IMG/VR virus record: IMGVR_UViG_3300023076_000001
Location: 1-51,515 of that record
Strand: one strand, 5' to 3'
Length of the DNA stretch: 51,515 nt
From: a virus
Lineage: Duplodnaviria > Caudoviricetes
Shown piece by piece: positions 1-51,515 of the stretch (positions are counted from its first letter, which is position 1; the number at the start of each line of letters is the position of its first letter). The notes below the pieces were generated by a model that made no database searches, was not told where the DNA came from, and saw only the letters and a list, made by a program, of their open reading frames with translations. The translations under genes and the position numbers were made by a program.

Positions 1-127
1 CGCTAGGAGATACCCGGATGGATCAGCTCGCGCGCCTTGGTGTGATCTTCGCCAGCGATGGCGCGCAGCAACTCCTCAAGGAATTGAACTCCGTTGCCTC
101 TTCGTCGAAGGGGGCTGAGACGGCAAC
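1..127. repeat. Left copy of 127-nt direct terminal overlap (circular contig)
   Basis: 1..127 is identical to 51389..51515. Confidence 0.97.
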
Positions 128-1838
128 GGAGCAATTCACCGACTCGACCAAGAAGGCCGCCACCGGGGTCAAGATGTATTCCGGGGCGCTTGGTGAAAAC
201 GACGCCCACGTCAAAGCTTTCATCGCCCACCAAAAGGCCCTGAAGATTGCCAACGACAACGCCGCGAAGTCCACCAAGGCGCTCAGCGCGGCGGGTCTGA
301 ATCTTGGGCGCCAGTTCTCCGACGTTGGCGTATCCCTGGCGGGCGGCATCAATCCTTTGATGGTGCTCATCCAGCAAGGACCACAAATCGCTGACGGATT
401 CGCCGTCGCGAGCGCAGCGGGACTAAGCTTTAAAGCGGTTTTGACAGGGCTGTGGGCGCAAATCACACCGCTAATCGCCACCTTCGCCCCGTGGATTGCG
501 GGTCTCGCCGCTGTCGGTGCTGCTGTCTACGTGCTCAACCGAGCCCATGAGGAGCACATCAAGCGCATCGATGCAGTCAATAAGTCCATCGACGACATGA
601 ACGACAAGCTTGTGAAGGCGTCGCCATGGCTCATCGATACGGCCAAACAATCGGACTTGGCTGCGGAAGGGACCAAGAACTTTCACGCGTGGGTCGAGAA
701 GAACACGAAGGCCCTTAAGGACTATGCTGGATCGGCGCGAGATGCCGCGATTGAGCTTGCGCGCCTGAATGTGTGGACGGCCAAAAACGACCAGCAAAAG
801 CTGGTTGATGAGAACTTCAAGGTCGTTGGCGGCGCTCCTGTCTACAAGGGCAAGGGGAGCGGCCCATTTGGCTGGATCACTGGCGACCTCGACAAGGGGT
901 TCAAAGAGTACGAGGCCAGCGCGAAGAAGGCTGCGCAGAACGTCAAGGCCACGCAAGCCGAACTTGAAATGATGCTTTCGGCGCCTACGTCGGCATTCGG
1001 TGAAGCGCCCAAGAAGGGCCGTGCGCCTAGCCAAAAGGACAAGAACCGCGCCGCCGCCCTCGCCGATGGGAGGTTCAAGTCGTCGGGTGGCAAGGTCATC
1101 GACCTGTCCAGCATCGCCACGGTTGGACAAGAGAACTACACGCCCGGCCATCTGAACAAGTTTAGCCCTGGCGGCGACCGGACCATCGGCGGCGATCCCA
1201 TGGTTGATAGCGCCGAGGAGGCGTCGAAGAAGCTTCAGGCGATCCAAGATCAGCGCGCCAAGGACCGCGTAGAGAGCGAAAAGCGCATGTGGGATGGCTT
1301 GGTCGCACTGTCGTCCAGCGGCAACAAGAAGCTCGCGGCGATCGGTAAGGCGGCGGCTATCGCACAAGCCACGATTGACGGGATCAACGCGGTTCAAAAG
1401 GCGCTGTCGGCCTTCCCGCCGCCGTTCAACATCGCGGCGGCGGCTCTGGTCGGTGGCCTAGCGGCTGCGAACGTGGCGAAGATTGCGGGCGTGAAAGGCT
1501 TCGCAACGGGCGGCTATACCGGCGACGGCCCGGTGGGGCGCCCGGCTGGCGTCGTCCATGGTCGCGAGTTCGTAGTCAACGCCGCCGCGACAAACCAGAA
1601 CCGCGCCACGCTAGAGGCCATGAACGCCGGTCGGGCTATCCCCAAGAACCCGATGAACGACAACGGCGAGTCGAAGCGTCCGATTGTCTACGCGCCGCGC
1701 TACAGCATGGGGAACGGCAACCTCGTAACCGAGCGCGTCTACGCTGACTTTGACCGCCGCATCGCCCAAGACCGAATGGACATGGAGCGCCGTATTCCGG
1801 CTATCGTGGCCAAGCATACGAACGACAAGGGCCGCTAG
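18..1838 (+). CDS. Tail tape measure protein
   Basis: AGGAG RBS; NLGRQFSDVGVSLAGG..LMVLIQQGPQI motif of lambda-like tape measures; C-terminal GFATGGYTG..AGVVHGREFV; follows the tail chaperone. Confidence 0.93.
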   Translation: MDQLARLGVIFASDGAQQLLKELNSVASSSKGAETATEQFTDSTKKAATGVKMYSGALGENDAHVKAFIAHQKALKIANDNAAKSTKALSAAGLNLGRQFSDVGVSLAGGINPLMVLIQQGPQIADGFAVASAAGLSFKAVLTGLWAQITPLIATFAPWIAGLAAVGAAVYVLNRAHEEHIKRIDAVNKSIDDMNDKLVKASPWLIDTAKQSDLAAEGTKNFHAWVEKNTKALKDYAGSARDAAIELARLNVWTAKNDQQKLVDENFKVVGGAPVYKGKGSGPFGWITGDLDKGFKEYEASAKKAAQNVKATQAELEMMLSAPTSAFGEAPKKGRAPSQKDKNRAAALADGRFKSSGGKVIDLSSIATVGQENYTPGHLNKFSPGGDRTIGGDPMVDSAEEASKKLQAIQDQRAKDRVESEKRMWDGLVALSSSGNKKLAAIGKAAAIAQATIDGINAVQKALSAFPPPFNIAAAALVGGLAAANVAKIAGVKGFATGGYTGDGPVGRPAGVVHGREFVVNAAATNQNRATLEAMNAGRAIPKNPMNDNGESKRPIVYAPRYSMGNGNLVTERVYADFDRRIAQDRMDMERRIPAIVAKHTNDKGR

Positions 1839-2564
1839 ATGGATCAGATCACCCGTAACCTTCTTGTGGTGGAAGAGGGGCAATGGCGACTTTCCGGCGC
1901 GCTGGACAGCGGCGGCACGACCGAGGACGGCGAGAACCAATATCGGCGAGCTGATGGCGGTGGCCGGTGGGTCTATGAAAGCTCCATCATCCTGACCACG
2001 GATAGCGAGGTGCGGCTTTACGAGTCCCTCTTGCTGCGGTGGAGCCTTGGCTATGACATCGCGGTTGTCTCGCGCATTGGTGGCCCGCTCATGCTGGGCT
2101 TTGTGGCCAGTGGAGAGACGATCCTAGTCCCCTTCTCGGATGGATCGACCTTCTCGGACGGAACGCTTTTCGAGGGATCGGAGGTCGGAACGGCTTTTCT
2201 GGTCGATGATGCAGCCAGCGGCGCGACGTCCTACCGGGTCCAGATCGAAGGGGCGCCTAGAACCCTTCAGGGCGGCGAGCCCTTCACCATGACAGGCGAC
2301 AAGTACCGCGAACGGCTTTACGGCGTGGCCAGCGTGCTAAGCGAAGAGGCGGCCGGCGACGCCACGATTTACACCATCCTCGGGGCTCCTCCGTTGCGCG
2401 AGCCTTATGCGGCGGGAACCGAGGTCGATTTTGATAACCCTCGGGTGGTCATGCGGCCGAACCTGACCGATCCAGGCGTTTGGCCCTCCTATAAGGACGT
2501 GTTCAGGAACGCCCGTGTCCCGGTGTCTTGGACCGAAACCAAGAGGATCAGCGATGGCCTTTGA
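1839..2564 (+). CDS. Distal tail (Dit-like) protein
   Basis: Directly after the tape measure gene; PFSDGSTFSDG and PPLRE..AGT.VDFDNP motifs seen in alphaproteobacterial siphophage tail proteins. Confidence 0.65.
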   Translation: MDQITRNLLVVEEGQWRLSGALDSGGTTEDGENQYRRADGGGRWVYESSIILTTDSEVRLYESLLLRWSLGYDIAVVSRIGGPLMLGFVASGETILVPFSDGSTFSDGTLFEGSEVGTAFLVDDAASGATSYRVQIEGAPRTLQGGEPFTMTGDKYRERLYGVASVLSEEAAGDATIYTILGAPPLREPYAAGTEVDFDNPRVVMRPNLTDPGVWPSYKDVFRNARVPVSWTETKRISDGL

Positions 2565-3153
2565 CAGCGACGCCTCTTACGTCCCCGATACGACGAATTA
2601 TGGAATCTTCTTCCTGATGCGGCAGGGAGCGGACCCGGCTGAATGGCTGCGGCTTTGGTCGGGAAACTATGACATCACCATTTCGGCGGGCGCGGTCGAT
2701 ACCACGGGGGGCGTTTATTCCGGCCTCGATTTTCCGCTGACCATTCCCGAGCTTGAGGGGTGCTTGAACGGCCAAACCTCGTCGGGCGAGTTCACCATGT
2801 CAGGGGTGAGCGAAACCGCAATCAGCCTTCTTGCCGAGGACAGCGACGAAGTCATCGGCTCGCGCATCTTCATGGGTGTGCAGGACTTCGCGCCGGGCTG
2901 GATTCCGATTGGCGAAGTGTCTTGGCCGTTCCGCGCTTACGCCGGGCGCCCTAAGAGCGCGGGCCGAGGGGGTGACAACAACATCACCTATTCGATGTCG
3001 CTTCCGTGGCAAACAGAGTTCTATGACCGCAATCAGGCGTCCCTGTCGTATTTGTCGCCGGTTTCCCAGCGCCGACGCCGCGCGAATGACGCCTTTTTTG
3101 ATGAAACGGTCAAGATGGCGCAAGGCCAGGTGCTTACGTGGATGATCTTCTAG
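2554..3153 (+). CDS. Tail tip/hub-associated protein
   Basis: ATG at 2554 after GAGGA; lies between Dit and the peptidase-like gene; RLWSG motif. Confidence 0.6.
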   Translation: MAFDSDASYVPDTTNYGIFFLMRQGADPAEWLRLWSGNYDITISAGAVDTTGGVYSGLDFPLTIPELEGCLNGQTSSGEFTMSGVSETAISLLAEDSDEVIGSRIFMGVQDFAPGWIPIGEVSWPFRAYAGRPKSAGRGGDNNITYSMSLPWQTEFYDRNQASLSYLSPVSQRRRRANDAFFDETVKMAQGQVLTWMIF

Positions 3154-3563
3154 CCAAGCGGGTTTTGGGCCACGCTGCCCAAGCCGCACGCACGCCGTTC
3201 AGCTACGCGACGGGCCACGACTGCGCGCAACGGTTCATCGGGGATTGGGTGCTTGCGGAGGTAGGGCTAGACCCTGCGAAGGCATGGCGGGGGCGCTACC
3301 AGACGGGGCTGGGCTGTCAGCGCCTTCTGCGAAGCTCTGGCGGGCTTGTGGCGGTCCTTGCCGAGGCCTTGGAGGGCGTGGGCCTGGTCAGAACCGAAAC
3401 TCCCGCCCTTGGTGACGTCGGGGCGGTCATGATGCAGAGTGAATACCGCATCGAGCCGGTGGGCGCTCTCATGGGGCCAGATGGTTGGCTATCCCTCACG
3501 GGGCGCGGTATCAGATCAACTCAGGCTGACCGCTTCGTCGCCGCTTGGAGTGTTCCCAGATGA
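3138..3563 (+). CDS. NlpC/P60-like tail assembly protein (DUF6950-like)
   Basis: PF.Y..HDC, WRGRY and GDVG motifs; upstream of the tip protein. Confidence 0.75.
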   Translation: MDDLLAKRVLGHAAQAARTPFSYATGHDCAQRFIGDWVLAEVGLDPAKAWRGRYQTGLGCQRLLRSSGGLVAVLAEALEGVGLVRTETPALGDVGAVMMQSEYRIEPVGALMGPDGWLSLTGRGIRSTQADRFVAAWSVPR

Positions 3564-5614
3564 GCAAGGCGGTAAAAAGCGTCGTCAAGGTTCTGTCCTT
3601 CGGTTTCACGCCGCTCCTCGTTAAGTCGTTCCTCAAGAAGCCGAAGATCCCGCCCGGTAACGCGGTGAACGAAAAGCAGCCGCGCCCGGTTCGCAAGCTC
3701 GCCTTTGGGGTTACGCGGGTGAGCGGGGCTTATGCCAAGCGCCAGAGCGTCGGGAATGTGTTCGTCCAAATCTTCGCCTATCCCGAAGGCGTGGGGCCGG
3801 TCGATCACTATGGCCGCGCATGGCTGAACGAGGACGAGGTTAAGCCGCTCGGCGCGTGGTTTCAGGAACTCGACGACGGCCGATACGAGACCGGCCGCGC
3901 CAAATATTACGAGCGCTTCGGCCTGATGGTGCAGACCGCTTATGCGGAAATCATCGGCTCAACGTGGGGCTGGACAGCGCAGCACTATGGGACCGGCGTT
4001 CCGTCAAACATGCTCATCCTTGAGCACGGCAAGAAGGAAGACGCGCAGAAGCAGTTCCCCGCCGGTCAGCAAACCGAAATGACCCGTGAGGCCTTCTACA
4101 AGGCTTACGATTGGCGCAAGGACGACACGGCGGGCGGGGTCGGCCCTCAACGTCGATACGCCCCCGGCGCCACGCTGGCCGAAATGGATGCGGCTATGGC
4201 GACGTGGGAAGTTACCACCAACCCCGTTGTTGGGCTGGTGAACGTCGAATGGCAGCTCTACGGGGCCGATTGGGATGAGTGCTTTGCGCCCGCCTTGGAC
4301 ATCCTCACAGCCGAAGCCAACATCTGCGACGAGATGGTTTTGCACCGCAACGGCTCGTCTCAAGTCGCAGGGACCGCCAACCCTGGAAGCGCCGTCACGC
4401 TTCTTGACGCCACCGGCTTGACGAACGGCTCCGTTCTCAACATCGGCGGAAAGAGCCTGAACGTCCTTAGTGTCGTCGGGAACGTCGTGACCTTCACGGC
4501 CCCTTTCGCAGATAAGATGCCGATCTTCGCGCCCGCTCGATGGGTGAATGCGGTTGCGGTCTACGGCAAGCGCTATGAGATCGGCATCCAGTGGGAGGCA
4601 GACACGCAGCGCAAGGAAGTGCGTGACCTTTTCATAGAGGCCATGGATGGTCATTTCAGCATTCGGGCCGATGGCGCGTACATCATCCGCGCCGGTCACT
4701 ACTACGCCCCCACGATCATCTTTGGCGCCGAGGAGATCATTGATTGGGAGTTCGACCCTGGCCCGCAGATCGGCGAGGCCCCTAACGTCCTGACACTCTC
4801 GTTCAAAGACCCGGTGACGGGCTACAAGGACACCGACACCGACGAGCTGCGCAACGAAGATGACATCCTCGTCGCGGGCCGTGAGGTGGTGGATGACTTC
4901 TCGCCGGATGGGGTCTTGAACGACAGCGCCTTGAAGCGTCTGGCCAAGATCAAGATGAGTCGCGACCACTCGGGCATGGTCTCCGTTCGCACCCCGCTAT
5001 CCGCACGCCGTGGCCTTGGTGAGCGGTTCATCGGCCTGCGTGTTCGCGGGTCCGTCGATCTCCACGACGCCGTTATGGAAGTGACCGAGCCGCCGCGCAT
5101 CAGCCTGCAAGACACCCCGTCGATTACGTGGACCGGAAAGCTAGTTGATCCTGTTCGCTATGATTGGAACGCGGCGACCGAAGAGGGCAACGGCCCGGTC
5201 TCTGGCTACTTCGCGAGCGGCGATCCTCTTGAAGCTCCCGCCATCGACAGCATCGGGGGTATTTATGAGGATGCCTCTTCGGGCGGCTATGGCGTGCGCG
5301 CTCATATCGTCGCCACCGGACCCGACCGAACGGACCTGACGTGGTATTACCGCTGGCGCGTCGCGGGTGCGGACTTGTGGACCTCGCGCAATGCCGACGA
5401 CATCGACGAAGGCCCCGGCGTTGGGCTGGATACGGGCGAGTTTCTGCCAACCGGAGTCGATATTGAGTTTCAGGTAGCCTACGAAACCGGAGGGCGAACG
5501 CTCTCTCGGTGGTCTGCCACCGAGATTTTCAACACTGCGATTGATCTTCTTCTGACCGAGAGCGGCGACGAACTAACCACTGAGGGCGGCGACGCTCTCA
5601 TGTTTGAGGACTAG
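3560..5614 (+). CDS. Central tail tip / host-specificity protein (gpJ-like)
   Basis: About 684 aa; FGVTRVSG, ANICDE.V, RYEI and YDWNAATEEG motifs; C-terminal FN3-like region and LLTESGDELTTEGG tail. Confidence 0.8.
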   Translation: MSKAVKSVVKVLSFGFTPLLVKSFLKKPKIPPGNAVNEKQPRPVRKLAFGVTRVSGAYAKRQSVGNVFVQIFAYPEGVGPVDHYGRAWLNEDEVKPLGAWFQELDDGRYETGRAKYYERFGLMVQTAYAEIIGSTWGWTAQHYGTGVPSNMLILEHGKKEDAQKQFPAGQQTEMTREAFYKAYDWRKDDTAGGVGPQRRYAPGATLAEMDAAMATWEVTTNPVVGLVNVEWQLYGADWDECFAPALDILTAEANICDEMVLHRNGSSQVAGTANPGSAVTLLDATGLTNGSVLNIGGKSLNVLSVVGNVVTFTAPFADKMPIFAPARWVNAVAVYGKRYEIGIQWEADTQRKEVRDLFIEAMDGHFSIRADGAYIIRAGHYYAPTIIFGAEEIIDWEFDPGPQIGEAPNVLTLSFKDPVTGYKDTDTDELRNEDDILVAGREVVDDFSPDGVLNDSALKRLAKIKMSRDHSGMVSVRTPLSARRGLGERFIGLRVRGSVDLHDAVMEVTEPPRISLQDTPSITWTGKLVDPVRYDWNAATEEGNGPVSGYFASGDPLEAPAIDSIGGIYEDASSGGYGVRAHIVATGPDRTDLTWYYRWRVAGADLWTSRNADDIDEGPGVGLDTGEFLPTGVDIEFQVAYETGGRTLSRWSATEIFNTAIDLLLTESGDELTTEGGDALMFED

Positions 5615-5619
5615 GAAAC

Positions 5620-7101
5620 ATGGCCAGCGTAAAAATTTCCGCCCTTTTGGCAGGAACCGCACTCGCCGGGATCGAAGCAATCCCTGCCGTTCAGGGCGGG
5701 GCTACGGTGCGCATTACGCCTGACCAGATTAAGGTTTACCTCTTGGGCGCCGCAGTCGCGCCGGGCACGAACTATTCGATCCTTGTTGGAACGGACGTTC
5801 CGACCGTCGCGGACGCCATCGCCATGGTTTCCTCATGGGTCATACCGCCATCATCCAGCGTGACGATCTCGGTTCCGGCTGGCGTGACTGCCCTGACGGT
5901 CCCCCTGACGTTCAACATGCTCTGCGGCGATCGGGTGCGCTTTGAGGGTGCGCCATGCTTCACTACCAACGTTACGGCGGCCGGGAGCGTCACGGGTTCG
6001 TCGGGCAACTACTCCGTTCCGCTGAACGTGGACGACGCAACCCATGTCGCGGTGGGCGATTGGGTCATGCTCCGCACGTCGGCGGGCGCGGGCGCTCACC
6101 AGATTTTCCAGGGCCTTTGCAAGGTGACGGCGGTTTTGGGTCTGACCGTCACGGTTCGGAACTTCGCCAAGCTCGCCGCCTGGCCCGCCACGACGCCCGC
6201 CACGACATTGACCAGCGCTGTGATGACGATCACCAAGACCACCATCACATTCAATGCCTGCGATGGCCTGCGGATCGACGGTTCGCTCGGCTACGTCGGC
6301 AAGATGGTCTTGGTCGGAACCCGGACGGATGGCACGATCGGCGTCATCGGTCAGCGCATGTCGCAGGGCATGAAGAACAAGGCCTATTGCTACGGCGATC
6401 CTGAGACATTCGGCGTCGCCAGCTTCGGCGATGGCGGGATGTACTGGCAGTATGGCGGGACCGGCGACATGCGCGGCGTCTGCGTCACTGACAACAAGGT
6501 CTATTCCATCCTCGCCCAACATGGCGGGGCTTGCATGTGCAACGCCGCTATCACGTCGGGTTGCGACGCAGACGGGTTCGCCGGAAGTCAGTCGGGCGCG
6601 ATCTCTGGCGAAACCTCGATCTCCGTAGGCCACGGTCGCCACGGCTATTACACCCAAGGCAACGGCTCGATCACGATCGTCCAGGCCTTTGCGGTGGCGA
6701 ACGCCCAAGACGGCGCGCACTCGGCTTGGGGCGGCGCGATGCGAGGCCAAAACTTCTCGGCGCGCTATAACCTCGGGAACGGCATCAGTGCGGACGGCGG
6801 ACTATTCATCACGCCAACGTCTGTCTATTTCCGCAATGGCAACTTCGGCGCCTATGCCTACAACGGCGGCAGGATCATTTCTGACGCCTCGCAAGGGGAT
6901 GCGAACGGCGGAAATCGCCTTTATATGGCAGACCTGAGTGGGTTCATCAGCGCCCTGATCAATACCGCCACCGGCCAAACTGTAGAGGCCGCGCGCCTGG
7001 GTCAAATCAACCTCACGGGCACGACAGGATCGCCCACTGAAGTCCTCAGCGCTGGGGGAAGTATCATCACGCCAGCCGGAACCTACACCGGTCCTACGTA
7101 A
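5620..7101 (+). CDS. Tail fibre/spike with right-handed beta-helix (putative depolymerase)
   Basis: N-terminal KISAL fibre motif; Gly/Asn-rich repeats (N..DG, N.GNG) typical of parallel beta-helices. Confidence 0.7.
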   Translation: MASVKISALLAGTALAGIEAIPAVQGGATVRITPDQIKVYLLGAAVAPGTNYSILVGTDVPTVADAIAMVSSWVIPPSSSVTISVPAGVTALTVPLTFNMLCGDRVRFEGAPCFTTNVTAAGSVTGSSGNYSVPLNVDDATHVAVGDWVMLRTSAGAGAHQIFQGLCKVTAVLGLTVTVRNFAKLAAWPATTPATTLTSAVMTITKTTITFNACDGLRIDGSLGYVGKMVLVGTRTDGTIGVIGQRMSQGMKNKAYCYGDPETFGVASFGDGGMYWQYGGTGDMRGVCVTDNKVYSILAQHGGACMCNAAITSGCDADGFAGSQSGAISGETSISVGHGRHGYYTQGNGSITIVQAFAVANAQDGAHSAWGGAMRGQNFSARYNLGNGISADGGLFITPTSVYFRNGNFGAYAYNGGRIISDASQGDANGGNRLYMADLSGFISALINTATGQTVEAARLGQINLTGTTGSPTEVLSAGGSIITPAGTYTGPT

Positions 7102-7180
7102 GCTCTTTAGTGCATCGTGACCTAAGGCTTGGTTGCATGTAGGTTGCCCGCTCAAGTCACACTCAGAGCGAGCGCCCTGC

Positions 7181-9160
7181 ATGTCTGCGATTAACGATGC
7201 CGGAAAGGCCTGGCTGTCCGATTACAACGTGCCCGGTGTGCCATCGAGCGGGGAAAAGGACCCGCCGAAGGCCGAGGGGCGCAACCTTTTCGCGCTGATC
7301 GACACGACTATCAATTCAGTCATCAACGGCACGATTGAGGGCAACGCCACCCTCTACGCCCTTCGGTCCAGCCTCTTTGCCGACCTTGCCCATGTGGCCG
7401 GTAGCGTTGGCATCGTCTACGCAGACCCAACGCCAGCCTACAACGGCTTCTACCTCAAGAGCGGAGCATCCGGTTCGGGGGCTTGGACGCTCTATTACGT
7501 CTCCCTCGCGCCCGCATCCGATGCCGAGGCCATCGCTGGAACCATCACAACGAAGGCCGTCACCCCGGCCAGCCTGAAAGCCGCCAGGGCCATTCTTCCG
7601 CAGCTTCAGACGGTGAACGCCACAGACACCGGCACGCTTGGGGATAATGCACTATGGGCCGTGGCGGGTTCCTCCTACGTCCTGCGTGGCGTCAATGTCC
7701 GCAATGTCCCGCTCTATGTCGGCCGCGACGGGTTCACATATGCCCGCCTGGCTCCGACCAGCTTCCTCGCGTCAGAGTCCGCGACCTTCCTCCTGCCGCA
7801 GGTCGCTATTGATCTAGGAGCCCGTGGGGGCGTGTTCAGCGTCCGCAAGACCGGAACGACGTTCTACAGCTACACCTCGACCCAAGACGGCAAGTTCACC
7901 CTTCCATATCGGGCTTGGGACTCGGCGCCTGTCGCCAACAGCGGCTTGCGCGGCCAGCTTCTCGCGACAGAGGATCGCCTAGAGGTCCACATGCAGTATG
8001 GGCAGTCATGGGAAACGCACCCCATGAACACGCCCTCCGCACCGTTCACGGTCGATGGGGAGGGCTATCAGGCCTACACCTTCCAGAACGCGTTCGGCGA
8101 TCCGCTGCAATATGTCGGAGTCGAAAGCCAAATCTCCCTGATCGTCGGCTTCATGGGTATTGGCCCTGGCGTTGGGCAGTCGATTGGGTCCGTCGCTACG
8201 GAAACCTTGGCCCGAGTTCGCCGGGATCTGGCCTATCAGATGCGCTCAATCCTGAACTGGTCGGCGGCCTATCCTGGCTATACGTGGGCGCAACTGCGGC
8301 CGGGCTCCGAGCCATGGGCGGCCCTGGTTGGATACATCGCCGCAACCAAGACCTATGCGGCCAAGTACGGCCTGACGCCTTGGTTCCGAGCTGTCGGAAT
8401 CACCGAGGGCGCGGCGGGAAGCTCGGTGGACCCCGTCAACGCTTCGACGGCTATGGCCACGATGTGCAGCGATTTCGATGCCCTGGACGTCAACAGCGGC
8501 GGCGACGCCCTGCAATTCATCTTCGATGTGACGCCGGCCGTATCGGAAGACACCGTTCCTTACGCGCAGTCGTGGCAACAAATCGCCTTCTGCCGCGCCA
8601 ACGCCAACGGGCGGACTTGGATGCACGGGCCGCGCTACCAGTTCCCTTATGTCGATAACATTCACTACACCCCCAAGGGCTATGCGAAGATCGGCGAACA
8701 GACGGCTTGGGCAAAGCATGTGGTCTTGGACCGAAAGCAGTCCTGGGCGCCGTTCTGGCTGACGTACACGGGGGCTAATCCCAACATCACCGTTAGCGGC
8801 TCGACCGTCACCATTCAGGTCAATTCGCCCATCGGCTATACGGGCGCTGTCGTGCGGGACACGACCACCATTCAGGCCGCAACGAACGATGGCCTTTCGG
8901 TTCGCGTCGGCGGCACGCCCCGCACGATTTCCAGCATCACCCTCAACACGACATCGATTGTCATCACCCTGTCGGCGGCCATCGCGTCGTCAACGGCGGT
9001 CGAAGTGTCCTATTGCGCTTATGGCGCTGGCGCGGTGTCTGGAACTCACTCGGGCGTCTGGGGTAATCTGAAGAAGGTTGGCCCCGCCTCGCGCTTCTTC
9101 TCAGGCGAAACCATCGACGCTTGGCTTGTCCCCTTCAAGGAAACGGTAACGGCAGCATGA
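7181..9160 (+). CDS. Tail receptor-binding protein with SGNH/sialate O-acetylesterase-like domain
   Basis: VYADPTPAYNGFYLKSG anchor; ASDAEAIAGT..KAVTP fibre repeat; YGQS and DNIHY catalytic-type motifs; C-terminal Ig-like domain. Confidence 0.7.
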   Translation: MSAINDAGKAWLSDYNVPGVPSSGEKDPPKAEGRNLFALIDTTINSVINGTIEGNATLYALRSSLFADLAHVAGSVGIVYADPTPAYNGFYLKSGASGSGAWTLYYVSLAPASDAEAIAGTITTKAVTPASLKAARAILPQLQTVNATDTGTLGDNALWAVAGSSYVLRGVNVRNVPLYVGRDGFTYARLAPTSFLASESATFLLPQVAIDLGARGGVFSVRKTGTTFYSYTSTQDGKFTLPYRAWDSAPVANSGLRGQLLATEDRLEVHMQYGQSWETHPMNTPSAPFTVDGEGYQAYTFQNAFGDPLQYVGVESQISLIVGFMGIGPGVGQSIGSVATETLARVRRDLAYQMRSILNWSAAYPGYTWAQLRPGSEPWAALVGYIAATKTYAAKYGLTPWFRAVGITEGAAGSSVDPVNASTAMATMCSDFDALDVNSGGDALQFIFDVTPAVSEDTVPYAQSWQQIAFCRANANGRTWMHGPRYQFPYVDNIHYTPKGYAKIGEQTAWAKHVVLDRKQSWAPFWLTYTGANPNITVSGSTVTIQVNSPIGYTGAVVRDTTTIQAATNDGLSVRVGGTPRTISSITLNTTSIVITLSAAIASSTAVEVSYCAYGAGAVSGTHSGVWGNLKKVGPASRFFSGETIDAWLVPFKETVTAA

Positions 9161-9906
9161 CCACGACCATTGACCTTGGCGTTCAACTGACCGCCGCCTC
9201 GGACCTTCCCGTGCTCGGGGACTTCCGAACCTACTTCCAATCCATCTCTGATGTCGTCGCAATCTGGCGGTTTGATCGCTCCGACCTCTTGACCTTGGCC
9301 AGCGGGAAAATCTCACAGGCCAATGATTGGCTTGGTGGGGCCGCGATCCTCCCTCAGGCTACCGACGCAAAGCGGGGAACGCTCGTCTACGACGCGACGC
9401 TCGGCCGCAACGTCATGTCGCTAAGCCGAGCGGCCGGGGCCAACTACACGCAGTCGGGTGGCTCGGCGATGGACAACGCCAACCCCTGGACCATGATCGT
9501 TGTCCACAAGCCCGCGACCTACGACTTTGGGACCGTTGCCCAGATCGGCGCGACATCAGCCCTGATCACCACGACAAGCGGCGGAAACTCCGTTCTGTCG
9601 GTGGGTACTGGCGGAACCGCCATCGCGGACCAGCCCCAGAGCGTCACGGGATGGAACCGGCATGTGGCCTCGCACCCCGGCGGCAATTCCATCCGCCAGC
9701 AAATCGGAGGCCGCTCTATCCTCACCAACACCGGGGGTGCGGTCCCGACCGGAACGGGTTTGGTGATCGGAAACAACACCCCCGCCGCTGCTTATGGCGG
9801 GTCCATTGACCTGATCATGGCCATCAAGTCCCAGGACATTCTGGCCGATCCGACCTCTGACTTTTACCTCAACGTCAAAGCGTTTCTCGACACGCGCGGA
9901 GTCTGA
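9157..9906 (+). CDS. Putative LamG/concanavalin-like virion protein
   Basis: ATGA overlap with the previous gene; LTLASGKISQANDW, PWTMIVVHK, LVIG..YGGSI pattern. Confidence 0.5.
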   Translation: MTTTIDLGVQLTAASDLPVLGDFRTYFQSISDVVAIWRFDRSDLLTLASGKISQANDWLGGAAILPQATDAKRGTLVYDATLGRNVMSLSRAAGANYTQSGGSAMDNANPWTMIVVHKPATYDFGTVAQIGATSALITTTSGGNSVLSVGTGGTAIADQPQSVTGWNRHVASHPGGNSIRQQIGGRSILTNTGGAVPTGTGLVIGNNTPAAAYGGSIDLIMAIKSQDILADPTSDFYLNVKAFLDTRGV

Positions 9907-9908
9907 CC

Positions 9909-10109
9909 ATGAAGCCTTCACCAAACGCGCTCTGGCTCTGGACCTCGCCCAAGGGCGGCTCCCATCACGAACAGGTGGACAGCCAAGCCCCCGCCGATGC
10001 TCCCGAAAAGGAGCGCTATCGTTACCGCCTTCGCGACCAAGAGGGCGACAATCACGGCCCATGGAAATCAGGCCGCGCTCCGAAGTCCAAAGCCAAGAAA
10101 GGCGAATGA
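9909..10109 (+). CDS. Hypothetical protein (66 aa)
   Basis: Fills the gap exactly between genes of the tail operon. Confidence 0.6.
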   Translation: MKPSPNALWLWTSPKGGSHHEQVDSQAPADAPEKERYRYRLRDQEGDNHGPWKSGRAPKSKAKKGE

Positions 10110-10110
10110 G

Positions 10111-10440
10111 ATGAGCTATCCGCTCCCCGCAAACCCCGAAAATGTCGGCATCATGATCGCGACCGGCCTCGTTGGCGATCCGCCTCCGTTGGCCACTTTC
10201 TCCGCGCCCTTACGCTTCACCGCTGGCGCTGCGGCTGATACCGCAATCGCCACGCTCTCCAATCCGATTTCGGGCGAGACTTTGGCGTTGGCGCCCGCAG
10301 ATGGCCGAGTCCGATGGGATGGAAACGTTCTTGAGGTCGGAGGCACGGCAACGCCTACGGCGACGACTCTCTACTACACCGTGACCCGCACCAAGAATGG
10401 CGTTTCGTTCTCCCAGACGATCACCATCAGCGCCGTCTAA
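10111..10440 (+). CDS. Small virion protein: PENVGIM N-terminus plus Ig/cadherin-like beta-sandwich
   Basis: ATG at 10111 just after the upstream stop; Thr-rich beta-strand pattern ending FSQTITISAV. Confidence 0.6.
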   Translation: MSYPLPANPENVGIMIATGLVGDPPPLATFSAPLRFTAGAAADTAIATLSNPISGETLALAPADGRVRWDGNVLEVGGTATPTATTLYYTVTRTKNGVSFSQTITISAV

Positions 10441-10452
10441 AGGACAATCGAC

Positions 10453-10611
10453 ATGAGCTTTCCGCTTCCGATCACGCCCGAGAATGTGGGGATCATGGTC
10501 GCCCTCGACCTTATACAGGGTGGGGGGGCGCCTGCCAACGCGCTCACCCTGCGCGACGGCTCAACCATCATCCTTCGCGATAATTCGCCACTTCTAGGGA
10601 GGGCCGCATAA
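10453..10611 (+). CDS. Unannotated 52-aa adaptor-like protein (MSFPLPITPENVGIM...)
   Basis: AAGGA RBS; N-terminus paralogous to 10111; TAATG coupling to the next gene. Confidence 0.8.
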   Translation: MSFPLPITPENVGIMVALDLIQGGGAPANALTLRDGSTIILRDNSPLLGRAA

Positions 10612-11819
10612 TGGGCGCGCTTCAGAGCCTCGATCCAGCGTCGCTAGACGCCCAGGACCTTCGCCGCGCCGCCGGTCTTCGCGGTCGCATCGCCGTTGGC
10701 GTATTTGGCCAATCGACTGAGCGCGGCCAGGTCGAACCGACCGAGGCGATCAGTTCCGTACTCTCGCGCACGGCCTTCCCGCAGGCCTACGGGTCGCTCA
10801 GAAACCCGGCCGTGCGCTGGCCGCTGTTCCCCGCCTTGTCGAAGGTGGGCGGCAGCTGGTTCAAGGTCTACGACGACCTCTGGGACGCCGGCTGGGAAGC
10901 CCAGATCGTAAACAGCGGCATCGGTTCGCTCTCGATGATCCGTGACGCCGCCGGCCTAACCCAAACCCGCGCCAACAGCACCGGCTATCGCCAGAAGCGC
11001 GCGCCGGTGAGCCTTGGCGATAATGGCTACGCCGGCGACTACATGGTCGTGCAGGGCCGGGTTTTCATCTGCACCAAGGGCCTGTTGGCCTATGCCACCA
11101 GTGGCAATGGCTTTAACGACACAACGGGCTCGCTCGACCTCGACTACATCAAAATCGTCGGGTCCAACGCGACCGCAGCGAGCGAACCCGCCGGCCTGGC
11201 GACCGCTGCCGTGGGGGACGTGATTGTCGATGGCACGGTCGAGTGGACCTGCCTGTCGGTAACCACCAGCTACAGTGGCCTGACCTACGCCGCCGGGAGC
11301 GTCCTGACCGAGTCTCGCCCCGGTTTCGATCCGTTCGGCCTGCTGCACAGGATGGTCTCTGAACTTGGACGCATCCCCGGCGTCAAGCACCGGATTGTCT
11401 ATGTGGCGAACGGGCAGTCGGACACGGGCAATGCGACCCTGACCTATCAACAGGCCCTGGAGCAGGTCGGTAACTTCTTCCTTCTTCGCGGCCTCAAGGT
11501 CGCGCTCGGCCTGACGCAATACACGCCCACCTCCAACACGACCGCCTATGGCAACCTGAGCACCCGCGTGGCCGGCGCGCTGACCTCGATGCGCGCCAGC
11601 GGCAACGTGGATGTCTACTATCCGGCGGCGAATATCATCACCGGGGCTGACCTTTACCAGCTGCTCGGCTCGACGGGGAACATGGCGGCTGGCGGTGCTT
11701 ACTTCGCGAAGGACAGCGGCCAAGACAACATTCACCCGAACGCACCGGGCTCCATCGCAATCGGCGGCTATCTCTCGGCGGCGCTGTTGGCTCACCTGGG
11801 AAACAACGGCTGGGCCTAA
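10611..11819 (+). CDS. SGNH/GDSL esterase-domain receptor-binding protein
   Basis: GVFGQS, NSGIGS, NGQSD and DNIHPN blocks; inserted DGTVEWTC module. Confidence 0.75.
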   Translation: MGALQSLDPASLDAQDLRRAAGLRGRIAVGVFGQSTERGQVEPTEAISSVLSRTAFPQAYGSLRNPAVRWPLFPALSKVGGSWFKVYDDLWDAGWEAQIVNSGIGSLSMIRDAAGLTQTRANSTGYRQKRAPVSLGDNGYAGDYMVVQGRVFICTKGLLAYATSGNGFNDTTGSLDLDYIKIVGSNATAASEPAGLATAAVGDVIVDGTVEWTCLSVTTSYSGLTYAAGSVLTESRPGFDPFGLLHRMVSELGRIPGVKHRIVYVANGQSDTGNATLTYQQALEQVGNFFLLRGLKVALGLTQYTPTSNTTAYGNLSTRVAGALTSMRASGNVDVYYPAANIITGADLYQLLGSTGNMAAGGAYFAKDSGQDNIHPNAPGSIAIGGYLSAALLAHLGNNGWA

Positions 11820-11914
11820 CCCCATCGCCCCTGCATCATCTGCGGGGGTATCTTGCACTCAATGGCGCGGCGCGTGATACGTTAGCCGCGCCATTCCGGC
11901 GCAGGGAATGAACT

Positions 11915-12130
11915 ATGACGCAACGCACACCCGATGAAGTGGCCGACGCCTTTCGTGAAGCCTTCGCCGACGCCCACGCACTGGTGGACGCCTCGAATCA
12001 TCCGAAGAAGGCTCGGCTGCAACTGCTGATCGGCGGCGCTCATGCCCTGATCGAACGCGCCGGAAAGATCGTCAATAACGACGAAGGCTCGGGCGAGATC
12101 GCCGCCCGCGCTGGCGACGACAAGGACTGA
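11915..12130 (+). CDS. Hypothetical protein
   Basis: AGGGA RBS; start of the lysis-region cluster. Confidence 0.65.
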   Translation: MTQRTPDEVADAFREAFADAHALVDASNHPKKARLQLLIGGAHALIERAGKIVNNDEGSGEIAARAGDDKD

Positions 12131-12136
12131 TCCGAC

Positions 12137-12667
12137 GTGGGGCCGTGGGGAATATTCTTCGGCCTGATGAGCGCGGCGGTCTTCGGGATCGCCGCGCTTT
12201 TCTCTACGCGCCAAAATCGCAACGTCGCGGCCTTCATGGTGATCATGTGGGGCGCAACGAAGGTTTGGGACTACCGAACCGGAACGGACGCACAAATCTA
12301 CCTCGACACGCTGCTAGCGCTCTTGTGCGGCTTGCTAAGCGTTTACGTCATGGCCAAAGAGCGGCGCTCTAAGTGGCCGCTGGGCGTTCTCTTCGTCATG
12401 GTCACTTGGTGTTTGATGAACGCGGCGTACTCCGAGCCTGGCCGCGATTATGGGCCACAGGTGAGGACGGCGTATCAAATCGCCTCTAACGTGCTATTCG
12501 GGGTTGCGTTAATCGTTGCGGCTATACCGGGAGCACGTCATGGGACCTTGGTTGTTCGCCGCCTTCTCGGTGCTCATCCTAAGCCTCGCCCTCGTCCTAC
12601 TTTGGGTGCTGGATGGGGTAGGGAAGCGCCCGCCGCGGTCTCAAAGCGTGGAATCCCTGGACGATGA
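12137..12667 (+). CDS. Multi-pass membrane protein
   Basis: About 5 hydrophobic segments and a basic C-tail; AAGGA RBS. Confidence 0.7.
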   Translation: MGPWGIFFGLMSAAVFGIAALFSTRQNRNVAAFMVIMWGATKVWDYRTGTDAQIYLDTLLALLCGLLSVYVMAKERRSKWPLGVLFVMVTWCLMNAAYSEPGRDYGPQVRTAYQIASNVLFGVALIVAAIPGARHGTLVVRRLLGAHPKPRPRPTLGAGWGREAPAAVSKRGIPGR

Positions 12668-12993
12668 CTGATCCCGAGCACGAAATTTGGCTTCGGCGGC
12701 TTTATATCGTTCTGGCCGCGACAGCCGGAAGCGTGACGGGCGCGTTAGTGGACAAGCGGCTGTCCCTGCGTGACAAGATGTCGGCCTTCTTCGTAGGCGT
12801 CTCGGCGTCGATCTTCCTGGGTCCGTTGCTTTTGTCGAGGTTCTTTCCATCCGCGTCTATCGCGTCACCCGAGGCCGTGGGTTTCTATTACCTTTTGGCG
12901 ACGGTTTCCAACTCATGCCTTCCTTTGGTCATACGAAAGGCGCGGCAGTTCATTGAAGCGTTAGGGTCGGGCGTCAAAGGAGAGGCCAAATGA
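12664..12993 (+). CDS. Putative holin (3 TM)
   Basis: Three hydrophobic segments, 109 aa, upstream of the endolysin. Confidence 0.55.
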   Translation: MTDPEHEIWLRRLYIVLAATAGSVTGALVDKRLSLRDKMSAFFVGVSASIFLGPLLLSRFFPSASIASPEAVGFYYLLATVSNSCLPLVIRKARQFIEALGSGVKGEAK

Positions 12994-13325
12994 TTTCCGC
13001 GCTCATCAATGTGTGCCTTGGGGCCGTCGTTTTCGTGTCGCTGGTGGCCGCCTCGATCCGCTTTCAAGACCGGTTGGATTGGTTCGACCGCCTCACCCTG
13101 TGCGGCCTTGCGGGGTCCATGCTCATGACCACGCCCGCCTTGTTTATCGACCACACCCCGTTTGACGGATGGTCATTCAACCTCTCGCGCGGCTTCCTCG
13201 CCGTGATCTGCGTGCGGCGCTTCTTCATGCCGATCATCTGGGAAGCCATCGGCGACCGGCGCCAGCGTGATCAGGTTTCCCAGAGCGCGGCACGGCTGCA
13301 CGACCGCAATGACATGCGGCTCTAG
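12990..13325 (+). CDS. Membrane protein (holin/antiholin candidate)
   Basis: Three hydrophobic segments; GGAG RBS; ATGA overlap. Confidence 0.55.
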   Translation: MISALINVCLGAVVFVSLVAASIRFQDRLDWFDRLTLCGLAGSMLMTTPALFIDHTPFDGWSFNLSRGFLAVICVRRFFMPIIWEAIGDRRQRDQVSQSAARLHDRNDMRL

Positions 13326-13379
13326 ATTTGACCTAGCCGCCCGCTCGGTAGATTGTCGCCCTGAACGCAGGGGCGAGAC

Positions 13380-13616
13380 ATGACACCTACCGACATTCGC
13401 GCGACCATCGCCTTACTCGCGCCCTATGCCACCATTGTAGCCGCTATGGCCTTCGCTAAATCGGGGGTCGATGCCACCATCATCTCGCTTGTCGCGGGCG
13501 GCTGTCTTGCGGCCATTGATCCGCGCCGGGGGCAATCGGCCGGGGCCTCGACAACGACGGTCCAGACTGAAGATCCGGCCTCGACAACGACCATCAAAAC
13601 GGAGCCGCAGAAATGA
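13380..13616 (+). CDS. Small 2-TM membrane protein (holin candidate)
   Basis: Two hydrophobic segments; coupled to the endolysin. Confidence 0.55.
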   Translation: MTPTDIRATIALLAPYATIVAAMAFAKSGVDATIISLVAGGCLAAIDPRRGQSAGASTTTVQTEDPASTTTIKTEPQK

Positions 13617-14185
13617 CCCCTGACATCAAGAAGGTTCAGCGCCTAATCGGCACGCCTCAAGACGGTGTGTGGGGGCCTGCCTCGGAGCGCGCCTTAGACG
13701 CCGCCCTGGCCGCTCAAGATGGCTTTGACGGATCGTCCGCCATCCCAGCCGACTACTTCGTGAAGCTGGCGAAGATCGAAAGCGGGACGCGCCCATACGT
13801 CAAAGCCTCGACGTCCAGCGCTTCGGGCCTTTACCAGTTCATCCGCGCCACATGGCTTGGTGAGGGTGGGTCTTGGGGCCAGGATATGACGCAAGCCTTT
13901 GGTGGATTGCGACCGTCCACAGACGAACAAACCGCCCGCGCCCGCACCTTCACTCAGAAGAACGCCGACGCGCTCGCAAGGGCTGGGGTAAAGGTCACGG
14001 ACGCCAGCCTATATGCCGCCCACTTCCTCGGCGTCGGAACCGCTATTCGCGTTCTGGGTCAGCCGTCCAACACTCCCATTGAACAGGTGACGTCACCCGA
14101 CCAGCGCGCGGCCAACCCCTCCATTATCGGCCCTGGAAAAACGGTCGGCGACTTCACCGCCTGGCTTGCACGGAAGGTGGCGTGA
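13613..14185 (+). CDS. Endolysin: peptidoglycan-binding N-terminus plus lysozyme/SLT-like domain
   Basis: VQRLIG..QDGVWG; KIESG..SSASGLYQF..TW; LYAAHFLG. Confidence 0.88.
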   Translation: MTPDIKKVQRLIGTPQDGVWGPASERALDAALAAQDGFDGSSAIPADYFVKLAKIESGTRPYVKASTSSASGLYQFIRATWLGEGGSWGQDMTQAFGGLRPSTDEQTARARTFTQKNADALARAGVKVTDASLYAAHFLGVGTAIRVLGQPSNTPIEQVTSPDQRAANPSIIGPGKTVGDFTAWLARKVA

Positions 14186-14748
14186 TGATCGCCGCCGCCC
14201 TCGCCTTCTTCAAGTCGCCCCTCGGCCGCTGGACGGTCGGGATCGTCGGTTTGATCATCATCGCAACCCTGATCTACCAAGGCGGGGTTTCGGCCGGTGT
14301 AGATCGGCAGAAGGCGGACGAGGCTAAACGTGTCGCCGCCGCCATGAAGACCGTCCGCAAGGTGGAGAAGGGCGCCGAAGTCATCACCGCCAAGGCCGAT
14401 GCGAAGACCGCCGAACGCATCGTGGAAATCCGCACCGTCACTAAAACCCTAGTCGAAAGGATTCCGGTCTATGTGCCCGCAGAAATCGATAGCCGCCTTG
14501 ATCTGCCTCGCGGTCTTATCCGGCTGCACGACCAAGCCGCTTCTGGCCTGCCCGAAGTTTCCCCGCCCCCCGGCTTCCTTCCAGACGCCCCTTCCGGCGT
14601 TGCAGCTAGTACCTTTGGCGAAACCATCGTCCGCAACTACGGGGCCGCCTACGAATGGCGAGAAGCCGCGTTAGCCTGCCGCTCTTGGGTGAGTGAGCAG
14701 GCCGCTAACTTCGATGCCAACATCAGGACGCCGCAACCCGCGCCCTGA
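14182..14748 (+). CDS. Rz: Inner-membrane spanin (Rz-like)
   Basis: N-terminal TM, coiled coil and VERIPVYV motif; follows the endolysin. Confidence 0.8.
   Translation: MMIAAALAFFKSPLGRWTVGIVGLIIIATLIYQGGVSAGVDRQKADEAKRVAAAMKTVRKVEKGAEVITAKADAKTAERIVEIRTVTKTLVERIPVYVPAEIDSRLDLPRGLIRLHDQAASGLPEVSPPPGFLPDAPSGVAASTFGETIVRNYGAAYEWREAALACRSWVSEQAANFDANIRTPQPAP
14471..14674 (+). CDS. Rz1: Outer-membrane lipoprotein spanin embedded in Rz (+1 frame)
   Basis: Signal peptide with lipobox LSGC and a Pro-rich mature part, entirely within Rz. Confidence 0.8.
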   Translation: MCPQKSIAALICLAVLSGCTTKPLLACPKFPRPPASFQTPLPALQLVPLAKPSSATTGPPTNGEKPR

Positions 14749-14776
14749 CCGCTCCCAACAGGTGAGCGCACAAAGC

Positions 14777-14810
14777 AAAGGCCCCGGCGCGTGAAGCGTT
14801 CGGGGCCTTT
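14777..14810. terminator. Bidirectional intrinsic terminator
   Basis: AAAGGCCCCG...CGGGGCCTTT between converging late and early operons. Confidence 0.8.
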
Positions 14811-14837
14811 CTCTCAGCGGTATGTGGGGTCTATGCG

Positions 14838-15071
14838 CTATTCCTTAGGCACCTCCTCCGTAAGCCTGTCGATCAATGCCGCTACCTCGTCGGCGTCGGG
14901 GCCGCTCGCGGTGATCTGCGAGGAAAAGCCACTGGCCGTGGTGGACTTGGATGCGAAATAGGGCTCCTCGGTTTCTGCATCATCATCGTCATTGTTGCCG
15001 AAAATCAGCCAGAGAAGCGCGACAAAGAACATGAGGTTCAGGGCTGCTTGAAAGTCGAACTCAAAGTGCAT
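14838..15071 (-). CDS. Small membrane-anchored acidic protein
   Basis: MHFEFDFQAALNLMFF...; one TM followed by an acidic tract. Confidence 0.55.
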   Translation of the reverse strand: MHFEFDFQAALNLMFFVALLWLIFGNNDDDDAETEEPYFASKSTTASGFSSQITASGPDADEVAALIDRLTEEVPKE

Positions 15072-15109
15072 GTCAGTTTTTTCCAGGCCGGATAGCGCCG
15101 GCCGTCGCA

Positions 15110-15439
15110 TCAAAGAAAGCCCATCCGCTTCAACCTGCCGCGCATCCGCTTTACGGCGGGCGGGCTCAGTTTGAGGTTTCGGGCCATGACCGTGTCTGAC
15201 AGGCCAAGCCCCACGCCCGCGATAACCTGCTGCTGGTACCCTGACAGTTGGCGCTCGTCTATGTGAGCCTCGGGGGCTTTGATGGCCTTCACGGGAGCTT
15301 CTGCGGCTTCCTTGACGGCCTTTCGCACGTCGGACATGGAAACCAGCTTCATTTGCCCGCTGCGGACGTACCGCGCCACTTCCTCCCCGGCAGCGCGGCC
15401 CCAAGCCTTCCATTCGGCTTCCGAATAGGTCGCGCTCAT
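15110..15439 (-). CDS. HTH DNA-binding protein (LuxR-like C-terminus)
   Basis: LSGYQQQVI..GLSDTVMARNLKLSPPAVK. Confidence 0.6.
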   Translation of the reverse strand: MSATYSEAEWKAWGRAAGEEVARYVRSGQMKLVSMSDVRKAVKEAAEAPVKAIKAPEAHIDERQLSGYQQQVIAGVGLGLSDTVMARNLKLSPPAVKRMRGRLKRMGFL

Positions 15440-15609
15440 CTCCGCTTCACCGGGGGCCGCTCAGGCTCCGCGTCCTCATCAGCGGGCTTAACGGGACCGT
15501 GAAGGGCTTTGGCGGTCTCAACAGACAGCCCGAGCTGAGCGGCTACGTGAGACCAGCGCGTTACCCCGTTGATTGTGCATCGGCGCACGACTTCCATTCC
15601 GTAGTTCAC
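15436..15609 (-). CDS. Small HTH-like protein
   Basis: WSHVAAQLGLSVETAK; GTGA/ATGA couplings. Confidence 0.5.
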   Translation of the reverse strand: MNYGMEVVRRCTINGVTRWSHVAAQLGLSVETAKALHGPVKPADEDAEPERPPVKRR

Positions 15610-15728
15610 GCGAAGAAACTCCGAATGGTCAGGACGATCCACGTCCACAGACCGCAGTTGATGAGCACGGCGAGAAAGAGCCGCCGACGAACTTCGGTGC
15701 GTCCTGGGACGCGGCCCGGTCGAAACAT
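15606..15728 (-). CDS. Unannotated 40-aa membrane peptide
   Basis: GGGAGG RBS; MFRPGRVPGRTEVRRRLFLAVLINCGLWTWIVLTIRSFFA. Confidence 0.65.
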   Translation of the reverse strand: MFRPGRVPGRTEVRRRLFLAVLINCGLWTWIVLTIRSFFA

Positions 15729-15752
15729 GTCTTGCCTCCCTAAGTGCGCCGT

Positions 15753-15941
15753 CTAGTCGCGGCTCTGTAGAAGTTCTATCGCCTGAGAAATCTCGTCCAT
15801 CTCTGCGTGCAGCGTGGCAGTGTCGCGAAACATGTCGATGCGGTGGCCATTCTTAACAGCTGCGATCTCTTCGCGATTGTCGCTAAGAATGGTTTGAAGC
15901 GCCCGAAGTTCGCGCCGTAGGCAGGCTATGGCGGCGTCCAT
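15753..15941 (-). CDS. Hypothetical coiled-coil protein
   Basis: AGGAG RBS; fits the operon. Confidence 0.6.
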   Translation of the reverse strand: MDAAIACLRRELRALQTILSDNREEIAAVKNGHRIDMFRDTATLHAEMDEISQAIELLQSRD

Positions 15942-15952
15942 CGGGCGCTCTC

Positions 15953-16669
15953 CTAAAACGCTTCCGGCGCTAGGCGGCGGTCAATCTCGCGCCTAGCGTT
16001 CCACTTCAGATCCTCTTCCATTGATGGCTGAGCCAACATCCAGTTAAGGAATCCACCCTCTACCTCGGCCCATGGCTTGCCCCTGAACTTGCCGATTGGA
16101 CAAGTCGGCAAAAGGCGTGGCTCCTTGGTCCAGGCGATCATTTCCTTGCCGGTGGCTCCGGTTTCGAACAGGGCCTTGAGAATGTGGGCTGTGACATAAG
16201 CATCAGGCCCGGCGCGGTGCGGAGGCATGGCCAGATCATGGCGAAGTGAAAGCTTGCCCTGATCCTCTAGCCAGTAGCGCAGGACGCTATTGGAGTGGCC
16301 CTCCGCTTCAGGCCAAACCCGGTAAGCGGATTTGAGGGTGCAGATGGCGGGAAGAAACACCTCACCCAGAAAGCGCGCCTCGAAATCGAAGTTATGCGCA
16401 ACCAGAGCACCGCAATGGTCCGCCCCTTCATGCAAAGCAATCTGGTCGAAGGGTGGGAGGCCCGCGACCTCATCCATGGTGATGTGATGAACCGCGCGAA
16501 CGGTGGCGCTGATCGCCTTGACTCCGTAGAGCGCAGAGGATGGCTCCCCCACACTCCACGTTCCATCAGCGAGTTTTGTGAGGTCGCAGTATCCATACTC
16601 GACCACCTCCGCGCCCTCGCTTGGCTCCATTCCAGTAGTTTCGAAATCGATAACCCGAAGCGTAGTCAT
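15953..16669 (-). CDS. DEDDh 3'-5' exonuclease (ExoX-like)
   Basis: VIDFETTG, VAHNFDFE, HRAGPDAYVT; C-terminal PIGKFRGKPW..FLNW domain. Confidence 0.9.
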   Translation of the reverse strand: MTTLRVIDFETTGMEPSEGAEVVEYGYCDLTKLADGTWSVGEPSSALYGVKAISATVRAVHHITMDEVAGLPPFDQIALHEGADHCGALVAHNFDFEARFLGEVFLPAICTLKSAYRVWPEAEGHSNSVLRYWLEDQGKLSLRHDLAMPPHRAGPDAYVTAHILKALFETGATGKEMIAWTKEPRLLPTCPIGKFRGKPWAEVEGGFLNWMLAQPSMEEDLKWNARREIDRRLAPEAF

Positions 16670-16672
16670 GGC

Positions 16673-18436
16673 TTAACCTTCCGCCAAACGCTTGACGATC
16701 AGGGCGACCGTCTGCGTTAGGCTTTCCTGGCTGGCGGCGGGCATACGGCCAAAGGTCAGCGAGCCCTTGAGCTTCAGGAACGCCGAGTTGACGGCCTTGG
16801 AGCCTTCCGCACCAGCGGCTTGCGTGTCGGCCCAGAGCCGGAAGAACGATGGCGAGTCGGTGTGAGAAGGCGGCGACTTCAGGCCCACGGCGACGGCGTA
16901 CACGGCGCGCCGGAAAGCGGCCTTGTCGTCGTAATCCAGCTTTTTGAAGTCGTCGCCGTTGTAGATGCCGGGCAGCTTTTGCTGGATGGTCCCGAACTCC
17001 GTAGCCGTGCGCAGATCGGCCAAGATGGCGGCTTGCCACTCGGGGAGGTCTTCTTCGACCTCTTCGGCCAGCGGCTCGGGGTGGGCTTCGTACTCAGGAA
17101 GCTTGGCGAACTCGTCAAAGTTCACCCGCTGGAAGGGCTCGCCGTCGATATAGGATTGGGCGCAGTCGTCGGAGCCGATCTCCTCGCCGGCCAGGGTGTA
17201 TTCGACCCCGCGAGGAGCGGGGCCGGGGCATTGCTCCAGGGGATGCCATTCGCCGTCTTCATCATCGGCGAGGCCTGCCATTGCCTCGGCGACCGTTGCC
17301 GTTGAAGGCGCGGGCTTGTCGCCGGGAAACTCGTCGGCGATCTCGGCGGCAGCATCGTCCGCGTGGTCCACGACATCGCCCGGCTTCGTCGGGTGCATCG
17401 TGTAGCGCGCCAGTTGCGCCGCGCCCTTCTCACCGGCGTTCGAATGCTTCTCGCCGTCCTTGTAGGTTGGCACGCGGCCCGCGTCGCTCACGGGATCGCC
17501 AGCAAGCATATAGATCACGCCGGCCGGGGCTGGGCCGTTGATCTCGTCGCGAGCCTTGGGTGGGAAGACCTTGGCGGGCTCCGGTTCCTCAATAACGGCG
17601 TCTGGGATCTCCCCCGTTTCGGGATCGTGGGGCGTTTCGGCTTCCACCTGTTGTTCGTCAGATCCGAGCGCCTCCAAGGCAGCGGCGTTGAAGCCCTCGG
17701 TGGGCTTAACGGGTTGTTGTTGGAGTCGGGTGAGAACGCTGGTGCCGAGTTCATGCTGAACGGTCGTCAGGCCCTCGACTTCCTGGCCGCTCATTTCCTC
17801 GGCTGTCGGGCCGCCGTCTTCTTCGGGGAAGGCGCAGCGCAGGGCGTTGGCCTCGGCGCACTTGGCGAGTTGAGAATAGGTCTTGGTCTTCCACATGTCG
17901 TTAGGCGCCAGCGTGTCACGCTTGGCCTTGGCGTAGTATTCCTTCCACCGGACCTTCTCGCCGACAAAGGCGCACGCCACGCCCGCGACGAAACGATAGA
18001 CCGTGACTTGCGCCCACTCGGGATATGTCACATCGACGCCCCCCAGGTTTTCGGTCTTGTCGGGGCCGAAAGCGGTCTCGTCCTTGCCCGCGTAGTGGCC
18101 CGTTCGCATGGCCGTGATACGAACTTCAGCGATGGAGGGCCAGACCGAGTCCACCATCCGCGAGCGCTTCTTGTCATAGACAGGGACGACGTGAACGGGC
18201 TTCTTGAGAACGTCCAGCTTCCGCGCCTTGCAGTAGGCCAGAACGTTGATGATCGTCTCGGGCTCTTCGGCGGACGGGTAGAGAACATCAGTCAGGAACT
18301 TCCAAGTTCCACGGTCGATGCCGAACCGCTCCTCAATGAGCGGGTGATACGGAAGGCGCGGCCCCGACAGCCGCAGCTCGTTGCGTGGCTGCTGAGTAGT
18401 GGTGGCGATCTGAGTGCTTTCGGCTTGTTCGGTCAT
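16673..18436 (-). CDS. bet: Single-strand annealing recombinase (Bet/RecT family) with long C-terminal extension
   Basis: YCKARKLD..KKPVHVVP, AMRTGHYAG, QLAKCAEANALRCAFPE; PHDPETGEI linker; downstream of the RecE-like gene. Confidence 0.88.
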   Translation of the reverse strand: MTEQAESTQIATTTQQPRNELRLSGPRLPYHPLIEERFGIDRGTWKFLTDVLYPSAEEPETIINVLAYCKARKLDVLKKPVHVVPVYDKKRSRMVDSVWPSIAEVRITAMRTGHYAGKDETAFGPDKTENLGGVDVTYPEWAQVTVYRFVAGVACAFVGEKVRWKEYYAKAKRDTLAPNDMWKTKTYSQLAKCAEANALRCAFPEEDGGPTAEEMSGQEVEGLTTVQHELGTSVLTRLQQQPVKPTEGFNAAALEALGSDEQQVEAETPHDPETGEIPDAVIEEPEPAKVFPPKARDEINGPAPAGVIYMLAGDPVSDAGRVPTYKDGEKHSNAGEKGAAQLARYTMHPTKPGDVVDHADDAAAEIADEFPGDKPAPSTATVAEAMAGLADDEDGEWHPLEQCPGPAPRGVEYTLAGEEIGSDDCAQSYIDGEPFQRVNFDEFAKLPEYEAHPEPLAEEVEEDLPEWQAAILADLRTATEFGTIQQKLPGIYNGDDFKKLDYDDKAAFRRAVYAVAVGLKSPPSHTDSPSFFRLWADTQAAGAEGSKAVNSAFLKLKGSLTFGRMPAASQESLTQTVALIVKRLAEG

Positions 18437-19386
18437 TGGCTGAGTTCCGCTTCCATAATTTTGATGCGCTCTTCGATCTTCTTGCGCTTCCAGGGGAGGA
18501 TTGTGATGTGCTGGGCGTCGCGTTGCTCCCCGCCGATGCCGGGCCACACACCCGTTTTCAGGCATCGGTCGAAGGTATCCAAGGCGACGCGATTTTGACG
18601 CTGTCCTAGTTCAAGGTCTTCGCCGATCAGCGAGTGAACGCGGGCTTCGTGGGGCTCTTCGGTTTGACTGAAGACTAGCGTGAACGAGTTCATGGGCTCG
18701 CCGATCACGGCAAGAACGCCGTCTCCGACAAGGGCGCCCTGTTGGTTCATTCCGAGATCGCCGACCGCTTTGGCCAGGCCGTCGTCATCAATCGCCGCCG
18801 TGCTCTTGAAGTCGGATATATCAAGGCTGCTGGTCGGGATTACGTCGGGGCGGACCTTGAGCCAAATCCCGGTTTTCTCGTCCTGCCAGAACAAGGACGT
18901 TTCCACGAACCCGTTCAGGATGCCTTCTTTGACCATGGGGTGAGCCGAAAGCTCACGCGCCATGCCGCGAATGGAGGTCAGATCATCCGAGCTGATAATG
19001 ATCTTCCCGGCGTTTTCCTCTGCCCATTTTTTGCAGTACTTGGCCCCGCCATGCCAAGGCTTGGGCTCGCCCGTCTTGTCGTCGGGATATGTCGCGGGTT
19101 GGACGACGAACTTAGCGCGGAAGTCGTGCATTTCGAGAACGGCGGCGTGGGATGCGGACCCGAAAAGCATTGCCTTGGTCGGGTCCTTGACGACCCGGTT
19201 CGGATTTCCTGCCCAGAACCGGAAGAAGTGCTTTGCGCCCTTGTTGAAGATGGTCTTTAGGGTCGTGGAAGACGCGGACGGACCCACGCAGATGTCATGC
19301 CGGTGATAGTCCTCCAACGGCATTCCGACGATCCAGCAAGGCCGATCAATCGGTTTCCCGTCCCACTTTTCGGGCTTGAGTAGCAT
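18433..19386 (-). CDS. RecE/exonuclease VIII-like PD-(D/E)XK nuclease
   Basis: SSTTLK, FGSASH, ETSLFW..TGIWLKVRPD, DFKST. Confidence 0.88.
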   Translation of the reverse strand: MLLKPEKWDGKPIDRPCWIVGMPLEDYHRHDICVGPSASSTTLKTIFNKGAKHFFRFWAGNPNRVVKDPTKAMLFGSASHAAVLEMHDFRAKFVVQPATYPDDKTGEPKPWHGGAKYCKKWAEENAGKIIISSDDLTSIRGMARELSAHPMVKEGILNGFVETSLFWQDEKTGIWLKVRPDVIPTSSLDISDFKSTAAIDDDGLAKAVGDLGMNQQGALVGDGVLAVIGEPMNSFTLVFSQTEEPHEARVHSLIGEDLELGQRQNRVALDTFDRCLKTGVWPGIGGEQRDAQHITILPWKRKKIEERIKIMEAELSQ

Positions 19387-19448
19387 TTCAGTTCCTTGGC
19401 TGTGTTCGCTGGCGAGGGCGAAGCGGAGACCGTGAGGCCTCCGCATAA

Positions 19449-19482
19449 CGAGACTGTAGACCTGTGGTGTAGGGCCTACAAG
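19449..19482 (-). promoter_or_regulatory. Leftward promoter for the recombination operon
   Basis: On the minus strand TTGTAG-N17-TACAGT; contains the C-N4-CTGTAG motif. Confidence 0.45.
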
Positions 19483-19688
19483 CCGTCTTTCGCAGCGGGA
19501 GGGCGCCCGCCGCCGCGCGAGGACGATCCGCCCTTTGCGCCAGCAGACGCGGCGAGAGCGGCGTCGCGCGAGAACGAGCGCTTTTCCTTCGGGACAGCAG
19601 CGCCGCCACGGGCCGCAATCTCGCGGCGCAGTTCGTCACTCATTGCTGCGAACCCCCTACGGGCCTTGGGCTTGGTTTCATCGGTCAT
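19476..19688 (-). CDS. KGG-repeat general stress protein homolog
   Basis: RGFAAMS.E.RREIAARGG..VP.EKRSFS.D..LAA.AG.KGG. Confidence 0.85.
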   Translation of the reverse strand: MTDETKPKARRGFAAMSDELRREIAARGGAAVPKEKRSFSRDAALAASAGAKGGSSSRGGGRPPAAKDGL

Positions 19689-19763
19689 GGGTGTTCCTCG
19701 TTTGCTCGCGTAACGGCACGCGGTGCTGGCTGTCAGCGGACCAACAGCCAGGGCGGCGGGTCG

Positions 19764-20072
19764 TTAGATGAACTGATGCCAAGCAGCGCCGAAGCTCCAG
19801 AACAGCAGGTTAGTTAAAACCCCACCGATCATCACGGAGCCCATGTAAGCGAGGATGCTTTGATCCTCGTCGCGTTCGGTCGATGTCTTGAGGCGGCGAA
19901 CGCAGTAGCTCGTCACGTACATCACGCCAACGGCCTGCAAATAGGTCAGGGCCGGAACATGGAAGATCGGAACCACGAACCATCGCCAGAGGTCGGAGAA
20001 GACAAGGCCGCTAAGAAGGGTTGTGGGAATGCCCACAATCATCAGGGCGATAAAGGCCAGAAACTTGGTCAT
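19764..20072 (-). CDS. Membrane protein
   Basis: Three hydrophobic segments; LWRWFVVP motif. Confidence 0.7.
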   Translation of the reverse strand: MTKFLAFIALMIVGIPTTLLSGLVFSDLWRWFVVPIFHVPALTYLQAVGVMYVTSYCVRRLKTSTERDEDQSILAYMGSVMIGGVLTNLLFWSFGAAWHQFI

Positions 20073-20341
20073 CAGAAGGCTTCCTCAATCTCAGCTTCGG
20101 CCGCGTCGTCGGCCTTGGGTTTGCGTCGGCGCTCGCTCATGGCCTCGCGGTTGGCGATCTTGGCGGCGGCTTTGGCGAGTTCTTCGTCCCAATGGGTCTG
20201 AGCCCTAGCGCGGGCCTCGTCCTCGGTCGGGGCGCGAAAGACGACAGGAAGCCAGCCGTCCTTACCGAGGTGGATATAGGCGACGGCTTGGGCGTTTGCG
20301 GGCGCCTCTCGCTCATCGGCAACATAGCTTACGATTCGCAT
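20072..20341 (-). CDS. Hypothetical protein ending EEAF
   Basis: TGATG-coupled to the downstream gene. Confidence 0.7.
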   Translation of the reverse strand: MRIVSYVADEREAPANAQAVAYIHLGKDGWLPVVFRAPTEDEARARAQTHWDEELAKAAAKIANREAMSERRRKPKADDAAEAEIEEAF

Positions 20342-20478
20342 GTCAGGCGCTCTCTCGATTGCTCTTCGGCCTGGACGCGAACAAGATCGCTATGCCGAGG
20401 GCCGCAACGCGGGCAACCGAAGATGCCTCGCAGGTTCTTACGGATGCGGTAGCGACCGCACTTCACACAGCTTGCCAT
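20329..20478 (-). CDS. Unannotated 49-aa zinc-ribbon protein
   Basis: MASCVKCGRYRIRKNLRGIFGCPRCG...; AAGGA RBS. Confidence 0.6.
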   Translation of the reverse strand: MASCVKCGRYRIRKNLRGIFGCPRCGPRHSDLVRVQAEEQSRERLTCES

Positions 20479-20499
20479 GTGGGAAAATCCTTAGGGGAT

Positions 20500-20657
20500 T
20501 AGAGGGAGGGAGCATTCGCCCTTGCAGATCCACTGCCCCCTCCCTTTCACCCGCTTCGCAGAGTTTACTCTGTGAAGGTTCGGCGACGAATGTCGCCGAA
20601 CGAACAACCGCTCCTCTGGATCGAGGGCAAGAGGTCACGGTTGAAACTGAATGACCC
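20500..20657. ncRNA. Multi-hairpin structured intergenic element
   Basis: Consecutive stems GAGGGAGGG/CCCCTCCCT, CTTCGCAGAG/CTCTGTGAAG, GTTCGGCGAC/GTCGCCGAAC and GGTCA/TGACC. Confidence 0.4.
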
Positions 20658-21098
20658 TTAGGCCTCGGGGGGCGATGGCAGCGCGGACGGCGCGCCGAAC
20701 TCCTTAAGGCGTTGAAGGTCAGGATTGTCTGCGACGAGCTTTGCGGCAAGCTCTTCTTTCTTGCGACGCGTCTCGGCCGACTTAATCGCAGCGATGGCGT
20801 TGTTCTCGGCGGCGATGATGGCCTCATACGGCGCCACATCCACCGGGCCGACGATCCAGCCCACTTGAACCGGCGAGTCCAGATCGATTTCAACATCAAC
20901 CTCCTCGACGCGAACCACGGTCATGTCATGCCGCGTTCCGGTGGGGATGACCACGTACTGGCCGACCTTGATAGCCGGGTCCATGGTCTTGAAGTGGGTG
21001 AACGGGCGCTTGCCCTTACCCTCGGCGTCCACTTCGTAACTGATGGCCACGGCGCGCACGTCGCTGCGAACGAGAAAGAGGGCGGTGGAATAGTTCAT
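20658..21098 (-). CDS. Hypothetical phage protein
   Basis: AAGGA RBS; KVGQYVVIPT beta-barrel followed by a helical tail. Confidence 0.75.
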   Translation of the reverse strand: MNYSTALFLVRSDVRAVAISYEVDAEGKGKRPFTHFKTMDPAIKVGQYVVIPTGTRHDMTVVRVEEVDVEIDLDSPVQVGWIVGPVDVAPYEAIIAAENNAIAAIKSAETRRKKEELAAKLVADNPDLQRLKEFGAPSALPSPPEA

Positions 21099-21135
21099 GG
21101 TCCTTGGTCCTTGACGGTGGGTTGAAAGGGAAGCT

Positions 21136-21204
21136 TTACGCCGGAATGTTCAACAGCACGGCGGCGAACATGGCGAGGCCGAGGAGGGCGAGATAGCGCG
21201 GCAT
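21136..21204 (-). CDS. 22-aa hydrophobic peptide
   Basis: MPRYLALLGLAMFAAVLLNIPA; starts 1 nt after the upstream stop. Confidence 0.45.
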   Translation of the reverse strand: MPRYLALLGLAMFAAVLLNIPA

Positions 21205-21205
21205 A

Positions 21206-21379
21206 TCAACGACCCCAGATGAGGAAACCCGCCGCTGCAAGTAGAGCGATGGAGAACAATATCGGGACCACTTTGAAAGAAAGTGCGCTGATGCCGTTGT
21301 TGGTGTCCAAAATGCTGGCCATGATTAATTGCCAAGCGGCAACGGCTGCGAGGAGAATAGCGATTTGAAGATCGGTCAT
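21206..21379 (-). CDS. Small 2-TM membrane protein
   Basis: GGAG RBS; first gene of a leftward operon. Confidence 0.65.
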   Translation of the reverse strand: MTDLQIAILLAAVAAWQLIMASILDTNNGISALSFKVVPILFSIALLAAAGFLIWGR

Positions 21380-21568
21380 GAGGTCTCCGTTTGGCTGGCT
21401 CACCCGGCGAGGCAAGCAACACTGTAATGCGCTGGGTCCGCGCTACGGTCAAGCGGAAATCGTCAGCGTAGTTGCGGCGATTTGGTTTTCGGTGGAAAGT
21501 GGGGCCGCGCTCAATCGCCGAGCGTTTCGCCAACGACATTCCGTCACACATCGAAAATCGGAGAGAAC

Positions 21569-22312
21569 ATGGCCCGAGAGCCGCAATCCGCGAAGGCCGC
21601 GAAGGCGCGCGCACAAGCCCTTTCGCGCGGGGGTACTGGTGGGGATGGTCGCGCCCTGACCGTCGTGGACAACATGACGCCGGAAGAAAAGCGCAAGGCG
21701 GCCGAGGCTGCGGAAGAGGCGCAACTTCTGTCGTTCCTGTCGCGCATCCGTGCAAAGCAAAAGATCGCCGACGAGATCAAGGCCAAGTACGACGAGGCCA
21801 AGACCGAAGTTCGGACGGTCTTCAATCTGGCCGACAGCGCCGGGTTTAAACGCGAGGAGCTGAACGAGATCTTGACTGACAGCAAGGTCACGGGCCAACG
21901 CAAGAACCTCGCTGAGAAGGAAGCCCGCCGCGTCCGCTTCCGCAAGTACGTCGGCCTTCCGGTCGGGCTCAGCGACGAACAGCAGGAACTCGATGGCCGC
22001 CTTGCGGACACCGCTAAGGACGAACTGGATCATGAGGCGGACGGCTATCGCGCGGGCGTCGCTGGCGATGAGCCTAAGCCGCCCAAGGAGTGCCCCTCGA
22101 ACTTCCACAGCGCTTGGATGAAGGGCTATCACAACGGCCAGGCGCGCAATGCGTGGGCGCTGTCGGAGGCCAAGGGCAAGTCCCCGATGCCCAAGCCCGC
22201 CGCCGTCCCCAAGGCCGAGCCCGCCAAGGCTGAGTTCACCGAGGCGACGCCTGACGAACTGGCGCAACAAGCGGGCCGCAAGCCCGATGAAGCGCCGGCC
22301 GAAGCCGTCTAG
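21569..22312 (+). CDS. GapR(DUF2312)-like DNA-binding protein fused to an RMF-like domain
   Basis: QLLSFLSRI..VRTVFNLADSAGF..L.EI matches the GapR pattern; GYRAGVAG..ECP...SAWMKGY matches the RMF pattern. Confidence 0.65.
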   Translation: MAREPQSAKAAKARAQALSRGGTGGDGRALTVVDNMTPEEKRKAAEAAEEAQLLSFLSRIRAKQKIADEIKAKYDEAKTEVRTVFNLADSAGFKREELNEILTDSKVTGQRKNLAEKEARRVRFRKYVGLPVGLSDEQQELDGRLADTAKDELDHEADGYRAGVAGDEPKPPKECPSNFHSAWMKGYHNGQARNAWALSEAKGKSPMPKPAAVPKAEPAKAEFTEATPDELAQQAGRKPDEAPAEAV

Positions 22313-22875
22313 TGGAAAAGATCGCCTTCTTTGACCTTGCGCCAGGGCGGGCGGGTTGGTGTGTCGGTGTGGGTGATTCCACGCCGACCACTGGCGTCAT
22401 TGAGTTTGACGACCACGGCGACGACCTTGGAGGCTTGGGCCTTCAGTTCCTAGAACACCTGAACCTCTTGCACGCTCGCTTCGGGTTCACGGTCGCGGGC
22501 AACGAAAAGCCCCTCCTACTCGTCAACGTCAGGGGCAAGAACGGCAATCGACGCACCGACACCCTAGACGACTTGCGCCGCATCTACGGCCTCGGGTTCA
22601 CGCTGGCCACATGGTGCGCGCAGCGGCAAATCCCGTTCTGGGAGGAAACCGTCCAGGCGGTGAAGAAGGAATCAACCCGCAACCACACCGCCGAAAAGAA
22701 AGAAGTAGCGGACCAAATCGAAAAGATCGGGATCGATATTGGCCGTGGCCCTGGACGTCTTGACCGAGCTGACGCCGCTTCCGGCTGGCTCATCGGCGTT
22801 CGCACATGGAACCCGCATCTATCGGCCGCATGGGACCGCAAGCTATTCTCGGCGGTCGGGGCTTTACGTTCCTAG
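22312..22875 (+). CDS. RuvC-like Holliday junction resolvase
   Basis: IAFFDLA..AGWC, NEKP, VKK..T..AEKKEV, DRADA. Confidence 0.7.
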   Translation: MEKIAFFDLAPGRAGWCVGVGDSTPTTGVIEFDDHGDDLGGLGLQFLEHLNLLHARFGFTVAGNEKPLLLVNVRGKNGNRRTDTLDDLRRIYGLGFTLATWCAQRQIPFWEETVQAVKKESTRNHTAEKKEVADQIEKIGIDIGRGPGRLDRADAASGWLIGVRTWNPHLSAAWDRKLFSAVGALRS

Positions 22876-22937
22876 CGGCACGGTTTAAACACCACTGTAG
22901 GGCGTCGCCGCGCCTGATAGCCGAGAGGATTCAGAAC

Positions 22938-23333
22938 ATGGCCATACGAATTGGGCCGCAGCCACTCCCGCCCATGCGCGGCCCGCAACTCATCGCCGAA
23001 ACGGTTCTAGGCGCCATCGTGGATGGCCACGAACTAGACGCGGTCGACGTTAAGAACATCGTGGATTTCCGCCACGAACACGGCGGCTCACGGCTTAACG
23101 AGGCCGTACTGATCCTAGCCCGAGCGCTGGCCAAATCCATGAGCGACCTTGAGGCCGAGAAGGCCGGGGCGCGCATCCTGGCCAACGAACTGAAAGCCGC
23201 CAAGCGCCGACCTCTGGCCCTTGTCCCGAGCATCCTTGACCAGATCCGCGAGGCCAAGCGCGCGGCGAACCAACGCGGCGAGGTGTTCGCGATTGAGGAC
23301 ATTCGGCCGATTTTGGAAAGGGCGCTGTCGTGA
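22938..23333 (+). CDS. Hypothetical protein
   Basis: GAGAGGA RBS; GTGA coupling. Confidence 0.65.
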   Translation: MAIRIGPQPLPPMRGPQLIAETVLGAIVDGHELDAVDVKNIVDFRHEHGGSRLNEAVLILARALAKSMSDLEAEKAGARILANELKAAKRRPLALVPSILDQIREAKRAANQRGEVFAIEDIRPILERALS

Positions 23334-23488
23334 GCGTTCAGCTCGACCTATTCGACAGGCCGCTACCGAAGTGCGGCGATTGTCGCAACCTCGGGCCGGC
23401 GATTGAAAGCGGCGTTCGATATTGCCTGGGGTGCTTAACCTGGCGGTGGGCGGATGATCGGATCGATTGCCGGTCCTACAAGCCATGA
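23330..23488 (+). CDS. Unannotated 52-aa Cys-rich protein with N-terminal QLDLF clamp-binding motif
   Basis: MSVQLDLFDRPLPKCGDC...YCLGC...DC; 4-nt overlaps with both neighbours. Confidence 0.75.
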   Translation: MSVQLDLFDRPLPKCGDCRNLGPAIESGVRYCLGCLTWRWADDRIDCRSYKP

Positions 23489-24030
23489 CCCCACCCATTG
23501 GCCAGTTCGGCCTGGTACTGGCTGACCCTCCATGGCGCTTCATCACGCGCGACGGGGTTTCAGCGGTCCCAACGCAGGCCGATGACCCATACCCGACCAT
23601 GAGCCTGGACGAGCTGAAGGCCATGGACATGTCGTTCACGGGCGCGGCCGATTGCGTCTGCGTCATGTGGGCGACGGCGCCGTTGCTGCCCGAGGCCATC
23701 GACATGCTTGGGGCATGGGGGTTTGCCTACAAGACGGCGGGTTCGTGGGCCAAGCAATCCAGCACGGGGAGGAAGTGGGCCTTTGGGACCGGGTATATCT
23801 TCCGGTCGGCGGCCGAGTTCTACGTCGTCGGGATGCGTGGATCTCCGCGCCTCAAGTCGAAGTCGGTTCGCAACCTGATCGTCGCACCGATTCGGGAGCA
23901 CTCGCGCAAGCCCGACGACATGCACGTCATGTGTGAGAAGCTTTTCGATGGCCCGTATCTGGAGCTTTTCGGACGCCAGCAGCGGCCAGGCTGGACGGTC
24001 GTGGGAAACGAGGCTCACAAGTTCGGATGA
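23485..24030 (+). CDS. MT-A70 family adenine methyltransferase
   Basis: LADPPW, YPTM, WGFAYKT, REHSRKP, YLELFGR. Confidence 0.92.
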   Translation: MTPPIGQFGLVLADPPWRFITRDGVSAVPTQADDPYPTMSLDELKAMDMSFTGAADCVCVMWATAPLLPEAIDMLGAWGFAYKTAGSWAKQSSTGRKWAFGTGYIFRSAAEFYVVGMRGSPRLKSKSVRNLIVAPIREHSRKPDDMHVMCEKLFDGPYLELFGRQQRPGWTVVGNEAHKFG

Positions 24031-24216
24031 GATCGGCGGCCTGGGAGGATCGCCGCCCTCCCAGGCCTGGGCCGCAGCGTCAACGAATGGTGCCAGCCAA
24101 GGCGAGGGACTAAGCCCCCGACGAGAACACCACCGGACTGAAGCGGCCTTGACCATTGAGATAGCGGATTGCCCGGCGTCTGTCCATTGACCGGATTATG
24201 ACGGAAGGCTTATGAA

Positions 24217-24282
24217 GGGCGGGCGGCGCTGCTACCAACAGCCGCCGCCCATAACCACCGGCTGCTAGGAGAGCCTGACGTG
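24217..24282 (+). promoter_or_regulatory. Hairpin-TAACC-RBS hairpin leader (copy 3)
   Basis: GGGCGGCGCTG..CAGCCGCCGCCC-ATAACC then GGCT..AGGAG.AGCC before GTG 24280 (18-aa ORF coupled to the methylase). Confidence 0.5.
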
Positions 24283-24332
24283 ATCGACCGGATAAATACC
24301 GGTGCGCCCTCTTTGTTGCAAGGGCGCTCTGA

Positions 24333-25007
24333 ATGACCCGAACCGAAGTGATATGCGACGCCACGCTGTACCTCGGCGACTGTCGCGACATCCTGCCGAC
24401 GCTTGAGCGCGTCGATGCGGTTGTGACCGATCCTCCGTATGGGATTGCCGCAGCTAAAAAAGGCGCGCATTCGTCAATTCGTGACAATGATGCTTGGGCC
24501 CCCGCTGATTGGGATGATGGTCGCCCCCCAGAAAGCCTGTTTGCGACCCTGTTACGGTCCCGCGAAGTCGCGATCTGGGGTGGTAATTATTTCGCCGACC
24601 TTCTTCCGGCGTCTTCCGCTTGGCTGGCCTGGGTCAAGCCCGAAGCTGACACGGGCTTCTCCCTCGCAGACATGGAATTGTGCTGGACGAACCTGGGATT
24701 TGCGGCGCGCACGAAGCGACTACCGCGCCGAGACGGTAACGAACACCCCACGCAGAAGCCCGTTTCGGTGATGGCTTGGACGCTGAGTTTTGTAAAATCG
24801 GCCACCGTGCTTGACCCGTTCATGGGCTCAGGAACCACCGGCGTTGCGTGCGTCAATCTGGGCCGCGCATTCATCGGCATTGAGCGCGACCCGACATACT
24901 TCGACATCGCCTGTCGTCGCATCGAGGAAGCCTACAAGCAGCCACGCCTGTTCGCCGAGCCCGTGTCCAAACCCGTTCAAACGTCATTCCTGGACGAGTT
25001 CAGATGA
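24333..25007 (+). CDS. Beta-class N4-C/N6-A DNA methyltransferase
   Basis: GDC..L, VTDPPYG, HPTQKP, VLDPFMGSGTT, FIGIE. Confidence 0.93.
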   Translation: MTRTEVICDATLYLGDCRDILPTLERVDAVVTDPPYGIAAAKKGAHSSIRDNDAWAPADWDDGRPPESLFATLLRSREVAIWGGNYFADLLPASSAWLAWVKPEADTGFSLADMELCWTNLGFAARTKRLPRRDGNEHPTQKPVSVMAWTLSFVKSATVLDPFMGSGTTGVACVNLGRAFIGIERDPTYFDIACRRIEEAYKQPRLFAEPVSKPVQTSFLDEFR

Positions 25008-25825
25008 GCCTCGCCGCTATCGTTGAAGCCCTGTTCGAGGCTGGAGCTACGCGCGAAATGATCGTGGCGGCGGTGCGCGCCCATGAGGTGAACGGCGTTC
25101 AATCTTCCCCGAAATCGTCCGCTGCTGAGCGGCAAAAGCGTTATCGCGAGCGTAACAAAGCGTCACGCGAGCGTAACGAAACCGTAACGCCGGAAAATGA
25201 CCAAGGCGTAACGGAAAACGTCACAACCGTAACGAAAAGCGTAACGGAACGTAACGCCCCTCGCGCACGCGTAAGAGATATAACTTCTAACTCAGAACTA
25301 ACTGGAGAAGATAATCCCTCACTACGTTCGGATAACAGTTGCGGCGGTGACATGTTCGGTGACGGACCTGGGACGGCGTTAGCGGTCATCCCGTTGCGCC
25401 CTGTCGCCAAGCAAACCGACGCGGTGATTGCGTTCGATGGCTACAACGCCGTGGCGGCTGAGCTGGGGCTTCCTGTGGCCAGATCCTTGACCGAACCGAG
25501 GCGGAAGGCGCTGAAGCGAAGGCTTGCCGAAGTGGGTCTAGACGGCTGGACGGAGGCTCTTAACCGGCTGCGAACAAGCCCGTTCTGCCAAGGCAAAACC
25601 GGAAACGATTTCATCGCAACGCTGGATTTCATGCTGCAACCCAAGTCCTTCACCAAATTGGTCGAAGGCGCTTACGAACGGAGACCCAATGGGAACGGAA
25701 CTTACCAAGACGACGGAAGCGGACCAACGCGGATGGCTGGTGGCGCGTACCCCAGATCAGGTGGACGCGGCCCTGTTGACATCGGTGGCATCATCATTCG
25801 GCGCCGTGCTGAGCGTGGTGAGTGA
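25004..25825 (+). CDS. Replication initiator protein
   Basis: AERQKRYRER motif, internal iterons, C-terminal LT..RRKAL..RL..W..SPF..G...TLDF...F.KL.EG.Y domain. Confidence 0.75.
   Translation: MSLAAIVEALFEAGATREMIVAAVRAHEVNGVQSSPKSSAAERQKRYRERNKASRERNETVTPENDQGVTENVTTVTKSVTERNAPRARVRDITSNSELTGEDNPSLRSDNSCGGDMFGDGPGTALAVIPLRPVAKQTDAVIAFDGYNAVAAELGLPVARSLTEPRRKALKRRLAEVGLDGWTEALNRLRTSPFCQGKTGNDFIATLDFMLQPKSFTKLVEGAYERRPNGNGTYQDDGSGPTRMAGGAYPRSGGRGPVDIGGIIIRRRAERGE
25151..25320 (+). repeat. Putative replication origin: iterons plus AT-rich tract
   Basis: 7 CGTAAC and 2 CGTCAC within 25151-25255, followed by an AT-richer TAACT-containing tract. Confidence 0.75.
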
Positions 25826-26423
25826 GAACCGCTTTCCCGAGGATGGCCCGGCATACCGCGTGGCTGTCACATGCGGGGTTCAGGTCGCATCGGTCGAACA
25901 GGCCATGGCGGCGGCTGAGCGCTTCCAAGGTGCGATGTTGCCCGCTACGCAAAGCCAAGTGGAAGATTGGTTCTACGCCTTGCGCTTGGCGACTGCTGGC
26001 GCAGCAAAGGCCGAAACTGACGAAGAGGCGCGACTAGCTCTGTACGTCAACGCTATGGCTCGATACCCCGCTGATGTTGCAAAGGCGGCGCTCGGGGCGT
26101 TCATGACGCGCACCAAGGGCTGCACGGCGTGGTTTCCGACCTTGGCCGAACTTGTCGCCGAAGCCGATAAGCTGGTCGCACCGCGTCAGGTCATCATCGC
26201 TGGATTGCTGGCCTGGAAGCCGAAGACGCCGGATCAGGAGCGCCAAGAAGACGCCCGAGAACTGTTATTCCAAGCTGTCGAAAAGGAGCGCGAGGCCTTC
26301 CAGTTCAAGCGCTCGGACGCGCCCAAATACGCAGCCATGATGGGCGAGGCCAAGGCGCTGAGAGCCAAGGCTGCCGACATGCGCCGTGGTGGACCCGCGC
26401 CCGAAACCCCCGAAGCCTTTTGA
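25689..26423 (+). CDS. Putative helicase loader/inhibitor-like protein (paralog 1)
   Basis: Follows the initiator; Y...MARYPAD...A...WFPTLAEL motif; ends PEAF. Confidence 0.55.
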   Translation: MGTELTKTTEADQRGWLVARTPDQVDAALLTSVASSFGAVLSVVSENRFPEDGPAYRVAVTCGVQVASVEQAMAAAERFQGAMLPATQSQVEDWFYALRLATAGAAKAETDEEARLALYVNAMARYPADVAKAALGAFMTRTKGCTAWFPTLAELVAEADKLVAPRQVIIAGLLAWKPKTPDQERQEDARELLFQAVEKEREAFQFKRSDAPKYAAMMGEAKALRAKAADMRRGGPAPETPEAF

Positions 26424-26495
26424 TTGCCAACCGCCCCGGATAGCACTACTGTAGCCAAACCGGGTTCGCCGACCCTAGCCGAGAGGAAATCGAAG

Positions 26496-26564
26496 ATGAC
26501 CAATGATGCTTGCAAGGTTGAGGCTTTCAAGGCCTCGGCCGTCTCTGTGAAGCGGGTGGCGTGA
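26496..26564 (+). CDS. 22-aa leader peptide
   Basis: GAGAGGA RBS; TGATG coupling to the NTase-like gene. Confidence 0.45.
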   Translation: MTNDACKVEAFKASAVSVKRVA

Positions 26565-26989
26565 TGAGTGTCTGGACGCAAGCCGAGGCCATCGAACTGG
26601 CCATCGCCATCGAGGCCGTTTGCCCGGCCTATGGATGCCATGTCGCCCTGACTGGCGGCCTCCTCTACAAGCCTGGCCTGCGGAAAGACGCCGATCTCCT
26701 GTTCTATCGCATCCGCGATTGGGATGAGATCGACGTGAAGGGCCTCTTCGGCGCTTTGGCGAGCCTTGGCATCGTGCAGGGCACGGACCATGGCTGGTGC
26801 AAGAAGGCGACCTTCCACGGCAAGCCGATCGACTTCTTCTTCCCTGACGACGACGGCTCTTATCCCGACCATCTGTCGGAAATCGATCTGTTGGACATGG
26901 ATGCGGTCGAGGCCTTCCACGACCTGAAGGCGGAAGCCCGCAAGGATCGCGCCGACATCGCGTCGCTCCAGTCGGAGGCGCAGTCGTGA
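26564..26989 (+). CDS. Minimal nucleotidyltransferase (Pol-beta superfamily)-like protein
   Basis: VALTGGLLY...RKDADLLF and a distal IDFF. Confidence 0.55.
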   Translation: MSVWTQAEAIELAIAIEAVCPAYGCHVALTGGLLYKPGLRKDADLLFYRIRDWDEIDVKGLFGALASLGIVQGTDHGWCKKATFHGKPIDFFFPDDDGSYPDHLSEIDLLDMDAVEAFHDLKAEARKDRADIASLQSEAQS

Positions 26990-27456
26990 CCTCCCCCACC
27001 GTAGACACCAAAGCGCCAAAGGTTCTGGCTGAGCGTGAAGAGCTTGCGCGGATTATCGATCCGAAGGCTTGGCGCGTCCGGCAGGAGCGTCTCGACCGCG
27101 CGGCCCACTGGCTGGAAAACCCCGACAAGTTCCGTCAGGCGGAAGCCGACATGTTCCATCGCGGAAACCTTTCGGACGCGGATCTCGCCGTTAAAGAAAG
27201 CCGCGCCAAGGCCGATGAATGGCTCTCCCGCACTGACGCCCGCAACACCGAGCTAGTCGCCCAGCGCGATGGGCTGGTGAATGCGGCTATCGAGGCGTTC
27301 GCCGCCGATGTTGTCGCGGAAGCCGTGCGGTACGCCCGCTGCTACCAGCCCGGAACGGACGGCTTCAACACCTTCCATCTGCTGGCCGACCGGATCGCGG
27401 CCCTTGCCAAAGACCGCATCATCCACCCATTCCGAGCGGCTGGCGGTGAGGCATGA
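26986..27456 (+). CDS. Hypothetical protein
   Basis: GGAGG RBS; REELARIIDP motif. Confidence 0.7.
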   Translation: MTSPTVDTKAPKVLAEREELARIIDPKAWRVRQERLDRAAHWLENPDKFRQAEADMFHRGNLSDADLAVKESRAKADEWLSRTDARNTELVAQRDGLVNAAIEAFAADVVAEAVRYARCYQPGTDGFNTFHLLADRIAALAKDRIIHPFRAAGGEA

Positions 27457-27611
27457 CGGCCAAGTGGTTTCGAAGGTTTGGCCAATGCAACACGCTGGGG
27501 TGCTCAAAGCCCGGCGCTGGCGAGTTGATGGACGAGCGCAACGGCGTGCTTGGGACATTCTGCGAGCGATGCGCCAAGATACGCATTCAGCGTGAGAGCC
27601 GAGCACAATGA
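27453..27611 (+). CDS. Unannotated 52-aa Zn-finger protein
   Basis: MTAKWFRRFGQCNTLGCSKP...FCERCA; ATGA overlaps at both ends. Confidence 0.7.
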   Translation: MTAKWFRRFGQCNTLGCSKPGAGELMDERNGVLGTFCERCAKIRIQRESRAQ

Positions 27612-28231
27612 CCGAACTCCCCCTGATCGGTGGCCAGATCAACGCCAAGCACCCCCGCGACCTGTGTAGCGCGGCTCTTTGGCGATACCTGACCGAGTCG
27701 CCTGCTGCATCCGGCGCCGCAAACTCTGTGGCTTGGAACCCAAAGCTTCGGGAAGAGGTCAGGGACGTGCGCGAGCGGTTCCAGGCCATGACCGGCCCGA
27801 TTGGTGCGGAGAGGCTGCTAGAGCGGCTTGCTGCAATGGCTCCAGGGTACGGACTGCCCGATATGGACCCAGACACCCTAACCGGCCTGCTGCGGCCCTA
27901 CGTGGCCGAGTTGATGCACCTTCCCGTCGCCTGCTTTGAGGATGCCGTGGAGCGTTGGAACGCTGGCGAAGGGATGAAGAAGTCACCCGAGAGCGCGCGG
28001 TTCATCTTTCCGCGTCCAGACCAGTTGCACGCGCTGGCCAAGCCATCGCTAACCGAAATCGCAACCGCAGCCTGGCGCTTTCGTAAAGCTGTCGAGGCCA
28101 TCGAGAAGTTGCCGCCTCCCAAGCGCGAGCGGCCAACGAAAGCGGATCTGATCGCGCAGGGAATCCTAGACAGCGAGGGACGGGCGATCCTGACCAAGAC
28201 CGCGCCGGCCGATATTCCAGAGGCATTCTAA
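27608..28231 (+). CDS. Putative helicase loader-like protein (paralog 2)
   Basis: Y..EL..LP....DA..RW...FPRPDQL motif resembles 25689; ends PEAF. Confidence 0.5.
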   Translation: MTELPLIGGQINAKHPRDLCSAALWRYLTESPAASGAANSVAWNPKLREEVRDVRERFQAMTGPIGAERLLERLAAMAPGYGLPDMDPDTLTGLLRPYVAELMHLPVACFEDAVERWNAGEGMKKSPESARFIFPRPDQLHALAKPSLTEIATAAWRFRKAVEAIEKLPPPKRERPTKADLIAQGILDSEGRAILTKTAPADIPEAF

Positions 28232-28247
28232 CCAACCTATCGCCCAC

Positions 28248-28283
28248 AAAAAAGGCCGCTGAGCAAATCGCCAGCGGCCTTTT
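28248..28283. terminator. Bidirectional intrinsic terminator
   Basis: AAAAAAGGCCGCTG...CAGCGGCCTTTT between converging operons. Confidence 0.88.
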
Positions 28284-28299
28284 CATGTGTGGTTATTTC

Positions 28300-28497
28300 T
28301 TAGGGCTCGGTCTCTTTCTTTCGAGCATCCTCACAAGCCTTCCAGTACTCCTCCGACTTGACGAGGTGCCAAGCGAAAACATCATCGCCCGGCAGGCAGT
28401 CGGTAGCGCTAGCGAAGATCTGGGCTGCGTTAATGACTGTGCGCCATGCACGCGCTGCCTTTTCGCCAAAGAACTCCTCTGGGGTTGGCTTGCTCAT
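28300..28497 (-). CDS. Hypothetical protein
   Basis: ATGA coupling; last gene of the leftward operon. Confidence 0.6.
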   Translation of the reverse strand: MSKPTPEEFFGEKAARAWRTVINAAQIFASATDCLPGDDVFAWHLVKSEEYWKACEDARKKETEP

Positions 28498-29327
28498 CGC
28501 CCTTCCCCCTGGCTATCGGGGGTAGGCGCGGCGGCGAGGGGTTCGAACCGGCCATCATAGAACTCAGGCTCTGGCCGCGCCCACATGCGGCCATCCTCGC
28601 CGCGATAAACGATCACCTCTTCTTCGTCCTCAAGGACCACATCGGAGGCGATCTGAACCACGGCGGTCCCTACAATCTCATAGGACGTCCCGCGCACCTT
28701 ATGACGGTGCGTCGGCTTCCACCCATCCCCAATAGCTGGGGCCTCGGAGTTCTTTGCATGGCTTGCAAACTTCTCGGCCTTGGAGGGGGCGGGAGGGGTG
28801 TTGATCGCGTTAGCGAGGGCGAGCGACGAGGCGCGCATCGCAGCCTCCCGGCCCTGGGGCCATGATGCGTCGAAAGCGGCCCGACAACGGCGGTAGACGT
28901 CGGCAGCAGCGTAGCCGCTCCCGTCGGTCAGGTGATCGCCTTCGAAGTCACTCCAGGCGGTCTCGCGCTCATCGTCTCGCGGCTCGTCTTCCCCCTCAGG
29001 GTTCGCGGCCTTAACCGGCTTGGCCAAGCTCATGACGACGCAGCCGGGAATAGCGAACGGGCCATCGTCCAAGATGAACGAGACCAAGCGGCTGACCTCG
29101 TCGCCGCTGTAGACCTCGCCATGAGGGCTGTACTCCAACAGGCGCAGCGTGTCGCCGACGCGGAAATCTCGGTCGTTCTTGCGGATCTCGAACCGCTTGT
29201 CGCCGCGCTTCACAGCCTGAAAATACTCAGGCCAGGTCTTCAGATCGTGCGTGATCGGCTCGCGTACTTCCCGTGGGCTCGCGCCCTTCGCCTCTCCCGT
29301 TGAGGCCGGGGTGGTGGGGGTGGTCAT
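28494..29327 (-). CDS. ASCH/PUA (DUF3850) domain fused to a DUF1653-like domain
   Basis: HDLKTWPEYFQAVKRGDKRFEIRKNDRDFRVGD; C-terminal HKVRGTSYEIVG..VIVYRGEDGRMWARP..F. Confidence 0.8.
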   Translation of the reverse strand: MTTPTTPASTGEAKGASPREVREPITHDLKTWPEYFQAVKRGDKRFEIRKNDRDFRVGDTLRLLEYSPHGEVYSGDEVSRLVSFILDDGPFAIPGCVVMSLAKPVKAANPEGEDEPRDDERETAWSDFEGDHLTDGSGYAAADVYRRCRAAFDASWPQGREAAMRASSLALANAINTPPAPSKAEKFASHAKNSEAPAIGDGWKPTHRHKVRGTSYEIVGTAVVQIASDVVLEDEEEVIVYRGEDGRMWARPEPEFYDGRFEPLAAAPTPDSQGEGR

Positions 29328-29543
29328 CTACCAAACCTTCCGAGTGAGGAGCGCGCTGATTTCCTTGGCGCACTCGGTGTTGCGGTGGCGGTTGCAGATC
29401 GCTTGGACCTCGGCGAACACGTCTTCGATGGCGTGAACGCGGTTGGCGTCCTTGAGGATCGCCTTCGCCAGCATTTCCGCTGATGACGCGGACATTTCCA
29501 CGCTCGCGGCCTTGGGCTGAACACCCTGGTTGTTGTCGGTCAT
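29328..29543 (-). CDS. Hypothetical protein
   Basis: Tight operon packing. Confidence 0.55.
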   Translation of the reverse strand: MTDNNQGVQPKAASVEMSASSAEMLAKAILKDANRVHAIEDVFAEVQAICNRHRNTECAKEISALLTRKVW

Positions 29544-29547
29544 GGCT

Positions 29548-29733
29548 CTAGGGCTTTCCGTGAAGGGGTGGGCGACCCATGATCAGGTCTTCAAAGACGA
29601 CTCGCTGCTCCCGGAGCGCGATGATTGCGGGCGTCATCTGGACCGGCTGGGCGGTCTCGACGCGCTCAATTGCTCCACGAAGCCGGTCCCAGGCTTCTGC
29701 GATTTCAAGAATGTCTGGCGTATGTCGGGCCAC
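29548..29733 (-). CDS. Hypothetical protein
   Basis: GGAG RBS; operon packing. Confidence 0.55.
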   Translation of the reverse strand: MARHTPDILEIAEAWDRLRGAIERVETAQPVQMTPAIIALREQRVVFEDLIMGRPPLHGKP

Positions 29734-29736
29734 GCC

Positions 29737-30180
29737 TCACTCCTCCGACTGAAGAAGGGCGCGGCCGGCGACCTCGTCGGGGTTGACCCAGATTGATCGA
29801 AGGGTCGCCGCTAGGGCCGTCAGGCCTTCGGGCGTGTCGATGTGATAGGAGCCGATCGCGAAGCCGTGAGCCCATTCGAGGGGTGACGGACACCCGCAAT
29901 GCCCATCGACACGGACGACTTTTCCATGGGTGGCGTGTAGCCGTTCGGCGACGTCTGGCGGAATGCCCGGCCCCTTAGCGCGCCAGTAGTACCAAGCGCG
30001 TTCAAACGACCACATGGATAGACCGCCCATGCACTTCGAGGGAACTTCGCTTGTGCCATACAGACCGCCGAAGACGTGGGGTTTGATTCCTGCGGCCTCT
30101 AATTCGGCCTTGCAGATCGCCGTGACCGCTTCGATTTCTTCTGGCGACGGGTCATGTCGCGCAAGGTTTGGGAAGCTCAT
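29737..30180 (-). CDS. Conserved hypothetical phage protein
   Basis: WSFERAWYYW..G..VRVDGHCG...YHIDTPEGL. Confidence 0.75.
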   Translation of the reverse strand: MSFPNLARHDPSPEEIEAVTAICKAELEAAGIKPHVFGGLYGTSEVPSKCMGGLSMWSFERAWYYWRAKGPGIPPDVAERLHATHGKVVRVDGHCGCPSPLEWAHGFAIGSYHIDTPEGLTALAATLRSIWVNPDEVAGRALLQSEE

Positions 30181-30183
30181 GGC

Positions 30184-30489
30184 CTATTCCTTGGTCTGAA
30201 CTGGGGAGAGGAGGGCGTCGATCTGTTCCCGGATGATGTCGTCCATCACCTCCCGAGCCATCACATTCATGGCGGGCTGCAGCGAGCGCAGGATGTCGCG
30301 CATCTTTTGCAGCCCCGCCTCAAGCTCCCCAATCCGAGCCCGCGCCAACTCCAGCGCTTCGGCCTGGGCTTCCGTGGCCTTCAGGTATCCGGCCTCGAAT
30401 GCCTCTATCCGCGTCCCCTTTCCGGAGCCGGGAGCGCGCTCATTCAGGTAGTCCAGCGCCAGCCGTTGAATGTCAGGTGACAGGCCCAT
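30184..30489 (-). CDS. Hypothetical coiled-coil protein
   Basis: TGATG coupling; AFEAGY motif. Confidence 0.6.
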   Translation of the reverse strand: MGLSPDIQRLALDYLNERAPGSGKGTRIEAFEAGYLKATEAQAEALELARARIGELEAGLQKMRDILRSLQPAMNVMAREVMDDIIREQIDALLSPVQTKE

Positions 30490-31181
30490 CACGCACCCCC
30501 TTCCGGCTTTGTGGGTTGGATGGAGAGGGCGGTGTGAACCGTGGCGAGGATGGCCCGAGCACGGATGATCGACCGCTCCCACGCCCAATCGTAGAACCAC
30601 TCGTAATCGAAGGCGTCAGGCGGAACCTCAAGCGTGACGAGGGGGTCCTTGTAGTGGGTGCAGATCAGGCGCGCGATCTTCTCCTCAAGGCTCAGCGTGG
30701 AGAGCGTCGCTGCGGCCTCCTGCATCTGGCCATAGTTCCCGCGATTGCCGCTCCAGGCTTGATCCGGGATCACACCGGTAGCGGGCTTCAGCAGTTCTTC
30801 CAGCCGGGCAGCGCGGGCCTCTGAAGCAGTGGCGCGGGCTACAACGGCCGATATCGCAGCGTCCCAATCGTTCCGGTATTGCCCACCGTCAGCCACCTTG
30901 AGGGCTTTCGCGAAATGAGCCTCTCGCGCTCTGAAGTTCTTGTTCTCCTCCTCCGCAGCCGTAAGGGCAGAGCGTAGAGAGGCGATGGTCGCCGTTGCGG
31001 TCTCGTCGTGCGAGAGGCTGGCGGCGAAGGTGAGACCGACGCGCTCATAGTCGGTCCGCGCGTCATCCGGCAACATGCTCCACATTCCTAGAACGAGGAT
31101 GGCCTGGCGGGTCCAGACCGCGTCAGCCAGCTTCTCGCCGAGGCTCTTCCCCTCTACCGTCGCTTGGTCCTGGGCCTTCAT
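30489..31181 (-). CDS. Hypothetical mosaic early protein
   Basis: AAGGA RBS; coiled-coil middle region. Confidence 0.65.
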   Translation of the reverse strand: MKAQDQATVEGKSLGEKLADAVWTRQAILVLGMWSMLPDDARTDYERVGLTFAASLSHDETATATIASLRSALTAAEEENKNFRAREAHFAKALKVADGGQYRNDWDAAISAVVARATASEARAARLEELLKPATGVIPDQAWSGNRGNYGQMQEAAATLSTLSLEEKIARLICTHYKDPLVTLEVPPDAFDYEWFYDWAWERSIIRARAILATVHTALSIQPTKPEGGA

Positions 31182-31252
31182 GGTTGGTTCCTTTTTGGCT
31201 GTGTCGGGCAGCGACCCGACGTATGGACGATAGCCTCAAGCGATGCTGTAGT

Positions 31253-31687
31253 CTAGCGCTTTGAGAACGAGCGCTTGGGCCAGGGCTTGGGCGTGTCAGG
31301 CTTCTGAAACCCGCGTGACGGGATGGTCTTGGCCGATTGGATCTTGGCTTTTCGCTTCACGGGCTCGGGCGGCGGTATATATCCGGGAGGGCAAACGACG
31401 AGATGGCCGCTCTCGATAAGCCAACGCATTGTTGCACGGTGGGCGGCTTCCCAGAGGTTAAACCTGACTATCGGGTCTCCGGGGCCGACATCTACGAACG
31501 CATGGCATTTGGCGCACAGGAAGGCGATAGCGGCGTCGCTGGCCTTGATCCCCATGCCTTTCCCATCCCGCCCCTGATTGCTATGGGCCGATACGACGTC
31601 GCCCTCGTTAGGCTTGTGGCACGACAGGGCCATGCAGCGCGGCGCTTGGCGGGCGATGTCCAGTAGCGCGCGGCAACGAAAGGTCAC
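31253..31687 (-). CDS. DUF1364/YbcO-like Zn-binding nuclease-domain protein
   Basis: C...C..VVSAHSN..GKGMGIKASD..AFLCAKCH. Confidence 0.8.
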   Translation of the reverse strand: MTFRCRALLDIARQAPRCMALSCHKPNEGDVVSAHSNQGRDGKGMGIKASDAAIAFLCAKCHAFVDVGPGDPIVRFNLWEAAHRATMRWLIESGHLVVCPPGYIPPPEPVKRKAKIQSAKTIPSRGFQKPDTPKPWPKRSFSKR

Positions 31688-31944
31688 GCCGCCTCCGCAT
31701 CTTCGGCCCGCGCCGCGTCTTGATCCTTGATCGACTGCAGCAACATGCGCCGCATCGTCAGGGCCTTTTCCGCGACCTCTAGGGCAAGGTCTGCGGCCTG
31801 GCTGACTGCGGCCTCAGTGGCCCCTTGACGGCCAAGGCGTGAGCCTAGAGCGCGCCCGTGGTTCTCGACCTGATTGGCCAGGGCGCGGACCTCTTCAGGG
31901 ACGAAGTATCGGCCGGCGCCGACTGCGAAGGGCGGAAGGGTCAT
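31684..31944 (-). CDS. Hypothetical protein
   Basis: Coupled stop/start overlaps. Confidence 0.6.
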   Translation of the reverse strand: MTLPPFAVGAGRYFVPEEVRALANQVENHGRALGSRLGRQGATEAAVSQAADLALEVAEKALTMRRMLLQSIKDQDAARAEDAEAA

Positions 31945-32396
31945 CAGTTCGGCTCCGCGTAGAAGATGGATTCGCGCGGCGCGATGTTCTGAACCGCACG
32001 GTTGAAGGCCATCCCGAGCGCGGCGACCTTGTCGGCGGCATAGGTCGGGAAATAGGCGTCGCGGTCATCGCGGTTGACGAGATTGGCGAAAGCTCCGTGT
32101 TCCTCGTCGTTGCGAACGAGCCACGTCCAGTTTGGAAGTCGCTCCTCGATTTGGGCGATGACGCTTTCGAGCGTCGGCGGCGGGGTCGGGTGGATGGGGA
32201 AATCGTTCTTTTGCTGGGGCGTCATGGTCTCTTGCTCCTTGAGGTATGCGAGGGCTTCGGCTTTGCCCTTTTGGGCCTCGTCCCAGGTCGCGTAAGCTTC
32301 CCAGAGCGTGCGGTCGATCAACTCGCCTTGGCGGTGGATGATGACCCGATAGCGGTTTTCGCCAAGCTGGCGTTCTTCGATCTCGACGTGTGCCAT
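31944..32396 (-). CDS. Hypothetical protein (possible internal start at 32225)
   Basis: MAHVEIEE...; internal AAGGAG before MTPQQK. Confidence 0.55.
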   Translation of the reverse strand: MAHVEIEERQLGENRYRVIIHRQGELIDRTLWEAYATWDEAQKGKAEALAYLKEQETMTPQQKNDFPIHPTPPPTLESVIAQIEERLPNWTWLVRNDEEHGAFANLVNRDDRDAYFPTYAADKVAALGMAFNRAVQNIAPRESIFYAEPN

Positions 32397-32397
32397 T

Positions 32398-32595
32398 TCA
32401 GTGGGAATCCTTAGGGGTGATGGCGACGCAGACGAAGCGAGGCCCCTCCTGCTGGTCGGCGTGATCGGCATCGTAATCAAAGTCGTCCTCGTCCTCGATG
32501 TCATCCGTCCAGCATTCGGGGTGAGGGCAATGATCGCACCCGCAGCCCGAAAAGCCGTCATACCCGCAGCAAAGGAAGCCGCACGCGTTGCACAT
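32398..32595 (-). CDS. Cys-rich acidic microprotein
   Basis: AGGAG RBS; 8 Cys in the first 28 aa, then DDIEDEDDFDYD. Confidence 0.7.
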   Translation of the reverse strand: MCNACGFLCCGYDGFSGCGCDHCPHPECWTDDIEDEDDFDYDADHADQQEGPRFVCVAITPKDSH

Positions 32596-32631
32596 TTTCA
32601 GGTCTCCTAGACAGTTGAGAGGTGAGGGGGC

Positions 32632-32886
32632 TCATCCCCGTGGGGGTGGGGCTAGGCCAGCGCACTTCGGGCAGGGTTCGTCCCATCCGTGGGCCTGTTC
32701 GAAATTGACCGTGCCGACGCCGTGACACATCGGGCAGCGGTTTACGTAGGCGATCAGGCCCTTGAGAAACTCGTTGATCTGATGGTCCTGCGTCACCCGA
32801 AGGTCGGCATTGGCGTTGAACACGCGGCTAAGACGTTGAGCGTCTTCAGCGGTGATCGTAGGGAGCGTGATGGCCTTGCCCATCAC
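32632..32886 (-). CDS. Small protein with DnaJ-type Zn finger
   Basis: CPMCHGVG...CPKCAG. Confidence 0.7.
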   Translation of the reverse strand: MMGKAITLPTITAEDAQRLSRVFNANADLRVTQDHQINEFLKGLIAYVNRCPMCHGVGTVNFEQAHGWDEPCPKCAGLAPPPRG

Positions 32887-33188
32887 GTGGCCTCCGACAC
32901 TTCAGCCAGCAGCGTCTCGATGGCGCTTTCGGCGAGGAAGTCGGCGATGTTGGCTAGCAGCTTCTGCTTGGCCTCGGACGCCAGACCTGCCAGCAGATCG
33001 ACGCGGGTCCATCCGCCAGCGCAGCGGCGCAGTCCGGCAATGCTCGTGACCTCGACGTCTTCCATGGTGTCGGGCTCGGCCGGCGTGCCGCCGCAAGCGT
33101 AGGATGGGCCGGTTTCGGGAGAGCCGGGGAAAAACGCGCCCGACAGGGTGACCTCGACCTCGAAAGAGTCGGTAGCTCGTACTTGCAT
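32883..33188 (-). CDS. Hypothetical acidic protein
   Basis: AGGAG RBS; GPSYACGGTPAEP motif. Confidence 0.7.
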   Translation of the reverse strand: MQVRATDSFEVEVTLSGAFFPGSPETGPSYACGGTPAEPDTMEDVEVTSIAGLRRCAGGWTRVDLLAGLASEAKQKLLANIADFLAESAIETLLAEVSEAT

Positions 33189-33217
33189 CTCAGTATCTCC
33201 TATTCTGGCGGGAGGGG

Positions 33218-33601
33218 TTAGGTGGGGCCGTCATAACCAAGGCCATCAAACCTGGACTCGGCTAGGCAAAGCCAATGCATGCCTTCGCTGGCCATTTCCG
33301 ACCACTTCATGCACTCGCGAGCGCCGCGCAGAAGCTCCTCGACCTGGGACAGGCGCGGAGATGCGGCCTCCAGTGTCGCCACCTTTGAAGCGCGCTCGGC
33401 TCTGAGCTTTTCAGTTTCGCCGCCGATACGTTCGACTTGGTCGATCTTGCTGGCGAGGGTAACGATGGCGTCTCGGGCGGCGGGACCCGCAACCTCAAGA
33501 AGCTTGGCCTCCTCGCGCATCAGCCTCGTCACCATCTCGTGGTAATGATGGTTGCGGTCGCGGAGAGCGGACCGCATCTCGCCGCGCTTCCAGCCGGTCA
33601 T
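33218..33601 (-). CDS. Hypothetical coiled-coil protein
   Basis: Operon coupling. Confidence 0.6.
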   Translation of the reverse strand: MTGWKRGEMRSALRDRNHHYHEMVTRLMREEAKLLEVAGPAARDAIVTLASKIDQVERIGGETEKLRAERASKVATLEAASPRLSQVEELLRGARECMKWSEMASEGMHWLCLAESRFDGLGYDGPT

Positions 33602-33810
33602 TGATCAGCCTTCCCCGCCTCGTAGGCCGCCATGTGGCGCGCGCCAGTCAGCGGGCTTTCGCCCATTTCGTACATGCCGTGAGCGTCGCCGAACATGGCA
33701 TCCGGAACGCCGAGCTTGGCGCACTCGGCGTTGAGCATCGGCCACCAGTCGATGAACTTGGTGTTCACGTAGGTGCGCTGGGTTTCGAGCTTGCGGAGAG
33801 CGGCTGTCAT
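33598..33810 (-). CDS. Hypothetical protein
   Basis: GGAAGG RBS. Confidence 0.6.
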   Translation of the reverse strand: MTAALRKLETQRTYVNTKFIDWWPMLNAECAKLGVPDAMFGDAHGMYEMGESPLTGARHMAAYEAGKADQ

Positions 33811-33847
33811 GTCGGTTGCCTTCCAATCGTGTATAGAGGTTGAAGAG

Positions 33848-34144
33848 TTAGGCGGTGAAGCGGGCGGCTTTGGCGCGCTTGATCTGGCGCCGGATCATCT
33901 TGAGGTGCGAGAACAGCGCGGCGCGCACGGCGCGGCGGTCATCGTGGCCCCAGCATTCGAGATTGAACGCGGCGTCGCAGCGCTCGACCATCAGCGAATG
34001 ATAGGCCGTGGCATAGCGATGGGCGATGAAGCCGTCAGCAGCTCGCAGGCGGGCGAGGGCGGCGTCGCGGCGAACCATGAGGCGGCTGCGCGGGTTGGCC
34101 ATGACCTTAGCGGTGTGGGCTTCGATGTCGGCGAGGGTGGTCAT
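33848..34144 (-). CDS. Hypothetical basic early protein
   Basis: GAGAG RBS; first gene of the leftward operon. Confidence 0.6.
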   Translation of the reverse strand: MTTLADIEAHTAKVMANPRSRLMVRRDAALARLRAADGFIAHRYATAYHSLMVERCDAAFNLECWGHDDRRAVRAALFSHLKMIRRQIKRAKAARFTA

Positions 34145-34179
34145 TTTGGTTCTCTCTGGCTGTAGGGGCGGCGACCCCG

Positions 34180-34275
34180 TGACCCGAATAAAGCATGAGT
34201 GTAGGTGTGGACGCAAGCGATAAAACATCACTGTAGCGGATTGACACCGGGAAAGGCTGGGCGAATTATCATGGC
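34180..34275. promoter_or_regulatory. Divergent early promoter region
   Basis: Minus strand TTGCGT..TTTATT; plus strand TTGACA at 34241; two CAT-N3-TGTAG boxes (34194, 34226). Confidence 0.55.
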
Positions 34276-34407
34276 ATTGAAGTGTTAGGTTTTGGCCTGA
34301 AGTTTCCTTGAACCCCGGAGAGACCACCATGCATCCCGGCGGCTAAATCCGCCCACAAGCCGAAGCACCTTCAGTAAGCCCCCGATCATGGTCGGGGGTT
34401 TTGTTTT
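34275..34407 (+). ncRNA. Putative structured sRNA containing minigene MHPGG
   Basis: Promoter upstream; 34276-34296 pairs with 34351-34375; GGAGA RBS plus ATG CAT CCC GGC GGC TAA (34329-34346); terminator at the end. Confidence 0.5.
34376..34407 (+). terminator. Intrinsic terminator
   Basis: CCCCCGA-TCATGG-TCGGGGG-TTTTGTTTT. Confidence 0.85.
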
Positions 34408-34447
34408 GTCCGTTGACAACAGTATCGCTTACCGACATTCATGGCCC

Positions 34448-34822
34448 GTGGATGTTCGCCGACCTCCCCCACTCCGACAGTCGGTGAATCATCGCGAGAG
34501 GCCCGCCAACCGCGCCCAATCCGACATGTTCGGTGCGACGAGCAAACGGCCCCTGGGACCTAGAGAACCCCAGGACAAGCCGTGGAAACGCGGGCCTCTC
34601 CATCAATCGGGATCGCCGTCCCAGAGGAAAGCCATGACCAGAGCCACGCGCCCCAAAATTCTCGCCTATCTAGGCACCGGCCCGAAGACTATCGAACAGG
34701 TCGCAGACCATTTTCTGATGCGTTACGGATCGACCGTAGCCATGTTGGGGCGCGCATGTGATCGAGGCATGATCCGAGTTCGCCGAGAAGGTGGCCGCAA
34801 TGTGTACGAGGCCAAACCATGA
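34448..34822 (+). CDS. Winged-HTH DNA-binding protein (start uncertain; alternatives 34526 and 34634)
   Basis: KILAYLGTGPKTIEQVADHF..L...GMI....G..VY; TTGACA promoter at 34413. Confidence 0.6.
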   Translation: MDVRRPPPLRQSVNHRERPANRAQSDMFGATSKRPLGPREPQDKPWKRGPLHQSGSPSQRKAMTRATRPKILAYLGTGPKTIEQVADHFLMRYGSTVAMLGRACDRGMIRVRREGGRNVYEAKP

Positions 34823-35190
34823 CCGAGACCATGCGAGAGCGGTTGATCGCGGCTTTCTTGGCTGAGACTAAGCGACAGGGCGTCTGGACATACTTTCATG
34901 AGTGGGACGACGAGGCCCCTGTAGAAATCCCATCGGCCCACAAAATGCACATTCAAAGCGAGGTTGAGGGTGGCGGCTTGGATGCATATGCACTACTCGA
35001 CGCCATCCTGGCCGAGCTGCGGGAGCCTGATGCGGACACCGTCCAAGCGGTCGCGCGAGCTATCGGCCTGGAAGACAGCGGGACCGACATCGAATTGATC
35101 GACGAAGGCAGAGGCTCGCATCAAACTTATACCGCCTGCGCTAAGGCCGGGATCGCCGCCATGATTGATGCCATAAGGGTCAAGCCATGA
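34819..35190 (+). CDS. Hypothetical protein
   Basis: AILAELREP..AMIDA motif common in alphaproteobacterial phages. Confidence 0.7.
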   Translation: MTETMRERLIAAFLAETKRQGVWTYFHEWDDEAPVEIPSAHKMHIQSEVEGGGLDAYALLDAILAELREPDADTVQAVARAIGLEDSGTDIELIDEGRGSHQTYTACAKAGIAAMIDAIRVKP

Positions 35191-35312
35191 CCCACAAAGA
35201 CCTTTCCCCACACGCCAAGGCCGACCCGCGCCAAGCCCGCTATGAGGTCGCCCGCCGTGCGTTCCAAGCCCTTCATGGGCGCGTTATCAAGCGCATGGAC
35301 ACCAACCGTTGA
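35187..35312 (+). CDS. Unannotated 41-aa basic peptide
   Basis: ATGA coupling; MTHKDLSPHAKADPRQARYEVARRAF... Confidence 0.4.
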   Translation: MTHKDLSPHAKADPRQARYEVARRAFQALHGRVIKRMDTNR

Positions 35313-35362
35313 CCCTCACCAACCGCCAAGCCGCATCCCGCGCCATATGGGCCAAGAGGAAG

Positions 35363-35533
35363 ATGAAAACGACCCCCTTCGATCCCGCCGACTACATCGA
35401 CAACGAAGAGGCCGCAGGCTTCTTCCTCGCGGAAGCACAAGCCACGGGCGATGAGCGCTTTATCGAGGACGCTAAGGCCGTCGTTGAACGCGCCCGTAAA
35501 CGCTGGCTAGACGAAACCGAAAAGCCGTCGTAA
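35363..35533 (+). CDS. Truncated HI1420-family antitoxin-like protein (N-terminal half only)
   Basis: GAGGA RBS; MKTTPFDPADYIDNEEA..FFLAEA..TGD..FI.DA..VV.RAR. Confidence 0.7.
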   Translation: MKTTPFDPADYIDNEEAAGFFLAEAQATGDERFIEDAKAVVERARKRWLDETEKPS

Positions 35534-35645
35534 CGTCTCCATCGCCCCTCTAGGCGCTTTGCCACCTGTGTTCTCCCGGAGCCGTCGTCCTTAGTTGGGC
35601 GGCGGCTTTGGTCGTTTTGGTCTCCGAAAATCTCGGCAAAACATC

Positions 35646-35692
35646 CATGGTATATGGACTGAGTACAAGATTGATGTATTTCATACACCATG
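35646..35692. promoter_or_regulatory. Imperfect inverted repeat (operator) overlapping the start of the XRE gene
   Basis: CATGGTATATGGA ... TTCATACACCATG (11/13 match). Confidence 0.5.
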
Positions 35693-35884
35693 AAAGCCAG
35701 AGAACTCCGCATCGCCCTTGCCGAAATCGGCATATCCCAGGCTGAGCTAGCTCGCATCTTGGGCCGATCCGCCAACACCGTAACAGGATGGGTCAACTCC
35801 GACTCCATGCCGCCAGAGGTCCGGTTGTTTTGCCGTGTCGCCAAAGACCACGGCCTCGCCTATGCGAAGGCTGCCGTCCAATGA
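35690..35884 (+). CDS. XRE/Cro-like HTH regulator
   Basis: LAEIGISQAELARILGRSANTVTGW. Confidence 0.88.
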   Translation: MKARELRIALAEIGISQAELARILGRSANTVTGWVNSDSMPPEVRLFCRVAKDHGLAYAKAAVQ

Positions 35885-36447
35885 AACGCGCTTATGTTTA
35901 CGTGATCAGCGCTGGTGAAATGCACCAGAAAATCGGCATCACAACCAACATCAACACCCGCGTCGCCACGCTTCAAACCGCGCACTATCATCAGCTCACG
36001 CTGCTGCATTTTGTTGAAAATGAGTGCGCTGCATGGATTGAGGCCAGATGCCATGAATTGTTGAAGCATCGGCGCTTGCGGGGAGAGTGGTTCTTTATGA
36101 CCCGCGAGGAAGCAGTTTCGGTTGTGCAGAAAGTGACACGACAAGCCGTTCCTGGTGTGAACGACCCCGGATATACCCCAAACCTTTTCCGTGAAGGCCA
36201 AAGGATCGTTTGCATCGCGGAGCATATCAATGCCGACGATGACGAGCCTGAGGTGACTATCGGAGAGGTTTATACCGTCTCGTTCGTTCATGAAAATTGG
36301 TACTTGAGCCTGGAGGAGCTTCCGACCGACGAGGTTTGTTTTTGCCCGTCACGGTTTCGGCCATTTAACGAAGACACAAGTGAAGATTTGATGAGGCTGC
36401 TTCAAGTTCCAGCTTTGGGCTCCAATAAGATTCCCGAGGCGATTTAG
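35881..36447 (+). CDS. GIY-YIG (T5orf172/MUG113-like) nuclease-domain protein
   Basis: YVYVI..KIGIT...RVATLQT..IE..CH..LRGEWF; extra C-terminal F..GQRIVC domain. Confidence 0.85.
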   Translation: MKRAYVYVISAGEMHQKIGITTNINTRVATLQTAHYHQLTLLHFVENECAAWIEARCHELLKHRRLRGEWFFMTREEAVSVVQKVTRQAVPGVNDPGYTPNLFREGQRIVCIAEHINADDDEPEVTIGEVYTVSFVHENWYLSLEELPTDEVCFCPSRFRPFNEDTSEDLMRLLQVPALGSNKIPEAI

Positions 36448-36538
36448 GTGGACGAGTTCGGAGACGCGCCGGCCAAGACGTGGCGCAAGATCGATCCGCC
36501 AGGTTCGCGGCTCAAGCAGCCTAAGAAGGGGAAGTGAC

Positions 36539-37303
36539 GTGCCCCTAATTTTCGATGTTCTTAGCGACACTCGCCCCCATAAGGGTGAAAGCCCTTTAAC
36601 CTCGCAGGTTCGGGATATTTGGCGCGAAAAGTCCTATTCGGAAAACCTCACTAATACCCCGAAGTACGTTTTCAATATGGATGTCATTGTCACGGCGGCC
36701 GAACTCGGCAGCTCTTGCCCTGACCCTGATATAGCTGCGTTCAGCCCCGCATGGGTCGAGTGGGACGCAGACAATGATTTGACGCTGGCCGTACTTCTAG
36801 GGGATCGCGGCGAGGCCGGATTGATGTTCCTCTATAACAAAAGGGAGGGCACGCTTTACGATTTCACGTTCACCACATACCGCGACCCGATGCTTAGGGT
36901 CCGCATCAAGAACCGAGAGGCCCATAAAGGTCGAACATCCATTGCTGAGCACGCTGCTGCGGCATGGGTGCGGGTAATCAAAGCCATCGCGCTTTTGCAA
37001 AGCCCTGGTCTTCTTGATGTCAGTGAGCGCCATGGCGCCGATGAGAAGTTGCAGAAGGCCCGCATCAAAGCCGGAAAGCGCCCCCTAGTCGATTTCCGCG
37101 AGGTCGTGATTCATATCAGCCGCCAGGAACGCGAAGCCCGCGAGCGTGCGGCCGACTATGAGAAGCGAACCGGCAAGCGACTGCACCGCGTACGGTCGTT
37201 TGTCCGCATGAGGCTCGGTAAGCTTGAAAGGGTTCGCGAGCACTGGCGGGGCGACGCTTCTAACGGAGCGGTCGGGGTCCGAAACTATCGCGTGAAGCTA
37301 TAG
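36539..37303 (+). CDS. Hypothetical protein with C-terminal H.VR.F.R...VREHWRG motif
   Basis: KLQKARIKAGKRPL and RLHRVRSFVR..VREHWRG basic motifs typical of a phage nucleic-acid-binding family. Confidence 0.7.
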   Translation: MPLIFDVLSDTRPHKGESPLTSQVRDIWREKSYSENLTNTPKYVFNMDVIVTAAELGSSCPDPDIAAFSPAWVEWDADNDLTLAVLLGDRGEAGLMFLYNKREGTLYDFTFTTYRDPMLRVRIKNREAHKGRTSIAEHAAAAWVRVIKAIALLQSPGLLDVSERHGADEKLQKARIKAGKRPLVDFREVVIHISRQEREARERAADYEKRTGKRLHRVRSFVRMRLGKLERVREHWRGDASNGAVGVRNYRVKL

Positions 37304-37379
37304 CCCTAGCGCCTAAGCCCTGTCGGTGGCATTTATGCCCGGGTATATCCAATCTGATAAACCGGTTCTGTAATTCGCC

Positions 37380-37793
37380 ATGACGTTAAAGCCGAAGAAA
37401 CCACCTGTAGCTAGAGGCCAGAATGGGGGCGTCCGAAAGGGCGCTGGCAGGCCTCGGGGCGCGGTCTCTCAAATCAAATTGGACCTGAAGCAAAAGGCCC
37501 AGCAATACGCCGACATCGCCCTGGCAACCCTGGCTGAGATCGCCAAGGACAAGAAGGCGCCGCAAGCCGCTCGCGTGTCGGCGTCAAACTCCCTTCTCGA
37601 CCGTGGATACGGAAAGGCGATCCAGTTCGTTGACGCCCATGTCGAGACGGTGGGCAATGTCGGCGTATATCGTGTTGACCGATCCAAGGCCGAGGAGCTG
37701 CAAACCGCAGAACTTGGGGCCACGTTCGCGGCGGCCGACTCCGATCCTGAAGACTATGACACGTCAGAGGACGAAATCGACGAGGCGGTCTGA
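37380..37793 (+). CDS. terS: Terminase small subunit
   Basis: GGVRKGAGRPRG, ARVSASNSLLDRGYGK; coupled to terL. Confidence 0.85.
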   Translation: MTLKPKKPPVARGQNGGVRKGAGRPRGAVSQIKLDLKQKAQQYADIALATLAEIAKDKKAPQAARVSASNSLLDRGYGKAIQFVDAHVETVGNVGVYRVDRSKAEELQTAELGATFAAADSDPEDYDTSEDEIDEAV

Positions 37794-39025
37794 TGATCGT
37801 TGATCCGGTCCCGGCTTACAGGTTCCTCACCGACAAGCCTCTAGGGTCATATCGGTATCGCGCGGCCTACGGCGGCCGTGGTGGGGCGAAGTCCTGGGAG
37901 TTCGTTGACGCCGTTCTCGTACATGCGCTTGAGAACCCTAAGCTCCGCGTCGCCTTTGTGCGCGAGATCCAGGCGACGCTAGAGGAGTCGTCTATTCAGC
38001 TCGTCCGGTCGCGGATCGAATATCACGGGCTCGCGGGCTACTTCCGAGAGGTGAAGAACACCTTCATTGGCCGCCATGGTCAGAAGATCATGTTCATCGG
38101 CTTGTGGAAGGGTAACAAGCCCAGCGGCATCAAGTCGCTTGAGGGCGTACACCTGACCATCGCGGAGGAAGCGCAGGAAATGCGCCAGGTCTCCCTGGAT
38201 GTTCTTTTCCCGACCGTGATGCGTACCGGCAAGTCCGAGATTTGGGCGCTGTGGAACCCGAACCTTGAAACCGACCCCGTGGACAAGTTCTTTCGGGGGC
38301 CGATCAAGCCCAAGGGCGCGATAGTTCGTCGCATCAATTGGGATAAGAACCCGCATTTCCCCGTTGCTCTTCGCGAGCAGATGGAGACAGACCGCGCGAA
38401 AGACCCCGAGCGCGCGGCCCACATCTGGGACGGCAAATATACGCCCGGCGTCCAGAACTCGATTTGGAGCCGCAAGACGATTGACGCGGCTTGGCGCAAA
38501 GGGCTGCTTTACCGCTCCGCGACATTCGAGCGCATCGTCATCGGCGTTGACCCGGCTGGCGGTGGCGATGACGTCGGTATCGTCGTGGTCGGGCAGATCG
38601 GGGACAGCGCCGTTGTTCTGGAAGATGGGACGATGCCATCCAAGGAGCCGTTGGCCTGGGCGACCAAGATCAACCAGCTTGCCGAGAAGTGGGACGCTGA
38701 CTGTGTCGTGGTCGAACGCAACTACGGCGGCGCCCTGGTCGAGGCCAACCTGAGAGCGGGTGGCGTTCAAGTCCGGGTGGTCGAAGGTAACGCCACGCGA
38801 GGTAAGCACGTCCGCGCCGAGCCCATCGCCTCGCTGTATGATCAGGGCCGAGTCGCCCACATCAAGCCGTTCCCCGAAATGGAGTCGGAAATGCTAATGA
38901 CGACACCGGCCGGATATGAGGGTACTTTCTCGCCCAACCGCATGGATGCGCTTGTGTGGGCCATCACTGAACTGAACCTTGCCGACAGTCCGCAAGCGTT
39001 CATGCTGCTTAAGAGGACGGGATGA
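37793..39025 (+). CDS. terL: Terminase large subunit (PBSX-like)
   Basis: Walker A YGGRGGAKS, Walker B IAEEA, nuclease IGVDPA and RMDALVW. Confidence 0.95.
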   Translation: MIVDPVPAYRFLTDKPLGSYRYRAAYGGRGGAKSWEFVDAVLVHALENPKLRVAFVREIQATLEESSIQLVRSRIEYHGLAGYFREVKNTFIGRHGQKIMFIGLWKGNKPSGIKSLEGVHLTIAEEAQEMRQVSLDVLFPTVMRTGKSEIWALWNPNLETDPVDKFFRGPIKPKGAIVRRINWDKNPHFPVALREQMETDRAKDPERAAHIWDGKYTPGVQNSIWSRKTIDAAWRKGLLYRSATFERIVIGVDPAGGGDDVGIVVVGQIGDSAVVLEDGTMPSKEPLAWATKINQLAEKWDADCVVVERNYGGALVEANLRAGGVQVRVVEGNATRGKHVRAEPIASLYDQGRVAHIKPFPEMESEMLMTTPAGYEGTFSPNRMDALVWAITELNLADSPQAFMLLKRTG

Positions 39026-40428
39026 ACGCTGCGACCGCCGCCCTAGAAACCATCGCCAACGCTCAAGTGACCGATGGCCCATGGAACAACCGCCAGGTTT
39101 CGGTTTTCCAACCGACTTGGGCCAAGCACGACCATTACAAGGACTTTGGGTGGCCGCTCCCGAACGCCCTCACGTTCAACGACACGTACACGATGTACTG
39201 CCGCAACGGGATCGGAACGGCGGTCGTTGACAAGACCGTGGCCAAGACCTGGGAGACACACCCGTTCCTGCTGCAAAAGCCGCGTGACGGGTCGGAAGGC
39301 TCCCAGATCAAGGAAACGTCCCAGGAAGCCGCGATCCGCACGCACCTGACCAACATTCGGGGCTGGCAATCGCTGATGGAGGCGGACGTTCGGGGCATGG
39401 TTGGCCGGTATGCGGGCGTCATCCTGCAATTGGCCGATGGCGGGGCCTGGGATCAGCCGGTTACGCGCGTCCCCGGTGGGATTAAGGGCCTCGTCAAACT
39501 CATCCCGGCTTGGGAAGGTCAGCTCGTTGTCTCGCAGTTCGAGACGGACGCGACGAAGCCCAACTACGGCCAGCCCGCTATGTTCCAGTTCAACGAGCAG
39601 GCGGTGGGCGAGGTCTACGCGGGCGCCGGTCGTTCCATGATGATCCACCCCGACCGCGTCGTGATCTGGTCGCGGGATGGCTCGGTCAACGATAAGAGCG
39701 CCTTGGAGTCGTGCTTCAACGCCCTGTTGACCACCGAGAAGGTCAGCGGAGCGGGTGGCGAGGGCTTCTACAAGAACGCCCGGTCAAACCCTGTCCTAGA
39801 GGCCAATGAGGGCGCAAAGCTCGATCAGATGGCCAAGGCCTACGGCATGACCATGGAGCAACTGCAAGAGGCGATGAGCGATCAGGTCGCCAGGCACAAC
39901 CGAGGCTTTGATATTGGCCTCTTCTTGCAGGGCATGACGGCCAAGACCCTGGCCATCACGCTTCCGAGCCCCGAGCACTTCTACAACATCGCCCTGCAAG
40001 AGGTGAGCGCGGCCCGGCGCATCCCGCTTAAAATCCTCGTCGGCTCTCAGTCTGGCGAACGCGCATCCACCGAGGACGCGAACGAGTGGGGCCAGACCTG
40101 CAACAGTCGCCGCGCAAACGAGACGATTCCTAACATCATGAGCGTGGTCGCCCGGTGGGTTAAGTTCGGCATGATCCCCGAAGGCGATTGGTCGGTGTTC
40201 TGGACCGATCTGACCGAAGCGAAAATGTCGGAGAAAATCGACCGCGTGACCAAGATGGCCGAGGCGAACGCCAAGCTCCAAGCCTCTGGGGAATACTACT
40301 TCACCCCGGAAGAGGTGCGGGCTGTAGTGGACCTAGAGCCTTTGACCGAGAACGAACGTAAGGTAGAAGCGATGGACGACACCGACGAGGCCGACGCCAC
40401 CGTTGGCGCTGGGGACCAAAGCCAATGA
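39022..40428 (+). CDS. Portal protein (DUF1073 family)
   Basis: After terL; P.WEGQL, IHPDRV, SGAGGEGFYKNA, IPLKILVGSQSGERASTED. Confidence 0.9.
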   Translation: MNAATAALETIANAQVTDGPWNNRQVSVFQPTWAKHDHYKDFGWPLPNALTFNDTYTMYCRNGIGTAVVDKTVAKTWETHPFLLQKPRDGSEGSQIKETSQEAAIRTHLTNIRGWQSLMEADVRGMVGRYAGVILQLADGGAWDQPVTRVPGGIKGLVKLIPAWEGQLVVSQFETDATKPNYGQPAMFQFNEQAVGEVYAGAGRSMMIHPDRVVIWSRDGSVNDKSALESCFNALLTTEKVSGAGGEGFYKNARSNPVLEANEGAKLDQMAKAYGMTMEQLQEAMSDQVARHNRGFDIGLFLQGMTAKTLAITLPSPEHFYNIALQEVSAARRIPLKILVGSQSGERASTEDANEWGQTCNSRRANETIPNIMSVVARWVKFGMIPEGDWSVFWTDLTEAKMSEKIDRVTKMAEANAKLQASGEYYFTPEEVRAVVDLEPLTENERKVEAMDDTDEADATVGAGDQSQ

Positions 40429-41561
40429 CCATCCGCACCCGCGTAAACGTCACTACTCGCGTGAATACGAAGGCCATTCGCGACGAGATGGTGGACGGTG
40501 AGGCGTACAAGGTCATTCCCTGCGCGACCATGCCGGATGATGTCGTGATGAACGGCGTACTCTATCCCGCCGACGAAATCGCCAAGTCCTACGCCACCCT
40601 CGAAAACACGTTCGCCCCCCTCGGGCACCCCGACCGTGACGGCTCGTTCCTGAATGCCAGCGATCCCGTCGCAATCGACCGCTTCGGCGTAGGAGCCCAC
40701 AACCGCAACGTACGCCGCGAGAACGGCCGGGTTTTCATGGAGAAGTACCTCCATGTGGCAACAGCGCAGAGCAGCGAGCGCGGTAAGCGTGTTCTGGATG
40801 CCATCGCTAAGGGCGGCCCCATCCACACCTCTACGGGGCTTTACGCGATCATGGAGGCCGCTAACGGCGAGGTTCCATACTCCAGAATCGCGCGTGATAT
40901 TGTTTTCGACCACGACGCCATTCTGCTGGACGAGGAGGGCGCCGCCACTCCCGAGCAGGGCGTTGGAATGCTGGTGAACAGCAAGGGCGAGAAGGAACAA
41001 ATCCCGGTCATCAACTCGACGTTCAGCGAGGACGCCGACCGGGAACTAGATTGGGCTATCACTTCGGTAGCTCAAGCTCTCCAGCGAAAGGACCAAGTCT
41101 CGATGCTGGAGAAATGGAAGGCCGCTATCCTGGGTCTGATCACAGGCGCCGAGCGGGAAACCCCCACCAACAGCAAGGAAGCTGATATGTCCGAGGTCAA
41201 GAAAGAAGACTTCGACAAGCTTTCCGGCGAGGTCAAGACCCTCTCGGACAGCCTGGCGAAGATCGGTGACACCGTTACCGCTGCGGTCAACGGCGCACTG
41301 AAGCCGCTGCAAGATCAACTCGACGCCGCCACCAACGCCCAAAAGGCCAAGGATGAGGCCGAGTTGACCACGCTGCGCAAGGCCATCGTCGAGGGCAACC
41401 TGATGGACGAGGCCACGGCTGGCGAACTCACCCTGAACGCCGCCCGCAAGCTCGCCCCCATGGCCAAGCCCGGCCACTCGTTCGCCCTGAATGGCGCCTT
41501 TAGCGGCGGCAAGAAGGACGACGGCGGTGGCGCCTATCAACTGCCGGCCGACGAGGAGTAA
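40425..41561 (+). CDS. Prohead protease/scaffold (DUF2213-like)
   Basis: PLGHP, HTSTGL, FDHDAILLDEEGAATP; coiled-coil C-terminus. Confidence 0.85.
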   Translation: MTIRTRVNVTTRVNTKAIRDEMVDGEAYKVIPCATMPDDVVMNGVLYPADEIAKSYATLENTFAPLGHPDRDGSFLNASDPVAIDRFGVGAHNRNVRRENGRVFMEKYLHVATAQSSERGKRVLDAIAKGGPIHTSTGLYAIMEAANGEVPYSRIARDIVFDHDAILLDEEGAATPEQGVGMLVNSKGEKEQIPVINSTFSEDADRELDWAITSVAQALQRKDQVSMLEKWKAAILGLITGAERETPTNSKEADMSEVKKEDFDKLSGEVKTLSDSLAKIGDTVTAAVNGALKPLQDQLDAATNAQKAKDEAELTTLRKAIVEGNLMDEATAGELTLNAARKLAPMAKPGHSFALNGAFSGGKKDDGGGAYQLPADEE

Positions 41562-41567
41562 CCGCCG

Positions 41568-42017
41568 ATGGCTCGCTATAACAAAATCATCGCGGGGCCG
41601 ACCTCCGAGAACACCCCGCAAATCCATGAGGCCATTTCGGCCGCTGCGATTCTGCCGGGTCGTCTTGTGACCACGTCGGCAGGCGCGTTCGCCCTGGCTG
41701 GCGCGACCACCAAGACCCCGGTTCATGTCGCCGTCGAGAATTGGGTGGCCCTGAAGGATGTCGATACCGCATACGGCATCGGCGAAACCGTCATGGCCGC
41801 CGAGATGCTCGACGAGTGCGTCTACCGGCTCCGACTGCCCACGGGCGTCAACGTCGTTGGCGGCGTCACCTATCTTTCCCCCGCCGCAAACGGCGAGGTG
41901 AAGATCGCGGCGACGGGTGAATACGTCATCGCCCGCGCCGCCGAGACGTACAACAACGCCTCGGGGGCCTCGCAGCTCATCAACGTTCGCCCCGTCAAGG
42001 GCTTCATTTCCCCGTAA
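41568..42017 (+). CDS. Capsid decoration/cement protein
   Basis: Lies between the protease and the MCP; AILPG.LV motif. Confidence 0.7.
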   Translation: MARYNKIIAGPTSENTPQIHEAISAAAILPGRLVTTSAGAFALAGATTKTPVHVAVENWVALKDVDTAYGIGETVMAAEMLDECVYRLRLPTGVNVVGGVTYLSPAANGEVKIAATGEYVIARAAETYNNASGASQLINVRPVKGFISP

Positions 42018-42029
42018 GGAGGGTTCGCC

Positions 42030-43124
42030 TTGTACAAGCCGTATCTCGATCTGCGGACCTTCACGGCCAACTCGGTCACGGGTCCGAAGAAGAACAAAGA
42101 CCACGCCCTGTGGTGGAACGAGCAAAACGCCGCTCGCGAGTGGTTCCGCCACGAAGAGGTTCGCTTCGCCGACTTCATGGCGAACGCGACCGGCGCCCGC
42201 AACGCCTCCGGTATCCTGCCGCGCGATGCATGGCTCGAAATGGACGGCATCACTCGCCGCGTCATGCGGTCGGATGAAGGTCAAGCCTACATGGCCGACC
42301 TGATGCCGCTGGCCAAGACCGTCAACATCGGCAAAATCGTTCAACTGAACCGCGTCTCATCGGACGCTGGCGCGGTTGTCCGGTCGATCTCGGGTCAACG
42401 CCCGACGCTGATGGATAAGGTCGTCTATGACTATCGCGGGACGCCCGTTCCGATCTTCTCCACCGGCTACGGCCGGGCCTGGCGGGAATGGAACGCCTTC
42501 CAGAGCGAGAACTTCGACGCCCTGTCGGACGACCAAGAGGCCCACGTCGCGAAGATCCGCCGCGACCAAGCCCTCTACGCCCTGAACGGTGACACCACCA
42601 TCAACGTCCAAGGCTATACCGGCTACGGCATCAAGACCTCGCCGTACTCCAAGAACATCAACGTGGGTCCGGCCGGTTACAACATCGACCTGACGTCGAA
42701 CGCCACCACGGCGACCGCTATCCTGAACTTCTTCACTCAGGGCCTCGGTACGACGTTCTTGGACGCCAACTTCCTGGTCGGCGGCTACATCCTGTACGTC
42801 TCCCCGCAAATCTGGCGCAACCTGATGCGTCCGATCAGCGACGGCGCCGGCCTGGTCCTGGGCACGATCTACGACCAACTGCTGAAGTCGGGCGAAATCG
42901 CCGCGATCAAGCGGACCTTCGAACTGACCGGCAACCAGTTCTTCGGCTTTGTGCCCAAGGCTGAGTACATCCGGCCTCTGATCGGCATGGCGGTTAACAC
43001 CGTCGCCATCGCCCGTCAGAACCCGTTCGACGATTATTCCTTCCATATCTGGGGGGCCATGGGTCTCGAAATTCGGGCGGATATCAACGGCAGGAGCGGA
43101 GTGTTCTTCTCCAGTTCGTCGTAA
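42030..43124 (+). CDS. Major capsid protein
   Basis: AAGGAGG RBS, TTG start, strong codon bias; DLMPLAKTVNIGK, PVPIFSTGYGR.WRE, WGAMGLEI. Confidence 0.92.
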   Translation: MYKPYLDLRTFTANSVTGPKKNKDHALWWNEQNAAREWFRHEEVRFADFMANATGARNASGILPRDAWLEMDGITRRVMRSDEGQAYMADLMPLAKTVNIGKIVQLNRVSSDAGAVVRSISGQRPTLMDKVVYDYRGTPVPIFSTGYGRAWREWNAFQSENFDALSDDQEAHVAKIRRDQALYALNGDTTINVQGYTGYGIKTSPYSKNINVGPAGYNIDLTSNATTATAILNFFTQGLGTTFLDANFLVGGYILYVSPQIWRNLMRPISDGAGLVLGTIYDQLLKSGEIAAIKRTFELTGNQFFGFVPKAEYIRPLIGMAVNTVAIARQNPFDDYSFHIWGAMGLEIRADINGRSGVFFSSSS

Positions 43125-43152
43125 CTCGGCTTAAAGCATCAGTGGCGTATCG

Positions 43153-43180
43153 CGGGGAGAGTTTCGGCTCTCCCCGTTTT
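43153..43180 (+). terminator. Intrinsic terminator after the MCP
   Basis: CGGGGAGAG-TTTCGG-CTCTCCCCG-TTTT. Confidence 0.88.
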
Positions 43181-43689
43181 CATTTGAGCCAAGCCCATGC
43201 CTGCCGCTTGCGAATTACAGTGATGTGGTCGGGCTCTACGCCATAGCGCTTCGCGAGAACACCGGGTCTGTCGAGTGATGCTCGAATGTCCAAAACGTCC
43301 TGCACCGTGAGTTTGGACGCGGGGCGATCCTCTCCCCGAGAAATCGTGCCTTCTGCGCAGGCGTCGGAGATGTTCTCGGCTTGTGTCCCCCATCGGACAT
43401 GTCGCGGATGAACGCAACCGACCTTGCCATTTCCGCAGGAGTGGAGCGCGAATGGTGCGTCTTGAGGCGGATCGCCGTTCACCAAGATACACATGACTCG
43501 GGAAGCGTTTCGGTTCACCCCTTCATAGACAACCGCGCCGTAACCGTTCTTGAAGGTGGCAAAAGGCCAGATCAGGCAGGGTCCATCGGTCAAGCCCGTC
43601 CTGTCTCGGAGCCAAGCCATCGGAACCCCGTTGGAGGCTCGCTTCCTCTTGATGGGCGCGGCGTTCGGCAATACAGCTTTGCCAGCCAT
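43180..43689 (-). CDS. HNH homing endonuclease 1
   Basis: CLIWPF, NGYG, HSCGNG..CVHPRHVRWGTQAEN; C-terminal KLT..DV..IR HTH. Confidence 0.9.
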   Translation of the reverse strand: MAGKAVLPNAAPIKRKRASNGVPMAWLRDRTGLTDGPCLIWPFATFKNGYGAVVYEGVNRNASRVMCILVNGDPPQDAPFALHSCGNGKVGCVHPRHVRWGTQAENISDACAEGTISRGEDRPASKLTVQDVLDIRASLDRPGVLAKRYGVEPDHITVIRKRQAWAWLK

Positions 43690-43758
43690 CTTCGATCCTT
43701 CCGAGATCGTTCGTGGTTAGGGCCGGGTTGAGCACTTCCGATGCTCCCCGGCCCGCCC
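43687..43758 (-). promoter_or_regulatory. Hairpin-TAACC-RBS hairpin leader (copy 1)
   Basis: GGGCCGGG..CCCGGCCC-TAACC-ACG-AACGATC..AGGATCGAAG-ATGGCT. Confidence 0.65.
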
Positions 43759-43784
43759 ATTATGGCTGTATGGTGGTTATCCGC

Positions 43785-44543
43785 CTAGCCCTTCTCGACT
43801 TCAGCCAGAACGGCGTCAGCAATGCGCGCCAAGTAGACGTCATGGTCAGCGCAACGCTCGACGCTTTCGGCCGCGTGAATGACCCTTGTTCGCAGGGTCT
43901 TGGGCTTGGGGGTGGGGATGACATTGATGATCTCACTCGGGCCGATGTAGCGGAGAGCATCAGGGCGTTCAGGCCTACCAAGACAGGCGACCTCGCCATC
44001 TTGGTCTAGGCCCGCGCTGTGAACCTTCAGCCGAACCGTGACCTCATCCCCCGCCTTGATCGTGGAGAAGTCGAACTCAGCGGCGGGGATTTCGGTGGGC
44101 CGGGTGTCAGGCTCGCCCAGGATGGTGAAAAACTTCCCGAACGGTTTGGGCTCGATCACGATGGATGGGTTGGCCTCGCCGAGTTTTGGGGCCGCAAGGT
44201 CCGCCGCCGCGATCTCCTCGGGGGTGGCGAGGCGGGCGCAGTCCTGAGCTATGAACACGCCCTGGATGACCAGATAATACGGCGCTGTAGCCGGCTGACA
44301 AATTTGGTCGATCTTATAGGCCGCCGCTGGGGGCATTCGTCGCGTGATTCCTTCGCCGTCCAAGACGACCCAATCCCCCACCATAAATTCCCCTGCCTTG
44401 GCGTAGAGTTCGAAGCTCGCGGCGAGGCACGCAAAACCGTCATCGGTTTTGATAGTGGTGCCATTCGCGTTTGTGTCGGTAACTGTCCGAATTGTTCCCG
44501 TGTCACGGTCTCTTAGGCGATCACCGATTTCGAACTTGGTCAT
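43785..44543 (-). CDS. Protein with three F/I..GD.V SH3/KOW-like modules
   Basis: GGAGA RBS; FEIGDRL, FMVGDWV, IKAGDEV. Confidence 0.7.
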   Translation of the reverse strand: MTKFEIGDRLRDRDTGTIRTVTDTNANGTTIKTDDGFACLAASFELYAKAGEFMVGDWVVLDGEGITRRMPPAAAYKIDQICQPATAPYYLVIQGVFIAQDCARLATPEEIAAADLAAPKLGEANPSIVIEPKPFGKFFTILGEPDTRPTEIPAAEFDFSTIKAGDEVTVRLKVHSAGLDQDGEVACLGRPERPDALRYIGPSEIINVIPTPKPKTLRTRVIHAAESVERCADHDVYLARIADAVLAEVEKG

Positions 44544-44791
44544 GATGGTTCTCCGGTTGGTGGGGCGAGAATGACGGGGCTGTTGAAGTTGAGCGGTAGC
44601 GCCCGAGCCAGGATGAATTTCGCCTCGCGATGCATCCAGTTGTTGATGGGCGCCTGACGCGTGAAGACGGCGTAATAGCCCGCCGCGCGCCCTCCCGTGA
44701 TCTTGACGGCGAGGTTGTCGCGCCAAGCCTTCCACAGGGCCAAGTCCTGGGGGCTATAGCGGTCAACGGTGACGGCTGTGGTCGTGGACAT
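44540..44791 (-). CDS. Hypothetical protein
   Basis: First gene of the leftward island; ATGA coupling. Confidence 0.6.
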   Translation of the reverse strand: MSTTTAVTVDRYSPQDLALWKAWRDNLAVKITGGRAAGYYAVFTRQAPINNWMHREAKFILARALPLNFNSPVILAPPTGEPS

Positions 44792-44831
44792 GGGGCGTCT
44801 CTTGGTTGGCTGGCGGCGGCGACCGCGTTAG

Positions 44832-44865
44832 CGAGACTGTAGCGACGTGAGGGCCGATCTGCAAC
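44832..44865 (-). promoter_or_regulatory. Leftward promoter of the island in the late region
   Basis: Minus strand TTGCAG..GCTACAGT; CGAGACTGTAG is identical to the copy at 19449. Confidence 0.5.
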
Positions 44866-44951
44866 CCGCTTGTTTGTCGTTGTGCTGCGTTTAGGTATTG
44901 TCCCCCGGTAAGCGGCCCTTCGCCGCGTCACCGCTACAAGGAATTTCACCA

Positions 44952-45392
44952 ATGCCCGGTATCAAGATCAAACTGCGCGCCATTTCCGACAGCATCCAAT
45001 CGACCGGCGTTTACGGCAAGGATGGCGAGTATCCGGTCGGCCATGCCCTGACCCTGCCCGAGGGCGTTCCGCTGATCGGCAGCGGCTATGAGCGCCATGA
45101 AGTCATCAGCAAGGGCACGACCGCCGCCCATGAGACCGCGACCGGCGCCACCAGCGGCACGGATGACGTTTCGGGAACCGCCAAGGATGCGGGCCAGGTC
45201 CAAGACGCCGATCTGACCGCGACCACCGGCTATACCGTCGCCGAGTCCGAGTCGGCCGGCTGGTGGGTCATCACCGACAAGGACGGTGCCCAGGTCGGCC
45301 CGAAGCTGCGGAAGGCCGATGCTGATGCGTTCTCGGCCCTGAAGCCCGACGAGCAAGACGAGTACGCCGCCCAACACGTCGAAGCGGTCTAG
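44952..45392 (+). CDS. Hypothetical head-associated protein
   Basis: AAGGA RBS; high-expression codon bias; resumes the late operon. Confidence 0.65.
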   Translation: MPGIKIKLRAISDSIQSTGVYGKDGEYPVGHALTLPEGVPLIGSGYERHEVISKGTTAAHETATGATSGTDDVSGTAKDAGQVQDADLTATTGYTVAESESAGWWVITDKDGAQVGPKLRKADADAFSALKPDEQDEYAAQHVEAV

Positions 45393-45395
45393 GTC

Positions 45396-45653
45396 ATGGC
45401 CTTCCCTTACCTCATCGACGCGGTTGGCGGGGCGCAGAAGTACGCCCGCGCCGCCACTGTCGGGCCGAGCGGAAGTGATGCTATCATCGTCTCGGGTGTC
45501 ACCACGGCCGGGACGGTGGTTATCACGCTAAAGGGCGGGGGAACGGTCACTTGGGCGGTTGCGTTGGGGTCAACGATCCTGCCCTTTGACGCGATCGCCG
45601 CAGCCCTCGGGACGGCGGTTGGAGGGACCTTTCAGGCCGCGTATCTCACCTAG
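45396..45653 (+). CDS. Head spike base protein (RcGTA Rcc01079-like)
   Basis: AGTVVITLKGGGTVTW.V..G.TILP pattern; 85 aa. Confidence 0.5.
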   Translation: MAFPYLIDAVGGAQKYARAATVGPSGSDAIIVSGVTTAGTVVITLKGGGTVTWAVALGSTILPFDAIAAALGTAVGGTFQAAYLT

Positions 45654-45661
45654 GCCGGAAC

Positions 45662-46198
45662 ATGCCCCAAGCCTTCGCTACCCCTCAAGCCGCAGCCGCC
45701 ATGGACACTAGCGCCGTGGCGGCTGCTTTGTTGTCGGACACCCCGCCTATCGCGGAAGCCACTACGCCAGCGGCGGGGGCAGGACCGAAGGCCAGCCGAT
45801 ACGACCATCTACATCCCCGCTTGTCGTCGGCCCAAAGCGGAACGCTGGACGGCAACGGACAGGCTACGGTCATCTTCACCCGCACGTTTACCGCAAAGCC
45901 CGCTGTGACCGTTCTCGCCGTGGAAGATGACACCAACCCCGTTCCGCGCTTCAAGGTGCGGCGTTGGCTGAAGGCTGATGGATCTGCGTGGGTGTCAGGT
46001 CCTTACGGCGGATGCGTCATCTACGGGGACCGGGCGCGTGTTCTGCCCACTATCACGCAATTGAACGGCGGAATTATCGTCCTGCTGGCGTCGCTGATCA
46101 CGGCTTTGAACACGATCCTCGCGCAACTCAGCGGCTATGCTCCCTATGTCCCGGCCGCCAGTGTCGAGTTCAGCCTGATCGCGTTGCAGCCCTCCTAG
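45662..46198 (+). CDS. Putative head fibre/spike protein
   Basis: ASRYDHLHP; VIFTRTFTAKPAV (H-type lectin-like); follows the spike base gene. Confidence 0.45.
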   Translation: MPQAFATPQAAAAMDTSAVAAALLSDTPPIAEATTPAAGAGPKASRYDHLHPRLSSAQSGTLDGNGQATVIFTRTFTAKPAVTVLAVEDDTNPVPRFKVRRWLKADGSAWVSGPYGGCVIYGDRARVLPTITQLNGGIIVLLASLITALNTILAQLSGYAPYVPAASVEFSLIALQPS

Positions 46199-46254
46199 TT
46201 GGACCGGAGCGACATTCCGCGTTAAATGCGTCCACACCTCAAGGGATGGCGCAA

Positions 46255-46755
46255 ATGGGCTATGGCGACGACACTCAGTTCAATGCGTGGCTCTCAGCTC
46301 GGGGCTATTCGCTCCCAGCATCGCCGCCGACCGCCGCTCAACTGCGACAGATCGGCTCCGATTACATCGACGGCACGTATGGGAACCGCTTCACGGGCTA
46401 CCCGACCGGGGGTTTTGCCCAAGAGCGCGCATGGCCGCGAACGAACGGCATCACGACCAACTGTCAGCCGATCCCGGCCGACGTCATTCCCTTGGCGGTC
46501 ATCAACGCCTCGTATGCGGCGGCCTATCAAGAGGCCGTGGCCCCCGGCTCTCTGAGTGTGACTACCGGCTCAGAAGGCGCCATCAAGCGCGAGAAGGTCG
46601 GCCAGCTAGAAGTCGAATACGCTGGGGCCTCGTCGTCGGCCTCCATCGTCACGACCTCGCCCATCCTGTCGTCGGTTGACGGGCTTCTCGCGCCCTACCT
46701 GCGGCCTGATCCGAACACGTTTTCGCCGCTTCTGCTGCTGGCCATCGGCGAATGA
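46255..46755 (+). CDS. Head-tail adaptor (DnaT_2-like family)
   Basis: SDYID, QERAWPR, IP..VINA, KREKVGQLEVEY. Confidence 0.85.
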   Translation: MGYGDDTQFNAWLSARGYSLPASPPTAAQLRQIGSDYIDGTYGNRFTGYPTGGFAQERAWPRTNGITTNCQPIPADVIPLAVINASYAAAYQEAVAPGSLSVTTGSEGAIKREKVGQLEVEYAGASSSASIVTTSPILSSVDGLLAPYLRPDPNTFSPLLLLAIGE

Positions 46756-47081
46756 GCGCCTTCAACTACGCCCGCAGCCAAGCCCTTGCCGAAAAGCTCA
46801 TCACGCGCTTTGGCCAGGTCGGCAAGCACCGACGCGGCGTAACCGATACGCCCATCAAACTGGCCGTGCTCGAATACACCGCCCGCGAGATGGACGGGAC
46901 GCGGGTTCAAGTCGGAGACCGGCGTATCTACATCAGCCCCATTGGTGCGCCGTCCGACATCAAGGCCGGTGACAAGATCATCGACGCGGCTGGCGTTCCG
47001 TATGTCGTCGTTGTGGCCTCTCCGCTCTCGCCTGCGGGCATCGTGGCGTATTGGGACGTCCAGGGCCGGGGGCCTAAGTAG
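46752..47081 (+). CDS. Head closure protein
   Basis: FNYARSQALAEKLITRFG; DGT.VQVGD. Confidence 0.8.
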   Translation: MSAFNYARSQALAEKLITRFGQVGKHRRGVTDTPIKLAVLEYTAREMDGTRVQVGDRRIYISPIGAPSDIKAGDKIIDAAGVPYVVVVASPLSPAGIVAYWDVQGRGPK

Positions 47082-48119
47082 TTGGCCAGCCAGATCGCGC
47101 AATTCGAGGCCCTGCTAGACCACTATGCGCCCGGCGTGGCCGCCGCATTCCGGTCATCGATTGCCGACATCGCCAAGCGAGCCGACGTTAAGCGCATGGT
47201 CGCGGCCCTTAAGGATGGCGACATAACAGCAGTTATCGAGGCCATGCACATCGACGAGGCGGCCTTCACGGATTTCGAGGAAGCGTTTCGCGAGGTCTTC
47301 ATCCGCGCAGGCAACGACACGGCCGACGCGATCCCCGGTTTTGAGGACGGCCAGGGCAATCCGGTTCGCATCCGCTTCTCTGGTCGCCATCCGCTGGCCG
47401 AGCGCTTCCTGTCGGATCATAGCGGCCAACTAATCACGGACATCACCGTAGACACGCGCCAAGCCGTGCGCGAGACGATGACCAAGGCCCTGGCGCTAGG
47501 CAAGAACCCCACAACCATAGTCGCCGACACCGTGGGCCGAGTGAACCGCGTTAGCGGGCGTCGTGAAGGCGGGGTGATCGGGCTTACCACGCAGCAGGCC
47601 CGAGCCGTGGACAACGCGGCCCAGAACCTCGCCAGCGGAAACCCGGCTTCCTTGCCCGACTATCTACGGCTCAAACTGCGCGACAAGCGATACGATAGGG
47701 CCATTTCCGCCGCGCTAGAGGCCGGGAAGCCCGTTCCCGAGGCCACGGCAACCCGCGCCCTCTCGTCCTACCGTAACCGCCTTCTCGCCTACCGCGCCAA
47801 GACAATCGGTAGAACCGAGGTCATGACGGCGCTGAACCAAGGCCGATACAACGCCTACGAACAGGCCATTGCAGACGGAAAGCTCAAGGTCGAAAATCTC
47901 ACCAAGAAGTGGCGGGATGCCCATGACATGCGCGTCAGGCATGACCATGCCGTTTTGGGATCGCGCCCGGCTATTGGCTTCAACGAAATATTCGTCACCC
48001 CATCTGGGGCGATGATGCGGTTTCCCATGGACACAAGCCTGGGGGCTCCAGCGTCAGAAATAATTTCGTGCAGATGCGTTTTAGAGGTGAGGGTCGATAC
48101 CCTGGCAGGTGTAAAGTAA
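47082..48119 (+). CDS. Minor head protein (MuF/SPP1 gp7-like)
   Basis: RAKTIGRTE, KKWRDAHDMRVRHDH, EIISCRC. Confidence 0.88.
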   Translation: MASQIAQFEALLDHYAPGVAAAFRSSIADIAKRADVKRMVAALKDGDITAVIEAMHIDEAAFTDFEEAFREVFIRAGNDTADAIPGFEDGQGNPVRIRFSGRHPLAERFLSDHSGQLITDITVDTRQAVRETMTKALALGKNPTTIVADTVGRVNRVSGRREGGVIGLTTQQARAVDNAAQNLASGNPASLPDYLRLKLRDKRYDRAISAALEAGKPVPEATATRALSSYRNRLLAYRAKTIGRTEVMTALNQGRYNAYEQAIADGKLKVENLTKKWRDAHDMRVRHDHAVLGSRPAIGFNEIFVTPSGAMMRFPMDTSLGAPASEIISCRCVLEVRVDTLAGVK

Positions 48120-48120
48120 T

Positions 48121-48188
48121 CGGGGCGCTAGGTGTTTCCGCACCTTAAGCGCCCCTAACCGAAACGATCATGTGAGGATCGAATGGCT
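48121..48188 (+). promoter_or_regulatory. Hairpin-TAACC-RBS hairpin leader (copy 2)
   Basis: GGGGCGCT..AGCGCCCC-TAACC-GA-AACGATC..AGGATCGA-ATGGCT. Confidence 0.65.
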
Positions 48189-49034
48189 GCATCAGGTATA
48201 TGCGTGGTCCCCGGCTGCGCCAAGCCCATCAAACGCAAACGAGACGGGCTGTGCAACGCGCATATGCTGCGATTGCAGAGATATGGCGATGTGCGAGCAA
48301 GCGTCGCCGCCCGCGTCTTTCTCCCGTCCGATACACCATGCGGCGTCCCAGGATGTGCCAACCTCAACGAGACCAAAGGCCTTTGTGGCATGCACTATCA
48401 GCGCCTTCGATTTAAGGGCGATGTCGGAGGCCCCGATCCGCGCAAAGCCGGAACGTGCGCCATCGAAGGGTGCGGCCGAAATCTAGCGCAAAAGGGCCTT
48501 TGCGCCGTGCATGCCACGCGTTTGAAGCGTCACGGGGACGCCATGCACGGTGGCCCCATCCGCAGAAAGGCCCCTAAAGGAACGTTACTTCCGTGGCTGC
48601 ACGCTAACGTGAGCCATGCATGCGATGAATGCCTGATCTGGCCCTTCTCGCGGGACAGTAATGGTTATGGCGGCATCACTTACAAAGGTGCTGACACGCG
48701 GGCTCACGTTGTGATGTGCGAACTAGTGAACGGACTAAAGCCAAGCGCAGCCCACGTTGCGGCGCACTCCTGCGGTCGGGGACATGACGGGTGCGTAAAC
48801 CCCAATCATCTCCGCTGGGCCACAGCACTAGAGAATGCGGCAGATAAAGTGAGTCACGGAACTCAGCCCGCAGGCTCTCAGATTTGGAACGCCATTCTTT
48901 CTGAGGAAGATGTGCGGTGGATAAGGGAAAACCCCGAAGGGTTAAGGCAAAAGGATATGGCGCTAAGGCTCGGTGTTGGCCGATCCAGCATCAGCGCTAT
49001 AGTGCGCCGCAAGCAATGGCGATGTGTCACGTAA
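48183..49034 (+). CDS. HNH homing endonuclease 2 with three N-terminal C..C..GLC..H Zn-finger repeats
   Basis: Three repeats of C.VPGC/C.IEGC..GLC..H..R...GD; CLIWPF..HSCG..CVNPNHLRW. Confidence 0.9.
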   Translation: MAASGICVVPGCAKPIKRKRDGLCNAHMLRLQRYGDVRASVAARVFLPSDTPCGVPGCANLNETKGLCGMHYQRLRFKGDVGGPDPRKAGTCAIEGCGRNLAQKGLCAVHATRLKRHGDAMHGGPIRRKAPKGTLLPWLHANVSHACDECLIWPFSRDSNGYGGITYKGADTRAHVVMCELVNGLKPSAAHVAAHSCGRGHDGCVNPNHLRWATALENAADKVSHGTQPAGSQIWNAILSEEDVRWIRENPEGLRQKDMALRLGVGRSSISAIVRRKQWRCVT

Positions 49035-49047
49035 CCGAGGGTCATAG

Positions 49048-49482
49048 TTGGCAAAATTCTCCGACCTTGTGACGCAGTTCTGCCGGGAGACGCCCGAACG
49101 CATGGATGCGGTCTTTGCGCTCTCTGTCCAGAAGACGATTTCAGTTATGCAAACCCCCGTGGGGGCTGGGGGGAATATGCCTGTGGATACCGGGTTCCTG
49201 CGAAACTCCCTGGCGGTGAACCTGGGAACAACGCCACCAGCAATCACGCTCCAAAGAAACCCTGGAACTGGCGTCTTTACGTATGACCCATCCGCGTCAA
49301 ACCTAGACATCAAGGCCGAGGAAGGCGCCACGGCGGTCTATAGCGCTGACTATGCCATCTATGCGGAGTTCGGCGCGCGAGGGCGACCGGGACGCCGTTT
49401 TGTGGCATTGGCTGTCCAACAGTGGCCGCAGATCGTGAGCCGCTCTAGCCGAGAACTAGAGAACCGAGTGCGAAATGGCTGA
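49048..49482 (+). CDS. Neck protein (HK97 gp10-like)
   Basis: MPVDTGFLRNS; YAIYAEFG; QQWPQIV. Confidence 0.85.
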   Translation: MAKFSDLVTQFCRETPERMDAVFALSVQKTISVMQTPVGAGGNMPVDTGFLRNSLAVNLGTTPPAITLQRNPGTGVFTYDPSASNLDIKAEEGATAVYSADYAIYAEFGARGRPGRRFVALAVQQWPQIVSRSSRELENRVRNG

Positions 49483-49879
49483 TCAGGCTGACATCTACGC
49501 CGCATTGAAGGCCAAGGCCGATGCTGTGGCCGCTGCATTGGATCTGCCCGCGTCAATCGATGACGCCAGCTTCACGCCCCCTTTCGTTGATGGCGACCTT
49601 CCGCCGTTCCTCCGCTTCGACTTCTTCAACAATGCGCCATTCTGGCAGGGCTTGAACCAAGGCCGCATTGACCAAGGCCTGATGCAGGTAAATGTGATCG
49701 TCGGATATGGCTTCGACCGCCAAGACGCCTACGCCTACGTTGACCAGATCATCGCCTTTTACCCCAACGCCGCACGCATCGGGGGAGTTGTGAAGGTCCA
49801 AGGCGCAAGCTGGGTTGCGACGCCGATAGTCGAACCCGACCGGACAACGTATCCTGTCACCGTTTCGTGGTCTGCCTGA
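49475..49879 (+). CDS. Tail terminator
   Basis: GLMQVNV..G.G; YPVTVSW; precedes the tail tube. Confidence 0.8.
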   Translation: MADQADIYAALKAKADAVAAALDLPASIDDASFTPPFVDGDLPPFLRFDFFNNAPFWQGLNQGRIDQGLMQVNVIVGYGFDRQDAYAYVDQIIAFYPNAARIGGVVKVQGASWVATPIVEPDRTTYPVTVSWSA

Positions 49880-49934
49880 CCCGGAAAGCCCATGATCCGG
49901 GGTCGGGCGCCCCTACAACCCGAATGGAGCCGAT

Positions 49935-50411
49935 ATGAGCTATTCGACCAGCAACGGGGCCAAAATCAGCATCGGCCCCGCCAACTCTGTCGCTAACGAT
50001 GCGGCGGCCTATGCTGCACTGACTTACACCCTGATCACCGGAGCCGAGGACATCGGCGAGTTCGGCGATGAATCCGAGGTGGTCCCGTTCACCCCGCTCG
50101 CCGCCGACCGAACCATGAAGCTCAAGGGCTCGCGGGACGCTGGCGACATGGCCCTTGTCGTCGGCCTGGATGCTTTCGACGCTGGCCAAACGGCCTTGAT
50201 CGCCGCCGAGCTGACGAACTTTCAGTATCCCTTCAAGGTCGAACTGGACGACGCCCCCGAGGCTGGCGGGACGAATACGATCAAGTATTTCCGGGCTCTG
50301 GTGAACTCGGTTCGGGACAATGTCGGCGCGTCCAACAACGTCAACCGCACCAACTACACGCTGCCGATCACGTCCAAGATCGTCACCGTTCCCGCCACCG
50401 AAGCCCCGTAA
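49935..50411 (+). CDS. Major tail tube protein
   Basis: EDIGEFGD, KLKGSRDAG, DAGQ.ALIAA, YFRALV. Confidence 0.9.
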   Translation: MSYSTSNGAKISIGPANSVANDAAAYAALTYTLITGAEDIGEFGDESEVVPFTPLAADRTMKLKGSRDAGDMALVVGLDAFDAGQTALIAAELTNFQYPFKVELDDAPEAGGTNTIKYFRALVNSVRDNVGASNNVNRTNYTLPITSKIVTVPATEAP

Positions 50412-50450
50412 TTCGGAGCCGGATCAACCGGCCCGTCCCCATTAACTTCA

Positions 50451-50481
50451 AGTCGGGAGGTAGCGCCTTCCGGCTCTTTTT
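50451..50481 (+). terminator. Terminator/attenuator after the tail tube gene
   Basis: GTCGGGAGG-TAGCG-CCTTCCGGC followed by TCTTTTT. Confidence 0.6.
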
Positions 50482-50495
50482 ACAGAGAGCAAACC

Positions 50496-51113
50496 ATGTC
50501 CCTTGCAGGCCTGAACACCACCCCGATTCATGAGCGCGGCATCGTCTACCATGTCGAATATGACCACCTGAAGCGCGACGCCGCTGGCCAGGCGGTCTAT
50601 GAACGCATTGGGGGCACGGACGAAGAACCCGAGTTTGGCCCCGTTATCCTGCGCACCGAAAAGCTCATGAACGGCGACAAGCCTGTTGAGCTGATCATCG
50701 CAGGCCCCGACAGCGACCGCGTTTCCCTGGCGCAACTGGCGACCTTCGACATTCAGCGCCGCGCCGCTTTCGACGAGCGGCCGGTGAGCACGCAGGAAAG
50801 CCGGGACAGCAACGTCATGCGGTGGGCGGGCGCCGTCATTGGCTGGAACAACGTCCCGCGCGGGTGGGTGGAAGCTTACGACCCTAACGACCCCGCCCAG
50901 GTGGCCACGGCTGATGACCCCATCGCTTACAGCGACAAGAACGCGCGGGCCATGTTCAACCAGGCCGGCATGACGTGGCTAGGCCAGAAGGTCGATAAGC
51001 TGCTGATGGAGCGTAACCGTTTTTTGCCCTCAGGCTCGACGAACTCCGAGCCTTCGCCACCGCCGTCGCCAAAGCGCCCGAAGCTCGCCCGCCCGCGTTC
51101 CCGGCCTGCCTAG
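50496..51113 (+). CDS. Tail assembly chaperone (gpG-like)
   Basis: GPDS, AVIGWNNV and YS..NA motifs; slippery site near the end. Confidence 0.85.
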   Translation: MSLAGLNTTPIHERGIVYHVEYDHLKRDAAGQAVYERIGGTDEEPEFGPVILRTEKLMNGDKPVELIIAGPDSDRVSLAQLATFDIQRRAAFDERPVSTQESRDSNVMRWAGAVIGWNNVPRGWVEAYDPNDPAQVATADDPIAYSDKNARAMFNQAGMTWLGQKVDKLLMERNRFLPSGSTNSEPSPPPSPKRPKLARPRSRPA

Positions 51114-51394
51114 ACTACCTTTGGAACTGGTATCGCGCCCTCGGGGCCACGCGGACCTCATCGGATGGCTTCGTCGGCGCAATCCTGTGGTCTGAGATCA
51201 ACGCCTATAGCGATGCGATGCCAGTTCCCATGCGCTTTTGGGAAAAGGAGCTAGTGCGCGAACTCGACGACATCGCGCGGGGTATTTGGATGGGGGCGAA
51301 AACGGGCGATAAGGGGCCTAAGCTCGTCTCGCTCAAGGATGGGGCTGGCGTCAATGCCCTGTTCGGCCGTCTAGAGGCCAAGAAGAACCGCTAG
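51020..51394 (+). CDS. gpT-like extension made by -1 frameshift (gpGT spans 50496..51394)
   Basis: T TTT TTG at 51020-51026; the -1 frame is open for 124 codons (PACLDYLWNWYRAL...ILWSEINAY) up to the TMP RBS. Confidence 0.85.
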   Translation, partial: FFALRLDELRAFATAVAKAPEARPPAFPACLDYLWNWYRALGATRTSSDGFVGAILWSEINAYSDAMPVPMRFWEKELVRELDDIARGIWMGAKTGDKGPKLVSLKDGAGVNALFGRLEAKKNR

Positions 51395-51515
51395 GAGATA
51401 CCCGGATGGATCAGCTCGCGCGCCTTGGTGTGATCTTCGCCAGCGATGGCGCGCAGCAACTCCTCAAGGAATTGAACTCCGTTGCCTCTTCGTCGAAGGG
51501 GGCTGAGACGGCAAC
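51389..51515. repeat. Right copy of the 127-nt terminal overlap
   Basis: Identical to 1..127. Confidence 0.97.

Follow-up and report, generated by a model that had tools for sequence, protein, structure and literature searches.

A shared C-terminal EA[FI] peptide on unrelated DNA-handling proteins of a phage, probably a recognition tag and possibly a turnover signal

The window, the whole stretch of 51,515 nucleotides that was analysed, holds a complete phage of 51.5 kb. Its gene set of 76 proteins was obtained with our own codon-usage heuristic rather than a dedicated gene finder, and the choice of start codon has no bearing on the C-termini in this set. A sequence-only reading of the same DNA had pointed to four proteins ending in EAF-stop, a GIY-YIG protein ending in IPEAI and three EAV ends; all of these termini are present, the four EAF ends with the codons given there (Table 1). 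The peptide forms the C-terminus of no fewer than five unrelated proteins, all of them non-structural and DNA-handling: four are encoded in the early arms, and the gene for the fifth, the GIY-YIG nuclease, lies shortly before the terminase genes. To call it phage-wide, as that reading did, was overstated: the secure set comprises 5 of the 76 proteins, none of them structural.

Table 1. Proteins of the window that end in EAF, EAI or EAV
Protein	Position	Strand	Length (aa)	C-terminus	Last codons	Tag codons
DnaQ/ExoX-like 3'-5' exonuclease	15953..16669	-	238	...RRLAPEAF	GAA GCG TTT TAG	15956-15970
89-aa protein	20072..20341	-	89	...EIEEAF	GAA GCC TTC TGA	20075-20089
P3, replication-module protein	25689..26423	+	244	...ETPEAF	GAA GCC TTT TGA	26406-26420
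P4	27608..28231	+	207	...TAPADIPEAF	GAG GCA TTC TAA	28214-28228
GIY-YIG nuclease	35788..36447	+	219	...NKIPEAI		36430-36444
GapR-like / RMF-like protein	21482..22312	+	276	...PDEAPAEAV		
Small terminase candidate (TerS)	37380..37793	+	137	...SEDEIDEAV		
164-aa protein, late region	44898..45392	+	164	...QHVEAV		

In terms of family assignment, the exonuclease matches Pfam RNase_T, phrog_192 and, below the cut-off, NCBIfam exodeoxyribonuclease X, and the GIY-YIG domain is supported by tblastn matches to GIY-YIG nuclease records over residues 31-119 and by PHROGs homing-endonuclease families. The 89-aa protein consists of a β-hairpin, a long helix, a basic patch (RRRKPK) and an acidic linker that leads into IEEAF. 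P3, which ends ...RRGGPAPETPEAF, and P4 were called loader-like on weak hints. Their position adjoins an O/DnaD-like initiator; comparison with Pfam, PHROG and NCBIfam (including G39P / lambda P, PF11417 and PF06992) gave no match for either. Foldseek returned weak lambda P rows for P3 (E 0.5-0.9), VIA-align paired no more than a helical hairpin in the loader comparison, the Atlas leads for P4, to G39P_N and lambda P, reached just 0.86, and hhalign of P3 against P4 gave a probability of 14%.

The repeated terminus is unlikely to have arisen by chance. Among the 1053 six-frame stop-to-stop frames of at least 30 codons, eight end in EA[FILVMYW], and all eight are long open reading frames (at least 105 codons) backed by a gene call or a homology search. 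The 76 proteins contain EAF at 11 sites, of which four are C-terminal, as against 0.055 C-terminal occurrences expected from its per-site frequency; PEAF occurs three times, always at the C-terminus. When random internal positions were taken as mock termini, any tripeptide was common to at least four proteins in 39 of 200,000 resamplings and any tetrapeptide common to at least three in 3 of 50,000 (probabilities of 2e-4 and 6e-5, respectively).

Conservation of the terminus differs between families. IEEAF is kept in all eight relatives of the 89-aa protein (51-88% identity) while the linker differs in sequence and length, and IPEAF is kept in three of the four relatives of P4 (39-45% identity), the remaining one ending ...GEVV. 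In these two families the last five residues are, by comparison of the orthologs, under purifying selection behind a variable linker, which bears out the earlier view that conservation acts on the peptide and not on a DNA repeat. Retention of the tag by homologs does not extend to the other two EAF proteins. None of the 119 best-listed exonuclease homologs (63-76% identity) ends in EAF, their termini being ...DRRRAA, ...DRRRA or similar, and among the 150 representatives listed from 323 matches to P3, TPEAF is found only on the closest (73% identity), the others ending at about ...RRGE(IEP), so that the tag extends the usual family end. Because nearly all listed homologs end without it, the tag on the exonuclease and P3 is a lineage-specific add-on to widespread families. 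The search gave no ortholog spanning the C-terminus of the GIY-YIG nuclease, and EAF C-termini are absent from all 1275 open reading frames of 65 related loci, the motif thus being lineage-restricted. AlphaFold2 models of the 89-aa protein and P3 predict the tag to be an appended, disordered tail: residues 74-89 of the former are coil with a pLDDT of about 53, and in the P3 model, with a pLDDT of 93.6, the tail (residues 233-244) is coil at about 53-55.

A different peptide occupies the same position in a sister lineage represented by the loci L002 and L003. A [DE][VI]V end is found on seven of the 23 called genes of L002, in six cases in the form GD[VI]V or TDVV with differing codons, and on 5 of the 19 called genes of L003. 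Among the carriers in this lineage are a phrog_192 exonuclease, a protein of 96 aa with the same build as the 89-aa protein, a GapR-like homolog and a P4 homolog (the distant P4 homologs end VGDIV and VGDVV), and also two DNA methyltransferases and an ATPase. Reciprocal controls were negative, with [DE][VI]V on none of 788 window frames and EA[FIV] on none of 287 frames of locus L098. Taken together, the tag is real and under selection as a peptide; it is an appended, disordered tail specific to its lineage, and it is swapped for another on the same protein set in the sister lineage. Such an exchange between lineages on the same proteins amounts to a natural swap experiment, which is rare for bacterial short linear motifs.

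Other relatives carry tails resembling the ssrA tag. Ends of the form A[ND][DNEG]x4-11AA, a pattern that agrees with the ssrA tag given for Caulobacter in PMC1233412, were found on 30 of 1754 unique proteins in related loci, compared with an internal rate of 0.042%, and on none of the window proteins. Plain AA ends occur on 2 of 75 window proteins versus 12-22 proteins per genome in sister proviruses. On the ExoVIII-like proteins of relatives the tail is an extension of roughly ten residues, and in the sister provirus G001 all four full ssrA-like tails lie before the terminase gene. A CII-like activator, a RusA-like resolvase, a DnaB-like helicase and ExoVIII are among the tailed proteins, a set too mixed for a single replisome hub but one that makes sense as early proteins. 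Some of the AA signal does not reflect a degron, since plain AA ends are also found on late proteins of the sister proviruses (7 of 33 in G001) and are commoner before coupled starts (38% vs 23%). The tails in the sister proviruses suggest that regulated proteolysis is much more widespread among phages than the one or two tagged regulators reported to date would imply.

These observations lead us to a reading in which the peptide probably works as an address label that a single shared partner reads. That the label most likely directs turnover is the best reading that we can offer, and we hold it tentatively, at somewhat less than an even chance. The motif [I/T/A]-[P/E]-E-A-[F/I] at the free C-terminus would serve as a short recognition tag ending a flexible linker, and a single common reader would recognise it on the five unrelated proteins. 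This role would fall to an adaptor, or to the part of an ATP-dependent host protease that recognises substrates, by which the tagged proteins would be cleared together in a concerted turnover. Turnover through EA[FI] would then correspond in function to the ssrA-like tails on the early proteins of sister phages; we infer the functional equivalence of the three tag types from the sharing of protein sets. What the sister lineages show favours a shared reader and, judged from the sequence comparisons, shifts the balance towards turnover: in one of them GD[VI]V marks the same set of proteins, and in others early proteins end in ssrA-like tails.

The likeness to the ssrA/ClpXP degrons, with their adaptor SspB, lies in a short peptide at the extreme C-terminus, behind an unstructured stretch, that is portable across unrelated proteins, and precedent is provided by the genome-encoded ssrA-like tags described in actinobacteriophages with integration-dependent immunity, on repressors and on integrases (PMC5559632). 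Those tags are on one or two regulators, whereas here at least five proteins per genome carry the peptide. Counting against turnover, EAF is not ssrA-like: EAF, EAI and GD[VI]V have no Ala-Ala end and no AAND part, the residue at -3 is acidic, and EAF ends in Phe. In a random C-terminal pentapeptide screen in E. coli, the degrons with strong enrichment have Ala at the last two positions, with Leu and Val depleted at the last, and pentapeptides like those found here are not among the potent autonomous degrons it describes (PMC10862746). Because of this dissimilarity an adaptor must be postulated, in line with the screen authors' stated view that other substrates probably need adaptors (PMC10862746); none was found for this tag.

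A close rival to turnover, one that we consider somewhat less probable, is that the tail is a docking peptide that plugs proteins into one replication or recombination hub, of phage or host, with no degradation involved. It would work like the C-terminal tip of SSB, or like the Phe-ended acidic tails of T7 gp2.5 and gp4 on T7 DNA polymerase. The helicase-primase gp4 of T7 carries a tail like that of gp2.5. In gp2.5, the T7 SSB, the acidic, flexible tail ends in Phe and is read by one partner, contacting a basic patch of T7 DNA polymerase as described in PMC12339929. The phage studied here is likewise one in which different replication proteins have a common tail with an aromatic end (four EAF and a fifth EAI, three of them modestly acidic). 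However, its carriers are more numerous and more varied, they have a defined five-residue motif rather than mainly charge, and the Pfam and PHROGs scans show no DNA polymerase among the window proteins. The resemblance to the acidic-Pro-Phe tail of SSB that the sequence-only reading had proposed is retained in part: like the SSB tip (...D-D-D-I/L-P-F), the hub peptide of the SSB interactome, the tail is a C-terminal Pro/acid/Phe-COOH end after a disordered linker in a DNA-metabolism setting, but the match is loose, with Glu-Ala between Pro and Phe, an acidic run that is slight or missing in three of five tails, non-OB-fold proteins as carriers and no ...DDDIPF, whereas phage SSBs of related loci end ...DDDIPF, ...DDEIPF or ...DDEVPF. 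The docking reading gains from the acidic or Pro-rich character of the tails, from the fact that all secure carriers act on DNA, from the absence of any Pfam SSB match in this genome, as the earlier reading had supposed, and from a five-residue specificity and lineage switching that would suit a co-evolving pocket. SSB-like acidic tails occur in related phages on RecE-like exonucleases, phrog_11517 proteins and a primase-helicase, and the last seven residues of host SSB are also read by RecT recombinases in the account given in bioRxiv 2020.04.14.041095. The docking reading is weakened by the presence of the sister-lineage tag on the methyltransferases and ATPase, and of AA-lineage tails on a CII-like regulator and a resolvase, both too mixed for one replisome hub; an ssrA-like tail would also be a poor docking device. 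Bet/RecT, a candidate hub, has no counterpart in the relative G005, and of the untagged proteins common to both lineages, which are just a RuvC-like protein and another of no assigned function, none stands out as a hub. A quite improbable alternative dispenses with a common reader: the acidic tail would fold as a DNA mimic onto the DNA-binding surface of its own protein, as for SSB-type tails. The carriers do bind or cut DNA and the tails are acidic and flexible, but several have just one or two acidic residues, and neither the same last five residues on unrelated folds nor the whole-set switch of peptide in the sister lineage is explained.

The least probable of the readings, and very unlikely in our judgement, is that the peptide is a by-product of gene packing plus chance, with GAG/GAA-GCN acting as a Shine-Dalgarno sequence or spacer for a coupled next gene. 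The idea bears most directly on the EAV ends. Of the 31 genes that have a start on the same strand within -10..+25 nt, 10 carry Glu at -3 versus 5 of the 45 others, and 7 have EA-x ends versus 4 of the 45; a start codon lies 0-4 nt past all three EAV genes, coupled starts also follow the EAA and EAT genes, and many AA ends in sister loci have the form GGAG/GAGG-GCNGCN-TGATG. Since a coupled start follows and Glu(-3) is enriched in coupled genes, the EAV ends of TerS and the 164-aa protein may be Shine-Dalgarno by-products, and both are doubtful as members of the tag set. The TerS tail is like EIEEAF, but GAGG in its E-A codons is followed 7 nt later by the overlapping start of TerL (TGATG), and the search gave no ortholog spanning this tail; for the 164-aa protein, which matches phrog_26087 alone (function not assigned), the next start is 4 nt past the stop. 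The GapR-like protein is spared this reading because its homologs bear the local tag in two other lineages (...REGGDVV in L002 and L003; ...ANDDLASTAVQGAA, ...PANDEGDDARQEAA and ...PDAANDASEQEAAA in the AA lineages) and is, on this comparison, a probable, weaker member, although its stop overlaps the next start (TAGTG). The EA[VI] variants of the sequence-only reading are thus weakened, EAV being confounded by coding-sequence Shine-Dalgarno elements with the GapR-like protein as the exception, while IPEAI stands. A coupled start with GGAG/GAGG 5-10 nt before it is seen for TerS (37793) and the 89-aa gene (20072), whose stop overlaps the next start (TGATG) with GAGGA within the E-E codons; at 22312 and 45392 the start is coupled with no GAGG, and at 26423, 28231, 36447 and 15953 a coupled start with embedded Shine-Dalgarno is absent. 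Three of the four PEA[FI] genes have no coupled downstream gene, with no called same-strand gene starting near the P4 stop and none called as coupled downstream of the GIY-YIG gene, and the downstream neighbour of the fourth has its own AGGAG past the stop. Four of the eight Glu codons are GAA and so form no GAGG, a Shine-Dalgarno role leaves unexplained the Ile(-5) and Phe(-1) kept by all eight relatives in one family and three of four in the other, the resampling probabilities speak against chance, and the GD[VI]V tags vary in codons and downstream context. The by-product reading is therefore largely refuted for the PEAF, IEEAF and PEAI core. For annotation, EA-x, G-x and AA ends before coupled starts may be Shine-Dalgarno by-products and should be separated from true motifs.

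Returning to a shared tag that may direct turnover, a broader and doubtful extension is that the temperate phages of the group studied here, which is associated with Caulobacterales, place modular address tags on an early-protein set and exchange them en bloc between lineages, one reader setting lifetime or assembly. The series would run from ssrA-like AND...AA to [VI]GD[VI]V and then to [IAT][PE]EA[FI], and the reader of the non-ssrA tags would be a new adaptor, perhaps supplied by the phage itself, which turns a host AAA+ machine towards the tagged proteins. If one reader does act through a five-residue tail, one peptide would explain how many unrelated phage enzymes are timed or organised; the tag could be a portable handle for tuning protein behaviour in alphaproteobacteria, and its peptide a bait for retrieving the reader. 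The β-clamp-binding motif has the consensus QL[SD]LF / QLxLxL; the tails have no Gln and carry Glu or Ala at the Leu/Met positions, and on sequence this candidate was rejected. SspB-type adaptors carry a short C-terminal ClpX-binding peptide past a long flexible linker that tethers them to one reader. The likeness to them is one of architecture, the peptide being on an adaptor there and on many clients here.

Five unrelated, non-structural, DNA-handling proteins of the window end in a common motif, [ITA]-[PE]-E-A-[FI], which is a peptide-level, appended, disordered and lineage-specific C-terminal feature, and in a sister lineage another motif substitutes for it on the same protein set. The shared tag described in the sequence-only reading is real, wider than that reading saw, and belongs to a family of C-terminal tags that are interchangeable within this group of phages. 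Short C-terminal recognition peptides are a known kind of signal, and the tag of the window is a new form of these.

Direct terminal repeats bound the whole IMG/VR record (51,515 bases, G+C about 61%). Pfam and PHROGs scans reveal a siphovirus-type late region, with terminase, portal, DUF6260 capsid protein, tail terminator and tape measure, and an early region composed of two divergent arms. Because the exonuclease homologs bear the source names Brevundimonas, Caulobacter and Phenylobacterium, the host is probably a member of the Caulobacterales. Megablast of 15 kb of the window gave no match among GenBank phages, and no SSB gene was found in the window; an RNA-gene scan returned no tRNA or tmRNA genes there and just one tRNA-Ala in 15 related stretches. 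The Bet/RecT ORF probably starts at Met44; its Bet domain (residues 92–258) is followed by a long acidic region containing two similar stretches (GPAP.GV.Y.LAG...), and its extra C-terminal domain of ~110 residues has no family match.

Coordinates and termini of the early-region features, the tag carriers and their counterparts in related loci
Feature	Coordinates	Strand	Terminus or content
Leftward early arm	15.1–21.4 kb	−	DnaQ/ExoX-like exonuclease, 630-codon Bet/RecT ORF, ExoVIII-like nuclease, small genes
Rightward early arm	21.5–28.2 kb	+	GapR/RMF-like protein, RuvC-like resolvase, two DNA methyltransferases, O/DnaD-like initiator, several proteins without assigned function
Exonuclease	15953–16669	−	APEAF
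89-aa protein	20072–20341	−	IEEAF, end ...RRRKPKADDAAEAEIEEAF
P3, 244 aa, tentatively loader-like	25689–26423	+	TPEAF
P4, 207 aa, tentatively loader-like	27608–28231	+	IPEAF
GIY-YIG nuclease	35788–36447	+	IPEAI
GapR-like protein	21482–22312		AEAV
TerS	37380–37793		EAV
164-aa protein	44898–45392		EAV
Early protein	20658–21098	−	...PSPPEA
Early protein	26986–27456	+	...AAGGEA
Bet/RecT ORF	16673–18565	−	630 codons
O/DnaD-like ORF	25004–25825	+
Region of lower G+C	34000–38000		G+C 0.57–0.59
Junctions with Shine-Dalgarno in the upstream gene's end (examples)	14182, 29327, 30600, 31944, 33188, 37793
ssrA-like-tailed early proteins, L083 (provirus G001)	8389–9348, 11209–11517, 15486–16127, 19385–20158		several per genome; also L096, L099, L100, L101, L013, L066, others
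RecE-like nucleases, L034, L038, L039, L040, L047, L054, L058	~9200–11400		...E-E-[IM]-[IV]-[LIF]
Sister lineage: phrog_192 DnaQ-like exonuclease			[DE][VI]V
Sister lineage: phrog_1499 ATPase, 420 aa			[DE][VI]V
Sister lineage: 96-aa protein			[DE][VI]V, end ...RKPKGSEDVGDIV
Sister lineage: GapR-like homolog			[DE][VI]V
Sister lineage: methyltransferase			[DE][VI]V
Sister lineage: P4 homolog			[DE][VI]V
Sister lineage: ParB-methyltransferase			[DE][VI]V

Genes were called by a self-trained, heuristic codon-usage score, and the C-termini hinge solely on which ORFs are real; database homologs exist for all four EAF ORFs. The four EAF termini, with their differing codons, lie exactly where the sequence-only reading placed them, as do the IPEAI end of the GIY-YIG protein and the three EAV ends. 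Among stop-to-stop frames of at least 30 codons in all six frames, 8 of 1053 end in EA plus a hydrophobic residue, and all eight are long, real ORFs. The 76 proteins of the set contain EAF 11 times, with 4 of these at the C-terminus, and PEAF three times, always at the C-terminus. When mock termini were resampled, any tripeptide was common to at least four proteins in 39 of 200,000 trials and any tetrapeptide to at least three in 3 of 50,000, so the shared EAF exceeds resampled chance. Two further early proteins end in E-A with no final hydrophobic residue; the stop of the rightward one overlaps an ATG (ATGA).

In two families, orthologs keep the tag behind diverging residues. All eight relatives of the 89-aa protein (51–88% identity) end in IEEAF, behind a linker that varies in sequence and length, and three of the four P4 relatives (39–45% identity) end in IPEAF, the other in ...GEVV. 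For P3 and the exonuclease the best-listed homologs differ. TPEAF is present only in the closest P3 homolog (73% identity) among the best 150 of 323 representatives, in which the usual end is ...RRGE(IEP), so that GPAPETPEAF is an extension. EAF is absent from all 119 exonuclease homologs (63–76% identity, from the best 120 of 1714 hits), which end in ...DRRRAA, ...DRRRA and similar, and across 65 loci that surround exonuclease or P4 homologs, none of 1275 called ORFs ends in EAF. The tag is thus kept by two narrow families, whereas two widespread ones acquired it as an addition in this lineage alone. Neither P3 and P4, each searched singly, nor the 89-aa family alignment found anything in viral contigs, and P4 and P3 alignments found nothing in genome contigs. 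In metagenome contigs the sole match to the 89-aa alignment was a 1082-bp contig whose C-terminal half is identical and which thus adds no independent codon evidence. In tblastn against phages, TerS and the GIY-YIG protein gave no ortholog spanning the tails.

In AF2 models of the 89-aa protein and P3 the tags sit at the end of a coil. The 89-aa protein is modeled as a hairpin and a helix (residues 40–73) followed by an unstructured tail, and P3 as a confident fold (pLDDT 93.6) that ends in 12 unstructured residues. P3 and P4 have no family hits in Pfam, PHROGs or NCBIfam, and the P3 model has no convincing fold match in Foldseek PDB or VIA-align wide: Foldseek returned weak lambda P rows, VIA-align a helical-hairpin match alone, and the Atlas leads, at 0.86, to G39P_N and lambda P. 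When the profiles of P3 and P4 were compared the probability was 14%, so that paralogy of the two is no more than possible. The O/DnaD-like and P3 ORFs overlap by 137 nt in different frames, and P3 homologs have about 28–35 more N-terminal residues than the window's ORF permits, which suggests a problem with the start, the overlap or a frameshift where the two ORFs meet.

Distant P4 homologs (35% identity) led to two viral contigs of 20–26 kb, L002/L098 (G005) and L003/L104, which have an early-region layout in common with the window. [DE][VI]V ends 7 of the 23 genes called in L002 and 5 of the 19 called in L003, mostly as [VI]GD[VI]V, with different codons (GTC, GTA, GTT, GTG) and different downstream contexts. 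The tagged 96-aa protein and the 89-aa protein are similarly built at their ends. The two motifs are reciprocally absent in an all-frame control: [DE][VI]V ends none of 788 window frames and EA[FIV] none of 287 L098 frames. A different shared tail on the same kinds of protein is as predicted for a motif with one reading partner. Since its homolog is tagged here, the window's GapR-like protein returns to the tag set as a probable member.

A third kind of tail is found in the proviruses closest by exonuclease, where Ala-Ala ends 20 of 66 (G001), 22 of 76 (G003), 16 of 78 (G002) and 12 of 67 (G004) proteins. Over all fetched loci AA ends 233 of 1754 unique proteins (13%, versus an internal rate of 1.9%), and A-[ND]-[DNEG]-x(4-11)-AA ends 30 of 1754 (versus 0.042%). 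The A-N-D...AA tails resemble the Caulobacter ssrA tag, printed as AANDNFAEEFAVAA (PMC1233412). On ExoVIII-like proteins ANDN...AA is a ~10-residue extension past the end held in common with the window's protein, and five loci have a GapR-like homolog with a full tail. In G001 all four full tails precede the terminase gene, and plain AA ends occur in 13 of 33 genes before it versus 7 of 33 from it onward; of the proteins scanned there, ExoVIII bears the full tail, whereas AA ends are found on a CII-like activator, a RusA-like resolvase and a DnaB-like helicase. Plain AA ends call for caution, as the signal is partly tied to coupling (38% of coupled versus 23% of uncoupled genes, in 13 AA-rich loci selected for this comparison). 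Late proteins of related proviruses also bear AA ends.

Could such tails arise from the DNA? Translational coupling is frequent in the window (ATGA, GTGA, TGATG), and the Shine-Dalgarno of the coupled gene (GGAGG, GAGG and, five times, GGAAGG) then lies within the last 3–5 codons of the upstream gene, which biases C-termini toward E, G, K, R and A. Glu occupies position −3 in 10 of the 31 genes whose stop is close to a start on the same strand, versus 5 of the remaining 45. Coupling applies to each of the three EAV genes, as well as to the EAA and EAT genes; the EAV variants of the sequence-only reading are therefore confounded by the next start. The PEA[FI] genes behave otherwise: three of four have no coupled downstream gene, and downstream of the fourth lies a gene that has an AGGAG of its own 3′ of the stop. 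The Glu codon is GAA in four of the eight tag-type termini. The Shine-Dalgarno effect is thus part of the pattern but not of the core tag, and a pure Shine-Dalgarno or chance origin of the shared tails is highly improbable; neither predicts a sister lineage with a different shared tail on the same kinds of protein.

The motif shared by five proteins, together with its replacement on the same set, makes one common reader very likely. For its effect we favor, tentatively and at somewhat less than even chances, concerted turnover, in which the reader would clear the tagged early proteins together. This reading is suggested by the ssrA-like tails that related phages have on early proteins orthologous or syntenic to those of the window, by the tagged sets, which share early status rather than one machine (nucleases, methyltransferases, a regulator, a resolvase, a helicase and loader-like proteins across lineages), and by the actinophage precedent for phage-encoded ssrA-like tags (PMC5559632). 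EAF and GD[VI]V are themselves not ssrA-like, and potent autonomous C-terminal degrons of E. coli are almost all ssrA-like (PMC10862746), so that an adaptor must be assumed for turnover. The tail might instead be a docking peptide that binds the tagged proteins to one hub, a somewhat less likely role but a close rival of turnover. The tail chemistry agrees with docking, as do, by analogy, the T7 and SSB tails (PMC12339929; bioRxiv 2020.04.14.041095) and the SSB-like tails that related phages carry on other recombination proteins. Acidic tails with a hydrophobic end are common in the recombination modules of other exonuclease loci (L034, L038, L039, L040, L047, L054, L058): besides the RecE-like nucleases, phrog_11517 proteins end in ...DDDEVPL, ...DDEAPM or ...EEVEEAPF, and a primase-helicase ending in ...DDDSPF adjoins SSBs ending in ...DDDIPF. 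Against docking, no hub candidate emerged, and Bet/RecT became a weaker one once G005 proved to have no Bet homolog.

Three other roles were rejected. The tag has the wrong residues for a beta-clamp motif; a PDZ-type reader has no cytoplasmic candidate, and no Pfam PDZ is found in the window; a capsid-targeting signal has no support, the carriers being replication and nuclease proteins. A full-text literature search with the tag pentapeptides returned acronyms and unrelated matches only, and the literature on phage ssrA-like tags in one full-text library held the actinophage precedent and nothing on multi-protein tagging, EAF or GDVV.

The G+C content falls near the HTH regulator, the GIY-YIG nuclease and a 254-aa ORF upstream of the small terminase. 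The GIY-YIG gene was overlooked by the codon-usage gene call, a hint of recent acquisition.

Follow-up and report, generated by a model that had tools for sequence, protein, structure and literature searches.

An accessory promoter-RNA-terminator cassette in an uncultivated leaf-litter siphovirus as a candidate phage sRNA gene

Accessory sRNA genes of phages are documented mainly in enterobacterial prophages. Morons, as described in PMC3594210 and PMC10914365 (both after Juhala et al. 2000), are stretches of extra DNA relative to related phages that deviate in GC content and carry their own promoter and terminator. According to PMC4104026, moron sites of lambdoid prophages also harbour sRNA genes, namely those of the anti-sRNAs AsxR and AgvB, while PMC7547250 describes the short pR'-tR' transcript of Stx phages as the sRNA StxS. 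Minigenes represent a further class of very small phage elements, for which PMC2490762 reports less peptidyl-tRNA build-up and less toxicity as the length increases from 2 to 8 codons, both effects being dependent on scarce tRNAs and low Pth activity. The locus presented here bears a resemblance to each of these systems.

The window, i.e. the whole stretch of DNA analysed (51,515 bp), is the complete IMG/VR virus record IMGVR_UViG_3300023076_000001 (Caudoviricetes) with direct terminal repeats and a genome GC of 0.614. Family scans (60 proteins with PHROGs, 45 with Pfam) assign this uncultivated leaf-litter/soil phage to the siphoviruses. On the plus strand, genes for TerS, TerL, portal, decoration protein and major capsid protein start from ~37.4 kb, and those for the tape measure, tail proteins and lysis continue past the record ends to ~14.7 kb. 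They are followed by RecT-type and exonuclease genes on the minus strand (14.8-21.1 kb), methyltransferases and a replication initiator on the plus strand (21.5-28.2 kb), and a minus-strand group of small genes, mostly without family match, that includes an ASCH gene and an HNH gene (28.5-34.14 kb). Integrase, repressor and antiterminator families were not recognised among the 60 proteins scanned with PHROGs and the 45 scanned with Pfam, many of which have no family match. The closest organism-named relatives of TerL (64% identity) are encoded on two Phenylobacterium MAG contigs (L013 and L014) that are probably prophages and share TerS as well, the portal of L013 being 54% identical; there is a hint that the host of the window phage may likewise be an alphaproteobacterium. 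Three homing-endonuclease-like genes are scattered over the genome (HNH at 31253-31687 on the minus strand, T5orf172/MUG113, GIY-YIG-like, at 35788-36447 on the plus strand and HNH at 48183-49034 on the plus strand), one of which sits in the middle of the structural operon. In addition, an 84-aa protein (32632-32886, minus strand) shows weak zinc-ribbon matches to Anti-TRAP (E 4e-4) and DnaJ CXXCXGXG (E 2e-3), both under the Pfam cut-offs.

The element of interest lies ~3 kb upstream of the terminase genes in a non-coding stretch (34145-34633) that separates the first leftward gene (33848-34144, minus strand, start at 34144), encoding a 98-aa protein without family match, from the first rightward gene (34634-34822, plus strand, start at 34634). 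The latter encodes a 62-aa protein with a weak MarR_2 winged-helix match (E 1.1e-4, under the Pfam cut-off). After ~3 kb, the rightward genes lead into TerS, TerL and portal.

Over 32500-36500, the window was compared with contigs from four runs of leaf litter (X1-X4). Run X1 contains the window's sequence and could be where it originates from. The contig of run X2 begins at 34398 and hence covers at least the 3' end of the element; no contig of X2 was obtained for 34242-34375, which carries no weight in either direction. In contigs of X3 (record 18) and X4 (record 23), position 34247 is instead joined to 34436 via 16 other letters, and these 16-letter versions differ from each other at one position. 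The element is thereby delimited as an accessory cassette of 188 nt (34248-34435, plus strand), in place of which the relatives carry 16 unrelated nt, i.e. a net difference of 172 nt. A further IMG/VR contig, L035, was retrieved by an exact 21-mer from the downstream leader; it also lacks the cassette, carries the same 16 letters as X4 and matches the window at 96.0% identity over 34072-34247 and at 99.1% over 34436-34653. A 22-mer from the left flank again retrieved L035 only. Across the cassette-less relatives (L035, X3 and X4), the flanks are 96-100% identical to the window. As the runs stem from one year and habitat, possibly from one sampling campaign, and L035 may belong to the same population as X4, these data are counted as at least two cassette-less alleles and not as three independent observations. 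Without an outgroup, the polymorphism may reflect either gain of the cassette by the lineage of the window or its loss by the others.

Within 34248-34435, the cassette is composed, in this order, of a spacer and -10 hexamer, the predicted RNA, a terminator, and a new -35 hexamer with its spacer. Its GC content of 0.537 falls into the lowest 2.9% of all 188-nt windows of the genome (0.614), with the adjoining non-coding DNA (34145-34247) being equally low at 0.534; low GC is typical of any non-coding DNA. The only open reading frames offered as cargo are one of five codons and unconvincing antisense frames, among them a minus-strand ORF of 44 aa (34285-34419). A 62-aa N-terminal extension of the leftward gene, running from an ATG at 34330 through the cassette, was rejected, as it is impossible in the cassette-less relatives. 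A MITE was likewise dismissed, since the indel boundaries lie off the stem arms and the genome has no second copy.

A sequence-only reading of this DNA had proposed a stand-alone RNA at a divergent early switch. The first part holds well: the RNA lies between a promoter and a terminator, and the unit as a whole is either present or cleanly absent in phages that are near-identical to each other. Of the second part, the position between a leftward operon and a rightward unit led by the winged-helix gene stands, while "early switch" remains an interpretation. Non-conservation in relatives, which the same reading had named as part of its refuting condition, applies in the sense that the element is entirely absent from the closest relatives; this argues for an accessory rather than an unreal element.

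The promoter signals at both ends of the cassette are remarkably arranged. The candidate promoter P1 consists of a TTGACA -35 hexamer (34241-34246, plus strand), which is shared with the cassette-less relatives given that identity extends through 34247, and of an AATTAT -10 hexamer (34264-34269, plus strand) that is located 17 nt past the -35 inside the cassette. The resulting TTGACA-N17-AATTAT (34241-34269) agrees with 10/12 positions of the E. coli-type consensus, which may not be that of the host. P1 is the sole promoter-like site in 33800-35000 (0.3 in shuffles), and of two sites with at least 10/12 in a genome-wide scan it is the only intergenic one. The genome has six TTGACA hexamers, all on the plus strand, and two of them flank the unit. 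These two (34241 and 34413) are exactly 172 nt apart, in agreement with the net size of the indel. With the second one begins P2 (TTGACA-17-CATTCA, 34413-34441, plus strand), a candidate promoter of the rightward unit, whose -35 hexamer and spacer are cassette DNA and whose -10-like hexamer (34436-34441) is common to the relatives. The cassette-less L035 has a single TTGACA-17-CATTCA with the same geometry as P2 of the window. Its spacer agrees with that of P2 at 3/17 bases and with that of P1 at 4/17, and the spacer must hence have been replaced and not simply deleted. L035 and P2 both have TTGACA and CATTCA separated by 17 nt in spite of having no more than 3/17 spacer bases in common, which argues that the downstream unit may be transcribed from P2 and that the cassette may be transcriptionally self-contained. 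An origin of P2 as a duplicate of P1 was rejected, with only the hexamers and TCATGG in common and 5/17 spacer bases in agreement.

The RNA predicted to start from P1 would comprise ~133 nt (34276-34408, plus strand). Its putative start, A34276, is situated 7 nt past the -10 hexamer and coincides with the first base of a closing stem of 19 pairs, in which a 5' arm (34276-34299) pairs with a 3' arm (34356-34375) in both the MFE and the centroid structure. Between the arms, the predicted fold contains a weak inner hairpin (34302-34324), a single-stranded segment (34325-34337) and a small hairpin (34338-34353). The body of ~100 nt alone folds with -29.2 kcal/mol (z -2.00; 9/200 shuffles fold as well), the body together with the terminator reaches z -1.81, and the reverse strand only z -0.19, so that the fold is specific for the plus strand. 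Taken together, these values suggest a real fold that is moderately unusual compared with chance. The body is directly followed by a predicted intrinsic terminator (34376-34408, plus strand) made up of an 11-pair stem (34376-34401) and the U-tract TTTTGTTTTG, in which the 3' end of the RNA would fall. The stem is the second strongest among 20 terminator-like sites in 20000-39999.

All structural elements of the sequence-only reading are thus recovered at the coordinates given. Its TTGACA promoter is present and, as part of P1, stands out from chance, as does its strong terminator behind the loop, and the ~130 nt whose 5' part was said to pair with the 3' part correspond to the 19-pair stem. 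Of the checks that it had suggested, folding returned the structure, albeit with a z of only about -2, and covariance-model searches gave no Rfam match at gathering thresholds.

Could these signals merely be chance or relic spacer sequence from which nothing is transcribed? All of them are consensus matches only, measured against an E. coli-type consensus that may differ from that of the host. On the other hand, a 10/12 promoter, a stem whose first base is the putative start and a strong terminator follow one another in the right order within 170 nt and as a single indel block, with two of the six genomic TTGACA hexamers at its borders. An unexpressed element is hence very unlikely.

As the best reading, to which we assign a probability of roughly 45%, the cassette is an autonomous and dispensable promoter-RNA-terminator unit (an "RNA moron") in the promoter region of the rightward operon that encodes a trans-acting, base-pairing regulatory sRNA. 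It rests on the combination of features that define morons with the known occurrence of sRNA genes in such places: relative to L035, X3 and X4, the unit is additional DNA; it has its own promoter by sequence match, the -35 of which is common to the resident promoter, and its own terminator, also by sequence match; and its composition deviates (0.537 versus 0.614), as does that of the adjoining non-coding DNA. Since a protein cargo is lacking, it is read as an accessory sRNA gene. From the observed signals, the predicted fold and the presence/absence polymorphism, we infer transcription, RNA ends, action in trans and a target in the following manner. The resident -35 together with the near-consensus -10 of the cassette (P1) would drive synthesis of a ~130-nt, panhandle-shaped RNA ending at the strong intrinsic terminator with its U-tail. 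Behind the terminator, the cassette would bring in another TTGACA, placed exactly 17 nt ahead of the -10-like hexamer of the resident promoter (P2), which would leave the downstream operon with a promoter of unchanged geometry. The sRNA may then base-pair in trans with host or phage mRNAs, conceivably via the exposed segments 34325-34337 and UUUCCUU (34303-34309), while the closing stem might protect its 5' end and the hairpin with U-tail could provide a chaperone-friendly 3' end. For a conceivable Hfq-type sRNA, which would need a Rho-independent terminator hairpin with a 3' U-tail and an accessible seed, the sequence offers a hairpin followed by a U-tract, and the predicted fold leaves some segments unpaired.

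A partner for such pairing was sought within the phage. When the rest of the phage was searched by BLAST for antisense matches to the RNA, the best one had 12 nt (E 0.31), and helix scans stayed at shuffle level for the neighbouring leader (19/300 shuffles) and the 5' UTR of the 98-aa gene (67/300). For 67 start regions, the computed duplex energies were of no use, as the method returned duplexes of unrealistic length.

Homologues of the RNA were sought by several routes. Rfam at gathering thresholds gave 0 matches in the whole window, and in E-value mode 34100-34700 returned 8 sub-threshold matches that lie largely over the terminator (best 20.7 bits versus a gathering threshold of 55); ARAGORN found 0 tRNAs or tmRNAs. 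There was no blastn match of 34100-34700 in 50,697 phage records. Three exact RNA seeds hit 9, 0 and 9 stretches in IMG/VR, all 18 of which are judged to be chance, because they match in the seed only and mostly belong to genomes of unlike GC. BLAST of 34241-34440 against 301 Caulobacteraceae genomes gave one 24-nt hit over the terminator (E 8.5e-4). With a covariance model built on the single sequence, 14 sources returned nothing beyond the sequence itself, and 151 Caulobacteraceae genomes gave one hit with E 0.007, which is about the chance expectation. Searches with the neighbouring proteins extended the view to more distant loci. While no protein relatives of the 98-aa neighbour were found, the 123-aa protein of the rightward unit led to one distant locus (L002) and TerL to loci at 63-64% identity (L003, L004/L010, L013 and L014) that share only TerS, TerL and portal. 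The intergenic region has no similarity in these TerL relatives, and a scan of L013 for promoters and terminators did not reveal a comparable unit upstream of TerS.

The orientation of the unit invites a different explanation, in which P1 and the terminator give rise to a promoter-proximal terminated transcript similar to lambda pR'-tR' (6S RNA/StxS), and antitermination or attenuation would, by way of read-through, set the expression of the rightward and later the packaging genes. In line with such a cis-acting leader, the unit immediately precedes the rightward genes that lead to TerS, TerL and portal and points in their direction. A second strong terminator of the same direction follows at 35576-35611, so that terminators in series exist, and short terminated transcripts of late promoters are known from PMC7547250 to become sRNAs. 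There is also a weak Rfam likeness to leader-peptide attenuators (Phe_leader 19.4 bits versus a gathering threshold of 55, His_leader 17.5 versus 49), yet all Rfam scores are far under threshold. Against this explanation, near-identical relatives lack the P1 -10, the RNA and the terminator and nevertheless keep the downstream leader and genes; P1 is thus not a sole promoter conserved with the late genes. Moreover, the new -35 of P2 stands right behind the terminator at 17-nt spacing, which would make the operon independent of P1. A cognate Q-type or N-type antiterminator or a late activator was not recognised (60 proteins with PHROGs, 45 with Pfam), although a novel factor is conceivable among the many proteins that match no family. 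Finally, a 9-nt repeat (34311-34319) can pair with the 3' half of the terminator, but no upstream segment complementary to its 5' half was seen. Control of the rightward genes by read-through is therefore improbable, and the unit is not likely to serve as a leader that the late genes require.

The rightward unit has a structured leader of its own outside the cassette (34445-34633, plus strand), identified by fold and comparison and 99% identical in relatives. With -76.8 kcal/mol and z -3.17 (1/200 shuffles as good) for 34445-34640, its fold is more convincing than that of the sRNA. It includes a perfect 11-bp long-range stem (34496-34506 with 34590-34600) and two 23-nt direct repeats (34457-34479 and 34504-34526) that are 83% identical and each end at a CCGACA hairpin. 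In L035, this leader is kept at 99% while the DNA on either side is swapped. It may represent a cis-regulatory RNA or a protein-binding site. Further downstream, 35576-35611 is the strongest terminator-like site in 20-40 kb, with 15 pairs, located just past the 74-aa gene and conserved in L035 (3661-3626, minus strand). Hence, the unit of the 62-aa, 123-aa and 74-aa genes looks separately terminated. Beyond this terminator, an AT-rich region precedes an Xre/Cro-like HTH gene (35690-35884).

The surroundings of the cassette are a mosaic hot spot (34.1-37.4 kb), in which several blocks of the window are replaced by others in L035. Blocks that are 96-99% identical to the window alternate in L035 with unrelated DNA: it has 139 nt instead of the ~520 nt of 34654-35174, and ~2.9 kb instead of the ~3.4 kb of 35624-38992, including the TerS/TerL region. 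X3 shows a further replacement with 466 letters between 34637 and 35310. In such a region, the cassette could be a non-functional shell, either a promoter and terminator left from a protein-coding moron after deletion of its gene or neutral recombination debris, with an RNA that is perhaps made and inert. An internal gene deletion would be expected to leave just such a good SD and ATG with no more than five codons, and a homologue was not found in any search made. A random deletion product, however, need not begin its RNA at a long closing stem nor display a strand-specific fold, and the precise regeneration of a downstream promoter with 17-nt spacing suggests selection on the arrangement. We regard such a shell as a minor possibility that retains some weight.

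The same arrangement could be read as a portable RNA gene that landed between the resident -35 and -10, borrowed the former for its own strong transcription and donated a new -35 at 17 nt, leaving the resident operon undisturbed; its RNA would belong to a new family that reprograms a soil alphaproteobacterial host. This "promoter-splitting" RNA moron is quite unlikely; if true, promoter splitting would constitute a previously undescribed and transcriptionally neutral route for the acquisition of sRNA genes by phages.

The body of the predicted RNA also contains a short open reading frame. An SD-like GGAGAG (34317-34322, plus strand) precedes by 6 nt the mini-ORF ATG CAT CCC GGC GGC TAA (MHPGG; 34329-34346, plus strand), i.e. 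an ATG, 4 further sense codons and a TAA at 34344-34346 in the layout of bar-type minigenes. In the predicted fold, the weak inner hairpin takes in part of GGAGAG (34320-34324 are paired), the single-stranded segment carries the ATG and the TAA is placed in the loop of the small hairpin. Minigenes of the lambda bar type sequester peptidyl-tRNA. By analogy, translation of MHPGG might sequester peptidyl-tRNA or ribosomes, or yield a regulatory micro-peptide. The spacing of GGAGAG and the predicted accessibility of the start codon would suit this idea, and according to PMC2490762 minigenes of 3-8 codons can accumulate peptidyl-tRNA. The same source, however, describes a fall of toxicity and drop-off from 2 to 8 codons and a need for scarce tRNAs and low Pth activity, and the last sense codons of the mini-ORF are GGC in a genome of 61% GC, which would probably be common in the host. 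When the 100-nt body was shuffled 20000 times, 4.9% of the shuffles contained a 4-mer SD with an ATG at 4-9 nt, and the genome contains 10 comparable SD-led ORFs of at most 10 codons on both strands; for these reasons, the mini-ORF alone is not beyond chance. Furthermore, the SD is partly paired, relatives do without the unit, a PTH2 gene is absent from the window phage, and the RNA is known from one copy, which leaves no second for conservation of the ORF. Of the sequence-only reading, the GGAGA ribosome-binding site and the ATG-CAT-CCC-GGC-GGC-TAA in the loop are thus present as described, while its interpretation as a ribosome- or tRNA-sequestering minigene finds no support, with an SD and ATG near chance, an SD that is half paired in the predicted fold and more codons than the most toxic minigenes. 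Its alternative of a regulatory sRNA coincides with the best reading given above, as a candidate function. We consider this function highly improbable.

A curious observation beside the peptidyl-tRNA idea is that the distant viral contig L002 encodes a PTH2 peptidyl-tRNA hydrolase (2056-2427, Pfam E 4.2e-19). Two TTGACA-like hexamers precede the gene, and the homologue of the window's 123-aa protein follows three genes further downstream; any link to the mini-ORF would be speculative.

The preferred reading as an accessory sRNA cassette derives its value from a clean natural pair of cassette-plus and cassette-minus alleles in an uncultivated leaf-litter siphovirus, which are otherwise nearly identical around the site. 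This pair defines the exact boundaries of the unit, its optional status and the splitting and rebuilding of a promoter by the insertion. If the RNA is active, it would add a novel sRNA family and extend phage riboregulation to new hosts. If it is inert, the locus would exemplify how promoter-terminator shells persist in mosaic regions.

Several known systems invite comparison. The lambda bar and synthetic toxic minigenes covered by PMC2490762 share with the cassette an SD-led ORF of few codons in non-coding phage DNA. The effects described there are strongest for the shortest ORFs, for scarce tRNAs and in Pth-deficient cells, whereas MHPGG has five codons, ends on GGC GGC and is partly structured. 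Lambda 6S and StxS, as presented in PMC7547250, resemble the unit in a strong promoter and an intrinsic terminator within ~130-200 nt upstream of rightward genes, and such an RNA can act in trans. In that account, Q antitermination inevitably yields StxS, which is conserved along with Q, whereas the unit of the window is optional, its downstream operon has its own predicted promoter, and a Q-like gene was not recognised. AsxR and AgvB are, like the predicted cassette RNA, small accessory RNAs with a terminator at their end that are encoded near a phage promoter region. PMC4104026 describes them as RNAs of 51-60 nt in homologous families downstream of pR' in enterobacterial prophages, with Hfq binding and targets shown, while the cassette RNA, a prediction from sequence, has no similarity to them. 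With the morons of PMC3594210 and PMC10914365, the cassette shares extra DNA, its own promoter and terminator, a deviating GC content and a location in a mosaic part of the genome. It differs from the morons described there in its cargo, which is a predicted non-coding RNA of ~100 nt and not a protein gene, in its phage, for which no integrase or repressor was recognised (60 proteins with PHROGs, 45 with Pfam), and in its position between the -35 and -10 of a resident promoter that it rebuilds. The cassette is hence of a known kind, that of the phage accessory sRNA and moron cassettes, with an insertion geometry inside a promoter that is unusually tidy.

Follow-up and report, generated by a model that had tools for sequence, protein, structure and literature searches.

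The window, by which is meant the whole stretch of DNA analysed here (51,515 nucleotides), comprises an entire phage genome bounded by terminal repeats and carries two paralogous HNH endonuclease genes on opposite strands. The product of the first, HNH-A, matched the PHROG HNH families (E down to 1.9e-15) and had no Pfam match at E <= 0.01; that of the second, HNH-B, also matched PHROG HNH families and, in Pfam, HTH_3 and, narrowly below its cut-off, HNH_3 (E 3.2e-5). As claimed in the original prediction, and borne out by reading the sequence, both genes are preceded by a leader with the common order of a GC-rich hairpin, CCTAACC, CGATC-N7-GATCG and ATGGCT. The two leaders, delineated from the sequence, its folding, a covariance model of related copies (R1) and Rfam, are given below with their genes.

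43180-43689, minus strand: HNH-A gene, 169 amino acids, HNH core and C-terminal helix-turn-helix-like region
43754-43684, minus strand: copy A, sense 5' leader of HNH-A
43754-43720, minus strand: two-part hairpin of copy A, 35 nt
43719-43715, minus strand: TAACC of copy A, within CCTAACC
43711-43705, minus strand: AACGATC of copy A, CGATC arm at 43709-43705
43697-43693, minus strand: GATCG of copy A, following the loop TCGGAAG
43689-43684, minus strand: ATGGCT of copy A, preceded by AAG
43759-43764, minus strand: -10-like box CATAAT, 4 nt before hairpin A (from a profile of 41 unique flanks), -35 position TAGGCG (3/6)
48183-49034, plus strand: HNH-B gene, 283 amino acids, three N-terminal Cys/His-rich repeats, then HNH core and helix-turn-helix
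48122-48188, plus strand: copy B, sense 5' leader of HNH-B
48122-48155, plus strand: hairpin of copy B, 34 nt
48156-48160, plus strand: TAACC of copy B, within CCTAACC
48163-48169, plus strand: AACGATC of copy B, CGATC arm at 48165-48169
48177-48181, plus strand: GATCG of copy B, following the loop ATGTGAG
48183-48188, plus strand: ATGGCT of copy B, preceded by A
48112-48117, plus strand: -10-like box TAAAGT, 4 nt before hairpin B, with a poor -35 position (1/6)

The match between the two leaders is far beyond chance, since their cores are nearly identical while the proteins share only 40% identity, and since the R1 model, built solely from phage and prophage copies, scored copy B at 65.1 bits and copy A at 63.7 bits in the window, with the next best match at 12.5 bits. 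The pattern AACGATCNNNNNAGGATCG has exactly two sites in the window, each without a mismatch, and no third site was found there when up to two mismatches were allowed (shuffle mean 0.43). The big hairpins of the two copies, unlike in sequence, both fold strongly within their 81-nt leaders (-35.5 kcal/mol, z -2.85, and -31.7 kcal/mol, z -3.45).

Beyond the window, the element is widespread, with at least 22 further viral records and 17 bacterial genomes containing it. Of the exact-pattern matches, 23 of 23 in viral contigs and 17 of 55 in bacterial genomes showed the full architecture, ahead of unrelated genes, named alphaproteobacteria constituting most of the 17 bacterial carriers; the copies were collected by a leader-derived pattern, so that their shared core is partly built in, which is not the case for the promoter signal downstream or for the variants found by the model. 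Records contain one to three copies, and the present genome two, possibly three. An expression cassette travelling with the endonucleases had been envisaged, and the HNH gene and its module do occur together in differing flanks, flank homology in the HNH loci starting about 15 nt before the hairpin; the element is, however, not specific to endonucleases, being present at 3 of 10 examined HNH-homologue starts and lying elsewhere upstream of GIY-YIG genes, genes for zinc-ribbon proteins and numerous small ORFs of unknown function. Up to 48188, where ATGGCT ends, the window is matched without any difference by two contigs that come from other samples; directly thereafter they diverge, and the conserved core may thus act as a recombination boundary. 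That a conserved, structured and portable regulatory element begins both endonuclease genes is supported by these data.

The covariation in homologues by which the original prediction could be judged is present in both helices, with 88.5% of cells paired against 77.0% in shuffles, 12 pairs changed on both sides and none of 500 shuffles reaching as high a value. The Shine-Dalgarno (SD) hairpin shows the compensatory variants CGACC/GGTCG, CGACG/CGTCG and CGAAC/GTTCG, and in the large hairpin the sequence is free to vary with the pairing kept, as had been noted from the two window copies. The two strands differ in their folding. Of the 43 unique copies, 42 fold more stably on the antisense strand (on average -35.2 kcal/mol, against -28.2 kcal/mol for the sense strand), copy B being the sole exception with a slightly stabler sense strand (-31.5 against -31.0), and the antisense strand contains 3.9 G-U pairs per copy against 0.7 in the sense strand. 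Its minimum-energy fold consists of exactly two hairpins in all 43 copies, with the 5' AGCC paired to GGUU in 40 of them, a pairing that accounts for the invariant TAACC and GGCT; as the AGCC/GGUU helix never varies across the copies, covariation is unable to confirm it.

A small RNA is accordingly predicted opposite each leader, together with a promoter inside the coding sequence, as follows.

43684-43764, plus strand: predicted antisense RNA A, about 75-80 nt, starting AGCCAU, with a first stem-loop carrying the anti-SD, GGUUAGG linker, 3' hairpin and tail GCCCAUUAUG
43649-43677, plus strand: predicted promoter of antisense RNA A, in codons 5-14 of HNH-A, TTGATG (43649-43654), 17-nt spacer, TACAGC (43672-43677), 6 nt to the A at 43684
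48112-48188, minus strand: predicted antisense RNA B, about 75 nt, starting AGCCAU, with stem-loop CGAUC-CUCACAU-GAUCG, GGUUAGG linker, 3' hairpin and tail GAUUACUUUA
48195-48223, minus strand: predicted promoter of antisense RNA B, in codons 5-14 of HNH-B, TTGGCG (48223-48218), 17-nt spacer, TATACC (48200-48195), 6 nt to the A opposite 48188

Both predicted RNAs fold into two stem-loops (A, -36.7 kcal/mol, z -4.61; B, -32.2 kcal/mol, z -4.80), with 0 of 200 shuffles as good in either case. The window's own promoter hexamers are mediocre, matching the consensus at 4/6 and 3/6 in A (TTGATG/TACAGC) and at 4/6 and 4/6 in B (TTGGCG/TATACC), and a consensus scan of the window called no promoter on either strand at the leaders, the two -10-like boxes included, and no terminator at the big hairpin. 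Across the family, promoter-like positions are nevertheless conserved inside unrelated coding sequences: among 42 unique copies, +18 is A/T in 42, +17 is T in 28, +41 is A in 35 and +40 is A in 26, and with one representative per cluster +18 is A/T in 32 of 32 clusters. The summed match of the opposite strand to TTGACA/TATAAT peaks at 4.91 in the predicted register, with 4.09 at +1 and 2.09-3.28 at the other 24 shifts tested. The geometry is TTGnnn-N17-TAnnnn-N6-A, whose -35-like box (+36 to +41) and -10-like box (+13 to +18) would set a start opposite +6, the annotated geometry of the SymR RNA of Escherichia coli; from this geometry and the SymR precedent we infer that the antisense RNA starts at the complement of ATGGCT. 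At the other end, a C immediately precedes the hairpin in 37 of 41 flanks, after an A-rich run, so that the opposite strand reads hairpin, G and a U-containing tail. The tail is only moderately rich in U, with 3 among the first 9 nt in copy A and a family mode of 3. CATAAT upstream of hairpin A may belong to a sense promoter; the complement of this box would form the tail.

The conserved stretch is thus most likely, as judged from sequence, the gene for a small antisense RNA lying over the ribosome-binding site (RBS) and start codon and holding down a potentially harmful nuclease, its expression being a prediction. A trans-acting product of the opposite strand is favoured over a purely cis-acting leader, in which the big hairpin would stabilise the 5' end of the mRNA and the SD hairpin would tune or limit translation with no antisense RNA involved. 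The latter has some features on its side. In many copies, boxes resembling -35 and -10 precede the hairpin at constant spacing, TTG occupying -33 to -31 in roughly half of the 41 flanks and being followed by an A-rich -10 region, and a transcript would therefore start at the hairpin base; the covariation of both helices is compatible with an RNA on either strand; and hairpins at the RBS do limit the translation of T4 homing endonucleases, as the original prediction stated and as is described in PMC2988022. The SD hairpin itself is the difficulty. The CGATC/GATCG stem, said to cover the AGGA of the SD, does overlap it, but only its last two bases (GA) are paired and the G-rich core of the SD sits in the 7-nt loop; alone, the hairpin reaches only -6.0 and -4.8 kcal/mol in the two copies, and 53 of 200 and 40 of 200 shuffles fold at least as well. 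A sequestering hairpin of the T4 type was rejected on these grounds, and simple cis occlusion, the mechanism first proposed, explains the element poorly. A cis-acting leader also fails to account for the conserved promoter-like positions that lie inside the coding sequences of unrelated genes, for the stabler folding of the opposite strand with its additional G-U pairs, and for the match to SymR on that strand described below. As a sole explanation it is rather unlikely, and as a layer of control it could coexist with an antisense RNA.

There is very little likelihood that the element acts as DNA, with the CGATC-N7-GATCG repeat serving as an operator bound by the helix-turn-helix of the HNH proteins or as a site of homing or recombination that travels together with the endonuclease gene. 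The repeat is indeed a DNA palindrome, a helix-turn-helix ends both HNH proteins (detected by Pfam for HNH-B), and the identity of the two contigs with the window ends at 48188. Many of the downstream genes, however, encode neither nucleases nor helix-turn-helix proteins, and variants such as CGACG/CGTCG retain complementarity rather than sequence, which is the signature of RNA pairing and not of one protein's operator; the large hairpin likewise varies freely in sequence yet stays paired. Equally improbable is the proposal that the big hairpin is the terminator of the upstream gene and the remainder an ordinary RBS, the likeness of the copies being left over from duplication of the paralogous HNH genes, for although the hairpins lie just after upstream stop codons (43785 and 48119), the sense hairpin is followed by CCUAACC with no U run, the leader cores are far more alike than the proteins, and the occurrence of the element before unrelated genes in viral and bacterial genomes already contradicts it.

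In the antisense RNA reading, each HNH start would be embedded in a regulatory module that spans about 130 bp and works in both directions. The sense strand would supply a promoter-like -10 box, weak in this genome, and a transcript beginning at or near the stable GC-rich hairpin and continuing through the CCUAACC linker into the short hairpin, which would show the SD in its loop ahead of AUG GCU. From the promoter in codons 5-14, the opposite strand would give an RNA of about 75 nt starting at the complement of codon 2 (5'-AGCCAU), of which stem-loop 1, closed by AGCC/GGUU, would display the anti-SD in its loop, and stem-loop 2, the complement of the big hairpin, would serve as terminator and stabiliser. 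Such an RNA could pair with the 5' UTR, the SD and the start codon without a single mismatch. Contact with the mRNA may be made through the two complementary 7-nt loops, followed by zipping that would block ribosome binding, and the RNA would probably also mark the mRNA for decay. Synthesis of the potentially toxic nuclease would then require more copies of its mRNA than of the antisense RNA. Production of this RNA and repression of translation by it are what we infer; the proposed block is the one shown for SymR on symE and for the 75-nt RNA of R1162/RSF1010 (RepX) on repA. Kim and Meyer (1986) are reportedly the source for this 75-nt copy-control RNA.

The element had been put forward as a possibly undescribed cis-regulatory motif, a view that does not stand, as it resembles these described antisense-RNA loci. 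At the Rfam gathering thresholds (55 bits for RF00043, 61 bits for RF01809) no match was found in the window. In E-value mode, RF00043, the R1162-like plasmid antisense RNA, matched copy A at 22.9 bits and copy B at 20.1 bits over the full model (1-75), and 6 of 20 related loci scanned scored 29.7-36.4 bits; the search of Rfam suggested with the original prediction therefore yielded full-length matches, all of them below the gathering threshold. Both leaders align with the RF00043 consensus end to end, with the same order of parts: the two-part hairpin comes first, then the invariant CCUAACCA, then an SD hairpin whose closing pairs are CCA/UGG, and last the invariant AUGGCU. The SymR model RF01809 gave no match to the window copies at E <= 10 and matched 2 of the 20 related loci on the opposite strand, L075 at 48.2 bits (E 2.8e-7) and L057 at 33.5 bits. 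Conversely, R1 detects the E. coli K-12 symE leader at 3409-3336 (23.1 bits, E 1.2e-5; next match 6.6 bits), close to the annotated SymR interval 3336-3412, and the annotated SymR start, opposite nucleotide +6 of symE, falls at the same place as AGCCAU here.

Among known systems, the T-even genes for I-TevI, I-TevII, I-TevIII, segB and mobE are described as having the RBS buried in a very stable cis hairpin that late transcripts bypass (PMC2988022). They share with the present loci an RNA structure at the RBS of a phage homing endonuclease that holds translation down, and differ in that the SD hairpin here is weak, leaves the SD mostly in the loop and is accompanied by evidence pointing to a trans-acting antisense RNA. 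The PeSL elements, reported as composites of terminator and early promoter in the variable (hyperplastic) regions of T4-like phages (PMC4122927), are short conserved composite regulatory sequences between variable genes and points of genetic exchange, a role that the divergence of the two contigs at the end of the core and the differing flanks of the HNH module may parallel; the part of their description drawn on here includes no antisense RNA, whereas the present module, at one to three copies per record, reaches into the coding sequence. The start-associated sequences (SAS) of Cluster K mycobacteriophages resemble the present element in that an SD-containing motif lies a few bases before the starts of unrelated genes, often with an inverted repeat (ESAS) upstream and with ATG favoured (PMC3203893). 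They differ in number, 11-19 being reported per genome. The ESAS repeats keep no RNA pairing according to the authors, in contrast to the covariation of both helices observed here, and the portion of that account used here describes no opposite-strand promoter for SAS.

RepX is described as an antisense RNA of 75 nt that overlaps the RBS and start codon of repA-repC, forms two stem-loops linked by a GUUA spacer and is bound by FinO (PMC8136791). The spacer is present here within GGUUAGG, and the overlap with the target RBS and start codon, with repression of the downstream gene, is the arrangement proposed for the HNH leaders. From its SD-AUG reading and the RepX spacer, the RF00043 model as printed appears to match the mRNA-sense strand. 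The differences lie in the scores (20-36 bits here against a threshold of 55), in the sequence of the SD hairpin and in the setting, RepX belonging to IncQ plasmids, where it lies ahead of repA and controls copy number, and the present copies to a phage genome with HNH targets; no FinO/ProQ domain was found in the 58 window ORFs scanned with Pfam.

SymR, as reported, is a 77-nt RNA with its promoter embedded in symE that represses SymE synthesis, and a LexA site has been reported in the symE promoter (Kawano et al. 2007, PMC1891008). It differs in its model score (RF01809, best 48.2 against 61 among the relatives), in its core (CUAAUCA and AUGACU in symE, CCUAACC and AUGGCU here), in its target, the AbrB-fold toxin SymE against HNH endonucleases here and diverse genes elsewhere, and in its carriers, the enterobacterial chromosome (E. 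coli, Salmonella) against phages and prophages mostly of alphaproteobacteria. The likeness lies in the plan. The SymR RNA lies opposite the 5' UTR, SD and start codon of its target, with a promoter inside the ORF and a start opposite +6, as predicted here; it has two stem-loops, the 5' one with the anti-SD and the other a terminator hairpin, as do the predicted antisense folds; and its target, a nuclease-like toxin under tight control, resembles the HNH endonucleases.

The window is a complete virus record of 51.5 kb with terminal repeats and a G+C content of 61%. The structural genes (terminase, portal, capsid, head-tail connector, neck and tail) lie on the plus strand, and this module is interrupted by two HNH endonuclease genes, each of which follows the same leader:

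43180-43689, minus strand: HNH-A, 169 aa, final gene of a three-gene minus-strand block located after the capsid gene
43684-43754, minus strand: copy A, leader of HNH-A; predicted antisense promoter boxes TTGATG/TACAGC
48122-48188, plus strand: copy B, leader of HNH-B; predicted antisense promoter boxes TTGGCG/TATACC
48183-49034, plus strand: HNH-B, 283 aa, flanked by the head-morphogenesis gene and a neck gene

The two proteins share 40% identity across the HNH/HTH core, and HNH-B carries three additional Cys/His-rich repeats at its N-terminus. These are tandem Cys-x-x-x-Gly-Cys ... Lys-Gly-Leu-Cys ... His ... Arg motifs ahead of the HNH core (48183-48560, residues ~6-120), of a type that also begins many leader-carrying HNH genes in other records. 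A GC-rich hairpin, GGGGAGAG-CCGAAA-CTCTCCCC, located at 43150-43182 between the convergent capsid gene (end 43124) and HNH-A (end 43180), looks like a terminator shared by both genes. Elsewhere in the window, a RecT-like protein adjoins an exonuclease (15953-18565).

Both leaders consist of a two-part GC hairpin of 34-35 nt, CCTAACC, CGATC-N7-GATCG, 1-3 nt and ATGGCT, in the order described by the original prediction, and the large hairpins of the two copies are indeed unlike in sequence and paired in both. The original prediction read this arrangement as a leader specific to HNH genes, acting in cis by hiding the Shine-Dalgarno (SD) sequence, a reading that proved partly right. The small hairpin is present, but it is weak, and of AGGA its stem includes just the final two bases. 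The large hairpin was ruled out as a sense-strand terminator since no U run follows it. A stop-codon role for the TAA of CCTAACC, suggested by TGA at this spot in two copies, was likewise dropped, as the sole ORF ending there at copy B has 8 codons.

The distribution of the element was examined with a covariance model, R1, built from phage and prophage copies. R1 places the two window copies (65.1 and 63.7 bits) far above any other site in the window (next best 12.5 bits), and gives 38 matches at E <= 0.01 across 22 related records, with 1-3 per record. A protein search for HNH homologues gave 17 loci; the gene starts were examined in 10, of which three (L003, L004 and L007, with 52-53% protein identity) carry the leader and seven do not. 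Most of the other copies were gathered by a pattern derived from the leader itself. In viral contigs, the exact-pattern scan gave 23 stretches, all with a stable hairpin ending in CC immediately 5' of TAACC; directly 3' of the core, the gene begins with ATGGCT or GTGGCT. Behind the viral copies lie HNH genes, two genes of GIY-YIG-like type, genes for zinc-ribbon proteins, and small ORFs of no known function. The same scan in bacterial genomes (one genome per species) gave 55 stretches, 19 of them with the downstream start motif; two of the 19 were left out as chance occurrences, namely L058, with a weak hairpin, and L097, in a ribosomal protein L27 gene of an Acidobacteriota genome. Alphaproteobacterial names (Sphingomonadales, Rhizobiales in the broad sense, Paracoccaceae, Micropepsaceae) account for 14 of the 17 retained loci, and the other three belong to a 'Proteobacteria' MAG, a Phycisphaeraceae MAG and one unplaced taxon. 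Carriers of the module include the Sphingopyxis indica DS15 prophage (L093) and Sphingomonas fennica K101 (L053). The element is thus shared by unrelated genes in viral and bacterial records and is not specific to HNH genes.

Two of the bacterial genomes also have matches to int-alpA RNA (Rfam RF02996) near the module, at 258-337 (-) of L096 and 8-72 (-) of L088, one above the threshold of 35.8 (51.3 bits) and one under it (33.0 bits); these matches indicate that the regions are integrated mobile elements. A near-consensus copy is present in the isolated Synechococcus phage Yong-M3-232 (OM868076.1) at 10568-10634 (-), with TTGACG-N17-CATAAA, 4 nt, the hairpin, CCTAACC and the rest of the module, and antisense boxes TTGGCA-N17-TATGAT; two further, weaker matches lie near 35.6 kb of that record. 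The recorded host of this phage is a cyanobacterium, yet the module is found elsewhere mostly in alphaproteobacterial genomes. A blastn search of phages with 6.2 kb of the window gave a single match of 54 nt, and a blastn search of a plasmid collection with the leader gave only chance-level matches (E 4).

Conservation of the structure was assessed in an R1-guided alignment of 49 matches (43 distinct). Paired cells amount to 88.5% as against 77.0% in shuffles, two-sided changes occur at 12 of 19 pairs, and none of the 500 shuffles attains either value; the signal is lost when the partners are slid out of register. The covariation that had been proposed as a check is therefore present in the relatives. 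The sequence of the large hairpin is free to vary while its pairing is kept, and the SD hairpin shows the compensatory variants CGACC/GGTCG, CGACG/CGTCG and CGAAC/GTTCG in place of CGATC/GATCG, which came from R1 and hence were not imposed by the search pattern.

Several features point to the opposite strand. When 42 unique copies, whose coding sequences are unrelated, were anchored at the ATG, positions +17 (T in 28), +18 (A or T in all 42), +40 (A in 26) and +41 (A in 35) stood out. On the other strand, +17/+18 would supply TA to a -10 box and +40/+41 would supply TT to a -35 box; the two boxes would be separated by 17 nt, and the predicted start would lie 6-7 nt past the -10 box, at the complement of ATGGCT. 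Among representatives of 32 clusters, one from each, the hexamer match has a sharp peak at the predicted register. The motif PIKRKR, an odd feature common to both HNH N-termini, overlies the predicted opposite-strand -35 box, which would account for its being shared. The antisense boxes in the window are mediocre and were not called by a consensus scan, which detected no promoter at copy A, copy B or 24187-24336; within 48020-48320, the one terminator-like feature that it called is the small CGATC hairpin, read on the minus strand.

The antisense strand also gives the more stable fold in 42 of the 43 unique copies (mean -35.2 versus -28.2 kcal/mol), the sole exception being copy B. G-U pairs number 3.9 on the antisense and 0.7 on the sense strand, and the antisense fold always comprises two stem-loops; the two RNAs predicted in the window have fold z values of -4.8 and -4.6. 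The 5' AGCC is paired with GGUU on this strand in 40 of 43 copies, which would explain the invariant TAACC and GGCT; a CCA/UGG closing helix considered for the sense strand shows no covariation, and its segments pair better as AGCC/GGUU. The AGCC/GGUU helix, being invariant, draws no support from covariation itself. Upstream of the large hairpin, a C immediately precedes it in 37 of 41 copies, with an A-rich run ahead of that C, so that the other strand reads hairpin, G and a short U-containing tail.

The same flank resembles a sense promoter: roughly half of the flanks have TTG at -33 to -31, 17 nt upstream of the -10 region, and a sense transcript would accordingly begin at the hairpin base. 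Prophage copies have operator-like palindromes around the sense -35 box: in L120, L057, L073, L094, L047 and L062, palindrome pairs that differ from one prophage to the next flank this box (within the 60 nt upstream of the hairpin), for example TGTGTTAACACA, which occurs twice in L120. They look like repressor operators and suggest that the prophage module stands at the head of an early operon under repressor control.

No Rfam match was obtained in the entire window at gathering thresholds, and the link to known families is seen in E-value mode only. In this mode both window leaders give full-length alignments to the family of R1162-like plasmid antisense RNA (RF00043). The parts of its consensus are arranged in the same way, and it shares the invariant CCUAACCA and AUGGCU. 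Among 20 scanned related loci, 6 reach RF00043 scores of 29.7-36.4 bits, and two give opposite-strand matches to the SymR family, RF01809, one at 48.2 bits (E 2.8e-7) and one at 33.5 bits; all of the matches to the two families lie below the curated thresholds. Conversely, R1, built from phage copies only, matches the leader of E. coli symE across nearly the exact SymR interval (23.1 bits, E 1.2e-5); this leader has the layout of the window element, with a hairpin, CUAAUCA, an SD hairpin and AUGACU, and SymR is annotated in E. coli K-12 as running outward from the sixth nucleotide of symE. The suggestion of an undescribed RNA motif is thus set aside. According to the respective papers, SymR is a 77-nt RNA with its promoter inside symE that represses SymE synthesis (PMC1891008), and the RepX RNA (R1162/RSF1010), 75 nt long, lies antisense to the repA-repC ribosome binding site and start codon and has two stem-loops linked by GUUA (PMC8136791).

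A SymR/RepX-type antisense RNA is the best explanation for the module, and we regard its production as probable. The RNA, predicted to be about 75 nt long, would be transcribed from a promoter inside codons 5-14 of the target gene. Its first stem-loop would expose the anti-SD in a 7-nt loop, and the complementary loop of the mRNA would display the SD; the two RNAs may then meet at their loops and go on to pair completely, covering the SD and the AUG, as reported for SymR (PMC1891008) and RepX (PMC8136791). The sense-strand loops differ between copy A (UCGGAAG) and copy B (AUGUGAG), so each predicted RNA may prefer its own gene. A FinO/ProQ-domain protein was not found among the 58 window ORFs searched with Pfam, the other 24 ORFs having been scanned with PHROGs only.

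The mobility of the module was examined at its joints. Two contigs from other leaf-litter samples are identical to the window as far as the T of ATGGCT (48188) and do not match beyond it; the match covers 456 nt (47733-48188) in one contig (X5 record 28), and 303 nt in the other (X2 record 6), where 44 letters lie beyond it. Past this point the first contig has a different frame, M-A-N-A-R-I-C-S-V-D-G-C, resembling the other HNH type represented by locus L102, which suggests that the gene behind the conserved leader was replaced. In the loci with the L102-type HNH, flanking homology starts just ~15 nt 5' of the hairpin, and two unrelated upstream contexts occur. The exact divergence at 48188 and the differing flanks suggest that the conserved core acts as a recombination joint, and that module and gene may travel together. 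The mobile cassette of the original prediction stands to that extent, but it is not confined to endonucleases. Most contig joints, including skips over 43034-43890 and 47838-49473, were left out of this interpretation, and a search by the head-morphogenesis protein for relatives suited to a synteny test of mobility found none.

The window has what may be a third, divergent copy of the module layout:

24187-24336, plus strand: TTGACC-N17-TTATGA, hairpin at 24221-24250, AUAACC, small hairpin GGCU/AGCC (loop containing AGGAG), GTG at 24280

The GTG opens an ORF of 18 codons; its stop codon overlaps the start (ATG, 24333) of a gene for an N6/N4 DNA methylase, and TTGCAA-N17-TATTTA lies inside this short ORF on the opposite strand. 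The antisense fold is again the more stable (-34.6 versus -28.7 kcal/mol), and the R1 score is only 11.8 bits. The phage codes for two DNA methyltransferases, MT-A70 and N6_N4_Mtase (23467-24030 and 24333-25007).

The kind of RNA is already known, and the setting is new, namely phages, with homing endonucleases as the predicted targets; no paper on antisense RNA at HNH or homing endonuclease genes, or on SymR/RepX-like RNAs in phages of alphaproteobacteria, was found in open-access text. With the covariance model R1, the predicted small-RNA gene can readily be annotated in phage and prophage records that leave it unmarked, such as Yong-M3-232, in which only hypothetical proteins are annotated at the module site. 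The element also provides a sequence-level bridge between RF00043 and RF01809, two Rfam families listed without a clan. A broader and decidedly tentative proposal is that SymR of the enterobacterial chromosome, RepX of IncQ plasmids and the phage/prophage element constitute one old, horizontally mobile family of 'antisense-guarded start sites'. Each would comprise a promoter, a 5' UTR and the first dozen codons with a built-in counter-transcript gene, placed by mobile elements before dangerous cargo (homing endonucleases, possibly DNA methylases), the invariant core doubling as a cargo-swapping recombination joint. The joint behaviour of the window module resembles that described for PeSL cassettes (PMC4122927). 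If the antisense RNA is made, the free-standing HNH and GIY-YIG genes of these phages would be checked by the device that governs a type I toxin in E. coli and IncQ plasmid copy number, whereas T4 restrains its homing endonuclease genes by cis hairpins instead (PMC2988022).
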